A DNA stretch of 64,000 nucleotides, from assembly GCA_002269645.1 (NCBI GenBank), contig NIVC01003203.1, forward strand, positions 1 through 64,000, written 5' to 3'. Below are positions 1 through 64,000 of this stretch, piece after piece. A model generated the notes under the pieces. It ran no database searches. It saw nothing but the letters and a program-made list of their open reading frames with translations, and was not told the origin of the DNA. Source of the stretch: Macrostomum lignano. Lineage: Eukaryota. The translations under genes were made by a program, and so were the position numbers. Numbering within the stretch: the first letter of the stretch is position 1; the number at the start of each line of letters is the position of its first letter.

Positions 1-894
1 GGTGAAACAGTCAAGTAAGTGTGTGAGCAGGCTGGCCCAGACAGAAGGGCCGTGGTGAGAAATAAGGAGGCTCGAGGCAGCCAGACAAACAGATAAGACA
101 GCTAAGAGGCCGCAAGGAAGGAAACAAGGAACAAGGAGGAGAGAGAGGAGAGTGGAGTGCCCGCCGCCAGGCGGGGGGGTTTAATAAAAGAGCGCAGAGG
201 GGGGTAGCGCGAGCACGAGTGATTTCATTGGCTGGCGAGAGAACTTAAAATTATCGATCGTGCCAATTTTATACGGTTGCGAGAGAGGATAGCAAAATAT
301 ACAATGAATTATAAATTGCCACAAAATCGTTGGGCACTACTACAAGTAAACGTCGCAATAAACGAATGGAAAAGTTTAGTTGAAACGGTGAAACTGAAGG
401 GTTGAATGACTATGGAGAACAGCAGTCCAACGGCCCTTTTCGGGACCACCTTAAACTGACAACGTCACAGCATGGTACGGAAATTTCGACAAATCTTGCA
501 CTAATCAAATCACATGACAAACACAGCATGACGTGTTTAAATGGTAAATTGTATGTACGCGTTTAACAGTATAGTTTACCCCTTCTTTTGTTTTCGGATA
601 AATGTACGCATACTTCGACCGCATACTGTAGGCAGACAGGAATGAAGTCGTAAACGCATCGCCGCATAAGGTTGGTAGAATATTTTCCGTCCCAAAGTTA
701 AATGTACGAGTTCAAGCGTTGTTGAACAAATAAAAGCGATGAAAGGAGAGACGAAAAATGGAGAGGTAATTGTTGTGCAGCTGTGTGACGAGTTCGTTCA
801 TTTTCGAGGTTTGCATATAGTCCAGAAAAAGCAAGCCTGTTGACAGAATGGTATAAGAGGGGCTTCTTTTTATGTAAACAGAGGCTCGCAGAAC

Positions 895-900
895 TATAAA
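895..900 (+). promoter_or_regulatory. TATA box upstream of copy 1
   Basis: TATAAA about 85 nt upstream of the ATG; an equivalent TATAAA lies at 2934-2939 upstream of copy 2. Confidence 0.45.
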
Positions 901-983
901 CTGCACAAATAAAAGCTACGGTCCTTAAAACTTGCCCGTAGGTTTCAAGAACAGCGCTCGATTTTTAACCGATCAAAATAATC

Positions 984-1409
984 ATGAAGGCCGAACTGCT
1001 GCTGCTGACTGAGTTCCTGTGTTTCCTGCTTTTATTACCTGGCTCTGAAGCTTATTACTACTATTTCTATAGCTGCTCATACTCCTGCATTGTCGGTGCA
1101 GTTATTGGCTGCCTGACCTTCCTCGGCCTGCTAATCGGGCTCATTGTGTTCCTCTGCTGCTACTGCCAGGCCTCAAAGAAGAGAAGCGTTCAACCAGCTG
1201 GAAACGGCATGGCCTCGATCAGCACGGTGCAGTCAGCCGGTGGCAGCGGCGGGGCATTCTACCCGCAGCAGAACTATCCGCCAGCCTATAACCAGAGCCA
1301 GCAGGCGTACCCGTCGACGGCTGGCTGGAACCCGCCGCCACCTGCTGGTGTGTCGCAGCCGCCTGACACGGCCTACCCGCCGCCGCCGTACCAACCAAAA
1401 CAGGGCTGA
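984..1409 (+). CDS. Small single-pass membrane protein, Shisa-like/CYYR1-like (signal peptide, Tyr-rich ectodomain, TM, Cys cluster, PPxY tail), copy 1
   Basis: Intronless ATG..TGA ORF of 141 aa: hydrophobic leader, AYYYYFYSCSYSC, TM IVGAVIGCLTFLGLLIGLIVFL, LCCYC, tail with YPPAY and YPPPPY; three paralogs nearby. Confidence 0.85.
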   Translation: MKAELLLLTEFLCFLLLLPGSEAYYYYFYSCSYSCIVGAVIGCLTFLGLLIGLIVFLCCYCQASKKRSVQPAGNGMASISTVQSAGGSGGAFYPQQNYPPAYNQSQQAYPSTAGWNPPPPAGVSQPPDTAYPPPPYQPKQG

Positions 1410-3025
1410 GCTCATCGGGTGACTCTGCAGTCTGCCGTGTCTGATGCATGCTATGCAAGGTTGTTGCAACTGAGAATTGAAATACGCTGTGTATATGTAA
1501 ACTCCTGGAAAAGTGATTTCTATTTTGCTCAATTTTATTTTTTCAATTTGTGTACAAGTATCTAAAAGTGATACAATTATACATTTTAACTGATATACGA
1601 GCGTATATTGATTGATAATGCGTTCATCATTCTAATCAGCTGACGATACGTAGAAGTGAGACTCGATGCAAATCATCTCTTTAAAACGTACACTCTTCAT
1701 CCCCAACAAGTTAAAGTATTTTGTAAGTCTTCGTGAAATTGATTATCTAGATGGTTAATATTCCATCTATTGCATTCCTTTGCTTTTGTTTATTTTTTAT
1801 TCCCTACTCACTTATCCAAGTATAAATAGTGGCGAAAAGAATTAACCTTCCAGTTTCTGTAGTGAGCGGACTTTTTCCTGAAATTTTGCATTTTGGAGGG
1901 CTTGAGTGCATGCAATCGGATAATTGAACGGAGCGCTTTGCCCTACAGCACTGATTCCCAGACTTCAATCATTGCTCCCTATTGAAATTGGTGCAAAGTA
2001 TCGTGGCGTACAGTTGATTTGCATGCGACGCCACACCAAACATGCGGGATCAGAGTAATAATTGACCCCTCATGATGAAACTATAATCATAGAGCGATTT
2101 AGAACCCAATCAATACAATAATAGCGAGTGGTTTTTTAATAATAATGCCTCCAAATCCTCATCACCTCAAGCCAAAAAAATTGTCTCAGACTGCTTTTGC
2201 TACTTCTTTCTGCAACTAAAATACATGTAGGCTTAGAAAACGTGTCTAAGCATTTCGAGTGTTTACTTCTTACTTTTTACTCTTTACCTCTCGACCTGAC
2301 TCCCGTCGTTTTTGTTCGTTTGTTTTGGAAGGTCGCATTGAGCAGCACCGAGTGCGGCGAGTCCAAGGATGTCAGTGTCCACGTCTTACGTACAGAAGAA
2401 CGGAGAGTAAAACATGCAGTCTTTGCTGGAAGACTGGCTATTACATGTATTAACTTCATTTTTGGCTACTGACAGTAGTTGACAAGCGTCGCCAATGAAA
2501 GATTCTGTTTTTTAAAGGTAAAAATGATGCCTTCAGATATTTTCAGTCTGTTGTTGTTTAAAACAGCCAGCAATTGCGTAGACCAGACTGAGAAGAGAGT
2601 TTAAGCAGATTAAGTGAGACGACTTTCCGAATTCGAGCGTACAGCCCCGGCTTGCACTCAATTTCCATAAATAAAGCGAGTATACTCAGATGCAGCGAAC
2701 GATAGCAACAGATGACGCCAAACCAACAACACGTAGCAAGTTCTTTAGTTTTTATCTGTCGGTAGGTTAACAGAAGAGAAGAGATGCAGAGATTCAGTAA
2801 GGCTAGAGAAGAGAAAATTAGGCTGACAAAACGAGGTTGCCTCGGTCCTGAAGCTGCACGCACAGTGAAAATTGCCTTGCCAAAAACTTAGCTATGTAAA
2901 AACAAAACAACTAGGGGGGAGGGCAGTGCCAAATATAAATTCGCTTCTCCAGTAGATTTAGTCGCGCAACGCACCGAGAAAAAAGTTGGTGAAACAAAAA
3001 AAATAGCATTATCAAACGAAAAAAC

Positions 3026-3619
3026 ATGCCGGAAGTCAAAGATCTACTGCTGGTGCTCCTACTTTGTTTTGTGTTCGTCCTGAAGCCTGCTGATGCAGTA
3101 TACTACTCATACTACTACTACTATAGATACAGTCGCTACTACTACTCCTACTACTACTTTTACAGCTATTTTTACGGCTACAGAACTTCAACAGCCAACC
3201 CGAATGCTATTACAGAAGCAAGTACGTCCAGTAGCGGTTGCAGATCCGGCTGCATCGCCGGAGCGGTGATTGGTGGTCTGGTACTGCTAGGCGTTCTGAT
3301 CGGCATCACCGTCTTGATCTACAGTGTGTGCAAGGCCAACAAAAAGCGGACTGTCCGGCCATCCACCACGGGCACGTCGATGAGCAGTGCCCAGCCGTCG
3401 GCGCCGCCAACCGACAGCGGCGTCTCTTCAATCTCCTATCCAAGTCGACGCCATCAAGTGTTTCCTCAGCAACCGCCAGCCTACGAAGAGAGCCAAATGG
3501 GCCCGCCGGTCTACCCGCCAGGATTCGGCGTGTACCCGCCGCCACCGCCGGGTGTGGCGCAGCCGGACACCGCCTACCCGCCGGAGCCGCCGCCCGCTTA
3601 TCAGCCACGACAGGCCTGA
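3026..3619 (+). CDS. Tyr-rich PPxY membrane protein, copy 2
   Basis: 197-aa intronless ORF, same architecture (GCIAGAVIGG TM start, CK..KRTVRP, PPAY, QPDTAYPP..PPPAY); longest Tyr tract. Confidence 0.85.
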   Translation: MPEVKDLLLVLLLCFVFVLKPADAVYYSYYYYYRYSRYYYSYYYFYSYFYGYRTSTANPNAITEASTSSSGCRSGCIAGAVIGGLVLLGVLIGITVLIYSVCKANKKRTVRPSTTGTSMSSAQPSAPPTDSGVSSISYPSRRHQVFPQQPPAYEESQMGPPVYPPGFGVYPPPPPGVAQPDTAYPPEPPPAYQPRQA

Positions 3620-4085
3620 TTCGTACCTGATTTGTGTTTTTATTAGAGCTGATGATAAACTGTCAGAAACGTTTCTGACATAGACTAAGGGCATAAACTA
3701 AGCACCGCTGTGTATAAAAGAACGCAATACTTCCAACGTCTATTTATGCATTCTAGAGGTTTACGTTGACTCACGACTAACCGTTTTCATGAGACGCATA
3801 GACATCTGTCATCGTCTATGGGACAGTTGTAAAGTAGTTTGTTTTTAGTTACATTTACACATATTTACGCGTGCGTCAAATTATTCTTGATTACGAATGC
3901 CTATTGATACCCTGTGCGATAATTTGACATGAAATAAAAGATATTATTTTCCTCACAGATGTCTAACAATATAATTATATTTCAAATAAAATCATGTCTA
4001 CCCAAGCAAAAAGCTGCTAAATGCATTTATTGGTTTATTTAATGCAAAAGCACAACAGACATCCGTCGTATAATAGAACCGGTTG

Positions 4086-5217
<1,132 letters not shown>

Positions 5218-6411
5218 TTTTTTCTAAAATGCTTTTGTCATCATCTTCTCTACAAGCTCGTAATTACATTAATTCTTAGAGTTCTCTAATTCCGTACTTT
5301 GAAAATTCGGGAGGGCTTGAGTTCAAGCAATTGGATAACTGAAAGGAAGTTGATTTGCACGCGACACCACACTGAAGACGCGTGTTCAGTGCGTGAAGCT
5401 GCAATTTTTTCAGCCATGATTCTACAAGTTTCTCGGTTCAGATTTTGAAAAACAACTAGTACGGAGAACTGGCGGACAAGCGGAATTCAAAATGTAACAC
5501 TTTTCCTATCCCTCAATGTACTTCTAAATGGTTTTGCTCTCGTTGGAATATCTGTGAATGAAGTAAAGCTATGGAGTTCAATGTAATGTCGACCAGACAA
5601 TTAAGCCATGCATGATTGCTTCAAACTAATTTCAGGCAGCTCAACTTAAGAACAACCGTATGTATTTCCTGTAAAAGTTTTGTAGGGCCTAGTCTTGCCG
5701 AAAATTGGCTAGCCAAATGAGCGAAACTATGGGGCCAAGATGAGCTTGCAATGGCAGTATTCTTTCAATTTTTGTCTCAATGACTGTCTGAAGTATTTTC
5801 TTCATTATTTGTTAGTGCCAGCGTGAAAGCTTCCAGGTCAATTAACCTGTCGCCTTGATTTACGGAGATTCCCAAAACCCCAATCCAACAGATTAACAAA
5901 ACGGTTGACTGCGAAGACTACATGTACGAATATGGCTGCCTCGCTAGACATTGTTACCTCCAGTGGAATATCCGTAGTGAAGACCCATCTTTGCTGACCT
6001 ACCTCGGCCCAAACCCAGACCTCTCCGACGTTTTCAATCCCGAGAATCTACCGGGCGAGCGACCATCCACTTTCTGGATCGCGCTGCGGACACCGGCAAC
6101 ACCGGATCTCCCTGCGCGACACCGCAGCACCAGCTGCCCGTGGTTGCCAGGGTTTTTTTAGCGGAATGGGGTAGCAACGCCTCTGCGCTGCATCCGGACT
6201 CCAGGAGCCCCCTGCAGCTACATTCACAAGTTGCGTGCCCAGTCTCAGTTCAGGAGTAAGCATAGAAACCGTGCAAAGAGCTCAAGTGGAGAAAATATAT
6301 TTAGAACACTCCTGAGTTCAACATTTACCAAGCCATTTATCTGGTGTCAATTTTCATTTTTTGTCTTCATTAAAATTACTTAAACACGAGAAAATCAATG
6401 TCACTTCTTAA

Positions 6412-7624
6412 GGGGTGCTTTCACAAGGTCGAAATTTCACAACATCGAAAACTCTAGCAGAAGACTTAATAATTGTAAGCCTTCGAGGCTTTTCTATATT
6501 CTATTGTTGTTTAGTAGGCCTATATATGTTGTAGGTGTTTTTCTGTTTGTCACTTAGTCTAATTTATCCTAACCAGTCATTGCCAAAGTTATAGGGTTTT
6601 TTTCTCTTTTCAAAGTTTTTCTCTTTTCCCCTAAATTTATCCTACTTCTGATACCAAATTTTAGGTGCTTTTTACTGCACTAATTCCAAAATGCTTCCCA
6701 ACTATATAGCTAAACTAACAGCTTATGTAAACTAACCCATCGTCCCAGTAGTGATAAGACACTTAGCAGAGCACTCAGCACTCCTTGACGTTGAACTACT
6801 TAAAGAAGAGGTGATTAAAAACTTCTCTGAACCAAAGCTATTAAACCAAAAAATAATAATATAAACATTGACACAATAAAGACTTTAGTTTTCTACACTG
6901 TAAAATTTTGATATTTTCATACTTGAAGCTGCTAAATTCTCAGTTTTTACATTGTAAAATTTCGATCTTATGAAAGTGGCTGCTTTTCGAGTTTTCAATG
7001 TTGTGAAATTTCTACCTTATGAAAGTGGCTGCTTTTCGAGTTTTCAATGTTGTGAAATTTCTACCTTATGAAAGTGGCTGCTTTTCGAGTTTTCGATGTT
7101 GTGAAATTTCTACCTTATGAAAGTGGCTGCTTTTCGAGTTTTCGATGTTGTGAAATTTCTACCTTATGAAAGTGGCTGCTTTTCGAGTTTTCGATGTTGT
7201 GAAATTTCGACCTTGTGAAATTTCGACCTTATGAAAGTGGCTGCTTTTCGAGTTTTCGATGTTGTGAAATTTCGACCTTGTGAAATTTCTACCTTATGAA
7301 GTCTCTTGCTAAAGTTTTCAATGTTGTGAAATTTCTACCTTATGAAAGTGGCTGCTTTTCGAGTTTTCAATGTTGTGAAATTTCTACCTTATGAAAGTGG
7401 CTGCTTTTCGAGTTTTCGATGTTGTGAAATTTCTACCTTATGAAAGTGGCTGCTTTTCGAGTTTTCGATGTTGTGAAATTTCGACCTTGTGAAATTTCGA
7501 CCTTATGAAAGTGGCTGCTTTTCGAGTTTTCGATGTTATGAAATTTCGACCTTGTGAAATTTCGACCTTATGAAAGAGGGTGCTTTCGACGTTGTGAAAT
7601 TTCGAGTTTGTGAAACCCCCCCCC
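6412..7624. mobile_element. Non-autonomous TIR DNA transposon with 8-bp TSD (CTTCTTAA)
   Basis: Left end GGGGTGCTTTCACAAGGTCGAAATTTCACAAC matches reverse complement of right end GTTGTGAAATTTCGAGTTTGTGAAACCCCC; CTTCTTAA at 6404-6411 and 7625-7632; no transposase ORF. Confidence 0.7.
6975..7575. repeat. 49-bp minisatellite inside the TIR element
   Basis: Unit GTTGTGAAATTTCTACCTTATGAAAGTGGCTGCTTTTCGAGTTTTCAAT repeated about 10-11 times, contains the TIR core. Confidence 0.92.
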
Positions 7625-7975
7625 CTTCTTAACTTAATTTATTGCATAACTGTCTTTACAGTGAATATTTGCACGTGACAAATAAACACCACAGAGTGAG
7701 ACTGCATAAGCATAGTCAAAAATATGCAAAATATACACGAAACTATCACGGGTGATGATGGATCAGACGTGACCACAAAACCATTAATAAAGAAAACATT
7801 TTGTACAGACACTATTTTTAACAGAGAACCGGCTGCGGGCGTCTCTTGGGACGGACGTAAAGCAGTAGCACTGTAAACTTGGTCAGTAAAACTAAATTTG
7901 ACAATACTTGTCAGCCTTTTGTCACAGACTTATTTTCTGGACTAAAAAGACACAACTCTCTGTGTCAGCCACTCA

Positions 7976-8463
7976 TCAGGCCTGCTGAGGCTGGTAGGCC
8001 GGCGGCGGAACCGGCGGGTAGGCGGTGTCCGGCTGGGTCGACCCGGGTGCTACCGGCGGGTACATCTGGCTCTCGCTGTAGTTCGGCGGCTTCACCTGCA
8101 GCTGAGCGGGATACTGCTGCTGCTGCGGATTCGTAGGATAGGCGCCGTTGCTGCTGCTGGCAGGTGGCGGGTGGTCATTACCGCGCCCGTAGTGGCCGGT
8201 CTGACGCTTTGCTTTTTGGTCGACTTGCAGAAGCAGCAGTATACAACGAAGAAAGCCACAATGATAACGACGAACGCCAAGATTCCAACAACGACTCCAG
8301 CGATGCAATTCGTCGTTGTGCAGCTTGAACTCCTGTAGCTCCTGTAGAACGAGCTTCTGTAAGAAGAATAATAAAAATTGTAAAGTGCATCAGCACCCTG
8401 CAGCAGAAGCAGAAAGCAGAGCAGATAAGCCGGCAGCAGAGCAGCTCTGATTTCGAAAATCAT
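7976..8463 (-). pseudogene. Tyr-rich PPxY membrane protein, copy 3, with 1-nt frameshift (pseudogene or sequence error)
   Basis: ATG at 8463; N-half in one frame and PPxY tail in another; versus copy 4 (ATGACCATCCCG) this copy reads ATGACCACCCG, missing one base near 8171. Confidence 0.75.
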
Positions 8464-9183
8464 TGTGCTCAGCAAATTAATCGAATATGCGAGTCGTTAC
8501 GGTTGCAGCTTTTAGCGCAGAATCTGTCTAGCGTCGTCACTGTGCGCCTTGGCTGTTATTTTTCTGGACCCGAAACGGCTGCGCCCTGCGCCATTTTAAA
8601 TACTTTGCCCGCCCATGCTGGCCCTGTTGACATTTTTTGGTCTTTTTCGTTCCAACTTGAGACTACCAAGGCTACCTTGCTGTCCACCTTTATTCTGTGT
8701 GCATCTATCTCTCGCCTCTCATTGTGGATAAATAGGTGAACTCGCTGTGCTGTATATACAGCTCCAACCTGGCTCAATTGTCTGCAGCAACTCGGTTTAG
8801 TCTCAATCTGGGCGCAGTACTCAAGTAGAACAACAGTAGAACAGTGCTGGCTTAGATTGTGCAATATGGACAAAAGCCTAAAGTATGCAATGGAAGCGCC
8901 CAAATGGCTTGTTTTTTTCTCCAGAGGCCTGTTTAGGATTCAAAAAACGCATTTGTTGTCTGACAGATTCGCCTCCTTCCAGAGAAATTTCAGGTATTCT
9001 GACCCCATGTTTACTCTCTTTCTCGACGGTAGAGTTTTGTTTGTGGTAATACCCCAAACTTAAAATTTTCAAAAGCGCATCTTTTCAAATTCCAAAATAT
9101 TGCACAAGTACGAGCGAACTGAATGGTTCCTGCACGGCCACGAGTGCGGGAATGACATCTGCACGAGTGAACGTGAAGGAATC

Positions 9184-9367
9184 CCATTGTCGGCTGATTT
9201 TCCATGCAGGAATGGCATTCTTGCACTCTTTTGCGTGCGGGAATGGATTTCTATAGTAAAGTCTCACTGAAAAAGCGTTAGGCGCAGAAATGCATTCCTG
9301 CACGGTTTTGTGCATTAAATTTTTGAGCAAGAATGCCATTCCTGCACGGAAAATCAGCCGGCAATGG
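9184..9367. mobile_element. Short foldback/MITE-like element
   Basis: Arms about 9184-9224 and 9328-9367 are near-perfect inverted repeats (CGGCTGATTTTCCATGCAGGAATGGCATTCTTGC), with a second inner inverted pair. Confidence 0.55.
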
Positions 9368-10214
9368 CCGACTGGCACTAAACTTCGGTAAAGGTCCTCA
9401 ACTTCGCAGAGCGGGCAGATACATAGTACAATATACATGACGCAGAAGTACACACAATCACGGACCTAGACTCTGAAATAATGGAGATGTCAAGCCACCA
9501 CAATTGCCATAGAATATGAACGTCGAACTCTTTTATTTTGAATAAGATGTAAATCTTGGCCTATGAAAATGTAAATTAGGGCCAATGAAAGCAGAGAATT
9601 TTTACAACATTTTAAAAACATTTTTACAACATTAAAAAAGTTTTTTCTTGAATGGATCTGAACAGCTCACCGTCTAGCGCAGACAGCACAGAAATCATAC
9701 AGAATGCCAAATCAAACAATTTTCATGAAGCCGAATTAAAATTCGTGCGCACTACTTTTGTTGTGAAACTATGGCCAGTAGTATCGACCAACTATACAGT
9801 GTAGCAATAGCTCACCAAGATTACCAGTGATGAATTTTAACGTTACGTGGAGTGAGTTTCTATCGAAATTCACAAAACTTGAATCTTAAAACACCGGTAA
9901 ACAGCATTTATTCGCATCAGATTCTAACAGCTGATGCAACAAGAGTGCTTCACAACAAGAGTAGTCTAATGCCATCTTCATTCTTGCATCGATTTTATAA
10001 AAAATATTCGATTCAGCAGTCTTGTATGAATAATTCTTCCGTGGCAGGTCGAATGAAAAAGTGTCAGAATGACTCAAAAGCAAGCAGTCTACGGGTCAGC
10101 TTTCTTCCCGCGCTGACAAACTCCAAGTGGAGTCGAGACAAGAATACGCGATATACGATAGCAATACGTGCTTGAAACGGTAGCTTCGTTATGAGTTAGA
10201 CAGCTGCTTCATGA

Positions 10215-10635
10215 AGCCATCTGTCTGCAACTGAAGTTTATCAATGGGACACTCACTAATCATGGGTACGCAGAAATTCTGTACTCTACCCTTTGGACTA
10301 GCAAGCATGGGTCCCGACTTCTTCATACTGCAAGATAATAACGCAAGCTCGCGTCGCTGTGCGGATGTGCAGCAGCTTCATGGGGCAGCAACAACAATAC
10401 GTTGATATGGATTGGTCAGCCAAAAGCCCGGACTTAAATTCAATCAAGCAACCTGTGGGATGAGATGGGAAGAAGGCTTGTTCCAAGGAATATCACGAAC
10501 CTTGCAGCACTGACTCCTGCTATTGCAAAGGATCGGGCAGCGATACCGCAGCCCATTGTGAGCAGAGTGCTGCGGCTCGTGCGTTCTCGTTGCGACGCTG
10601 CCATCGCTGCACAGGGAGGAGCAAGAAGATACTAA
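10215..10635 (+). mobile_element. Degenerate Tc1/mariner transposase C-terminal relic
   Basis: Fragments read KFINGTLT..Y.EIL, FILQDNNA, MDWSAKSPDLNSI, LWDEMG, RSRCDAAIAAQGGARRY* matching Tc1 DDE-region motifs (WPxxSPDLNPIE; C.A.I.A.GG.T.Y); frameshifted. Confidence 0.8.
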
Positions 10636-12089
10636 AGAATCACTTTTATCCCCTTACTGCTACCCTGATGTGAATTATTTTGCCAGAATTTCCGTGTTAC
10701 AACTTTGTTTGTGTTGATATTGTTTCTGATTATTTGATTATTTGACTCTTTTTTAACTTAACTAACAAAGGAGACAATGGATAAATGATCAGTGGTCCCA
10801 GTGCGTGACAACGATTGTCTGGCGAGCGCCGGTAGGCGCGAGCCATAAGACAAATCGTTGTCACGTGCTGCGACCGCTGATTCTTTGCATTGTTTTTCTG
10901 TTTGACGATCCTACAGACAATGCATTGTTTGTAGTAATGGATTGTTCTGCATTAAAAATGTGAATAATGATCGTCAAATTGCTAAACAATGAAATGTTCT
11001 GCATTAAAACTGTGAATAATGATCGTCAAATTGCTAGACAATAAGGATAATATTGATTAAAGCATTTAGTGACGAAAAACGAAGGCCTAGACAGCCAAGT
11101 TGGCCATAGACTGTTTGCTCTTGAGTCATTCTGTCAGTTGCTGTTCGACCTGTCTGCTCTAAACAGTGAGCTGTTTCAAAATTGGAGCACTGTAAAATAA
11201 AAAAAACTTTTGTTAAATTGACTCGGCACGGATGATGTGGCTAGCCAGGCTGGAGTCATCCACCACGACAGCTCCTTTAGTGCCACTGTAGTTTTTCGCT
11301 CGTTGCATACGTTCGTTGTAAAGCGGAACAGCGCTCTAGCCATGATCCCCATTCAGAACACCACCTGGAACAAACCCGCCCTCTGGCGTCTGGTAGGGCT
11401 TCCGACTGCAGGACTGCCTACCCAGAACGAAAGACAGCCCAGACCAGCCGGAGACGTTTAGTCTCGTATCTTTGTGAACGTCATGCGGGACGAGATCGAC
11501 AAGGTAGACGAACTACAAAGTTGCAGAAGCTTATAGTGTTTGAATCGTGCATTTTTATCGCCTCAATCACAGAATAGAGTCGTCAAACGAATCAAATTAA
11601 ACTGTAGGATATTACAGTACGTTCTATAACGTTAATAGCGGAAAATTGACAAAAAGAGATGGTTTCTTTTTCTTGAGCAAGCATTGCTAGATAGCTAACT
11701 AGTGTAAAAATCAAGCGTAGCATTGTTCTGTATTAATGTCAGGCAGCTCACATCAGTACGTTTTTACCGAGTTTCTGTAACCAACAGAGCTTGGTTAGAG
11801 GTGCATACATGTACAAGCTGCAGTGTGATAAAAATATCTAAGAGAAGCAGGGGATGGATGCATGCAGAATAAAGGCAGACAGAGAGAAGGTAGACTTGGT
11901 TTGAGTAGGCTTGAGTTGGCTCGAATCCAATGGTTACCGAGGGTCAATAAAGCCAGCGCGGGCGGGCGCAGCAGTTTTGGGCCCAAAAAAGATATTTGTA
12001 GCCAAGGCGCACAGTGACGACGCTAGACAGATTCTGCGCTAAAGCTGCAACCGTAACGACTCGCATATTCGATTAATTTCCTGAGCACA

Positions 12090-12608
12090 ATGACGTTCGG
12101 AATCAGAGCTGCTCTGCTGCCGGCTTATCTGATCTGCTTTCTGCTTCTACTGCAGGCTGTGGATGCAGTTTACTACACATATTATTATTCTTCATACAGA
12201 TACTCGTACTCGTACTACAGAAGCTACTCGTACAGAAGCTCCTACTCCTACTATTACCTCTCCTGCTCAGTTGGCTGCATCGCTGGAGCCATTGTTGGCG
12301 CCTTGGTGTTCATCGGTGTCGTTGTGACTGTCATCGTTGTAGTCTGCTGTGTCTGCAAGTCTGCCAATAAGCGAAGCGTCAGACCGGCCACTACGGGAGC
12401 GGTCATGACCATCCCGCCACCTGCCAGCAGCAGCAACGGCGCCTATCCTACGAATCCGCAGCAGCAGCAGTATCCCGCTCAGCTGCAGATGAAGCCGCCG
12501 AACTACAGCGAGAGCCAGATGTACCCGCCGGTAGCGCCCGGGTCGACCCAGCCGGACACCGCCTACCCGCCGGGTCCGCCGCCAGCCTATCCGCCCCAGC
12601 ATGCCTGA
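12090..12608 (+). CDS. Tyr-rich PPxY membrane protein, copy 4
   Basis: 172-aa intronless ORF; near-identical tail and about 90 nt of 5' flank shared with copy 3 in inverted orientation. Confidence 0.88.
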   Translation: MTFGIRAALLPAYLICFLLLLQAVDAVYYTYYYSSYRYSYSYYRSYSYRSSYSYYYLSCSVGCIAGAIVGALVFIGVVVTVIVVVCCVCKSANKRSVRPATTGAVMTIPPPASSSNGAYPTNPQQQQYPAQLQMKPPNYSESQMYPPVAPGSTQPDTAYPPGPPPAYPPQHA

Positions 12609-14122
12609 TTTATGGACGAACTGCTACGGACAGCAAACTATACATACAGAACAAGCTTCACAGTACGATACTGCTCTCATTTAGATAACTCATGTAATGT
12701 TTTTTTCTGACTTGAAGCCATAGACAACAGCTATTTTCTGCAGAGTTGCCCATCCACTGTACTTAATATGGATTACTTAGGGTGTTTTACGACTGACTTG
12801 TTTAAGCGTCATTATTTGGTTTTAACTATAGATTCTCCTGTATCTTTGTACTGTGGCGCTATGCTGCTTATTGACAATGCTACGCAGAGTTCTGCCACGT
12901 TATTTAATTATTAACTGCTAAAAATGTTAATGCTGCACTTGATCTCTACGCTTGTAGGATAATTGTGCAAGAATATCTATTTTCTTTTACTTAGGCAGAC
13001 ATAACAGATATACTAAATGTATTCGCTCAAATCTTTTATTTTTTCCGAGCTGTCAGATTTTCTCTACTGAAATTGTCGCATGGCTTGTTTTGCTTAACTT
13101 GTGCATTATCGCATCTCGTGCTAGCATCACTATGACGTTTTCTAGCCATCTGTTGCAATGCTAAAATTAGAAAAACGCAAAGTCTTGTAGAAGCTGAGGC
13201 TTGGCACAGCTTGGCTATTTCTTATGTTGCAAAGTAGTTCGACATTGCATCTCATCGGAAAATAAACTAGAAGAGGGTTTGACGCTAAACTGTATGCTTT
13301 AAGACTCAGTTTGGTTGCGTGGAGTGTTTGCTGAAAGTTTTTCAGTGTAATTGGCTATTTCCATTGGGGGGGGGGGGCGAGGTGGAAAGCACGTGAGACA
13401 GGCTAATGACGATACTAGAGCGCTTAACAATTTACCCTATACAGAAATGTCGGATACAGGGCAGGAGAGAAGAGAAGAGAGACGTGTGCTGAGTAATGAG
13501 TCGTAATTAAATATTACTAATATGTTAATAGTCACATTGCATTAGACAGAAATAAATGGGTTGAAAAATAATAATTATCTACTGCATGCACTCCGTTCTA
13601 TAGGAATGAAAAGAAATTACACAATATCGTCCATACGGCACCCTACAGCCAAACAAAAGTCACGGTTGAGGGGAAGCAAAACAAACTTTTAAAAAAGATC
13701 TATTAGCTGATAAATAAATGCCTCAAATTTAGGAGGACAAATTCGCCTCGCGAGATCCCCGTCGCGAGGCTTATCGTCTAATGGTAAAATGCTAGAAATG
13801 CTAGTTCTTTGCATCTATGCAGAAGCAAATCTCTGCCTGTATTCAGAGACTTCAAAATGGCTTCAAAAAATTAAAATAAGCTACGAAGAAGGTAGCAGAA
13901 TCATACACATCGAGCTTAAAGTATATAAGTATCTTTGTACGTTTGCATATCTGTATCCGTACTCGTAAAGGGGATTTTACCATAGACAACAAGCCTACTC
14001 CTAAAACCATAGACAAAACTCCTGATGTAGACTTGTCGTTGATTATGATGCGCAAAGAGATGTTTAAAGATTTGTCTTAATTAAGAAAAACAAACGCGTA
14101 AATCATTTTGACGCATCCGAAA

Positions 14123-15600
14123 ATGGTTGAGAAGAGACTGTATCTCACAGTCTTTCTACAGCTGGCTTCATTAGCCCTAGCCGTAAGCGCCTCGGTAAAA
14201 ATTGTCGGACACAACGCTACAGTGCCTGTTGAGAAAACTGAGACCAGCGTGTTTAATCGATATAAGCTGGGACCCGAGCTTCAAATCAAGTCAACCAACG
14301 AGGACCTGTCCATCAGTTGCGAGCTGGTTGGGACGAGCGAGCTGAAGGACCCGAAGATCAGCCTGCAGACCCTGGGCGACGCCAGCTTGCAGCCAGCTGT
14401 AGCCAGCGAGTTGTCCGGCGATAAGAAAACATTTCGAGCCAAAGTGACGCTGAGCAAATCCAAGCTGGCGAAGGCATCGGCTTACACGTGCGCGGGAGAA
14501 AGCAACGGCCAGAAATTCAGCACCACCATCGCATTCCTGTCTGTGCCGCTGTTGAGACTCAGCATTGAAGGCGGCGGCTACGAGAAAGAGGCGGATCGCG
14601 AGGCCTACGCTAAACAGGCGGACCTGCCCGCTATCCACGGCAGCCGGCTCTCTGTCACCTGCGAGGTGCGCGGCTATCCGACTGCTGAAGTCACATGGTT
14701 CAAGATTCAACTGGTCGATAAACAGAGGCAGGAGGTGCCGGTTGGGAAAGGAGACAAGCTGGAATTCGCCAAATTGGACTACCACAAGTAGGTCTGGGAG
14801 CTACTTACTGTGTTGTTTAATTAAACAAAGAATCTTAGACACGCGCGCCTTGGAGTTAGACCCTCGTGTTTGTGAGTGACATGACAAGCCTTAGAAGCTT
14901 AACTTTTTAGAATGAGCCCCAAATTAATGTGGTACATTGGCGTGACTATCGGACGCGTTGCCATATACTCAGCTCCCCACCCATAAATACCAGTCCGATA
15001 TACTTTGCATTAATATTCTCTAGCCAAATGTCATTGAGGACCACCCATTACTTCAGGCACCGCAGTCAGTACGTCTGTCGCGCTAAGAATGACCGCGGCA
15101 AAAACTCTTTAAACATCTACCTGCGGGTGAAGCACCCTCGCGCCTACCTGGTCCCTCTGATCGTGCTGATCATCCAGCTGGTGATCATTGTCGCCATCTA
15201 TATTGTCTACGAGCTCAGTATCTACGAGAAAAGATGGCGCGCGGCACGGCGCGAAGCTGAGGAGGAGGAGGAAAGACTCGAGTTCGAGGAGTTCGACGGC
15301 GGTAGGGGCAGCACGTTAAGCTTAAGCGCCGGCCAGGCGGGAGCCGGGCGCAGCGGCCCAGGCGTCGATACTGGAGTGGTTCGCAGCGTCAGGAGCAGCA
15401 GAATCAGCTCCAATATTGGCAGAGCAAAAGTCGGTACCGAAGCCGCTGCTCACTCCAGCGCCAAAGCCAGAAGCAGCGCCAGAACAAGCATCGTTGCCGC
15501 CGCTCCCACCGAAGCTGGCGCCAGTAAAGCGGCTGATAAACCAGCGGTGGCAGGTTCAAAAGCTGTCAAAACTCAGCCGAACCCCTCTGTCCGAATTTAG
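14123..15600 (+). CDS. BSG: Basigin/neuroplastin-like two-Ig-domain type I membrane protein
   Basis: Exons 14123-14787 and 15057-15600 (AA|GTAGGT..CAG|G, phases match); signal peptide, Ig Cys pairs (SCEL..YTC; TCEV.GYP..V.W..YVC), LRV..-TM-IYEKR motif typical of basigin. Confidence 0.8.
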
Positions 15601-15944
15601 CTGCATTATTATTGAACTGGTCGTGCGTAATGATGCAGTTTCTGCCGATGAGTGAAAGCGTGTACTAAAGGTGCAACTTTTGACATACATAACTTTAATT
15701 AAGACACCGGATGCTCAATTAACAAACAGCTCATTAAAAATCCTGTTTCAACGTTTTTTATTCGCAAACGGCTTCGCTTCGTTTGCTTAATAATGTCGAA
15801 CTGTTTCTAAACAACTGTTTTGTCTAATTCTGCTGCTCATAGTTTAGACTTAATTCTGTCGGCAAGTCGAAAGTAAAAGGTCTAACAACATCCAGTGACT
15901 TGGATTCACCATTAATCCCAGAATCCTTCGGGTTCAAGATCTTC

Positions 15945-16690
15945 ATCAGCCTGGCTAACATCCTCATCAGCTGGGCTAACATCCTCATCAGCCGGGCTAA
16001 CATCCTCATCAACTGGGCTAACATCCTCATCAGCTAGGCTAACATCCTCATCAGCTGGGTTAACATCTTCATGACAGCTGGGCTAACATCCTCATCAGCT
16101 GGGCTAACATCCTCATCAACTGGCTAACATCCTCATCAACTGGGCTAACATCCTCATCAGCTAGGCTAACATTCTCATCAGCTGGGCTAACATCCTCATG
16201 ACAGCTGGGCTAACATCCTCATCAGCTGTGCGAACATCCTCATCAGCTGGGCTATAATCTTCATCAGCTGGCTAACATCCTCATCAGCTGGGCTATAATC
16301 CTCATCAGCTGGGCTAACATCCTCATCAGCTGGGCTAACATCCTCATCAGCTGGGCTAACATCCTCATCAGCTGGGCTAACATCCTCATCAGCTGGGCTA
16401 TAATCTTCATCAGCTCGGCTAACATCATCATCAGCTAGCTAACATCATCATCAGCTCGGCTAACATCCTCATCAGCTGGGCTAACATCCTCATCAGCTGG
16501 GCTAACATCCTCATCAGCTGGGCTAACATCCTCATCAGCTGGGCTAACATCCTCATCAGCTGGGCTAACATCCTCATCAGCTGGGCTATAATCTTCATCA
16601 GCTCGGCTAACATCATCATCAGCTAGCTAACATCATCATCAGCTTGGCTAACATCCTAATCAGCTGTGCCAACATCCTCATCAGCTAGAC
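15945..16690. repeat. 21-bp minisatellite
   Basis: Unit CTGGGCTAACATCCTCATCAG repeated over 30 times. Confidence 0.95.
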
Positions 16691-17471
16691 AAACACCCTC
16701 ATTGACAGTGACAAAATTGTAAATAAAAAAACATTCAGCCACCATCACAGGTTACCGCAATAATTTAGATGGATATTCGTGAAGATAAACAGAAGTAGAG
16801 TACATTTAACCTAAGACGAATCTGTGTACGCCGGATCAGCACTTCAATATTGTTCTAGGTTTCAAGACACGAGGTTAATTATTAAATTTACCGTTATGAA
16901 TTTAAAAATACTATTGAAGACCGGTAATCTTCCGGGTAATTTGATTTGGAAGTTTCTGAAGCAGCAAATCTTGCTTAAGTTGTGCTTGCTTGCCAGTCGG
17001 TTTCCAGCAGTATTCATTAAACTAAAAGGTAGCTAATTTGACAGTTAAAATGTCTCTATAGCTTACTATAGAGACTACTACTTACTACTACCTACTACCA
17101 CCCCAATCACCTTATTATATTCATAGAAACATGCATGGCTACATCTGATGTTCTTGCGGCACATAGCTAAGCGTTAAAAATTTTATAGTTAGTAGAAAAC
17201 AATTTCGAATTAATTTACGCAGCAGCACTGGAGTCTAGAAGGCTTCAGCTTCTTGATCATCGACTAAAAATTACAAGCAGCAGATGACCAAATTACAACT
17301 GCATACAATCCTTTATGAAAGACTAGCTCCGGTAACAACTATTCGCAATAAAAACAGATACTTGTAATTGTAAGTTAAAGTCAGCAAGATTCTCGTCCAG
17401 TGGCAGTTCAAAAGTGGGAAAAATGAGCGACACATTGGATGACGCGATCCTTGAGCCTGTTGATGCCACTG

Positions 17472-20400
17472 TCAGTACATTCTGCCGCCTTTCTCAAAGA
17501 ACATAAAGTCCTGGAATTGAAGTTTGTGTTTAATTATAAATTGCTTCTTTATTTAGTATAAAAATTTTCTTTATAATGACAATCACACCAATCAGCTGAG
17601 CCACCACACCAATCAGCTGAGCCACCACCCCAATCAGTTGAGCCACCACCCCAATCAGCTGGGCCACCACCCCAATCAGTTGAGCCACCACCCCAATCAG
17701 CTGAGCCACCACGCCAATCAGCTGAGCCACCACCCCAATCAGCTGGGCCACCACCCCAATCAGCTGGGCCACCACCCCAATCAGCTGGGCCACCACCCCA
17801 ATCAGCTGGGCCACCACCCCAATCAGCTGGGCCACCACCCCAATCAGCTGAGCCACCACCCCAATCAGCTGGGCCACCACCCCAATCAGCTGAGCCACCA
17901 CCCCAATCAGCTGAGCTGAACTCACAATTAAGAAACAAGCTCCAATGATGGTTGCTTTCACGTTTAAGTGCAAATCAATTGGAAATGTGATGCCAAAATT
18001 GTCGGCATCTGTGAAGTACTCCTGCATCAGGTTGGACCACTGGCGGGAGACTCGGCCCACCTCTTCACCATCGTGCGTGCGGACCTGATAGTTTTATTAT
18101 TTAAAGGCGCCACACATAAAATTATGGATCAACATGGTTTCCAAATGGCTTTTGAGTTTAAGCTCATAGCTCGTACGCCACAAAGCGAAAATTGATAAAC
18201 ACTTATGAGTCTGTACAGACAACCTAAACTACCATTGTCGAAACAAAGCTATAGAGACAAAGACAAAAATGCTCTTGCTGTTTTTGTTGCTGTTCTAAAA
18301 ATAAATGTGTAAAAACTGGATGATCGTCCAACTAAAACTGGTTTTTCGGGTATACAAATGTCTGCTGTCTGTAATTACTGATTGCAGGGTTGGAGGTGTT
18401 GCAGGGTTTGAGGTGTAGCAGGGTTAGGGTGTTGCAGGGTTCGAGTTGTTGCAGGGTTTGAGGTGTTGCAGGGTTTAAGGTGCTGCAGGATTTGAGGTGT
18501 TGCAGGGGTTGAGCTGTTGCAGGGTTTAAGGTGCTGCAGGATTTGAGGTGTTGCAGGGGTTGAGGTGTTGCAGGGTTTGAGGTGTTGCAGGATTTGAGGT
18601 GTTGCAGGGTTTGAGTTGTTGCAGAGTTTGAGGTGCTGCAGGATTTGAGGTGTTGCAGGGTTTGAGCTGTTGCAGGGTTTAAGGTGCTGCAGGATTTGAG
18701 GTGTTGCAGGGGTTGAGCTGTTGCGGGGTTTGAGGTGTTGCATGGTTTGAGGTGTTGCAGGAGTTGAGGTGTTGCGGGGTTTGAGGTGTTGCAGGGTTTG
18801 AGGTGTTGCAGGAGTTGAGCTGTTGCGGGGTTTGAGGTGCTGCAGGATTTGAGGTGTTGCAGGGGTTGAGCTGTTGCGGGGTTTGAGGTGTTGCATGGTT
18901 TGAGGTGTTGCAGGAGTTGAGGTGTTGCATGGTTTGAGGTGTTGCAGGAGTTGAGGTGTTGCAGTTTTGAGCTTTTGCAGGGGTTGAAGTGTTAAATTAA
19001 AAAGCCAGCATAGGAACCCACCGAGAAGGGAATATCGTCGCCCGGACAGTAGCAGTGGCAGTAATTCGGCCCGTCAATGCTGAGCACTTTGTCCCCAGCC
19101 GAGTCCAAAATCTCGTAGGTGGCCTCGCAGCGGCGGTGGATTTGTCTGACCTGGCCGACCAGCTGGCCGGGCGGGGCCTCAACCGTGACCAAGTCTTTGC
19201 AACAGTTGAGGCAGGACAGGCCCTGGTGGAGGCACATGCACCGGTAGGGCCTGGACACGTGGATCACCTCCTCTCCGCTGCTGTCCGTGATGTTCAACTC
19301 AAATGGTCGCGCCGCGCCGCAGCAGTTTCGAGCGACGCTGCTCGATTCTGAGGTGTTGCGAATGGAGGGTATTTGAAATGTCTTGGCTGTGAAAGATGGA
19401 GACAAACACTATCTGACCAATCTGATATGACTGATGACCAACACTAACTGACCAATTTGATATGACTGATGACCAACACTAACTGACCAATTTGATATGA
19501 TTGATGACCAAGACTAGCTTACCAATTTGATATGATTGATGACCAAGACTAGCTGACCAACTTGATAAGATTGATGACCAACACTAACTGACCAATTTGA
19601 TATGACTGATGACCAATACTAACTGACCAATTTAATAAGATTGATGACCAACACTAATGACCAATTTGATTGGATTGATGACCAACACTAACTGACCAAT
19701 TTGATATGACTGATGACCAATACTAACTGACCAATTTAATAAGATTGATGACCAACACTAATGACCAATTTGATTGGATTGATGACCAACACTAACTGAC
19801 CAATTTGATATGACTGATGACCAATACTAACTGACCAATTTAATAAGATTGATGACCAACACTAATGACCAATTTGATTGGATTGATGACCAACACTAAC
19901 TGACCAATTTGATATGACTGATGACCAATACTAACTGACCAATTTAATAAGATTGATGACCAACACTAATGACCAATTTGATCGGATTGATGACCAACAC
20001 TAACTGACCAATTTGATTGGATTGATGACGAACGCCAAAAGCCTAACCTACTATCAGACACACTTGATCCATAAAACCAGTCAGAAGTAACAAACAGCTT
20101 CATTACAAACTAGACTTACTCTCGTTGGCAAAGTAGATCGGCTGACCCATTGTGTTGAGCACAACGTATTGATTAGGCAGGTCCAGGCCAATCAGAACTG
20201 TCGATTTTGTAGCAATAGTTTTATTACTTAATAAATCACAATACTAAAAAAGTGTTTTTTTATCTTAGAAGCTTAAATTTGAGAGATGGCGTTAAGAGGT
20301 GGCTCGCCAATAACACGTCCGACTCTTGCGCAATTCCGTCCGCGTGCACGGAGATTAGCCTAGGGATTATCTTGCGATTCGATGCCCATGAGGGCCAACC

Positions 20401-20780
20401 TCCAAGGCACACAGAGTGTACACTGTCTGGTTCATAGAAAGTCAGGGCCGCTGTACACCCTGAGTGAGCCTGTATGTGCTCAGGGGTCAGCGTAATGCTG
20501 AAGAGCCCAAAGCCTCTTGGATTAAATAAACAACTAATCAATGCAGAGCCCAGTACTCACTCTCCATCACCTCCTTCTGCTGCTTGATGATAAGCTGGTC
20601 CACCTGCATGAGGTAGCGCAGGCCAGGCGGGTAGCCGCCAGGCGAGTCGGGCAGCGGCATCCACTCTTGCTTCGGCTGCTGCTCCTGCTGATAAGCTGAC
20701 TGACGTCTGCTGACTGGAGCATGGCTGCTTTCTTCTGGCTGCTGCTGCTGCTGCTGCTGCTGACGTTGCTGTTTTTGCAT
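17472..20780 (-). CDS. PLSCR: Phospholipid scramblase
   Basis: Exons 20780-20561, 20197-20120, 19347-19022, 18084-17926, 17510-17472, all GT-AG with consistent phases; motifs PPGLRYLMQVDQLIIKQ, RNCCGAARPF, EYFTDADNFGITFPIDL..KATIIGACFLIDFMFFE. Confidence 0.92.
17585..17915. repeat. 21-bp minisatellite, scramblase intron 4
   Basis: Unit GCCACCACCCCAATCAGCTGG/A. Confidence 0.95.
18385..18990. repeat. 18-bp minisatellite, scramblase intron 3
   Basis: Unit GGGTTTGAGGTGTTGCAG and variants. Confidence 0.93.
19410..20030. repeat. 35-bp minisatellite with 3-unit (about 103-bp) higher-order repeat, scramblase intron 2
   Basis: Unit GACCAACACTAACTGACCAATTTGATATGACTGAT; variant units recur at about 103-bp spacing. 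Confidence 0.9.
20270..20520 (+). mobile_element. SINE-like dispersed repeat, copy A
   Basis: Shares AGAGTGTACA..GAAAGTC.GGGCCG.TGTACACCCTG.GTGAGC.TGT.TGTGCTCAG with 21375-21456. Confidence 0.45.
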
Positions 20781-21261
20781 TCCAGATATGTTCGAGCTGA
20801 CTTATGCTTGTTGCAGCTGCTTTGGCTGCTGGGGTTTATTATTTTTAAGCAATTATGAAATATTGTTGAATTAGTTGCTAACTGGTGCCGCAGCAGAGAG
20901 CTTCGAGTGCTTTTGATAACTGGAGACGCCAGAAAGCGAGTTTATACACAATACAATAGCACGCAGATAGCAAGTCAAAGAAGAGACACACAGAGTGGAT
21001 GCAAGTTCGCTGAGAACATCTATTTATTTTTTAGCAAGATGGGGAGAGCAGAAAGGTTGCACAGAGGCATTCTAAGTACATAGGTAAACTTATGCACATT
21101 TACGCAGAAATAAGACTGACTCACTGTGCATAATGCCTAAGGTGGGCCCTTACGTTCCTCGCAAACACAGAACTCAGCGTAAGAGTTTAGCGTTTCAATT
21201 AAGTTTGTTGTTTTCATAAGTTTTCAGAAGTGTCAACTTTAAGTTCCTTGTTCTGTCACAG

Positions 21262-21535
21262 AGAGTTGCTCAGCTTAGCGCTAAGTGCGTCTGACTCTGG
21301 CGTCGCGACCCCTGGTTCGCTTCAGTGCGCGGCCGCATTCATTCTTGTGGCTTGTGCGCTTCATCAATCCAACCCCCAAAGCACCAAGAGTGTACATGCC
21401 TGATGATGAGAAAGTCGGGGCCGATGTACACCCTGTGTGAGCGTGTGTGTGCTCAGTCGGGCCTGACTGCTTGTCTTATTCACTGGCTGCCGCTGACCCT
21501 ACTGCCTTGATTTGTGACAGGGACCAAAGCCTAAC
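21262..21535 (+). mobile_element. SINE-like dispersed repeat, copy B, with tRNA-like head
   Basis: A-box-like TGCTCAGCTTAG and B-box-like GGTTCGCTTC followed by body homologous to copy A. Confidence 0.45.
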
Positions 21536-21824
21536 TACCGAAGCTTTTGTACATCAATAAAAGTGAAAACTTATAAGCTGCGGCAAGAGTGTACACATTG
21601 GCTCATATTTTCACCCCCCCCCTACGGTATATATGTACACTAGAAGCTCAACCCGTCGCGCCCATTGCGTAAAAATTGCCCATCTGTCGGCCAGCTCCCC
21701 ATAGACAGTTTTTTACGAGCATGAAAGCTTGTCATTTCAAATCATCAAATTATTAGCCATTTCTAAAACGCAGTGAAGCAGTTGATTTATGGTTCTCAAT
21801 ACGTACGAGCCGTGCAGTAGAAAA

Positions 21825-22265
21825 ATGGCTTCTTCTAGTAGCAGCAGAAAGAGGCGCTTAGCACCATTCAGCGCCAATTTCGCGCGCCGCCAATCAACAA
21901 AAAGTTGGTCGCCAGATTGCAGCTTCTCCAAGGAGATCTATGCCACTCTGCAAGCCGTGCAGCCGGGCGCCCGCATCTCATGCGAGGCGGTGCGAACGCT
22001 CGACTGTCTGATTGTCGGCGCCTTTGATCTGCTGGCCGAGACCGCTGGCGCCTGGTCTCGTCTGGCCGGCCGGCGCACCCTGACAGACGCCGACCTGGCC
22101 TGGGCGGTGGACCGCCTGCTGCCAGGCGGGTACGCGCATCGAGCTGGTCGGCGCGCTCTAGCGAGGAGTTTTGGCGCTGTCTCCGCTGCCACTGCTTCTG
22201 CCACTGCTCCTGACGCTGCTCCTGCTGCCACTGATTCTGCCACTGCTTCTGCCGATGATACATAA
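21825..22265 (+). CDS. H2B: Highly divergent histone H2B variant
   Basis: SFSKEIYATLQAVQPGARISCEAVRTLDCLIVGAFDLLAETAGAWSRLAGRRTLTDADLAWAVDRLLPG aligns with canonical [69 protein letters not shown]; intronless; alternative in-frame ATG at 21789. Confidence 0.8.
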   Translation: MASSSSSRKRRLAPFSANFARRQSTKSWSPDCSFSKEIYATLQAVQPGARISCEAVRTLDCLIVGAFDLLAETAGAWSRLAGRRTLTDADLAWAVDRLLPGGYAHRAGRRALARSFGAVSAATASATAPDAAPAATDSATASADDT

Positions 22266-23746
22266 CATATACTGCATAGCTTTGCAAATATTTACAATAT
22301 ATATTTTCTGATAATTAGCAAACAGTCAACATCTTTTTTCTCCAGTAGCCATTACAGATGTATAGGTTTCCGAAGAGATATTCAGATAGGCATTTAGACA
22401 AATTAATCATTTGTAAATGTTGAAAAAATAAAATTTTCAATATGCAGAGGATAGTTTTAATTAAATGTTTGTCTATCTGTCACGGAACTAACAAATCCAT
22501 TAATTAAAAGTATAATTGTAATAAAAATTTCTCAAAATTACGCTTGCAAAGTGAGTTTTAATTCGCTACAAAAAAGCATCCTTAAAATAAAAAAGCCAAT
22601 AAAGCACTTCTAAACCCTTAAAACTCCTCGTAAAAGTTTTTAAAGAGGACTTCCCCTGACTAATCAATTATCAAACAGTTAAGAATCATAAAAACAATTA
22701 CATGTAATACCTAATTATTCGTCAATTTTAACAAAAACTAAATTGCGACGCTACAAAATTCTGCACCGCAAAAAATCTAAAGTGTTAAAAGAACAAAGAA
22801 CAAATGTAAAGAATGTTCCAGATATATATTTTAAGATGCTATTTGGTTTTGTTAAGGGGTTACGTTTTGTTTAAATAAAATAATAAAAATATAAACAATA
22901 CATAAATACGTTTTCTATGTCATAGGAAAAGCATCGTAGCGCTCGGATGAACTCTATTTAAAAGTACAGTAGCTAATTCTTAGAGAAATATTTCAGCAAC
23001 CTTATATTAACTTTTAGATATGAGAACAGTTTATTCTCTTTTGAAATTGTATGGCATAATAAAATGAAAAATTAAAACTGAAGTTGTACTCAAGATAATA
23101 AACTGAATAAATTTTGCTTACTGTTTTTTCCGTTGCTCGTATTAGTTATATATATGTCTCTGGTCAGCCAGCCTAACACAGTATAAAGAAGTCTATATTC
23201 TTTAATATGCATTTAAAACAGAAATGGACTAGAAGTATTAAATAAGTCCTTGATTGATTGTCATTATTAACTTTTTGTTATACTTTTTTTGTTTAAGCAG
23301 ATTTCGTCCCTTGAATAATCTGAGAAAAGAACGTTTTCGTGTAAAATATTTAATCGTTTGTTCGCATCCTAAAGACTGGCTCACACCTCCCTCAATTACG
23401 CCATTATGTTCCAGCGCAACGAAAAGTATGTACTTAATGAGCCTTTTAGTATGCTTATTAAACTACATGCTCTGAGCTCTGCCTATGTGATGAGTGATGA
23501 GTCATGGTATTTACTTATTCATTTTTTGTCATAAATTTATGTAACTGTAAACTGCTTTCAATTGCTTCAATAGCCACGACGCCACGAGTAAAAATGAAAG
23601 AGTCCAAAGTCCATAGAATTTCCACAGTCAACTAAGAGCGCACATTTCAACCATCTATTTGTCGAACAGCATTTCCAAAATAGAAGTTCCAAACAGCACA
23701 CAAGCCAGTTCGTAGCTCTAACGGCAACAAAATTCTAGCAACAGTC

Positions 23747-25071
23747 CTAGAACACCATCTCGTGCGGCTTCTGCCCGTTCCTCAAGCTGAACAGGCTTCT
23801 CATGTAGCTGGCCAGCATCTTGGCGTCCGGAGATGCTCGAATAGCCGTCATCACCTGCGAGTCCACCGCCTTCTGGTCCTCGCGCCTCTCGTCAACCAGC
23901 TGATAGGCCGACTGCGGCTTGGCGAACGGATCGGCTGAGCTGGGCTTGGCCCGCTTGGCCTGCAGCTGCTTGGCCCTGCCAGAGAGAGAGACAGTTTCAA
24001 TGCGTGCTAGCTTTGGGGATTTCCTGTTTGTTAGAACCCAGTCTTACCCGATGACTGCGCGTAGTCTTACCCACTGATCTTGTAGTCTAGCCCGAATGAC
24101 CCCGTAGTCTTACCCAATGACCCCGTAGTCTTACCCAATGACCCCGTAGTATTACTCAATGACCCCGTAGTCTTATCCAATTAATGACCCTGTAGTCTTA
24201 TCCAATTAATGACCCCGTAGTCTTTCCCAATGACTCGTAGTCTTACCACAGCCAGCCCAGACAGTATTCTTTCCTGATGAACATGCACTGTCTTCCCTGT
24301 ACATTTAGGTCCGTGGTCCTAACCAGACGTCAATTCAGTTTTCACGGAGAATCCTCAGCCCTCTCTAACTACCAGTGCTACAACAAAAAGCTACTTGACT
24401 ACAACGCGCGCTCGTATTGCTCACCGGCGGAAATAAGCGTCGTTGACTCTCTCCGGCAGGCTGACTCCGCTGATGTCGATTTGCGTCTTCGTAGCGATAA
24501 CGTAGCTCTGAGCAATGCGACGCAGAGGACAGCCGTTGAACTTCAACGGCCCGGTGACCAGCAGGAGGCCGCTGGACAGCTGGCGAAGGAAGACGACCCG
24601 CTTGCCGCGGTGCCGGCCAGCAAGGAGGATCAGCACCGTGCCAGGCGTGATGGAGGCCCTCAGACGCCGCTTGTGATCCTTGAAGCACTTGGTCGGCCGC
24701 GGCGGCGAGTAGCGATGCGGCACGCTGGTTGGCAGACTCCTCGGCGACCGCCGGTCCGGCACCAGACGCTTGCCACCGTTCTTCTCGCCGCCGATGACCT
24801 TCTCCGTCAGCTGCACCTTCGAGGCGGATGCGGCGGTGGCCGATTTTCCGCTGCTGCGGGCCAGCTTCTTCTTCAGCCGGTAGATGGCCTTGCGCTGGAA
24901 CATGCGCGCCCTGCTCAGCTTCATCAGCACGGTGCCGCTCAGGGCCTCGTTGCGGCTGCGTCCTTGCTTCGACGTGCTTGCTGATCCCTTTACTGACGTC
25001 TTTGTTGTAGTCTTTGTAGTTGTCTTTGTTGTAGAGACTGCGCTACCGCTGGCGCTGCCGCCGGCAGCTTG
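23747..25071 (-). CDS. RPL6: 60S ribosomal protein L6 (eL6) coding exons
   Basis: Exons 25071-24425 and 23975-23747 (CG|GTGAGC..CAG|G); motifs [69 protein letters not shown]. Confidence 0.93.
24040..24245. repeat. About 21-bp minisatellite, RPL6 last intron
   Basis: Unit GTAGTCTTACCCAATGACCCC and variants. Confidence 0.8.
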
Positions 25072-25114
25072 CTGAAATGTTTTTTGGGCAGGTTGTGACT
25101 TCCATGCAATTTAA

Positions 25115-26660
25115 TTGCAATGTGGTTTGAGTTGCTTGCAATTTGGTCTGACTCGATTGCAATATGATTTGACTCGATTGCAATTTGGTTTGACTCGATT
25201 GCAATTTGGTTTGACTCGATTGCAATTTGGTTTGACTCGATTGCAATTTGGTATGACTCGCTTGTAATTTGGTTTGACTCGATTGTAATTTGGTTTGACT
25301 TGATTGCAATTTGGTTTGACTCGATTGCAATTTGGTTTGACTCGCTTGTAATTCGGTTTGCTTCGATTGTAATTTGGTTTGACTAGATTGCAATTTGGTT
25401 TGATTCGATTGTAATTTGGTTTGACTCGATTGCAATTTGGTTTGATTCGATTGCAATTTCGTTTGATTCGATTGCAATTCGGTTTGCTTCGATTGTAATT
25501 TGGTTTGACTAGATTGCAATTTGGTTTGATTCGATTGTAATTTGGTTTGATTCGATTGCAATTTGGTTTGATTCGATTGTAATTTGGTTTGATTCAATTG
25601 CAATTTGGTTTGACTCGATTGCAATTTGGTTTGATTCGATTGTAATTTGGTTTGATTCGATTGCAATTTGGTTTGATTCGATTGTAATTTGGTTTGATTC
25701 GATTGCAATTCGGTTTGCTTCGATTGTATTTTGGTTTGACTAGATTGCAATTTGGTTTGATTCGATTGTAATTTGGTTTGCTTCGATTGTAATTTGGTTT
25801 GATTCGATTGCAATTTGGTTTGATTCGATTGTAATTTGGTTTGATTCAATTGCAATTTGGTTTGACTCGATTGCAATTTGGTTTGATTCGATTGTAATTT
25901 GGTTTGATTCGATTGTAATTTGGTTTGATTCGATTGTAATTTCGTTTGATTCGATTGCAATTTGGTTTGCTTCGATTGTAATTTGGTTTGACTAGATTGC
26001 AATTTGGTTTGATTCGATTGTAATTTGGTTTGACTCGATTGCAATTTGGTTTGATTCGATTGCAATTTCGTTTGATTCGATTGCAATTCGGTTTGCTTCG
26101 ATTGTAATTTGGTTTGACTAGATTGCAATTTGGTTTGATTCGATTGTAATTTGGTTTGATTCGATTGCAATTTGGTTTGATTCGATTGTAATTTGGTTTG
26201 ATTCAATTGCAATTTGGTTTGACTCGATTGCAATTTGGTTTGATTCGATTGTAATTTGGTTTGATTCGATTGCAATTTGGTTTGATTCGATTGTAATTTG
26301 GTTTGATTCGATTGCAATTCGGTTTGCTTCGATTGTATTTTGGTTTGACTAGATTGCAATTTGGTTTGATTCGATTGCAATTTGGTTTGCTTCGATTGTA
26401 ATTTGGTTTGATTCGATTGCAATTTGGTTTGATTCGATTGTAATTTGGTTTGATTCAATTGCAATTTCGTTTGATTCGATTGCAATTCGGTTTGCTTCGA
26501 TTGTAATTTGGTTTGACTAGATTGCAATTTGGTTTGATTCGATTGTAATTTGGTTTGATTCGATTGCAATTCGGTTTGACTCGATTGCAATTTGGTTTGA
26601 CTAGATTGCAATTTGGTTTGACTCGATTGCAATTTGGTTTGACTCGATTGCAATTTGGTG
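25115..26660. repeat. 21-bp minisatellite, about 1.55 kb, between EF-hand and RPL6 exons
   Basis: Unit GATTCGATTGCAATTTGGTTT; rare variant GTATTTT recurs at 25726 and 26335 (609 bp = 29 units). Confidence 0.97.
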
Positions 26661-26881
26661 GACTTGCATGCAATTAGGTTTCATTCAATAACAAACTGTG
26701 TTAATTTAATTACAATTTCCTATTTCATTTCAAATTGGCTTGCTGCACACGAATTTTGTTGGTTTGTTGTTATTAGACAAAGATCATTTTCCCAACAATC
26801 GTCAACAAAAACCTTCGAAATTAGAAAATTTGAAAAGTTCTATGTAGTTTTGTTGCAGAGCATCAAATTAGCCAACCTCAC

Positions 26882-28192
26882 CTTGGTTTGCTGCACCTTG
26901 TGCTTCTCAACGACTTCCTGTTTGGGAATTAGCCCAAGGGTGTTGCAGTACTCGTCGTAGGTGATTGTGCCGCTCTCGTCCTCATCGAACAGGTTCAGCC
27001 ACTTTTTCACGAACGTGTCTTTGTAGTTCATCTTCTTGCAGTAGCTTGAAATGCCAAATTTGTGAGCGATTTGACTGTTACATTCATTCTGTCTTTACTC
27101 ATGCTCTCACAGTCCTGCATGCTAGCTGAAAAATCCCCAGCAACTTACTCTTCCAGCTCCTCGACCGAGATCTCACCGGAGTGGTCGGTGTCGATGGCCT
27201 GAAACGCCTGATGAAAGTCCATGCCTGGCTCCTGCGCGCAAAAGTATTGCGGTTCGGCATGTTATGTCAGTGAAATTTGAGCGTAAATGTTACTGGCTTT
27301 TGATCTGTTAGTGGTGTGCTGTCTGCTCTGACCGTGAACTGTGTTTGATCTGTCAGTGGTGTGCTGTCTGCTCTGACCGTGACTGTGTTTGATCTGTCAG
27401 TGGTGTGCTGTCTGCTCTGACCGTGACTGTGTTTGATCTGTCAGTCAGTGGTGTGCTGTCTGCTCTGACCGTGACTGTGTTTGATCTGTCAGTCAGTGGT
27501 GTGCTGTCTGCTCTGACCGTGACTGTGTTTGATCTGTCAGTCAGTGGTGTGCTGTCTGCTCTGACCGTGACTGTGTTTGATCTGTCAGTGGTGTGCTGTC
27601 TGCTCTGACCGTGACTGTGTTTGATCTGTCAGTCAGTGGTGTGCTGTCTGCTCTGACCGTGACTGTGTTTGATCTGTCAGTGGTGTGCTGTCTGCTCTGA
27701 CCGTGAGCTGCGTTTGATCTGTCAGTGGTGTGCTGTCTGCTCTGACCGTGACTGTGTTTGATCTGTCAGTGGTGTGCTGTCTGCTCTGACCGTGACTGTG
27801 TTTGATCTGTCAGTGCCAGTGGTGTGCTGTCTGCTCTGACCGTGACTGTGTTTGATCTGTCAGTGGTGTGCTGTCTGCTCTGACCGTGACTGTGTTTGAT
27901 CTGTCAGTGCCAGTGGTGTGCTGTCTGCTCTGACCGTGACTGTGTTTGATCTGTCAGTGGTGTGCTGTCTGCTCTGACCGTGACTGTGTTTGATCTGTCA
28001 GTGGTGTGCTGTCTGCTCTGACCGTGACTGTGTTTGATCTGTCAGTGCCAGTGGTGTGCTGTCTGCTCTGACCGTGACTGTGTTTGATCTGTCAGTGGTG
28101 TGCTGTCTGCTCTGACCGTGACTGTGTTTGATCTGTTTATCCAAGACAAAAACAGATGAAAATCCGAATGGAAAAACCCAGATGCTCACCAT
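26882..28192 (-). CDS. Two-EF-hand calcium-binding module (TAL/calmodulin-like N-domain); apparently the 5' exons of the RPL6 gene
   Basis: ATG|GTGAGC at 28192-28190, exons 27231-27149 and 27044-26882; loops DTDHSGEISVEE and DEDESGTITYDE; ends AAG|GTGAGG in phase 0. Confidence 0.8.
27300..28137. repeat. About 44-bp minisatellite, EF-hand intron 1
   Basis: Unit GTGGTGTGCTGTCTGCTCTGACCGTGACTGTGTTTGATCTGTCA. Confidence 0.96.
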
Positions 28193-29480
28193 ATCGCCGT
28201 CAGTTTGTTAAACAAACGCAAAGTCTTTCCACAAAGCTCTGCTCTGTTTTACTCTGCTAAAAACTGTCCACTCTCCAGAAGGACTCAAATTTTCAGCTCT
28301 CTGTTCTGATTAATAACCGCCAAGCAAGCGTTTGGACTCGATCTACCACCTAGCCGGCCTTCTCAGCTATTTGGAATTTCGAAGAACGACGAAGAAATGA
28401 AGAAATGCGCTCACCAATGGTTGGCTCCTCCTCTCAATCTCTTCTCTCCTAGCCTTTTGAGTCGAGCCCCACCCCAACCCCCGAGCTCCATTGTCAGCTC
28501 TCCCTGCTCAGGCCTGCCCTGCCGAGCCCCCGCTCGGGCCCCAGCCAGCCTCCCCGCTCTCTCCTCTCCTCTCCGAGCTGTAGTCAGTTTTCTCTCGCTT
28601 CAACCAACCCCTGCTGGCCCTACGGCGGCTCTTTTGCTTTGCTTACAGCAGAGAAACACAAGGGTGCTGAGAGGTCCTCCTAACATGGGCAACTGCAGTA
28701 GAAGGGCGCTACCACTCGGCTTTCTTAGCAATGAGCTGGAGGCCGGTAAGAATCGCATATTTGTCGCTTCGCCAGTGCATTTAGTGTGTTTCCCCGTCAT
28801 TATTTTCCCTATGAAGGTTAAAGCGTTTAGTAGGCCGACTGTACGTCCTCGATGATTGTTGGAATTACTGAAAAACTAACGCATATTTTAAACCTCATAA
28901 GGTGGCAAAATATTTCGGTAGATTGAAGAGCATGACAGACGAAAGAACTGACTCAGAAAAACAAATTTGGGGGGGGGGGTAGTCTCTTCTGCTTCGAGTT
29001 TAAGGCCATATAATTTGCCATTCTGAATTTAGTCTAGCCCAGGTCTAGTCTAGTCTAGAGAGAGGAGGAAGAACACGAAATGCGCATTTTTATGTTTCTG
29101 AATAGCTGTGCGTGCAGTCCTGCCTGTCGTACAAATGAGTATCTTGCATTTATACGTACCAGAGTGTGTACACGTTGTGACGTGGTGCCCATTAGCTTCG
29201 AATTTCATTGAGTCCGACCCGTCCCAATTATTCTATTCGCTTAAAATATTACTTCTTTCAGTATTAGTAGCTCTGTTTAGGTAATTTTACCACCCAAAAT
29301 TGATTGAGATTAACGCGAAACAACGACAGCAGCGCCATCTCGACTAAATAGAGAAAAGGAAACTCCCTCCAGTCTCTCGTGTGGCTGTGTATTGAACTAA
29401 AAATTTGTGGGAAAAAAAGTAGTTTTTTTATTTCCTGTCAAGAAAAAATTGAGTCACGTGTGACTTCACAGTCAAACGGT

Positions 29481-32400
29481 TCAGGTCGGAAACATGACCA
29501 GGTCGATGCGGAGATTCCTCTTACGGATGCCGTTGCATCGTTCGGTAACCAAGGCAACCGTGGCAGCGTTGCCGCCGGTGTAATTAGGCGCGCTAAAGAC
29601 GGTGACGCAACGCTTGAGGTAGTGCCACTCGTAGCCGGCCGGCTTGGTCTCGTGGCCGCGGATCAGGCAGGCCAAGTTGAACTGCTGCATGGTCTTCTCG
29701 ATGGCGTCGAAGCCGAACGTGTACGCAATCTGGCGCTCCGAGTTGAAGTGCCAGCCTCGGAGGGACGTCCAGTTGGCGTCGTTCGGGCTCATGTAGGGCA
29801 TGCCGTGGTGCATCGGGTCGGACCAGAGCAGGTCGGACAGCACGAAATCGTAGGCGGAGTGGTTCAGCAGGCTTAGGGAGCGCTGCGTCTCTCGGCTGCT
29901 CGACACGAATCCGGAGGAGCCGACTTGGACCGGCCGGCGCACCTGCGGATCCGGCAGGGTGACGTTGCTGGACTGGGCTGCAGGAACCACTTGAGTTTTG
30001 GACTGGGCTGCAGGAACCACTTGAGTTTTGGACTGGGCTGCAGGGACCACTTGAGTTTTGGACTGGGCTGCAGGGACCACTTGAGTTTTGGACTGGGCTG
30101 CAGGGACCACTTGAGTTTTGGACTGGGCTGCAGGGACCACTTGAGTTTTGGACTGGGCTGCAGGGACCACTTGAGTTTTGGACTGGGCCATGGACCCCAA
30201 GGATTGCTAGACTGAGCTCAAACACCACTGGATTGCTAGACTGAGCTCAAATATCACTGGATTGCTAGACTGAGCTCAAACACCACTGGATTGCTAGACT
30301 GAGCTCAAATATCACTGGATTGCTAGACTGAGCTCAAACACCACTGGATTGCTAGACTGAGCTCAAATATCACTGGATTGCTAGACTGAGCTCAAACACC
30401 ACTGGATTGCTAGACTGAGCTCAAATATCACTGGTTTGCTAGACTGAGCTCAAATATCACTGGTTTGCTAGACTGAGCTCAAATATCACTGGTTTGCTAG
30501 ACTGAGCTCAAATATCACTGGTTTGCTAGACTGAGCTCAAATATCACTGGATTGCTAGACTGAGCTCAAATATCACTGGATTGCTAGACTGAGCTCAAAC
30601 ATCACTGGATTGCTAGACTGAGCTCAAATATCACTGGTTTGCTAGACTGAGCTCAAATATCACTGGATTGCTAGACTGAGCTCAAACATCACTGGATTGC
30701 TAGACTGAGCTCAAACATGGGCTGCATGGATTGCTAGACTGAGCTCAAACATCACTGGTTTGCTAGACTGAACTCAAACATCACTGGATTGCTAGACTGA
30801 GCTCAAACATCACTGGATTGCTAGACTGAGCTCAAACATCACTGGATTGCTAGACTGACCTAGCACTTGGCAGGGGAAATTTTCACCTTCCAGTTGAGAT
30901 AGGAGGTCAGCGCCCCAGGCGCCAGCTGGGCCTTGTGCCGCTGACAGACGGTGCCCAGCGGGCAGCGCTCGCATTGGCGCTGGCAGGTGCGGCAGGCGGA
31001 CAGGGCGGGGCTGAGGCCGCCGTGCAGGCAGAGAATCCGCTGCTCGAGCACGCAGGCCACGGGCAGGTAGTCGAACACGTGGATGAACATGCGCCAAAGC
31101 CCGTGCGCCAGGCGACGGTGGCCCGCGTTGACGGCATTCTCTGCGGTATTCAAGCGGCTTTTTGAATAAGATTCTAAGAAATCATTTTCAGTGTTTCATA
31201 ATTGTACTGTCTAGTGCTGATCTAGGGGATATCTTACGCATAGGTATATACGACTCCTGTAATTAGAAATTTCTTATATTGGAGTAGTATACAATCTTAA
31301 AAAGGATTAAGAGGATCTCTGCTTGGGGATCTGAGATCTTAAAGTGACCTGAGGTTCCTATTCGGGATCTGGGATCTTCTTGTCTGAGATTTCCAATTCG
31401 GGATTTGGGATCTTGCTGGTCTGAGATTTCCCATTCGGGATCTGGGATCTTACTGATCTGAGATTTCCAATTTGGGATCTGGTATCTTACTGATCTGAGA
31501 TTTCCCATTCGGGATCTGGGATCTGGCCTTCCAAAGAACACCCACCGTGGAATCGCTCCTCAATCTCAGCGTAGAACCCGTAGGTCTCGTGCAGTTCAAA
31601 GTCCTCGTGGTTGCCGCGCAGGATGAACACGCGGGAGGGATAGCGCAGCTTGTAGTAGAGGAACAGGCACACCGTCTCCAGCTGCTGCGGCCCCCTGTCC
31701 ACCATGTCGCCTGCGGGCGTCGGCGATGAGAGCGGAGTGAAGAAATCCCACCGCTGCTTCTACGGAATTATCCCACTGACTCTTCTGCTCAATGCCACTG
31801 ACTCTCCTGCTCAATGTCACTGACTCTCCTGCTCAATGTCACTGACTCTCCTGCTCAATGCCACTGACTCTCCTGCTCAATGTCACTGACTCTTCTGCTC
31901 AATGCCACTGACTCTCCTGCTCAATGTCACTGACTCTCCTGCTCAATGTCACTGACTCTCCTGCTCAATGTCACTGACTCTCCTGCTCAATGTCACTGAC
32001 TCTCCTGCTCAATATCACTGACTCTCCTGCTCAATGCCACTGACTCTCCTGCTCAATATCACTGACTCTCCTGCTCAATGCCACTGACTCTCCTGCTCAA
32101 TGTCACTGCCTTTCCTGCTCAATGGCGCTGACTTTCGGGTTCAATCTACGGTAAAACTAGCCAACCCATTGAAAAAGTTAACAAGAATCGCTATAAAGAG
32201 TCACTTCAGGCAGCTCACAAGTGACTCTATCGACTCTTGGGCGATTCTTGTGACTTTTTAACAACTTTAACGACTGAAATGCAACGGAAACAACAGTTAA
32301 GTCACGAGCGCATCACGCTCGAAAAATCTTCCAAGAGCTAGAGTCGTTTTATGCAACGCCCCAGAGTCGTAGACGATAAAAATGCTTCAAATAGACTTTT

Positions 32401-34582
32401 AGGCGACTATTTGGCGACTTTTAGGCGACTTGTACCGTGACATCTCGTTGTTTAAGAATCGTCTAAAGTCATGTCACTTCTTTCCTACTTCATCCATGCT
32501 ACCTGCAACGACTCTGGGATGACGCATGTGACTCTGGGATGACGCATGTGACTCTGGGATGACGCATGTGACTCTGGGATGACGCATGTGACTCTGGGAT
32601 GACGCATGTGACTCTGGGATGACGCATGTGACTCTGGGATGACGCATGTGACTCTGGGATGACGCATGTGACTCTGGGATGACGCATGTGACTCTGGGAT
32701 GACGCATGTGACTCTGGGATGACGCATGTGACTCTGGGATGACGCATGTGACTCTGAGACGCTTCTTGGCTTAGGTACCGTTTGCATCAGATAGCCATAG
32801 TTCCCAGCTACTCACCGCAGCAGACCAAGTTAGTGTCGCAGTGCTCCGGCCCGCCAATCCTGTACAGCCATTCCAGCAGGTCGCTGAACTGCCCGTGGAT
32901 ATCCGTGATGACGTAGGCTGGCGCTGGCAGATCCTCGCAGCTGTCGTGGCGCATCAAAGAGTAGCGGACTAGCATGAGCAGCACCATGATGCGGTAGGCA
33001 TTCAGCTCGTCCTCCTTGGTGTCCGGGCCCCAGACTATCTTTAGCCTGCGCAGTTCGCACGCAAAAATATAATATTAATATTAGATTGCATTAGCTTCCG
33101 GCCTCTGTCCCTCTTCCCCTGTCCTCTCTCCCAGCATCTCTCTACCGGCCTCTCTGCCCCTCCTCCCTTCTCACCCTCCTCCCCCGCATCTCTCTACCGG
33201 CCTCTGCCCCTCCTCCCTTCTCACCCTCCTCCCCCGCATCTCTCTACCGGCCTCTGCCCCTCCTCCCTTCTCACCCTCCTCCCCCGCATCTCTCTACCGG
33301 CCTCTGCCCCTCCTCCCTTCTCACCCTCCTCCCCCGCATCTCTCTACCGGCCTCTGCCCCTCCTCCCTTCTCACCCTCCTCCCCCGCATCTCTCTACCGG
33401 CCTCTGCCCCTCCTCCCTTCTCACCCTCCTCCCCCGCATCTCTCTACCGGCCTCTGCCCCTCCTCCCTTCTCACCCTCCTCCCCCGCATCTCTCTACCGG
33501 CCTCTGCCCCTCCTCCCTTCTCACCCTCCTCCCCGCATCTCTCTACCGGCCTCTGCCCCTCCTCCCTTCTCACCCTCCTCCCCCGCATCTCTCTACCGGC
33601 CTCTGCCCTCCTCCCTTCTCACCCTCCTCCCCCGCATCTCTCTACCGGCCTCTGCCCCTCCTCCCTTCTCACCCTCCTCCCCCGCATCTCTCTACCGGCC
33701 TCTGCCCCTCCTCCCTTCTCACCCTCCTCCCCGCATCTCTCTACCGGCCTCTGCCCCTCCTCCCTTCTCACCCTCCTCCCCCGCATCTCTCTACCGGCCT
33801 CTGCCCCTCCTCCCTTCTCACCCTCCTCCCCCGCATCTCTCTACCGGCCTCTGCCCCTCCTCCCTTCTCACCCTCCTCCCCCGCATCTCTCTACCGGCCT
33901 CTGCCCCTCCTCCCTTCTCACCCTCCTCCCCCGCATCTCTCTACCGGCCTCTGCCCCTCCTCCCTTCTCACCCTCCTCCCCCGCATCTCTCTACCGGCCT
34001 CTGCCCCTCCTCCCTTCTCACCCTCCTCCCCCGCATCTCTCTACCGGCCTCTGCCCCTCCTCCCTTCTCACCCTCCTCCCCCGCATCTCTCTACCGGCCT
34101 GTCCCTCCTCACTCTCTTGACCCCCCCCCAAATCTCTACCGCGGTTTCCGTTTCTTCTCTCTTCTTTTCTTTTATGTCCCAGCCAAGATTCTATCTAAGA
34201 AGGCCGGAAGCTAAAAGCAGCCGCGGCATTCCCGCGGATTTTCCTCGGAATTGCCGCCACATGAGAGCAATTCACGCGCGTACCTAGCCTGAGAGAAGCG
34301 CAGCCGCGAGTCCCCGTCGTGCGCGCCTCGCAGCAGGCGATCCTCAGCAAATCGATTAAAGAACGCGTTGTACTTGAGCTTGCCAAACAGCACAGACAAG
34401 TCGGAGTACTTCAGCATCTCGTCCCGGTATTTGCCGCTGGGCAGGTAGCTGTAAAACGCTTTCATCTTGAGACTGCCGTCTTCGTTCTTCGGCAAGTTGG
34501 AACTGCGAACGGCCGCGCAGCAGGGCTCGTTGCTGCGGACTTTGGGCGTCTTTAACTGGCTGTCCATCTGGTTGACTTGCAT
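29481..34582 (-). CDS. Divergent PPP-family Ser/Thr protein phosphatase (PP1-like), 469 aa as modelled
   Basis: Exons 34582-34284, 33045-32816, 31710-31546, 31140-30887, 29942-29481 with consistent phases; motifs TDIHGQ, GDMVDRG, LRGNHE, HGGLSP, DLLWSDP, RGHE, FSAPNY; the donor at 30886 (GTGAAA) is weak. Confidence 0.85.
29966..30186. repeat. 30-bp minisatellite, phosphatase intron 4
   Basis: Unit GACTGGGCTGCAGGGACCACTTGAGTTTTG x7-8. Confidence 0.95.
30200..30858. repeat. 29-bp minisatellite, phosphatase intron 4
   Basis: Unit GGATTGCTAGACTGAGCTCAAATATCACT x about 22. Confidence 0.96.
31775..32125. repeat. 22-bp minisatellite, phosphatase intron 2
   Basis: Unit ACTGACTCTCCTGCTCAATGTC. Confidence 0.95.
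32510..32757. repeat. 20-bp perfect minisatellite, phosphatase intron 2
   Basis: Unit GACTCTGGGATGACGCATGT x12. Confidence 0.97.
33135..34100. repeat. 50-bp pyrimidine-rich minisatellite, phosphatase intron 1
   Basis: Unit CCCCCGCATCTCTCTACCGGCCTCTGCCCCTCCTCCCTTCTCACCCTCCT x about 19. Confidence 0.97.
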
Positions 34583-34904
34583 GGCTGCTGTCCTGATTGA
34601 TTGGTACCTAGTTCTTTATTAAATTCAGCAACCAATTTACTCACATTTCGGGAGACAGCGGAAGCATTTCTTATTTAATTAGTGTCTGTCTGCAATAGCA
34701 AATCCCCCCAGTTAGTGGGCAGCAGTTGGCAGCCCTCACGCGGCTAGAAAGATTGGAGTTCCAGCTACTGTCTATGGTAATGAGGAAGTTCGCTGAATAA
34801 AGATAGCATGCATTTTGCGTATGCATTTAGGTTGTGCGTTTATTTTAATTCTTAGTTCTTAGTTAAAAAGCGCTATAAAGGCGGTTTTCAAAAAACAATC
34901 TAAG

Positions 34905-36005
34905 ATCAGACGAGCTGATTAAGATTAGATAAACCGAGATTACATGAGCTGAGATTATAAAACCCGAGATTAGATGAGCTGAGATGAGACGAGCTAAGAT
35001 TAGATGAGCTGAGATTAGAAAAGCTGAGATTAGATGAGCTGAGATTAGACAAGCCGAGATTAGATTAGCTGAGATTAGACAAGCCGAGATTAGATTAGCT
35101 GAGATTAGACAAGCCGAGATTAGATTAGCTGAGATTAGACAAGCCGAGATTAGATTAGCTGAGATTAGACAAGCCGAGATTAGATTAGCTGAGATTAGAC
35201 AAGCCGAGATTAGATTAGCTGAGATTAGACAAGCCGAGATTAGATGAGCTGAGATCAGACGAGCTAAGATTAGATGATCTGAGATTATAAAACCCGAGAT
35301 TAGATGAGCTGAGATCAGACGAGCTAAGATTAGATGAGCTGAGATTATAAAACCCGAGATTAGATGAGCTGAGATCAGACGAGCTAAGATTAGATGAGCT
35401 GAGATTAGACTAACCCAGATTAGACGAGCTGATATTAGACAAGCCGAGATTAGATTAGCTGAGATTAGACAAGCCGAGATTAGATGAGCTGAGATTAGAT
35501 GAGCTGAGATTAGATGAGCTGAGATTAGAAAAGCTGAGATTATAAAAGCTGAGATTAGATGAGCTGAGATTAGACAAGCCGAGATTAGATTAGCTGAGAT
35601 TAGACAAGCCGAGATTAGATTAGCTGAGATTAGACAAGCCGAGATTAGATGAGCTTGGATTAGACAAGCCGAGATCAGATGCGCTGAGATAGACAAGCTG
35701 AGATTAGATGAGCTGGGATTAGACAAGCTGGGATTAGATGAGCTGGGATTAGACAAGCCGAAATTAGATGAGCTGAGATTAGACAAGCTGAGATTAGATT
35801 AGCTGAGATTAGACGAGTTGAGATTAGTTGAACAGAGATTAGGCGAGCTGAGATTAGATGCGCTGAGATTAGTTGAGCTGAGATTGGATGAGTTGAGATT
35901 TGACGAATTGAGATTAGATATACGAAGCAGAGATTAGATGAGCTGAGATGACACAAGCTGAGATTAGACAAGCCAAGATTAGACGAGCTGAGATCAAGAC
36001 GAGCT
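34905..36005. repeat. 15-bp-based minisatellite, intergenic
   Basis: Subunits GAGATTAGACAAGCC / GAGATTAGATGAGCT. Confidence 0.95.
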
Positions 36006-36625
36006 GAGAAGAATAGATTCGATGAGATTATTAGCCAAGCTTATTCTGCCCACAGATACTATGCAAAGTAATGCAATAGATTTATTACATATCTGTGATA
36101 CCTCAGAATATTTTTTCTGTCTTAATGGTTGAATAAAATGTGATTTCGCAAAACAAATTAAAATTAATGTTTGCAAATTGGCTTCACAACTAACAGTGTA
36201 TTGTGTAATTTTTTTGCATTTTAATCACTTGAATTGAAAAAAAGATTTACAAAAAGAGAAGTATTTGAGCTATTAAAAATCCTTTTAGAATATGGAATCG
36301 ATATTGAAAAATCATTGAGAAAACTAGCATGATAGACTGAATAAAACGCGTTCTAAATACAGGTTCTAAATTCTAAATAATATTAAATGAAATCACTTTT
36401 TATGAGCAATAATTCGCAAATAAAATACTCAAAAAATCAACTAAGTAGTATGCAAAAAATCTTGCAACTAAAACGTTTGATATTCAACGGAAAATAAAAT
36501 TAAATAAACAAAAGTTTTAGAACAAAAAAATCTGTAGATCCTGGCGCAAGATCCAGTCTTCCAGAGGTGGATATGAATTGTTTAACAAAAGTGAAAAACT
36601 TTTTCCTCAGCAAAAGGTTCCTTCC

Positions 36626-45174
<8,549 letters not shown>

Positions 45175-46584
45175 TGACAGTCTACTGATACATTGGTGCT
45201 AAATGACCTATTTTACAAACAATTTACAGATAATCACTAAATCAGCATGGTTTTGAAAAATTAAGTACTTTATATGAAGTTTTGAAATTTTACTTTTTTA
45301 AACAAATTGATAGGGGCTATCAATATTAATAACAAGCAATCTAAAATGCATCTGAATTAAACAAGCAAATTTTATACAAATAAGTTAGGCCACTAACTAT
45401 TAGCCTATAAAATAATTATTTTAATGTTCTTGCTTGGTAAGCTCTAGTATATTATATATTGTATATTTTTGCAAAGTATAATTTTTGGCACCAACACACT
45501 GTTAGTGTTAGGCCTAATATTGTTAATTGCTTAAAATGGGTTTTAATTCTGCTATTGTCAGTTTTAGTTGATAGAAAACTTAGCTTAATCTAAATATACT
45601 AAATCTCTAATATCTTATTCTAAAATTGAATAATGAAATGCACTTGAACTTAAGCCATAATCTAGATTCTTGGCCTATAGTTGTTACCTTTTTATTGTGA
45701 TAGGTGAAATATTATTCAATATACAATTTCTATTCAAATACCTAATTTGGCCTATTTAAGATTTTTTGGAATCAGTTTTGCTATAAAAATAGAAAATATT
45801 ATGATAAAAACAAGTGGTCAAGAAAATGATTTTTTATATTCAAAATTCTTATAACAATTACTTGTTAAGCCTAAGGAAAATACTTTTTCTTAGTTTAAAT
45901 TATCAAAGTAAAATTTTTATATTGAGATTTTCTTTTTATTATTGTTATATTGATAGTTATAAGTTATTAATTTATTAAACTTACCTTAATAGGCAGATAT
46001 GCAACTAGTAGCTCAGCTATAAGTATAGCTATTGTGTAGTATAGCTAAAAGTTATATATGGCAATTTAGTATTCAGTCCATAGACTAAGGATTAGCCATA
46101 TACTTTCAACTATATCCCAGCTAATAATACAATGATAGTGCCTATTTTTTAGCTAGATAAACTGAAGTAAACAGAATTCAGTGTCTCCTATGAATAGGTC
46201 AAGAATTGAACCAGGAATCTTTCAGTCATGAGTTTATCACTCTTACTGGTGTAGTAGGCTATAACCCCCATATAAAGCTATAATTATATGATCCAAATTT
46301 TATTTTTAGCTTTTCTGCTTAAAAGTATCAGTTTCAATTAGACCTTTAATAGACCTTTTTTAAAGTTTATTGGGCCTATTCTATAATATTGTATAATTGG
46401 TAGCTTTATTTATAGCTTTATTATTATTTATAGTAATGAGTATATATCAGTAATGTCTCAAGTCACAGAAGATTTTGGCAAACTTTTTAAATCGAATAAA
46501 ATTGTTGTGAAAGCAATTTTCCCACTACTAACTTTGTCTGCAATTTCAGCAGTATTGGCCCCCAGTTAGCCAAATATCAATAGC

Positions 46585-47043
46585 ATGGCATCAGTTCAGC
46601 CGCAGCCAGACCAGTTAGACAGATTTCGCACCTTTCTACGCAATGAGCTGCTAGCCGATTTGGAGGCCTGGCTGAGCAGGCGGAACCAGCTTGACAGAGA
46701 CATTGAGCAATTGCAAGCACTGCACCAGACTGTAGCCACACTGGAGTCTGAGTGCAGCCAGCATGGCTTCATCAATGTTCTCGGCGATCTTGGCTGCGAA
46801 TTTTTCGTCCAAGCTCGCGTCGCTGTTGGAACTAAACAGTCAGATTTTAAGCGCTGCTTGTGCGTTAATATTGGTATGGATGTGCATCTGGAGATGAGCT
46901 TGGATGAGGCTGCAGAGTTTGCCAGTGCCCGCCTGGCCAGTGTGGAGGCTGAGCGAGAGGCAGCCTGCAGTAAGATTGGCCAGATACAGGCCTATGCGGC
47001 TCTGTTCGCCTATGGCCTGTCTGCTCTGCCTTGCAATGATTAA
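46585..47043 (+). CDS. UXT: UXT / prefoldin alpha-like subunit
   Basis: 152-aa intronless ORF; N-terminal helix FLRNELLADL, DLGCEFFVQA, VNIGMDVHLEMSLDEAAEF, C-terminal helix. Confidence 0.82.
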   Translation: MASVQPQPDQLDRFRTFLRNELLADLEAWLSRRNQLDRDIEQLQALHQTVATLESECSQHGFINVLGDLGCEFFVQARVAVGTKQSDFKRCLCVNIGMDVHLEMSLDEAAEFASARLASVEAEREAACSKIGQIQAYAALFAYGLSALPCND

Positions 47044-47245
47044 CTTCAGTAATACCTGTCATTAGAGTGATTAGTTTGGCTATTTTTGTAAATAAAATAT
47101 TTTCTGTTAGAGAATAATTTTCAACTTCTGTTTTTACACAATTATTTTAAAACCTCTGTGGAGTAGCCGTGTATTGAAGTCTATGGTGTACTTTTCTAGA
47201 TTATGCTCTAATGGCACTCTAATGACATGATCTAAGAAATTAGAT

Positions 47246-47645
47246 TTGAATCGGTTCCGCCCCAGCCCACTTATAGATCTGAATCGGTTCTGCTTAAGCC
47301 CTCTTATAGATCTGAATCAGTTCTGCTTAAGACTTCTTATAGATCTGAATCGGTTCTGCTTAAGACCACTTATAGATCTGAATCGGTTCTGCTTAAGACC
47401 TCTTATAGATCTGAATCAGTTCTGCTTAAGACTTCTTATAGATCTGAATCGGTTCTGCTTAAGACCTCTTATAGATCTAAATCGGTTCTGCTTAAGACCA
47501 CTTATAGATCTGAATCGGTTCCGTCTCAGCCCACTTATAGATCTGAATCGGTTCCGCTTAAGACCACTTATAGATCTGAATCGATTCCGCTTAAGACCAC
47601 TTATAGATCTGAATTGGTTCCGCCCCAGCCCACTTATAGATCTGA
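47246..47645. repeat. 33-bp minisatellite
   Basis: Unit GAATCGGTTCTGCTTAAGACC(A/T)CTTATAGATCT x12. Confidence 0.95.
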
Positions 47646-47702
47646 AATCTCAGTTAGAACTGCTTTGATTTCATAAAAGTTTCTGCATAATGCACACTAT
47701 AG

Positions 47703-49702
47703 GCTGCAGATAACGACAGCAGCAGCGGCGGTGGCGGCGTCAGTCACAGCTGGAGCGAGCTGCTGACGCCAGGTGAACAGTCCGCCCTGTCAGCCTGTCT
47801 GGCCCGCAGCGGCTGTCAGTGCTTGGCCAGCGCCGTGGCCCGGCTGTACCGCGGCCAGGAGACGCCGCCGCCAAGCCGCTGGGTGCCGCTGGCCACCGGC
47901 GTCGTCTGCTTTGTCCGCCGCCCCGGCCATCGATTCGCCGTGCAGTTCTACGACATGGACAACATCCGGCAGGAGCCGGCGCTAGACCAGGACCTCTATC
48001 CGGGCATGCAGTACCACAGCGCCTACGACTTCTTTCATCACTTCGAGGCGGCTAATTGTGTTGTCGGTTTTTGTTTTGCCGACTGCGACACCGGCTTGGA
48101 CGAGGGGGCTAGGCTGGGCCAGTGCGTCAAGCTGCAGGCACTGAAGATGGGCCCGGCTAGGCAAGTAGCTGAGCCAGCTCTGGCCCCAGCCTCGCGGCCT
48201 ATTCGCAGCGGCGGTGGCGGCAGCGGGTTTGGTCGGCGGCTGTCTTTGAGGAGGTCGAAGTCGAGTGTGAATGCGGATAGCAAGTTGGTGAGAGCAGATT
48301 TTTACTGCGATAACTGCTTGGTTTAGTGTCTGGAGCTCGCGCTGTTGATTGCCTTCCATAAGAATCGCCCCACCCTCCATAAGAATCGCCCCCACCCTCC
48401 ATAAGAATCGCCCCTACCCTCCATAAGAATCGCCCCCGCCCTCCATAAGAATCGCCCCCACCCTCCATAAGAATCGCCCCCACCCTCCATAAGAATCGCC
48501 CCTACCCTCCATAAGAATCGCCCCACCCTCCATAAGAATCACCCCACCCTCCATAAGAATCGCCCTACCCTCCATAAGAATCGCCCCACCCTCCATAAGA
48601 ATCGCCCCACCCTCCATAAAAATCGCCCCTCCATAAGAATCGCCCCACCCTCCATAAGAATCGCCCCCGCCCTCCATAAGAATCGCCCCCGCCCTCCATA
48701 AGAATCGCCCCCACCCTCCATAAGAATCGCCCCCGCCCTCCATAAGAATCGCCCCCACCCTTCATAAGAATCTCCCCACCCTCCATAAGAATCGCCCCCA
48801 TCCTCCATAAGAATCGCCCCCACCCTCCATAAGAATCTCCCCACCCTCCATAAGAATCGCCCCCACCCTCCATAAGAATCGCCCCCACCCTCCATAAGAA
48901 TCGCCCCCACCCTCCATAAGAATCGCCCCCGCCCTCCATAAGAATCGCCCCCGCCCTCCATAAGAATCGCCCCCACCCTCCATAATAATCGCCCTCCGCC
49001 GTTCCCAGCGCCACCATCGGCCAACCTCTGAGGCCACCAGCGCAGCGCCGGCACCGCTGCAGTCCTCTGCAGCCGCTCCGTCAACCGCCACCCCGACGAC
49101 AGCGTCGGCAGCGCCCCATTCAGCCGTCCACCATCCGCAGCACCGTCGCCTCACGCGCGGCCGCCTCCGCCGTCAAGACATCGGCGCTCCGCAGAACTTT
49201 CGCCACGTGCAGCACGCCGGAGTCGACACCCTGGCCGACAACGCGGCCAGAATCGACCAGTTCGACTGGCAGTCGGACCCGGTGCTGCGCCAGCTGTTTG
49301 GCAGCCTGGACGCCGACCTGCAAGCGAAGGTGGCGGCCAGTCCGACCGGGCCGCAGGCTCTGAACAAATTCGCTGACAGACACGGCGGCATTCAGAATCT
49401 GATGGAGCTGGCTAAATCACAGGGCTATACTGCTGGCGTGGAGACTGATGCGTCAAAGGTACAGTTCAATGTCAAATCACTTTTGTTTTGTGGAATGTGG
49501 GTCATGTGTATCTTCTCGTTTAAAAAGCAGATGGCTACGTTAGTCAGTTAGTTGATTAGTTAGTTATTTGGTTAGTTAGTTGATTAGTTAGTTAGTTATT
49601 TGGTTAGTTAGTTAGTTAGTTAGTCAGTTAGTTAGTCAGTTAGTTAGTTAGTCAGTTAGTTAGTTAGTTAGTCAGTTAGTTGATTAGTTAGTTAGTTATT
49701 TG

Positions 49703-49740
<38 letters not shown>

Positions 49741-49997
49741 CATTTAGTTGATTAGTTAGTTAGTTATTTGGTTAGTTAGTTGATTAGTTAGTTAGTTATT
49801 TGGTTAGTTAGTTGATTAGTTAGTTAGTTAGTTAGTCAGTTAGTTAGTTAGTCAGTTAGTTGGTTAGTTAGTTAGTTAGTTAGTCAGTTAGTTAGTCAGT
49901 TAGTTAGTTAGTTAGTTAGTCAGTTAGTTAGTCAATTATTTATTTGGTTAGTTAGTTAGTTAGTTAGTCATTTAGTTGATTAGTTAGTTAGTCAGTG

Positions 49998-50028
<31 letters not shown>

Positions 50029-50058
50029 CAGTTAGTTGATTAGTTAGTTAGTTATTTG

Positions 50059-50100
<42 letters not shown>

Positions 50101-50189
50101 CATTTAGTTGATTAGTTAGTTAGTCAGTGAGTTAGTTAGTTAGTTGGTTAGTTCGTTAATTAATTAGTTAGTTAGTCAGTTAGTTAGTC

Positions 50190-50220
<31 letters not shown>

Positions 50221-50285
50221 CAGTTAGTTAGTCAATTATTTATTTGGTTAGTTAGTTAGTTAGTTAGTTAGTCAGTGAGTTAGTC

Positions 50286-50320
<35 letters not shown>

Positions 50321-50346
50321 CAGTTAGTTAGTCAATTAGTTATTTG

Positions 50347-50380
<34 letters not shown>

Positions 50381-50385
50381 CAGTG

Positions 50386-50424
<39 letters not shown>

Positions 50425-50605
50425 CAGTTAGTTGATTAGTTAGTTAGTCAGTGAGTTAGTTAGTTAGTTGGTTAGTTCGTTAATTAATTAGTTAGTTAGT
50501 CAGTTAGTTAGTCAGTTAGTTAGTTAGTTAGTTAGTTAGTCAGTTAGTTAGTCAATTATTTATTTGGTTAGTTAGTTAGTTAGTTAGTTAGTCAGTGAGT
50601 TAGTC

Positions 50606-50636
<31 letters not shown>

Positions 50637-50662
50637 CAGTTAGTTAGTCAATTAGTTATTTG

Positions 50663-50696
<34 letters not shown>

Positions 50697-50701
50697 CAGT
50701 G

Positions 50702-50732
<31 letters not shown>

Positions 50733-50762
50733 CAGTTAGTTGATTAGTTAGTTAGTTATTTG

Positions 50763-50800
<38 letters not shown>

Positions 50801-51057
50801 CATTTAGTTGATTAGTTAGTTAGTTATTTGGTTAGTTAGTTGATTAGTTAGTTAGTTATTTGGTTAGTTAGTTGATTAGTTAGTTAGTTAGTTAGTCAGT
50901 TAGTTAGTTAGTCAGTTAGTTGGTTAGTTAGTTAGTTAGTTAGTCAGTTAGTTAGTCAGTTAGTTAGTTAGTTAGTTAGTCAGTTAGTTAGTCAATTATT
51001 TATTTGGTTAGTTAGTTAGTTAGTTAGTCATTTAGTTGATTAGTTAGTTAGTCAGTG

Positions 51058-51088
<31 letters not shown>

Positions 51089-51118
51089 CAGTTAGTTGAT
51101 TAGTTAGTTAGTTATTTG

Positions 51119-51156
<38 letters not shown>

Positions 51157-51337
51157 CATTTAGTTGATTAGTTAGTTAGTCAGTGAGTTAGTTAGTTAGT
51201 TGGTTAGTTCGTTAATTAATTAGTTAGTTAGTCAGTTAGTTAGTCAGTTAGTTAGTTAGTTAGTTAGTTAGTCAGTTAGTTAGTCAATTATTTATTTGGT
51301 TAGTTAGTTAGTTAGTTAGTTAGTCAGTGAGTTAGTC

Positions 51338-51372
<35 letters not shown>

Positions 51373-51398
51373 CAGTTAGTTAGTCAATTAGTTATTTG

Positions 51399-51432
<34 letters not shown>

Positions 51433-51437
51433 CAGTG

Positions 51438-51468
<31 letters not shown>

Positions 51469-51497
51469 CAGTTAGTTGATTAGTTAGTTAGTCAGTG

Positions 51498-51540
<43 letters not shown>

Positions 51541-51954
51541 CAGTTAGTTAGTCAGTTAGTTAGTTAGTCAGTTAGTTGGTTAGTTAGTTAGTTAGTTAGT
51601 CAGTTAGTTAGTCAGTTAGTTAGTTAGTTAGTTAGTCAGTTAGTTAGTCAATTATTTATTTGGTTAGTTAGTTAGTTAGTTAGTCATTTAGTTGATTAGT
51701 TAGTTAGTCAGTGAGTTAGTTAGTTAGTCAGTTAGTTGATTAGTTAGTTAGTTATTTGGTTAGTTAGTTGATTAGTTAGTTAGTTATTTGGTTAGTTAGT
51801 TGATTAGTTAGTTAGTTAGTTAGTCAGTTAGTTAGTTAGTCAGTTAGTTGGTTAGTTAGTTAGTTAGTTAGTCAGTTAGTTAGTCAGTTAGTTGATTAGT
51901 TAGTTAGTTAGTTAGTCAGTTAGTTAGTCAGTTAGTTAGTTAGTTAGTTAGTTG

Positions 51955-51989
<35 letters not shown>

Positions 51990-52114
51990 GATTAGTTAGT
52001 TAGTTATTTGGTTAGTTAGTTAGTCAGTTAGTTAGTCAGTTAGTTAGTCAGTTAGTTAGTCAGTTAGTTATTTGGTTAGTTAGTTAGTCAGTTAGTTAGT
52101 CAGTTAGTTATTTG

Positions 52115-52155
<41 letters not shown>

Positions 52156-52341
52156 CTATTTAGTTAGTCAGTTAGTTATTTAGTTAGTTAGTCAGTTAGT
52201 TATTTAGTTAGTTAGTTGGTTAGTTCGTTAATTAATTAGTTAGTTAGTCAGTTAGTTAGTCAGTTAGTTAGTTAGTTAGTTAGTTAGTCAGTTAGTTAGT
52301 CAATTATTTATTTGGTTAGTTAGTTAGTTAGTTAGTTAGTC

Positions 52342-52376
<35 letters not shown>

Positions 52377-52437
52377 CAGTTAGTTAGTCAATTAGTTATT
52401 TGGTTAGTTAGTTAGTTAGTTAGTTAGTTAGTCAGTG

Positions 52438-52480
<43 letters not shown>

Positions 52481-53257
52481 CAGTTAGTTGATTAGTTAGT
52501 TAGTCAGTGAGTTAGTTAGTTAGTTAGTCAGTTAGTTAGTCAGTTAGTTAGTTAGTCAGTTAGTTGGTTAGTTAGTTAGTTAGTTAGTCAGTTAGTTAGT
52601 CAGTTAGTTAGTTAGTTAGTTAGTCAGTTAGTTAGTCAATTATTTATTTGGTTAGTTAGTTAGTTAGTTAGTCATTTAGTTGATTAGTTAGTTAGTCAGT
52701 GAGTTAGTTAGTTAGTCAGTTAGTTGATTAGTTAGTTAGTTATTTGGTTAGTTAGTTGATTAGTTAGTTAGTTATTTGGTTAGTTAGTTGATTAGTTAGT
52801 TAGTTAGTTAGTCAGTTAGTTAGTTAGTCAGTTAGTTGGTTAGTTAGTTAGTTAGTTAGTCAGTTAGTTAGTCAGTTAGTTGATTAGTTAGTTAGTTAGT
52901 TAGTCAGTTAGTTAGTCAGTTAGTTAGTTAGTTAGTTAGTCAGTTAGTTAGTCAGTTAGTTGGTTAGTTAGTTAGTTAGTTAGTCAGTTAGTTAGTCAGT
53001 TAGTTAGTTAGTTAGTTAGTCAGTTAGTTGATTAGTTAGTTAGTTATTTGGTTAGTTAGTTAGTTAGTTAGTTAGTCATTTAGTTGATTAGTTAGTTAGT
53101 CAGTGAGTTAGTTAGTTAGTTGGTTAGTTCGTTAATTAATTAGTTAGTTAGTCAGTTAGTTAGTCAGTTAGTTAGTTAGTTAGTTAGTTAGTCAGTTAGT
53201 TAGTCAATTATTTATTTGGTTAGTTAGTTAGTTAGTTAGTTAGTCAGTGAGTTAGTC

Positions 53258-53292
<35 letters not shown>

Positions 53293-53318
53293 CAGTTAGT
53301 TAGTCAATTAGTTATTTG

Positions 53319-53352
<34 letters not shown>

Positions 53353-53357
53353 CAGTG

Positions 53358-53396
<39 letters not shown>

Positions 53397-53425
53397 CAGT
53401 TAGTTGATTAGTTAGTTAGTCAGTG

Positions 53426-53462
<37 letters not shown>

Positions 53463-53555
53463 CTCAGTTAGTTGGTTAGTTAGTTAATTAGTTAGTTAGT
53501 TAGTTAGTTAGTCAGTCAGTTAGTTAGTCAGTTAGTTGGTTAGTTAGTTAATTAA

Positions 53556-53586
<31 letters not shown>

Positions 53587-53605
53587 ATTAGTTAGTTAGT
53601 TAGTC

Positions 53606-53636
<31 letters not shown>

Positions 53637-53686
53637 CAGTTAGTTAGTTAGTTAGTTAGTTAGTTGATTAGTTAGTTAGTTATTTG

Positions 53687-53728
<42 letters not shown>

Positions 53729-53882
53729 CAGTTAGTTAGTTAGTTAGTTAGTTAGTTGATTAGTTAGTTAGTTATTTGGTTAGTTAGTTAGTCAGTTAGT
53801 TAGTCAGTTAGTTAGTCAGTTAGTTAGTCAGTTAGTTATTTGGTTAGTTAGTTAGTCAGTTAGTTAGTCAGTTAGTTATTTG

Positions 53883-53923
<41 letters not shown>

Positions 53924-54021
53924 CTATTTAGTTAGTCAGTTAGTTATTTAGTTAGTTAGTCAGTTAGTTAGTTAGTCAGTTAGTTAGTTAGTTAGTTGGT
54001 TAGTGAGTTAGTTAGTTAGTC

Positions 54022-54061
<40 letters not shown>

Positions 54062-54082
54062 GATTAGTTAGTTAGTTATTTG

Positions 54083-54148
<66 letters not shown>

Positions 54149-54198
54149 CAGTTAGTTAGTTAGTTAGTTAGTCAGTTAGTTAGTCAGTTAGTTATTTG

Positions 54199-54239
<41 letters not shown>

Positions 54240-54877
54240 CTATTTAGTTAGTCAGTTAGTTATTTAGTTAGTTAGTCAGTTAGTTATTTGGTTAGTTAGT
54301 CAGTTAGTTAGTTAGTTAGTTAGTTAGTCATTTAGTTGATTAGTTAGTTAGTCAGTGAGTTAGTTAGTTAGTTAGTTAGTCAGTTAGTCAGTTAGTTGGT
54401 TGGTCTCGAGTCGAACGCGTTACCGCTATGCTACTCAACCCCATTGAATCCCTCTTGCCTCTTTCAGGTCCTGGCGGCGGCGCCGCCAAAACCGGCGCCC
54501 GAGAAGCCGCGCCGTCCGCGCCCGCCGCCTCCGCCTGTGCCGAGCGTTCCGCCGCTGCTGCCTTCGAATTCGACGAGCGCCGTCTCCGCTCCGGCCGCGC
54601 CAGCGCCTCCCCCGCCCCACCACCGCCCCCACCACCGCCCCCACCCCCGGCTCCTCCACCGCCGCCGAAGCCGCAGGTTCCGCTGGGCCTAATTGGCAAG
54701 CCGAGGCGGCCTTCGGTTCCTGCCGTCGCTCCCAGCAACTCGCTGGCTGCCGATCTGGAGAAATACCTGATCGGTGTGTACCAGGGCACGCACGGTACTT
54801 GTGCGGGCTGCCGCCGGACCGACTACTCCAGTGACGATGACGACTGCGCCAGTTCTGACGAATGGGACAGCGACTGA
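47703..54877 (+). CDS. WAS: WASP/N-WASP-like actin nucleation-promoting factor (WH1-basic-CRIB-polyPro-CA); start exon not located; 1-nt frameshift near 54615
   Basis: Exon 47703-48287 WH1 (CLASAVARLY..W...ATGVVCFV..QFYD..DQDLYPGMQY..FH.FEA..C.VGF.FAD), exon 49009-49458 CRIB (IGAPQNFRHVQHAG), exon 54468-54877 polyPro and acidic end SSDDDDCASSDEWDSD*. Confidence 0.82.
48350..48990. repeat. 21-22-bp minisatellite, WASP intron
   Basis: Unit CCCTCCATAAGAATCGCCCCCA. Confidence 0.96.
49538..54400. repeat. (GTTA)n complex microsatellite, about 4.9 kb, WASP intron
   Basis: GTTA array with GTCA, GATTA, TTTGG variants in recurring blocks. Confidence 0.98.
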
Positions 54878-55004
54878 TCTGATTGAATCTCTGCACCAGC
54901 GGTCTGGCCAATGTGCTGACTACTTATCAAGTAGTATCTTTAGAAATTTTAGTGCTTTATTTACCATTGGGAATGATTGTCGGATCGATTCCTCCTATGG
55001 GGAA

Positions 55005-56520
55005 ATCCCCCTAGGGAATTCTTAATGCCAGAAATCTCTCTTAGAGGATTCTAAATGCCAGAAATCTCCCTTAGGGGATTCTAAATGCCAGAAATCTCCC
55101 TAGGGGATTCTAAATGCCAGAAATCTCCCTAGGGGATTCTAAATGCCAGAAATCTCCCTAGGGGATTCTAAATGCCAGAAATCTCCCTAGGGGATTCTAA
55201 ATGCCAGAAATCCCCCTAGGGAATTCTTAATGCCAGAAATCTCTCTTAGAGGATTCTAAATGCCAGAAATCTCCCTAGGGGATTCTAAATGCCAGAAATC
55301 TCCCTTAGGGGATTCTAAATTCCAGAAATCTCCCTTAGGGGATTCTAAATGCCAGAAATCTCCCTAGGGGATTCTAAATGCCAGAAATCTCCCTAGGGGA
55401 TTCTAAATGCCAGAAATCTCCCTAGGGGATTCTAAATGCCAGAAATCTCCCTAGGGGATTCTAAATGCCAGAAATCTCCCTAGGGGATTCTAAATGCCAG
55501 AAATCTCCCTAGGGGATTCTAAATGCCAGAAATCTCTCTTAGAGGATTCTAAATGCCAGAAATCTCCCGAGGGGATTCTAAATTCCAGAAATCTCCCTTA
55601 GGGGATTCTAAATGCCAGAAATTTCCCTAGGGGATTCTAAATGCCAGAAATCTCCCTTAGGGGATTCTAAATGCCAGAAATCTCCCTAGGGGATTCTAAA
55701 TGCCAGATATCTCCCTAGGGGATTCTAAATGCCAGAAATCTCCCTAGGGGATTCTAAATGCCAGAAATCTCCCTTAGGGGATTCTAAATGCCAGAAATCT
55801 CCCTAGGGGATTCTAAATGCCAGAAATCTCCCTAGGGGATTCTAAATGCCAGAAATCTCCCTAGGGGATTCTAAATGCCAGAAATCTCCCTAGGGGATTC
55901 TAAATGCCAGAAATCTCCCTAGGGGATTCTAAATGCCAGAAATCTCCCTTAGAGGATTCTAAATGCCAGAAATCTCCCTAGGGGATTCTAAATTCCAGAA
56001 ATCTCCCTTAGGGGATTCTAAATGCCAGAAATCTCTCTTAGAGCATTCTAAATGCCAGAAATCTCCCTAGGGGATTCTAAATGCCAGAAATCTCTCTTAG
56101 AGGATTCTAAATGCCAGAAATCTCCCTAGGGGATTCTAAATGCCAGAAATCTCCCTTAGGGGATTCTAAATTCCAGAAATCTCCCTTAGGGGATTCTAAA
56201 TGCCAGAAATCTCCCTAGGGGATTCTAAATGCCAGAAATCTCCCTTAGGGGATTCTAAATGCCAGAAATCTCCCTAGGGGATTCTAAATGCCAGAAATCT
56301 CCCTAGGGGATTCTAAATGCCAGAAATCTTCCTAGGGGATTCTAAATGCCAGAAATCTCCCCTATCGAATATAAATGTCAGAAATCTCCCCTATGGGATT
56401 CTAAATTCCAAAAATCTTCCCTATCGAATCTAAATGCCAGAAATCTCCCCTATGGGATTCTTAATGCCAAAAATCTTCCCTATCGAATCTAAATGCCAGA
56501 AATCTATCTAGGGATTCTAA
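55005..56520. repeat. 29-30-bp minisatellite with palindromic core, between convergent WASP and PITP
   Basis: Unit CTAAATGCCAGAAATCTCCCTAGGGGATT x about 50. Confidence 0.97.
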
Positions 56521-57179
56521 ACTTTTTTACGGGTTTGAATCAATGTGAGTCTTATTATTTCAGTATCTGGCTTGGTTTTGCAAAGAGAATAAAAAAGTTT
56601 TATTCAAGAAACGTTTTTAACTGAATATTTTATGTATGCAACTGAATGTCATATTTAATGAATAATGACTGGCTGCTGCTGCTTGCCCGAGGTGCTGAGT
56701 CTCGAATGCGTGCCAATAATCGCATATTCTGCCCTATCGATATGCTATCTGAAATTTTCCAGTATTTCTGCGCCAAATTTTTACACTAGATATTTTTGCT
56801 ACCGATTTGCATGCCCCTTTTTACTACTCATCGATTGTCAGTAGTATTAAAAAGAATTTACATTTTTGTCTTTCTTTATTACTATACAATAAAACTCTTA
56901 TGGGAAAATTATTGACTCAAACATTGTGCAATAGCTTTTTGAGTTACTATTTTGCGTTGCATGATTAAAAATGATTTATAAACGAGTCTGAATAAATATA
57001 TAAGCAACTTTTTTCTCAGTATTTGAACGACATTGAAGTATAGAAATCCTTCTAAAAGTGTCGTCTTGTTTTCAATTTTATTTAGTTTATCTAATGGTTG
57101 CAATTTTTGTTTTTAGCCTTAGGTGAATCTCAATGATCGTTTTTTGTATTTGACGCTTGGTTAAAAGCAATTTTTGCGG

Positions 57180-60100
57180 TCAATGTTCTGCATCATCTCT
57201 GTCAGCCTCCTGTTCTTCTGTTTCGGCATTGACCGACTCGCCCTCTACTAGACGGTTTGTCTCGTCGAATAGCTGACTCTCGATGGTTCTGATCTCGTCC
57301 TCGGATAGGCCTTGTGCAAAAGTATGGATGAAATATTAGAGCGAAATATTATAGAGCCTCTATCTCTCCCAACCCTTTGATGAGCCGCTATCTCTCCCAT
57401 CCCCTTTGATGAGCCGCTATCTCTACCAACCCTTTGATGAGCCGCTATCTCTACCAATCCTTTGATGAGCCGCTATCTCTACCATCCCCTTTGATGAGCC
57501 GCTATCTCTCCCAACCCTTTGATGAGCCGCTATCTCTACCAGCCCTTTGATGAGCTGCTATCTCTCCCAACCCTTTGATGAGCCGCTATCTCTACCAGCC
57601 CTTTGATGAGCTGCTATCTCTACCATCCCCTTTGATGAGCTGCTATCTCTCCCAACCCTTTGATGAGCCGCTATCTCTACCAGCCCTTTGATGAGCTGCT
57701 ATCTCTACCAGCCCTTTGATGAGATATGATATCTCCCGGCCCTTTGATGAGATATGATGATATCTCCCAGACCGCTCACCCAGCCAGTTGTCCATCCACG
57801 CGGCCGCCTGCCTGTGGGCATGCAGCAACAGCTGTTGGACGAGGCGGTCCTGCACGTAGGCCTCCACCCGAGTCTGCAGGCCCCACACCGGGAAGGCGGC
57901 TCTCACCAGCTTGTAGCAGCAGTGCAGCGGCCTGGCGCGGCTCTGCCATCCGGGCAGAAGCGGCAGGCGCCCAGTTGGCGAGGTCAGCTGCGACACATCC
58001 TTTGAAGTTTTTTCAGTATTGGATAGGATATAATGGAGATTCTCCGAGCTGAATATTATGCCTACAACTTGGGTGGCGCGTATCAAGCGCCAAATAATGC
58101 TTAGCATTATCATTTCGTAAAAACAACTTTGTAGAAACATGATTTCCAGTAGCATGTTCCTGAATGCTCAATGAACTTGTGAGGGCACCTCGGACAAAAC
58201 ACCTAGATATAGGGAAATTGGGAATTCAGCGCTAAAAAAACTGAAAACTTCCTATCTCGCCAATGCAATGTTTTATATAATATGCGGCTTAGGGTCAACG
58301 AAATGAAAAGCATTGCTTTTATCAATCGAAGTTAAAAATGATATACGAATTTTATATATTGACCGTACTTTAAACTTGAGTGCAGATGCTGCATGCAGGA
58401 TGCAAATTCACTTTTTTATCGGCTAAGATTGACTGCATTTTATTAATCTAATTAATAGTTCGAACACACAGAAATAAAAGCAGCAGTTATAAAAACCGTT
58501 TAGATAACGCATTCCAAAATTATGATGAATGATTATTATTACATTTACATTTAATTAGGCCTAATCACAGAAAAAGGCACACGCGTGAACAACCAAAGTA
58601 GGAAGGCCACTACACTCGCCAGTTGTGCCAGTTGTGCATTGGTACAATCCAGGAGCTTTTCCAGTTTTAAGCTAAGTGATTCCCAGTTTTCTCGAGTGCA
58701 ATCTCTAAATGGGTTTTGCAGAGCTTTGCTTTCTGCACACTGGGAAGAAATCTGGCTAGAAGTTTCTCTGGAACAAAACTCTGAAACACGGGTCTTCAGT
58801 ATCGTCTGTAGTCTCTAATCTCATGTACTCTAGTATTCTATTGTAGTACTCTAGTACTCTATTGTAGTACTCCAGTACTCTAGTACTCTATTGTAGTACT
58901 CCAGTACTCTAGTACTCTATTTTAGTACTCCAGTACTCTAGTACTCTATTGTAGTACTCCAGTACTCTATTGTAGTACTTCAGTACTCTATTGTAGTACT
59001 CCAGTACTCTAGTACTCGATTGTAGTACTCCAGTACTCTAGTACTCTAGTATTCTAGTACCCTATTGTTTGCTTAATTTGCAATTTGAAGTCCAGAAGGT
59101 GACATATTTTTAATTCAGTGCTAAAGAAACTGAAAACTCCCTGTCTCGCTTATGCTTTTTTGGCGGCAAAAACCGACCTTCATTAAAAACCAAACAATAT
59201 GCATGCGAATATGCTTCGATTGCGGAAAGTCAGGCACAAAATTTATCGACCATCAGTGGGGCAGTCTTAACACAATGTGCTTCAAGCTGTCCAACAGCGA
59301 GCTCAAACTCTCGGCCAAACGCGGACAGTCCGTAGTGAACTCGCCAGAGTAGCTGGCCAACAGACGCTCGCTGTCGGCGCCGCCCTCCGTGACAAACTGA
59401 GTCCAGCTGCCGCCATCGACAGAGTAAATCAGGCCGGCCTTGTAGGGCGAGCCGCGCCGGGTGTACAGAAACCACACGTAGCAACAGGTGGCTCGGCAGC
59501 CTTCGATTTCGGCGAATTCGACCTCCTGAGTTGCTGTCACTCCGTCAGCGTCAGCCTCGGAGTTGTACACCAGGCCGCCGGCGTCCGGAGTTGTTGACGG
59601 GCTGCTGTTGAACGGGCTATCCGTCCAGAACCTTCTTGACTCCTCCTCGGCTAGGAAGCACAAAGGAGAGGTCCGCCGCTGCTGCCGCTGCTCAATACGC
59701 GACAAACAAGACGAGTCGCCGACAAAAGTCTGCTGGGCAGCGGCGGCTGCTGCATGACTGTCATCCGATAGCCGACCGCATGACTCTGCCTTGCAAATTG
59801 GCTAATTATATTTATATAATCCCACCTCTGCCACGGGGTGGAGGTGCTGAGAGTACCCGCGTACGCTAAATTACATGTAGATTATGCACAAATTGATATA
59901 ATAAATTAAATCACAACTTCTGAATGGACTATATAGTATAGCTTGTAATAAATAGGTCTATTTTTAGAATTTCTTCGTGTAGGGCACGTGTGTTCGGGTG
60001 CACCTGGCGGTAGTCAAACGCAGCGCAGTGTACGCGGACCAGCTGATCAACACTTATACTCGTAGCTGGGGGCAAAGCACGCCACAGCCAACTAGACAGA

Positions 60101-62833
60101 TAGAAAGCAGGTAGATAACTGGCAGATAGATGTTACCTCATCTGCTCGGTATTTCCTAGAATCCAGCTGGTCCGCGGCGATATCGATGGTTACCACCCGC
60201 CTGCGGTCCAGGTCCGATTGGGACAAGCTGAAGATCTGTTGGCGTATGAGAGGCGTTCAATAAGTTTCCGGATGCTCATATTTAGCAAAACTCGAACGTC
60301 AGAACTTTCTGCGTACTCCCCAGCTGCATTAAACCCCCGTCAAAATGCAGCCAGCCCACTCCGACTGAGGGATTTCTAAGAGTTAATTGGGTCCCCACAG
60401 TTTGCCGCGCAGCAGCCCGCCCATGTCGAGTCCGTCCTTGGACGTCTTACAGCAAGGACTTGCATCAGCTGGGAATAAACTCGGTCGCGTACCATCCTGC
60501 AGGCAATGTACGCAATGTAGACAATGTAGACAATGTAGACAATGTAGACAATGTAGACAATGTAGACAATGTACGCAATGTACGCTGCGTCACTAGCGAC
60601 ACTTCGTGAACGCACCAGTTATGAAGGCGACGTGCTGTCAACTGTGGATGCATTGTTCTGGTTGCTGCTTGCTGTACACCCAGGTCTCGTCTTCGCTGAC
60701 AATGTCCTAGGTGCTCATTGACTGCCAACCTTTGAATTTGTCGAGCTTAGATCGGCATCGATCAGCCCGAGCAGGGAGAGGGAGAGAGGGAGGGGTAGAG
60801 AGAGGGAGAGAAGAAGAGAGGGAGAGAAGGGGGTAAGGCAGAGAGGGGGAGAGGAGAGAGGAAGATATTCGTAAAAAAGTTCTAGAAATTTATTGGTGGA
60901 ACTTACATTTTCAATGTCGATTTGGTAGTCGACAAATTTGGTATCAACTTGGATGTTCAGTCGTGGAATATAGGAGCACTGAAGGATAAAATTTGCCAAA
61001 CAATCAGCTTGTTTTAGTTTAGAAAATGATGGATTTACACTGAAAGTTGCATCCTTACCGAGTACTCTGCAAGGAAATGATAGAAATTATTTCATTACTT
61101 TGTTCACAGCGTCTACAGCTTAATGTACTGCATAATGCAATCAATACTGTACCTGTTTTTGTTGTCGGAAAATGGTTGTAGGATTTTTCCAGCACGAAAA
61201 TCCCATCCCCTGGCAACAGACGGTTGGTCCAGGAGGCCAGGCGGCTAGAGAGTAGCGGGGCGGAGATTAAGGCAAAGGCGAAGCATTTGAGAAAGTAAAG
61301 AGCAACAATTAAAAAAAGATATGTAAGGAGCGATTAAGGAGATTAAGGGAGAGATTAAGGGAGATGCAGCGAGCAATTTCGAGAGATGCAGCGAGCAATT
61401 TCGAGAGATGCAGGGAGCAATTAGGGAGACAGATGTTGGAAAAGTCGAGAAAGAGAGATGCAGTGACAGACTGTAGAGAGAAGTGCAGGGAGAGACGCAG
61501 GGAGAAACGCAGGGAGAGACGCACGGAGATACGCACGGAGAGACACAGGGAGAGACGCAGGGTGCACGGAGAGATGCACGGAGAGACGCAGGGAGAGACG
61601 CAGGGTGCACGGAGAGATGCACGGAGAGACGCAGGGAGAGACGCAGGGTGCACGGAGATACGCACGGAGAGACACAGGGAGAGACGCACGGAGATACGCA
61701 CGGAGAGACACAGGGAGAGACGCACGGAGATACGCACGGAGAGACACAGGGAGAGACGCACGGAGATACGCACGGAGAGACACAGGGAGAGACGCAGGGA
61801 GAGACCAATAGATATATGCAAGCAATCCCTGCATCTCACACCTGCCCAGATAGATTTTCTTTTCACAGTACCGGCCGGGCCCCAGTTCAGGCGACTCGTA
61901 CGGCTCGTTCAGCATCACCCGGACACCCTCGGACAGTTGCGACTGCTGCCTGCAGTGCTTGGCTATCATGTAGATCTGGCCCAGCCTGTACTCAGCGACC
62001 GAACAGGGCATGGGGATTCGGTACTCCACCAGCTCCAGGCAGTCCCCAGCTGCGACTTCTGGGCCAGCTGCAGATTCTGCTTTTTGTGAATTGGGAACCA
62101 AACAGAGCAGTCCAGATGGATCTTGTGAGGGTAGCTACTGACTGCGACTGACCAATCAGAGCAGTCCAGATGGATCTTGTGAGGGTAGCTACTGACTGCG
62201 ACTGACCAATCAGAGCAGTCCAGATGGATCTTGTGAGGGTAGCTACTGACTGCGACTGACCAATCAGAGCAGTCCAGATGGATCTTGTGAGGGTAGCTAC
62301 TGACTGCGACTGACCAATCAGAGCAGTCCAGATGGATCTTGTGAGGGTAGCTACTGACTGCGACTGACCAATCAGAGCAGTCCAGATGGATCTTGTGAGG
62401 GTAGCTACTGACTGCGACTGACCAATCAGAGAGCAGTCCAGATGGATCTTGTGAGGGTAGCTACTGACTGCGACTGACCAATCAGAGCAGTCCAGATGGA
62501 TCTTGTGAGGGTAGCTACTGACTGCGACAGACCAATCAGAGCAGTCCAGATGGATCTTGTGAGGGTAGCTACTGACTGCGACTGGCCAATCAGAGCAGTC
62601 CAGATGGATCTTGTGAGGGTAGCTACTGACTGCGCCTGACCAATCAGAGCAATTCACTTAAATCTCTATGTACTGTAAGACTCTCACTAAAGAATGATAA
62701 AAATCAGTTAAAGCCTGAATCGGTTCAATTTTAAATAATTGTTTTTACCGTTCACTAGTAAGGCAGTTATAATGTCAGTAAAATGTACCGCCTCTCCCAA
62801 TATAGATGTATATTGCTATGCATACTTACCCAT
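57180..62833 (-). CDS. Phosphatidylinositol transfer protein (PITPNC1/RdgB-beta-like); 5' end uncertain
   Basis: Exons 62833-62830 (ATGG|GTAAGT, tentative), 62079-61842 (EYRIPMP.SV.EYR.GQIYMI, NEPY), 61244-61153, 61066-61059, 60978-60907, 60235-60137 (TIDIAAD), 57999-57780 (CCYKLV..F.VWGLQTRVE, HRQAAAWMD.W), 57310-57180 (GLSEDEIR); all phases consistent. Confidence 0.88.
57345..57765. repeat. 28-bp minisatellite, last PITP intron
   Basis: Unit CCCTTTGATGAGCCGCTATCTCTACCAG. Confidence 0.93.
58820..59060. repeat. AGTACT-rich short tandem repeat, PITP intron
   Basis: CTCTAGTACTCTATTGTAGTACTCCAGTA and variants. Confidence 0.88.
59253..60042 (-). CDS. Unassigned coding-like exons inside a PITP intron (alternative exons or nested gene)
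   Basis: GC-rich open frame 59789-59253 (about 178 aa) plus small AG..GT-flanked phase-0 segments 60042-60004 and 59846-59826. Confidence 0.45.
61480..61803. repeat. 12/36-bp minisatellite, PITP intron
   Basis: GGGAGAGACGCACGGAGATACGCACGGAGAGACACA. Confidence 0.9.
62103..62650. repeat. 54-bp minisatellite, PITP intron
   Basis: Unit GAGCAGTCCAGATGGATCTTGTGAGGGTAGCTACTGACTGCGACTGACCAATCA x10. Confidence 0.97.
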
Positions 62834-64000
62834 GAAAATTGCAGAGCTAGGCTTGGTAGGCCGGGAGCTATTGCTGACTTTACTACCCTTGCTGCTAGCC
62901 AAACTGTGGGATATATAAACTGCATGCGAGCTGTTCCTAGTATAGAGCAGAGAGTGAAGTGTACATTCTGTGTGGCATAACATTTCCATTCCTTGCCCAG
63001 AGGAAATATACGAGCGTACTTATAATAGCAGAATGATCATTGTACTGTTTGTTGGTGAACAGAGAATTGGGTGCTGATTGGTAAGTCTTCTGCTCCATGG
63101 AAGAGAGCTGTTATTGGGGGGACAATATCTAGCTCTTCTCAGAAACTCTGAAGAAGAATATTTCTTCCCTTTTTACCCACATTCGTACCCTACGTCCCTG
63201 GCTTTCAAAGGAATGTGGTAGGAGAAATCTATTTCCAGATTAAAGCTAATAGTATGAGGTAAAGTACATCCAAGCTGAAAGCATATACAACTAGGATAGG
63301 TTGGGCAATTGCATGTCCAATGCCAGGCTTGCTGGTCTCTCAGCCAGAAATGTGCCTCTTGTCTATGGCCCAATCTGGTCTTTATAATAGGCTTTCAACT
63401 TAGAATGGCTGTTTTCTAACTTAGTATGATTACGAAAGCTGCATTAAGTAGAATAAAGTTCACATGGGACTATTCTTTTTATGAATTTAAAAAGATTAAT
63501 ATGAAAATGAAGCTGTCATTATACACATCTATCGGAAATACAACAGAGTAACATGCAGTGCATGCTAAATTAAAAGAATGATAATCTTCGCTGCCCCAGA
63601 TCAAGCCCAATCAATTATTATGTGATGAAAATATGGTATCTTCCTATATCTGCGCAGTGTCTTTTTTCCAGGAAATAGCTAGGCCACCAAATAATACACG
63701 ATATTTGAGTTTTATGTCCTTGGGCTATATTGAATCATCATGTATGCATTCTGTGGACAAATATCTAACGGGCAAGCATCTGACTGGACAAACATGCGGC
63801 ACGAAATTGCATATCCCACCTGGCATCGGAGCTCTGAAATCTTTTTTAACCTTTAACGTTATTTAAGTATTTATCGAGTTGGCCATTTGAAAACTAAAAT
63901 AGATTGCCTTGTAACTGTATAGACAAGACAGAATTCTCTTCTAACATCTCTTCAAAGAAAACTCCGTACAGAACTGCATGGTAGACTTCGAACTGGTCCA

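What the first reader, a model, noticed from the sequence alone, without database searches (positions are those of the whole stretch)
21789..22265. Orphan, extremely divergent H2B variant lacking the ubiquitylated C-terminal lysine
Seen: a solitary intronless H2B fold outside any histone cluster. Lys is widely replaced by Arg/Ala, two Trp and two Cys lie in the fold, the alphaC helix reads AHRAGRRALARSF (no K120 equivalent), and an Ala/Thr/Asp C-terminal extension follows. No histone stem-loop is visible after the stop. Established: canonical H2B is nearly invariant, and divergent Arg-rich variants are typically germline or sperm specific. Inference: a lineage-specific chromatin variant forming unstable or non-ubiquitylatable nucleosomes.
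Basis: partly seen in the sequence, partly recalled or inferred. Interest (0 to 1): 0.7.

Follow-up and report, generated by a model that had tools for sequence, protein, structure and literature searches.

The report
Orphan divergent H2B-like gene, flatworm
A flatworm (Macrostomum lignano) genome segment carries a solitary, single-exon gene for a very divergent copy of histone H2B that keeps the histone fold but has lost almost all lysines and other canonical surface residues; it is real and unusual, but whether and where it acts in chromatin is untested.

Summary
The ORF at 21789-22265 (+) is real: 158 aa, single exon. The window is Macrostomum lignano contig NIVC01003203.1, and a second syntenic copy (BOX15_Mlig020207g1) lies on another contig. 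Sequence (phmmer vs PDB) and a predicted structure (Foldseek top 50) match only histone H2B. Identity to canonical H2B is about 30% over 76 ungapped residues. The hydrophobic core is kept (14/33 identical) and the charged surface is rewritten (1/20). There is no Lys after residue 48, and the acidic-patch E105/E113, E76 and R33 equivalents are lost. The Ala/Thr/Ser/Asp C-tail is encoded by a 12-nt tandem repeat. The window holds no histone 3' stem-loop and no other histone gene, and AATAAA lies 162 nt after the stop. No closer relative exists among 1.8 to 5.8 billion database proteins. Neutral decay is unlikely: an intact ORF arose in 3% of simulations and the core-biased pattern in 0.2%. The fold also uses native codons, and it lies in the longest stretch identical between the two copies. 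Best reading: a lineage-restricted, replication-independent-type H2B variant making labile, modification-poor dimers or nucleosomes. Germline specificity, nucleosome incorporation and selection among species remain untested. The protein is less basic than H2B, so it is not protamine-like.

The parts
21628..21634 (+). TATA-like element about 155 nt upstream of the first ATG, in the roughly 1-kb divergent intergenic region shared with the scramblase gene on the minus strand
   Evidence: Regex hit TATATA. Consensus match only; function not shown. Differences between the two copies cluster around it (21614-21762).
21789..22265 (+). Complete CDS of the H2B-like protein (158 aa plus TAA). An in-frame TGA lies two codons upstream of the first ATG (21783-21785). 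A second in-frame ATG (M13) lies at 21825.
   Evidence: Annotated as a single-exon 158-aa gene in GCA_002269645.1. The paralogue is PAA65883.1, BOX15_Mlig020207g1.
21789..21917 (+). N-terminal tail, residues 1-43. It is Ser-rich with RKRR and RR motifs. The basic KKRKRSRK segment of canonical H2B is largely lost (R33 to P, K34 to D). All four differences between the two genomic copies lie here.
   Evidence: pLDDT below 50 for residues 1-33. GC3 0.51.
21918..22142 (+). Histone fold, residues 44-118: alpha1 21927-21959, alpha2 21981-22064, alpha3 22086-22118. It aligns without gaps to human H2B residues 35-109.
   Evidence: AF2 pLDDT about 90. Foldseek top 50 all H2B. 23 of 76 identical over residues 44-119, with hydrophobic 14/33 against charged 1/20 identical. 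GC3 0.76 and preferred codons like neighbouring exons.
22143..22202 (+). Predicted alphaC-like helix, residues 119-138 (AGRRALARSFGAVSAATASA). It contains no Lys. The acidic-patch E113 and the K116, K120 and K125 equivalents are absent.
   Evidence: Helix 119-138 at pLDDT about 57-64. Sequence. The exact register with canonical alphaC is ambiguous.
22175..22253 (+). Tandem repeat (12-nt unit CTGCCACTGCTT, or a 39-nt unit x2) that encodes most of the acidic Ala/Thr/Ser/Asp C-terminal extension (residues 126-158, pI 4.05)
   Evidence: TRF. GC3 of only 0.30, unlike the fold. pLDDT below 50 for residues 140-158.
22427..22432 (+). First AATAAA after the stop (162 nt downstream), conserved in position in the second copy. 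No histone 3' stem-loop is present.
21914..22506 (+). Longest stretch identical between the two genomic copies in a 4.1-kb comparison (594 nt between flanking differences). It covers the fold, the tail and the proximal 3' UTR.
   Evidence: 67 difference events in 4.1 kb (0.016 per nt). P(no event in 352 coding nt) is about 0.003. The next longest run is 296 nt.

Best explanation
This is a protein-coding, lineage-restricted paralogue of histone H2B in Macrostomum lignano, with the gene anatomy of a replication-independent variant: solitary, no 3' stem-loop, a poly(A) signal, and its own promoter region.

Shown: the H2B hydrophobic core, the L1 (P-x-x-x-I-S) and L2 (R-x-T-L-T) loop motifs and the LLPG junction to alphaC are kept.

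Inferred: the protein still folds and pairs head-to-tail with an H2A-type partner. Almost every canonical surface function has been stripped. There are no lysines in the fold or alphaC, so no K120 ubiquitylation and no acetylation or methylation sites. Acidic-patch E105 became G and E113 became R. E76, which bridges to H4, became T. The basic N-tail segment that passes between the DNA gyres is largely gone. Net charge is about +6 against +18 for canonical H2B. A recently repeat-born acidic, disordered tail has been added.

The most likely mechanism (inferred, not shown) is that it replaces H2B in a subset of chromatin. The resulting dimers or nucleosomes would bind DNA and H3-H4 weakly, would lack the acidic-patch docking site, and would be invisible to lysine-directed modification. 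This is comparable to primate H2B.W1 but more extreme. The tissue of action is unknown; germline is a reasonable guess by analogy only.
For: H2B homology. phmmer against PDB returns only H2B. An exhaustive phmmer search of 1.84 billion representatives returns H2B proteins from plants, animals and protists at 28-40% identity, apart from three hits (P0002, P0003, P0021) that match only the low-complexity C-terminal part. The AF2 fold and Foldseek top 50 are all H2B. No other histone-fold Pfam family appears at E<=10.

Selection for the fold. Identity is 42% at hydrophobic positions and 5% at charged positions (Fisher p=0.004). In a substitution-only neutral-decay simulation to the same divergence, 3% of runs stayed stop-free and 0.2% reproduced the pattern.

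Native coding character. Fold GC3 is 0.76 with GCC, CGC, CTG and GGC preferred, as in neighbouring exons.

Both homeologous copies keep the intact ORF with no indel, although the tail is a tandem repeat. The fold, tail and proximal 3' UTR form the longest identical run between the copies.

Gene anatomy. No stem-loop. A conserved AATAAA. No other histone in 64 kb.

Expression. The Mlig_3_7 gene models were derived from RNA-seq-based transcript assembly, not ab initio prediction (PMC5730564), so the existence of the model implies transcription.

The species has a normal H2B. Published primers encode MPPKVSGK... and ...TKYTSAK.

Precedent. H2B.W1 has 43% identity, E105Q and no K120 equivalent, yet still forms a relaxed nucleosome (PMC11514470).
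Against: No orthologue was found in any other species: 5.8 billion protein clusters, 1.84 billion representatives and JGI metagenomes. Long-term constraint therefore cannot be measured.

The two copies differ by 2 synonymous and 2 non-synonymous changes, which is uninformative. The identical run could reflect gene conversion rather than selection.

The Pfam Histone score of 17.5 bits is below the gathering threshold of 26.4.

No transcript-derived contig encodes the protein in the collections searched. No expression table mentioning Mlig020207 could be retrieved.

So many nucleosomal contact residues are lost that incorporation into a nucleosome is uncertain. alphaC is predicted at low confidence.
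Confidence: 0.45

Rival explanations
1. It is a non-functional or nearly neutral relic. An H2B paralogue was functional for a long time, which would explain the kept core, but it is now under relaxed constraint. It would be a transcribed ORF drifting in composition and picking up a minisatellite in its 3' end.
For: No relatives appear anywhere. Nearly all functionally annotated surface residues are lost. The C-tail is a repeat expansion with foreign codon usage, in a genome full of minisatellites. Two of the four differences between copies are non-synonymous. Pfam scores below threshold.
Against: The ORF is intact in both copies with no indel, even in the repeat. The fold region is the most conserved segment between the copies. 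Fold codon usage is native. The core-biased conservation pattern is improbable under neutral decay. The annotation is transcript-based.
Confidence: 0.25
2. It is a functional H2B-derived histone-fold protein that no longer works in nucleosomes. It would be a co-opted dimerisation module, like mammalian H2B.L (subH2B) in the perinuclear theca, or as suspected for H2B.N. It might act with a divergent partner or as a chaperone or decoy for H2A.
For: It has lost R33/K34, K57, K85, E76, E105, E113 and all alphaC lysines. The fold pI is only 8.7 and the tail is acidic. Raman et al. raise non-nucleosomal roles for very divergent H2B variants (PMC8857922).
Against: DNA-contacting L1 and L2 motifs are kept: S64 (S55), R95 (R86), T97 (T88), Y51 (Y42) and S45 (S36). 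H2B.W1 shows that a very divergent H2B can still form nucleosomes. There is no positive evidence for any other partner.
Confidence: 0.2
3. It belongs to a different histone-fold family (TAF12, NF-YB/C, CENP-T/W/S/X, NC2, Dpb3/4) rather than to H2B.
For: Only the general point that histone folds are shared and sequence identity to H2B is low (about 30%).
Against: Pfam lists only PF00125 at E<=10, and no TAF or CBFD_NFYB_HMF hit. The 60 listed PDB sequence hits are H2B or H2B fusions, apart from one chain whose depositors' name is H4. The 50 best structural hits are all H2B. The H2B-specific LLPG motif plus a following helix is present.
Confidence: 0.03
4. It is a chance ORF in GC-rich, repeat-rich DNA with spurious similarity to H2B.
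For: The opposite strand also carries ORFs of 139 and 101 aa in this GC-rich stretch, so ORF length alone means little.
Against: The ungapped 76-residue alignment score is 9 SD above shuffles. There are independent sequence and fold matches to H2B only. The frame-specific GC3 is elevated.
Confidence: 0.01

Closest known systems
Primate/eutherian testis H2B.W1 (H2BFWT) and H2B.M (H2BFM)
   Same: Both are very divergent H2Bs that keep the fold. Both lack a K120 equivalent and have the acidic-patch E105 neutralised and weakened N-tail and DNA contacts. These are the best single-copy PDB sequence hits (32.2 and 30.4 bits against 26-29 for canonical) and have the highest identity among structural hits (32-33%). 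H2B.W1 forms relaxed nucleosomes (PMC11514470).
   Different: They are not orthologous: those are eutherian inventions and this is a flatworm gene. This one is more extreme, at about 30% against 43% identity. It has no lysine at all in the fold, has also lost E113 and E76, and carries a short N-tail and an acidic repeat tail instead of a long N-terminal extension. Its expression site is unknown.
Mammalian H2B.N and H2B.L (subH2B) (Raman et al. 2022, PMC8857922)
   Same: Both are lineage-restricted, fast-evolving H2B paralogues with poly(A) signals rather than stem-loops. Both have lost acidic-patch function and may act outside nucleosomes.
   Different: H2B.N is truncated and lacks alphaC, whereas this protein is predicted to keep an alphaC-like helix and extends beyond it. 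There is no sequence relationship beyond the shared H2B fold.
Canonical replication-coupled H2B (including M. lignano's own, MPPKVSGK...TKYTSAK)
   Same: The same fold in an ungapped register over 76 residues, conserved P50, I54-S55, R86, T88 and LLPG, and an intronless CDS.
   Different: Canonical H2B has about 20 Lys, a strongly basic N-tail, E76, E105, E113 and K120, a 3' stem-loop and a clustered gene arrangement. All of these are absent here.
Sperm-specific H2B variants of invertebrates and plants (sea-urchin sperm H2B, Hydractinia H2B.3-6, Arabidopsis H2B.8); from my own knowledge, not tested here
   Same: H2B paralogues with added low-complexity tails that are used in germ cells.
   Different: Those gain basic SPKK-type or IDR tails that compact DNA. 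This one loses positive charge and gains an acidic tail, which argues against a compaction role.

Membership tests
Histone H2B (homology) | Histone fold: alpha1-L1-alpha2-L2-alpha3 | tested here: met
   AF2 helices 47-57, 65-92 and 100-110 at pLDDT about 90. Foldseek target TM about 0.73 to H2B chains.
Histone H2B (homology) | Best similarity to H2B rather than to H2A, H3, H4 or non-histone histone-fold families | tested here: met
   PDB phmmer hits are H2B. All named hits in the exhaustive search are H2B. The top 50 structural hits are H2B.
Histone H2B (homology) | H2B-specific C-terminal alphaC helix after the LLPG junction | tested here: inconclusive
   LLPG is present and a helix 119-138 is predicted, but at pLDDT about 60 and with an ambiguous register.
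Histone H2B (homology) | Pfam PF00125 score above the curated gathering threshold (an operational criterion, not a biological one) | tested here: not met
   17.5 bits against a cut-off of 26.4, E=0.005. Homology rests on the other tests.
Functional nucleosomal H2B | Conserved DNA-contact residues (human numbering R33, S36, Y42, S55/S56, K57, K85, R86, S87, T88) | tested here: inconclusive
   Kept: S36, Y42, S55, R86, T88. Lost: R33 to P (L in the second copy), S56 to C, K57 to E, K85 to G. S87 became R. The list of contact residues is from established nucleosome structures.
Functional nucleosomal H2B | Acidic-patch residues E105 and E113, and the H4-bridging E76 | tested here: not met
   E105 to G and E76 to T in the ungapped register. 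E113 falls on R in the ungapped register, and no acidic residue lies in 114-140.
Functional nucleosomal H2B | Ubiquitylatable lysine at the K120 position | tested here: not met
   No lysine anywhere after residue 48.
Functional nucleosomal H2B | Dimerises with H2A and is incorporated into nucleosomes | not testable with these tools
   This needs complex prediction with an M. lignano H2A, or reconstitution.
Replication-independent histone variant gene | Located outside histone clusters, lacking the 3' stem-loop, with a polyadenylation signal | tested here: met
   No other histone in 64 kb. No RF00032 match. AATAAA 162 nt after the stop, conserved in the second copy.
Germline/testis-specific histone variant | Expression restricted to testis, ovary or germ cells | not testable with these tools
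   No paper or stored supplement mentions Mlig020207. The relevant tables were truncated when stored.
Processed pseudogene / decaying retrocopy | Disabling mutations and a neutral substitution pattern | tested here: not met
   The ORF is intact in both copies. Conservation is core-biased, and the pattern arises in 0.2% of neutral simulations. Intronlessness is non-diagnostic because histone genes are intronless.

The most novel reading that the evidence does not exclude
A lysine-free, acidic-patch-less H2B variant with an acidic disordered tail could be a genuine chromatin component of the Macrostomum germline. It would mark or loosen chromatin in a way that is immune to ubiquitin-, acetyl- and methyl-lysine signalling and to acidic-patch readers. 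Possible roles are easing histone eviction during spermiogenesis or marking paternal chromatin. That would be an independent, more extreme invention of the H2B.W-type solution outside mammals, in an animal where transgenesis and RNAi make it directly testable.
Probability: 0.2. Interest if true: 0.6.

Novelty: new variant of a known kind. Interest (0 to 1): 0.4.

Why it matters
H2B variants are the rarest class of histone variants in animals, and the well-studied ones are mammalian germline inventions. A flatworm H2B paralogue that keeps the fold but has no lysine in it is a natural 'modification-null' H2B. It has also lost both H2B acidic-patch residues and carries far less positive charge. 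If it is expressed and chromatin-bound, it would show convergent evolution of destabilising H2B variants outside vertebrates. It would also offer a tractable model, since M. lignano has RNAi and transgenesis, for asking what H2B lysines and the acidic patch are needed for in vivo. If it proves to be a drifting relic, it is only an annotated hypothetical protein of no wider consequence.

Tried and rejected
(1) Orthologues or paralogues. I searched 5.8 billion protein clusters with the full protein and with the fold only at E<=10. I also ran an exhaustive phmmer search of 1.84 billion representatives and a JGI metagenome scan. The only close hit was the second M. lignano copy. The best other hit, P0009 (40% identity), is itself 56% identical to canonical H2B, so it is not a family mate.

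(2) Expression. A full-text search for Mlig020207 found nothing. Supplement searches in five M. lignano papers found nothing, and the big tables were truncated when stored. Exact-protein look-ups found only the genome assembly and no transcript contigs.

(3) dN/dS between the two copies. There are only 4 differences (2 synonymous, 2 non-synonymous), which is uninformative.

(4) tblastn of human H2B against the window does not detect this ORF even at E<=10. BLAST-level searches would therefore miss it. The same search remains a valid negative for canonical histones.

(5) Literature on flatworm sperm nuclear basic proteins or H2B variants yielded nothing relevant.

(6) The hits P0002 and P0003 (1700-aa repeat proteins, E about 1e-9) match only residues 115-156 and are repeat or low-complexity matches, not homologues.

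It was repeated with database hits only.

Full report
**Identity of the window**

The exact 158-aa product of the ORF is encoded on NIVC01003203.1 of the Macrostomum lignano Mlig_3_7 assembly (GCA_002269645.1). Its record coordinates equal the window coordinates. A second copy, PAA65883.1 'hypothetical protein BOX15_Mlig020207g1' (UniRef: 'Histone H2A/H2B/H3 domain-containing protein'), lies on NIVC01001608.1. It has the same neighbours: an Ig-domain gene, a scramblase on the opposite strand, a 374-aa repeat-containing gene and a Metallophos gene. The DV1 line is known to carry duplicated chromosomes, and its assembly holds 180 Mb of blocks at 95% identity or more (PMC5730564). The two copies are therefore homeologues or uncollapsed duplicates.

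**The observation**

The ORF 21789..22265 (+) is present and runs from an ATG two codons after an in-frame TGA (which lies at 21783-21785) to a TAA. Its composition is as described:
- 4 Lys (all at or before residue 48), 16 Arg and 33 Ala.
- W89, W105, C65 and C73 inside the fold.
- AHRAGRRALARSF at residues 116-128.
- A following Ala/Thr/Ser/Asp tail.

Rfam finds no histone stem-loop in the window at gathering thresholds, nor at E<=10 in 21500-23500. A loose stem-loop regex also finds none. tblastn with human core and linker histones finds no other histone in the 64 kb.

Two corrections apply. First, the five canonical fold lysines (K43, K46, K57, K85, K108) became A, Q, E, G and H, not Arg. 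Second, the protein is less basic than H2B, with pI 9.55 against 10.3 and a fold pI of 8.7.

**Is it H2B?**

- Pfam gives only PF00125 (Histone) at E=0.005 and 17.5 bits. This is below the 26.4-bit gathering cut-off, and no other histone-fold family appears at E<=10.
- phmmer against all PDB sequences returns H2B chains. H2B.M and H2B.W score 30-32 bits and canonical H2B scores 26-29 bits.
- An exhaustive phmmer search of 1.84 billion representative proteins gives 26 hits at E<=1e-3. One is the second M. lignano copy and three (P0002, P0003, P0021) are repeat or low-complexity matches. The rest are H2B proteins of plants, a nematode, a mollusc, a bird, an isopod and unnamed environmental eukaryotes, at 28-40% identity.
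- AlphaFold2 with a 20-sequence alignment predicts the three histone-fold helices at pLDDT about 90, a fourth C-terminal helix at about 60, and disordered tails.
- The 50 best Foldseek matches in the PDB are all H2B chains, with target TM about 0.73.

The ORF is therefore an H2B homologue, not a TAF12-, NF-Y- or CENP-type protein.

**How divergent is it, and in what pattern?**

Residues 44-119 align without gaps to human H2B residues 35-110. Of 76 positions, 23 are identical, and the BLOSUM62 score is 85 against -67.5 +/- 16.5 for shuffles. Identity is 14/33 at hydrophobic positions, 8/23 at polar positions and 1/20 at charged positions (Fisher p=0.004).

Kept residues:
- P50, I54-S55, R86, T88, Y42 and S36.
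- The LLPG junction and the core of alpha2.

Lost residues:
- R33/K34, now P/D.
- K57, now E.
- K85, now G.
- E76, now T. This is the residue that contacts H4 and is mutated in the E76K oncohistone.
- E105, now G, and E113, now R. These are the two H2B acidic-patch residues.
- Every alphaC lysine.

In pairwise comparison the protein is 31-40% identical to every other H2B. Even the most divergent of its database hits are mostly 55-65% identical to canonical H2B. It is a long, isolated branch.

**Gene or relic?**

- A crude substitution-only simulation of neutral decay, starting from a canonical H2B coding sequence and running to the same divergence, left 3% of sequences stop-free. It reproduced the core-versus-charged pattern in 0.2% of runs. 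Most of the divergence therefore happened under selection for a folded protein.
- The fold-coding part has GC3 of 0.76 and the same preferred codons as neighbouring bona fide exons, whose GC3 is 0.57-0.85. The C-tail has GC3 of 0.30 and is encoded by a 12-nt/39-nt tandem repeat at 22175-22253. The tail therefore looks like a recent minisatellite-born addition in a genome full of such arrays.
- Between the two copies, the CDS has 4 substitutions, all within the first 125 nt (2 synonymous; L3V and P42L), and no indel. The flanks differ by 0.9-2.3% and carry 10 indels in 2.9 kb.
- The longest identical run in a 4.1-kb comparison (594 nt, 21914-22506) covers the fold, the tail and the proximal 3' UTR, including the first AATAAA. 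This fits constraint on the mRNA, but gene conversion would look the same.
- The Mlig_3_7 gene set was built from RNA-seq-guided transcript assembly with experimentally defined ends (PMC5730564). The gene model therefore implies transcription. I could not retrieve any level or tissue information.

**Mechanism**

Shown:
- The H2B fold and its core are kept.
- There are no lysines in the fold or alphaC.
- The acidic-patch, E76 and HBR-type basic residues are lost.
- An acidic disordered tail has been added.
- The gene has replication-independent-type anatomy.

Inferred:
- The protein heterodimerises with an H2A-type partner.
- If deposited, it gives nucleosomes with weaker dimer-DNA and dimer-tetramer contacts, no acidic-patch docking on the H2B side, and no substrate for H2B ubiquitylation or acetylation.

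The closest functional precedent is primate H2B.W1. It has 43% identity, E105Q and no K120 equivalent, makes fewer dimer-DNA contacts, and forms a relaxed nucleosome (PMC11514470). Very divergent mammalian H2B.N and H2B.L are suspected or known to act outside nucleosomes (PMC8857922), and that remains a live rival here. The much reduced net positive charge argues against a protamine-like DNA-compacting role. The species has a normal H2B: published primers encode MPPKVSGK... and ...TKYTSAK.

**Verdict**

The gene is already in GenBank as a hypothetical protein with an automatic histone-domain label, but nothing has been published on it. I rate it as a new variant of a known kind with moderate interest. 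Its value depends on expression and comparative data that exist publicly but could not be reached with these tools.

Noticed in passing
window 984-1409 (+), 3026-3619 (+), 8092-8475 (-), 12090-12608 (+): This is a local family of four small ORFs of 127-197 aa. Each has a signal-like N-terminus, a Tyr/Ser-rich stretch (YYSYYYYYRYSRYY...), one hydrophobic segment and a Pro-rich C-terminus with PPxY-like motifs. Two of them were tested against Pfam and gave no match. One copy at L001 286-931 is 85% identical to the copy on the opposite strand at window 7975-8586.
   Followed up: partly
whole window, e.g. 4089-5216 (GACA)n, 49539-54401 (GTTA)n, 25114-26659, 36756-38059, 39380-40687, 55002-56521: The window has an extreme density of micro- and minisatellites. 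TRF reports 34 rows (overlapping periods included) with score of at least 400, including a 4.9-kb (GTTA)n block. Most have periods of 15-50 nt. Array lengths differ between the two homeologous copies. This fits the 15% simple and tandem repeat content reported for the genome.
   Followed up: partly
window 29481-30200 (-) and 25043-26653 (-): Minisatellites lie in frame with coding ORFs. A 30-nt repeat encoding [10 protein letters not shown] x7 sits directly upstream of, and in frame with, a PPP-type phosphatase exon (Metallophos). A 21-nt repeat (TKLQSNQ, about 73 copies) forms a 536-aa ORF on the same strand as, and upstream of, a ribosomal protein L6e exon at 24424-24930. Whether these repeats are exonic or intronic was not resolved.
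   Followed up: no
window 21614-21762: Ten of the differences between the two copies cluster in the 150 nt just upstream of the H2B-like ATG, around the TATA-like element. This contrasts with zero differences in the following 594 nt from 21914. The cause could be promoter divergence between homeologues or simply an indel-prone AT-rich stretch.
   Followed up: no
window 21868-22287 (-) and 21938-22243 (-): Antisense ORFs of 139 and 101 aa overlap the H2B-like CDS. They are most likely a by-product of the GC-rich, stop-poor composition and the GCN repeat. They were not tested further.
   Followed up: no
P0002 / P0003 (database proteins, about 1700-1800 aa): The sequence read (P0002) is Myb-domain-like and carries about 17 copies of a repeat HKKARKALAHSWGAATSTPHARTV. 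P0002 and P0003 match residues 115-156 and 115-144 of the H2B-like protein (alphaC plus tail) at E about 1e-9 to 1e-10. I treated this as a repeat-inflated low-complexity match. The resemblance to an H2B alphaC-like 'ARKAL..S.G' motif is unexplained.
   Followed up: no
window 38999-39358 (-), 41361-41960 (-), 46585-47043 (+), 47823-48326 (+), 18992-19405 (-): Ordinary neighbours were identified by Pfam: protein kinase exons, a prefoldin-subunit ORF, a WH1-domain exon and a scramblase exon. None is chromatin-related, which confirms that the H2B-like gene sits among unrelated genes.
   Followed up: yes

Follow-up and report, generated by a model that had tools for sequence, protein, structure and literature searches.

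An EF-hand module joined to ribosomal protein eL6 may give ribosomes of the flatworm Macrostomum lignano a built-in calcium sensor

Introduction

To our knowledge, core ribosomal proteins almost never gain folded signalling domains, the well-known exceptions being the ubiquitin-like fusions, and we know of no canonical eL6 (RPL6) that carries EF hands. In other animals, the N-terminal extension of eL6 is variable and Lys-rich, and is usually missing from modelled ribosome chains. Among the calcium-binding modules, the EF-hand module of the TAL/CaBP proteins has drawn study as a target for drugs and vaccines that is specific to parasites. For work on regeneration, M. lignano offers a tractable model in which transgenesis and RNAi are available. 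The AUGs of flatworm spliced leaders (SLs) are reportedly able to initiate translation, as Cheng et al. are said to have described in J Biol Chem in 2006. The M. lignano SL, CGGTCTCTTACTGCGAAGACTCAATTTATTGCATG, has an ATG at its 3' end, and its acceptors follow the motif [T/C]TNCAG (PMC8629364).

Here we analysed a stretch of 64,000 nucleotides of M. lignano DNA (contig NIVC01003203.1; hereafter, the window), whose minus strand encodes an EF-hand module in frame with eL6. We consider it likely that this is one gene and not two, a cis-spliced fusion that originated once, that is apparently the sole eL6 of M. lignano and that we propose to be a ribosomal Ca2+ tether. Its gene structure, conservation, selective constraint and intact Ca2+ ligands are documented below. 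Literature searches on EF hands with eL6, on L6 in Macrostomum and on the gene ids found no paper describing an EF-hand-eL6 fusion.

Results

Reading splice sites and frames on the minus strand from 28192 to 23747, we obtained five GT-AG exons that join into a single ORF of 374 amino acids, in which a pair of EF hands is followed by a disordered linker of Lys, Thr and Ser and then by the whole of eL6. The 5'UTR lies upstream of 28192 and probably extends to roughly 28330-28420; the 5'UTRs align weakly. Exon 0 ends with the start codon (28190-28192; donor ATG/GTGAGC, with the slash marking the exon boundary). In-frame splicing from this ATG to 27231 yields M-EPG-MDFH, and the identical ATG GAG CCC GGC ATG GAT stands in frame in the cDNA of a relative (L001); from MDFH... 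(ATG at 27222), the joined frame is open to the TAG at 23749-23747. Intron 0 (27232-28189, 958 nt) contains a 44/94-bp tandem array (27299-28136). Exon 1 (27149-27231; donor GA/GTAAGT) encodes EPG, then MDFHQAFQAIDTDHSGEISVEELE(D), and includes EF-hand 1 with the Ca2+ loop DTDHSGEISVEE (27192-27157). After intron 1 (27045-27148, 104 nt), exon 2 (26882-27044) encodes EF-hand 2, with the loop DEDESGTITYDE (26986-26951), and the exit helix PKQEVVEKHKVQQTK.

The original prediction placed the end of exon 2 at ...ACC AAG/GTGAGG (last base 26882) and the next coding acceptor at TTTCAG/CAA (first base 25071), both in phase 0, with no ATG ahead of the SRN motif in the eL6 exon, and our reading of the sequence confirmed all of this. 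The intervening intron 2 (25072-26881, 1810 nt) holds a 21-bp minisatellite (25114-26659, 73.6 copies), leaving ~264 nt of unique sequence, and an ATTAAA-like element is found in its unique 5' part. Exon 3 (24425-25071) encodes the disordered linker, the putative rRNA-binding N-terminal motif of eL6 and the eL6 core to ..AYFRR, and ends in a phase-2 donor (CG/GTGAGC). Intron 3 (23976-24424, 449 nt), with a 21-bp array at 24040-24247, is followed by exon 4 (23747-23975), which encodes the eL6 C-terminal part (...GQKPHEMVF) and the TAG; the 3'UTR extends below 23747. Minisatellites thus fill three of the four introns, and at least 18 such arrays lie within the window, most introns having one. 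Read-through beyond the 26882 donor adds 13 codons (VRLANLMLCNKTT) before a stop at ~26840, and the frame of the eL6 exon, followed back beyond the 25071 acceptor, meets a stop after 14 codons.

Pfam profiles expected of the predicted protein were recovered for both halves: EF-hand_7 (PF13499; 53.2 bits against a cut-off of 30, E = 3.8e-14), EF-hand_1 (PF00036; 51.5 bits against 25.4, in two stretches) and Ribosomal_L6e (PF01159; 116.8 bits against 21.4, E = 8.4e-34, over the full profile 1-111). Ribosomal_L6e_N scored 20.8 bits, under the Pfam cut-off of 25. The SRN...SRxxMF/Y..KA.YK motif could be aligned in every column with the eL6 of annelids and brachiopods, and also with the rabbit protein, starting at residue 28; against the mammalian eL6 of solved 80S structures, the alignment (E = 3.6e-73) began near residue 28 and reached the C-terminus, and many deposited eL6 chains begin ~40 residues into the protein. 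Directly after the linker, the eL6 N-terminal helix has a basic amphipathic, calmodulin-target-like segment.

Both EF-hand loops are canonical, with 12 residues, ligands at positions 1, 3, 5 and 12 and Gly at position 6. They match DxDxSGxIxxxE, a pattern kept in 8 of 9 fusions; the second loop of the P0193 fusion is degenerate. With intact ligands in both loops, the EF pair is predicted to bind Ca2+. The pair spans ~65 a.a. plus a short helix, and is followed by 35-40 a.a. of fast-evolving, disordered linker rich in Lys, Thr and Ser. An AF2 model of the related protein P0001 (7-sequence alignment; poor overall, with a mean pLDDT of 54, and serving for the order/disorder pattern only) shows the EF domain as folded, with a pLDDT of 75-81, and the linker at low confidence, residues 84-124 being below 50. 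The EF module is under tighter constraint than the eL6 body: dN was 0.05-0.07 and dN/dS about 0.025-0.03 in the EF part, against 0.15-0.25 and about 0.2 in the eL6 body, and dN reached 0.4-0.9 in the linker.

The EF pair is related to those of the TAL proteins, as had been supposed. It is of the same type as the pairs of the TAL/CaBP proteins (Sm22.6/SmTAL1, CsTegu20.8 and FhCaBP4), its nearest relatives being TAL-type EF+DLC proteins; in those of M. lignano (P0123/P0124), the EF portion is 60% identical to it, and CsTegu20.8 (5x2e, E = 5.6e-12, residues 3-70) and FhCaBP4 (9voa) stood high among the single-domain PDB matches, covering residues 3-75. A short helix after the EF hands is also common to the fusion and the TAL-type proteins (EKHKVQQ and EKVQVQ, respectively). 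Whereas TAL/CaBP proteins continue into a DLC-like domain (PF01221), the fusion protein has no Dynein_light match and its partner there is a ribosomal protein; a tblastn search with a Macrostomum EF+DLC protein (P0123) found no match to its DLC part in the 64-kb window, in agreement with the predicted lack of a DLC-like exon. The proposed origin by simple exon shuffling at existing TAL introns did not hold, since the intron positions in the EF region differ: the TAL-like gene of M. lignano has them after ..EKFVQ and ..TEYM, and the fusion gene after ..EELE and ..QQTK.

The in-frame EF-hand-eL6 architecture is borne out by spliced cDNA contigs from relatives as well as by a paralog annotated in M. 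lignano, all with the same junction. P0001 is represented by four independent 1.2-1.35-kb Logan contigs (SRR28338163-66) and P0002 by two contigs, and the window protein is 76% and 70% identical to them, respectively. In these cDNA-size contigs from related species, the EF-hand+eL6 ORF passes without a gap through the site of the 26882/25071 junction (...KHKVYQAQ/QAAGGG..., compared with ...KHKVQQTK/QAAGGS... in the window), and the contigs have ordinary 5'UTRs with no spliced leader. The paralog (P0003, BOX15_Mlig004334g1; 419 a.a., EF-hand+eL6), from GCA_002269645.1 (annotated in Mlig_3_7), has its EF exon 74 bp from the next linker exon, with introns that are likewise repeat-filled. A scramblase gene lies downstream of both the window locus and the P0003 locus, and the exons are colinear. 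In addition, a UniProt model derived from a different assembly (P0057) joins the same EF exon to the same eL6 exons; apart from this mis-merged model, the exact window protein was absent from the protein collections searched. UniProt A0A1I8FLI5 merges a phosphatase gene with the EF-hand-eL6 gene. Phases match by chance in one case out of three, but the homologous fused cDNAs and proteins make the observation more than chance. At the window locus itself, the 26882 to 25071 splice is predicted from the spliced cDNAs of relatives and the paralog.

A search of 5.8 billion proteins returned eight fusion clusters, and more fused representatives turned up in an exhaustive HMMER search. The runs with fusions outside Macrostomum were SRR28338163-66, SRR30276804/12, ERR9851084, ERR1719229 and SRR14039982, and the sole UniParc id among the cluster members was UPI00060F96F1. 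The eL6 moieties of all fusions formed one clade (NJ bootstrap 95%). Since the EF module is present in all of the M. lignano eL6 models seen (P0003, P0057, P0126 and the frameshifted P0217 and P0218) and no canonical eL6 for M. lignano was found among the proteins present in databases, EF-hand-eL6 seems to be the normal eL6 of this lineage, apparently its only form in M. lignano. The idea of a paralog for specialised ribosomes thus finds no support: each of the two divergent paralogs is fused, and fusion is older than their duplication and clade-wide. It probably arose once, before the duplication into the two M. lignano paralogs, and appears to have been retained across a clade that includes Macrostomum. 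An EF-less eL6 (P0202) is nested inside the fusion clade, indicating that at least one lineage or isoform can do without the EF module. P0147, another candidate EF-less eL6, was rejected as an exon-level ORF of a genomic contig, starting at a splice acceptor.

Discussion

In the mechanism that we propose, the eL6 moiety would assemble as usual on the solvent side of the 60S subunit, with its N-terminal extension replaced by a flexible tether bearing a Ca2+-binding EF-hand pair. Ca2+ binding would open the hydrophobic cleft of the pair, as in TAL/CaBP and calmodulin-type pairs, and the opened pair could then engage a partner (a cytoskeletal, membrane or translation factor, or the basic amphipathic helix), making the location or activity of the ribosome Ca2+-sensitive. 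We infer that the module is retained on mature ribosomes, that it binds Ca2+ and that it has such a partner. Tentatively, we extend this to a broader possibility, for which the case is still well short of even: the cytoplasmic 60S subunits of Macrostomum, and of a wider clade that is probably one of flatworms, might all carry an eL6-tethered TAL-type EF-hand Ca2+ sensor, by which Ca2+ would act directly on ribosome anchoring, localisation or translational activity, as a constitutive, lineage-wide property and not that of a specialised paralog.

The EF module might instead be a built-in chaperone or expression tag that shields the basic eL6 N-terminal helix in synthesis and nuclear import and is later released, clipped or inert. 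The ubiquitin-eL40, ubiquitin-eS31 and FUBI-eS30 fusions, as well as the dedicated ribosomal-protein chaperones, are precedents for this, and the layout would suit such a role: at the N-terminus a small domain that folds, then a flexible linker, then a ribosomal protein whose basic amphipathic segment comes immediately after the linker. We nevertheless regard it as unlikely, because both loops keep their canonical Ca2+ ligands over deep divergence, which a mere solubility tag would not need, and because the junction has no recognisable conserved cleavage signal, the linker being hypervariable.

Somewhat more doubtful is a dual output, in which SL trans-splicing at 25071, alongside the fusion mRNA, would supply an EF-less eL6 to ribosomes and leave the fusion as a second, possibly extra-ribosomal or regulatory isoform. 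The phase-0 acceptor TTTCAG at 25071 fits the SL-acceptor motif and the SL ends in AUG, so an SL-eL6 mRNA would begin M-QAAGG..., and the repeat-adjusted spacing of ~264 nt between the EF and eL6 exons is operon-like. However, no junction-starting EF-less ORF was found in any fusion-bearing species among the 5.8 billion proteins, which include those from the same RNA-seq assemblies; in six independent runs, the contigs cross the junction unbroken, which speaks against any abundant branching at this site; and the strong constraint on the EF module shows that the fused form matters. The SL sequence itself had one chance match in the window, at 7633 with two mismatches; neither an SL gene nor a genomic SL copy beside the eL6 exon was found.

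Two separate genes in an SL-resolved operon, the alternative named in the original prediction, would comprise a 92-a.a. EF-hand protein ending at ~26840 and an SL-initiated eL6, with the fusion being a coincidence of phase. Such a coincidence has a chance of one in three, operons are many in M. lignano, an ATTAAA-like element is located in the unique 5' part of intron 2, and the spacing and the TTTCAG acceptor fit the operon and SL-acceptor statistics of this species. As the sole explanation, a pure SL operon is nevertheless very unlikely: several species have precisely spliced fused cDNAs, the paralog is fused as well, with just 74 bp between its EF exon and the coding exon that follows, residues at the junction are conserved, and the read-through tail is conserved in no homologue. 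What survives of this alternative is a possible minor, SL-trans-spliced isoform encoding eL6 only. That the assembly went wrong across the 21-bp array, or that this copy is a decaying pseudogene, is hardly credible: a long near-perfect minisatellite does separate the two halves, and none of the proteins that the databases derive from transcripts is identical to that of the window copy, but the same order and architecture recur at an independent paralogous locus and in cDNAs, the different assembly behind P0057 joins the same EF and eL6 exons, arrays of this kind (at least 18 in 64 kb) are common in the introns of this genome, no splice site is disrupted, the frame stays open over its 374 codons, and dN/dS against orthologue-like cDNAs is 0.03-0.2.

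Taken as a single cis-spliced gene, the locus joins a canonical Ca2+-binding module to eL6, long kept through at least one ancient duplication and with apparently no unfused copy left, and M. lignano ribosomes may therefore have a built-in calcium sensor. Should mature ribosomes carry the module, it would constitute a directly testable second-messenger input to the ribosome. The TAL/CaBP module is also shown to occur in a free-living flatworm, reused in a housekeeping protein. For gene models, the A0A1I8FLI5 entry is corrected, and such loci should not be split into an "EF-hand protein" and "RPL6".

Among known systems, the SL operons of M. lignano (PMC8629364) have a similar spacing and acceptor motif, and the 3' AUG of the SL is in frame with the eL6 exon; unlike in such operons, the mRNAs of relatives cis-splice both halves into one ORF, whose upstream part has no conserved stop. 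The plant and apicomplexan CDPKs, whose EF domains are among the best PDB matches, likewise place an EF-hand module in cis to its presumed target, but they have four EF hands, whereas EF-eL6 has two, with a structural, non-enzymatic partner and no autoinhibitory junction. As in Ub-eL40, Ub-eS31 and FUBI-eS30, a small self-folding N-terminal domain is in frame with a ribosomal protein and long conserved; those domains are beta-grasp folds with a Gly-Gly cleavage site, in contrast to the EF-hand pair and long disordered linker of EF-eL6, which lacks a conserved cleavage motif. Finally, the fusion shares with canonical eL6 the complete body and the C-terminus, and probably also the N-terminal SRN...SRxRMF..KA.Y motif. 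Canonical eL6 proteins have lineage-specific, variable N-terminal extensions (e.g., the long Lys/Pro-rich ones of P0023 and P0196), whereas the extension of the fusion is not low-complexity sequence but a domain of two EF hands, folded and strongly conserved, that is held by a flexible tether.

Predicted structure of the EF-eL6 gene

The exons of the EF-eL6 gene were rebuilt from the minus-strand reading of positions 23500-28500. Exon 0 ends at 28190 with an ATG as its last codon (28192-28190), followed by the donor GTGAGC, and the subsequent intron 0 (28189-27232) consists almost entirely of a 44/94-bp tandem array. Exon 1 (27231-27149), which translates as EPG-MDFHQAFQAIDTDHSGEISVEELE, is separated by the 104-nt intron 1 (27148-27045) from exon 2 (27044-26882), which encodes the second EF hand. 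As in the original prediction, exon 2 ends with a phase-0 donor (ACC AAG/GTGAGG, at 26882), and exon 3 (25071-24425) opens with a phase-0 coding acceptor (TTTCAG/CAA, at 25071) in a frame that stays open into eL6; the intervening intron 2 (26881-25072) comprises 73.6 copies of a 21-bp unit and about 264 nt of unique sequence. After intron 3 (24424-23976, 449 nt), exon 4 (23975-23747) terminates with TAG. Pyrimidine-rich tracts such as CATTTCTTCATTTCTTCGTCGTTCTTC lie 5' of the EF exons, at 28370-28420 (minus strand) in the window and at the 5' ends of the contigs L006 and L009, and look like the 5'TOP elements found in mRNAs for ribosomal proteins. If they are 5'TOP-like, expression of the entire fusion would be controlled from ahead of the EF module, in the manner of a ribosomal-protein gene.

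The joined exons give 374 codons without interruption. The profile check of the predicted protein returned both expected domains: an EF-hand pair in residues 1-79 (EF-hand_7, 3.8e-14), a module that includes the peptide WLNLFDEDESGTITYDEYCNTLGLIPK, and Ribosomal_L6e in the remainder (8.4e-34), with L6e_N below threshold. A stop codon lies in frame just 5' of the exon 3 acceptor, and read-through from the EF donor (26882) reaches a stop after 13 codons. The earlier observations that the eL6 exon has no ATG 5' of the SRN motif and that no DLC (dynein-light-chain)-like exon is present anywhere within the 64-kb window also hold. Since a phase match alone is a 1-in-3 event, outside evidence was needed for the fusion.

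Fused cDNAs and constraint on the EF module

With the eL6 part as a query, several proteins bearing EF-hand Pfam domains scored above all ordinary eL6 proteins. These fused relatives begin with MDFH.AF..ID.D.SGEI... and then run directly into eL6. The closest, P0001, shares 76% identity with the window protein and was found on four independent contigs of mRNA size (1.24-1.35 kb) from four sequencing runs; P0002 is 70% identical and was found on two contigs. The alignment is gap-free at the exon 2/exon 3 boundary (window, ...EKHKVQQTK/; relative, ...EKHKVYQAQ/QAAGGGSGAT). The cDNA L001 carries ATG GAG CCC GGC ATG GAT, an M-EPG-M start, and the same start arises in the window from the splice 28190 to 27231. 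These cDNAs, continuous at the junction, and an annotated M. lignano paralog of the same architecture bear out the in-frame fusion first proposed and support the fusion interpretation of the window gene. Judged from sequence, the EF-eL6 fusion is real and conserved.

The window CDS was compared with the two closest cDNAs by the Nei-Gojobori method. The EF module gave a dN of 0.05-0.07 and a dN/dS of ~0.025, with synonymous sites saturated; the eL6 body gave 0.15-0.25 and ~0.2, respectively; and the linker gave a dN of 0.44-0.9, with dS saturated and dN/dS not calculable. The EF module is the protein's most constrained part. Both EF loops are canonical (DTDHSGEISVEE and DEDESGTITYDE), and the DxDxSGxIxxxE pattern is kept in both loops in 8 of 9 fusions; in P0193, the second loop is degenerate. 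AF2, run on a shallow alignment, folded the EF domain and its exit helix with confidence, gave low confidence to the linker (residues 84-124) and resolved the eL6 part poorly.

Distribution, origin and unfused forms

A search of 5.8 billion proteins with a profile built from seven fusions placed eight fusion clusters on top, with ordinary eL6 of other phyla coming immediately after; the same fusion, for which the original prediction had recommended a search, is present in other species. HMMER, run exhaustively over 1.84 billion cluster representatives, brought in a UniParc entry, P0193, and two frameshifted models of M. lignano type, P0217 and P0218. The sources of the fusions include the Tara Oceans metatranscriptome run ERR1719229 and several JGI metatranscriptomes. 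In a neighbor-joining tree of the eL6 part, which included annelid, mollusc, brachiopod, nemertean, bryozoan, priapulid and arthropod eL6, all of the fusions fell into one clade (95% bootstrap), which fits a single origin, with the long branches as a caveat. The clade also takes in P0147 (an exon fragment) and P0202. The latter, encoded on a 948-nt contig from a JGI metatranscriptome, is an eL6 that lacks EF hands and has an N-terminal extension of another kind; it is the sister of the fused P0135 (56% identity). From its position, the fusion clade must include an unfused form: either its lineage lost the EF module secondarily, or P0202 is an unfused paralog or isoform there.

In one species, P0020, P0021 and P0337 (L005, L013) differ only by 0, 4 or 48 inserted residues located exactly after the EF module (following ..AYKSKS), the longest being a VKPVDQKPKD.TSAAP repeat, a pattern that looks like alternative use of linker exons at this conserved junction. 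In L013, the sequence extends ~280 nt beyond the poly(A) signal and enters a second ORF.

All of the M. lignano eL6 models recovered (P0003, P0057, P0126, P0217 and P0218) carry the EF module, and a canonical M. lignano eL6 was not found among the proteins searched, though it was expected to rank near the top. The idea of a specialised eL6 paralog was not upheld by these results.

A second M. lignano copy

The assembly GCA_002269645.1 holds a second gene, BOX15_Mlig004334g1 (P0003, 419 a.a.; locus L008), with 57% identity and the same architecture as the window gene. Its exons map in the order EF, linker, eL6; the linker exon lies only 74 bp 3' of the EF exon, and its larger introns are likewise minisatellite-filled. 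A phospholipid scramblase gene with colinear exons lies downstream of both EF-eL6 loci (in the window, 17920-20690, minus strand, e.g. ORF 18992-19405; PF03803, 1.7e-24), with 53-87% amino-acid identity per exon between the window and L008, indicating that the loci are ancient duplicated segments. The fusion is older than the duplication that gave the two loci. Over ~140 consecutive residues, the window protein matches the Macrostomum lignano UniProt entry A0A1I8FLI5 (P0057) at 100% identity, which identifies the window as M. lignano DNA; the entry is a faulty model that merges an upstream PPP-phosphatase exon with EF exon 1 and with eL6 exons that are frameshifted. The PPP-family Ser/Thr phosphatase exon (29481-30200, minus strand) is the immediate upstream neighbour of the EF-eL6 gene; Pfam found no match on its raw ORF because this is mostly translated minisatellite.

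Discussion

The window protein has a complete eL6 part, which can be aligned to the mammalian eL6 seen in solved 80S structures, starting near residue 28 and extending to the C-terminus. In animal eL6, the Lys-rich N-terminal extension is flexible and faces solvent at the back of the 60S subunit, in agreement with the many deposited eL6 chains that start ~40 residues in. The most economical reading, which we infer in three steps, is that the eL6 moiety would assemble normally, a 35-90-residue tether would hold the EF pair off the subunit surface, and the EF pair, once Ca2+-bound, would engage a partner. Possibly, the EF module is instead a built-in chaperone that shields the basic N-terminal helix before assembly, perhaps with no role in the mature ribosome.

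The locus could also have a dual output, in which the acceptor at 25071 additionally takes a spliced leader (SL) to give M-QAAGG...eL6. ATG forms the 3' end of the M. lignano SL, and [T/C]TNCAG is the motif preferred at its acceptors (PMC8629364), so the phase-0 TTTCAG acceptor could receive it. However, protein searches traced no SL-eL6 product, and no EF-less ORF beginning at the junction in any fusion-bearing species, although short-read assemblies recover minor SL isoforms poorly. A two-gene operon alone is very unlikely, as the relatives' cDNAs read through the junction and the L001 5'UTR is ordinary sequence, not a spliced leader. An assembly artefact is also very unlikely: the window is extremely rich in minisatellites, with at least 18 arrays built of 12-54-bp units, including a (GACA)n array (4089-5216), a 4.9-kb GTTA-type array (49539-54401) and others at 36756-38059 and 55002-56521, and every intron longer than ~400 bp in the gene and its paralog carries one, so the 21-bp array is ordinary for an intron here and no sign of misassembly. 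Numerous spurious long ORFs stem from the arrays, as do strong local skews in GC and AT.

Full-text searches of the literature gave no description of an EF-hand-eL6 protein; the architecture sits in database entries labelled 'hypothetical protein' or 'eL6'. As its sequence reads, EF-eL6 is a ribosomal protein to which a lineage-specific N-terminal part has been added, and this part is a conserved, predicted second-messenger-binding domain. To our knowledge, the addition of such a domain to a core ribosomal protein has no described precedent.

The closest proteins to the EF module are M. lignano P0123 and P0124 (60% identity in the EF part), and PDB matches over the whole module include CsTegu20.8 (5x2e) and FhCaBP4 (9voa). 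The exon-shuffling detail of the original prediction did not stand, since the introns of the M. lignano TAL-like gene occupy positions other than those of the fusion gene, which argues against straightforward shuffling at an intron already in place. The TAL/CaBP proteins of parasitic flatworms combine an EF pair with a DLC domain; the window protein has a similar EF pair but lacks the DLC domain, and thus falls outside the TAL family. P0123 and P0124, encoded at L010 (M. lignano NIVC01000282.1, 3001-6736), have the same architecture as the TAL/CaBP proteins, with a DLC domain (Dynein_light) at a Pfam value of 1.1e-20. In PMC4300400 and PMC12347358, this architecture is described as restricted to parasitic flatworms or trematodes; the free-living flatworm M. 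lignano encodes an EF pair joined to Dynein_light.
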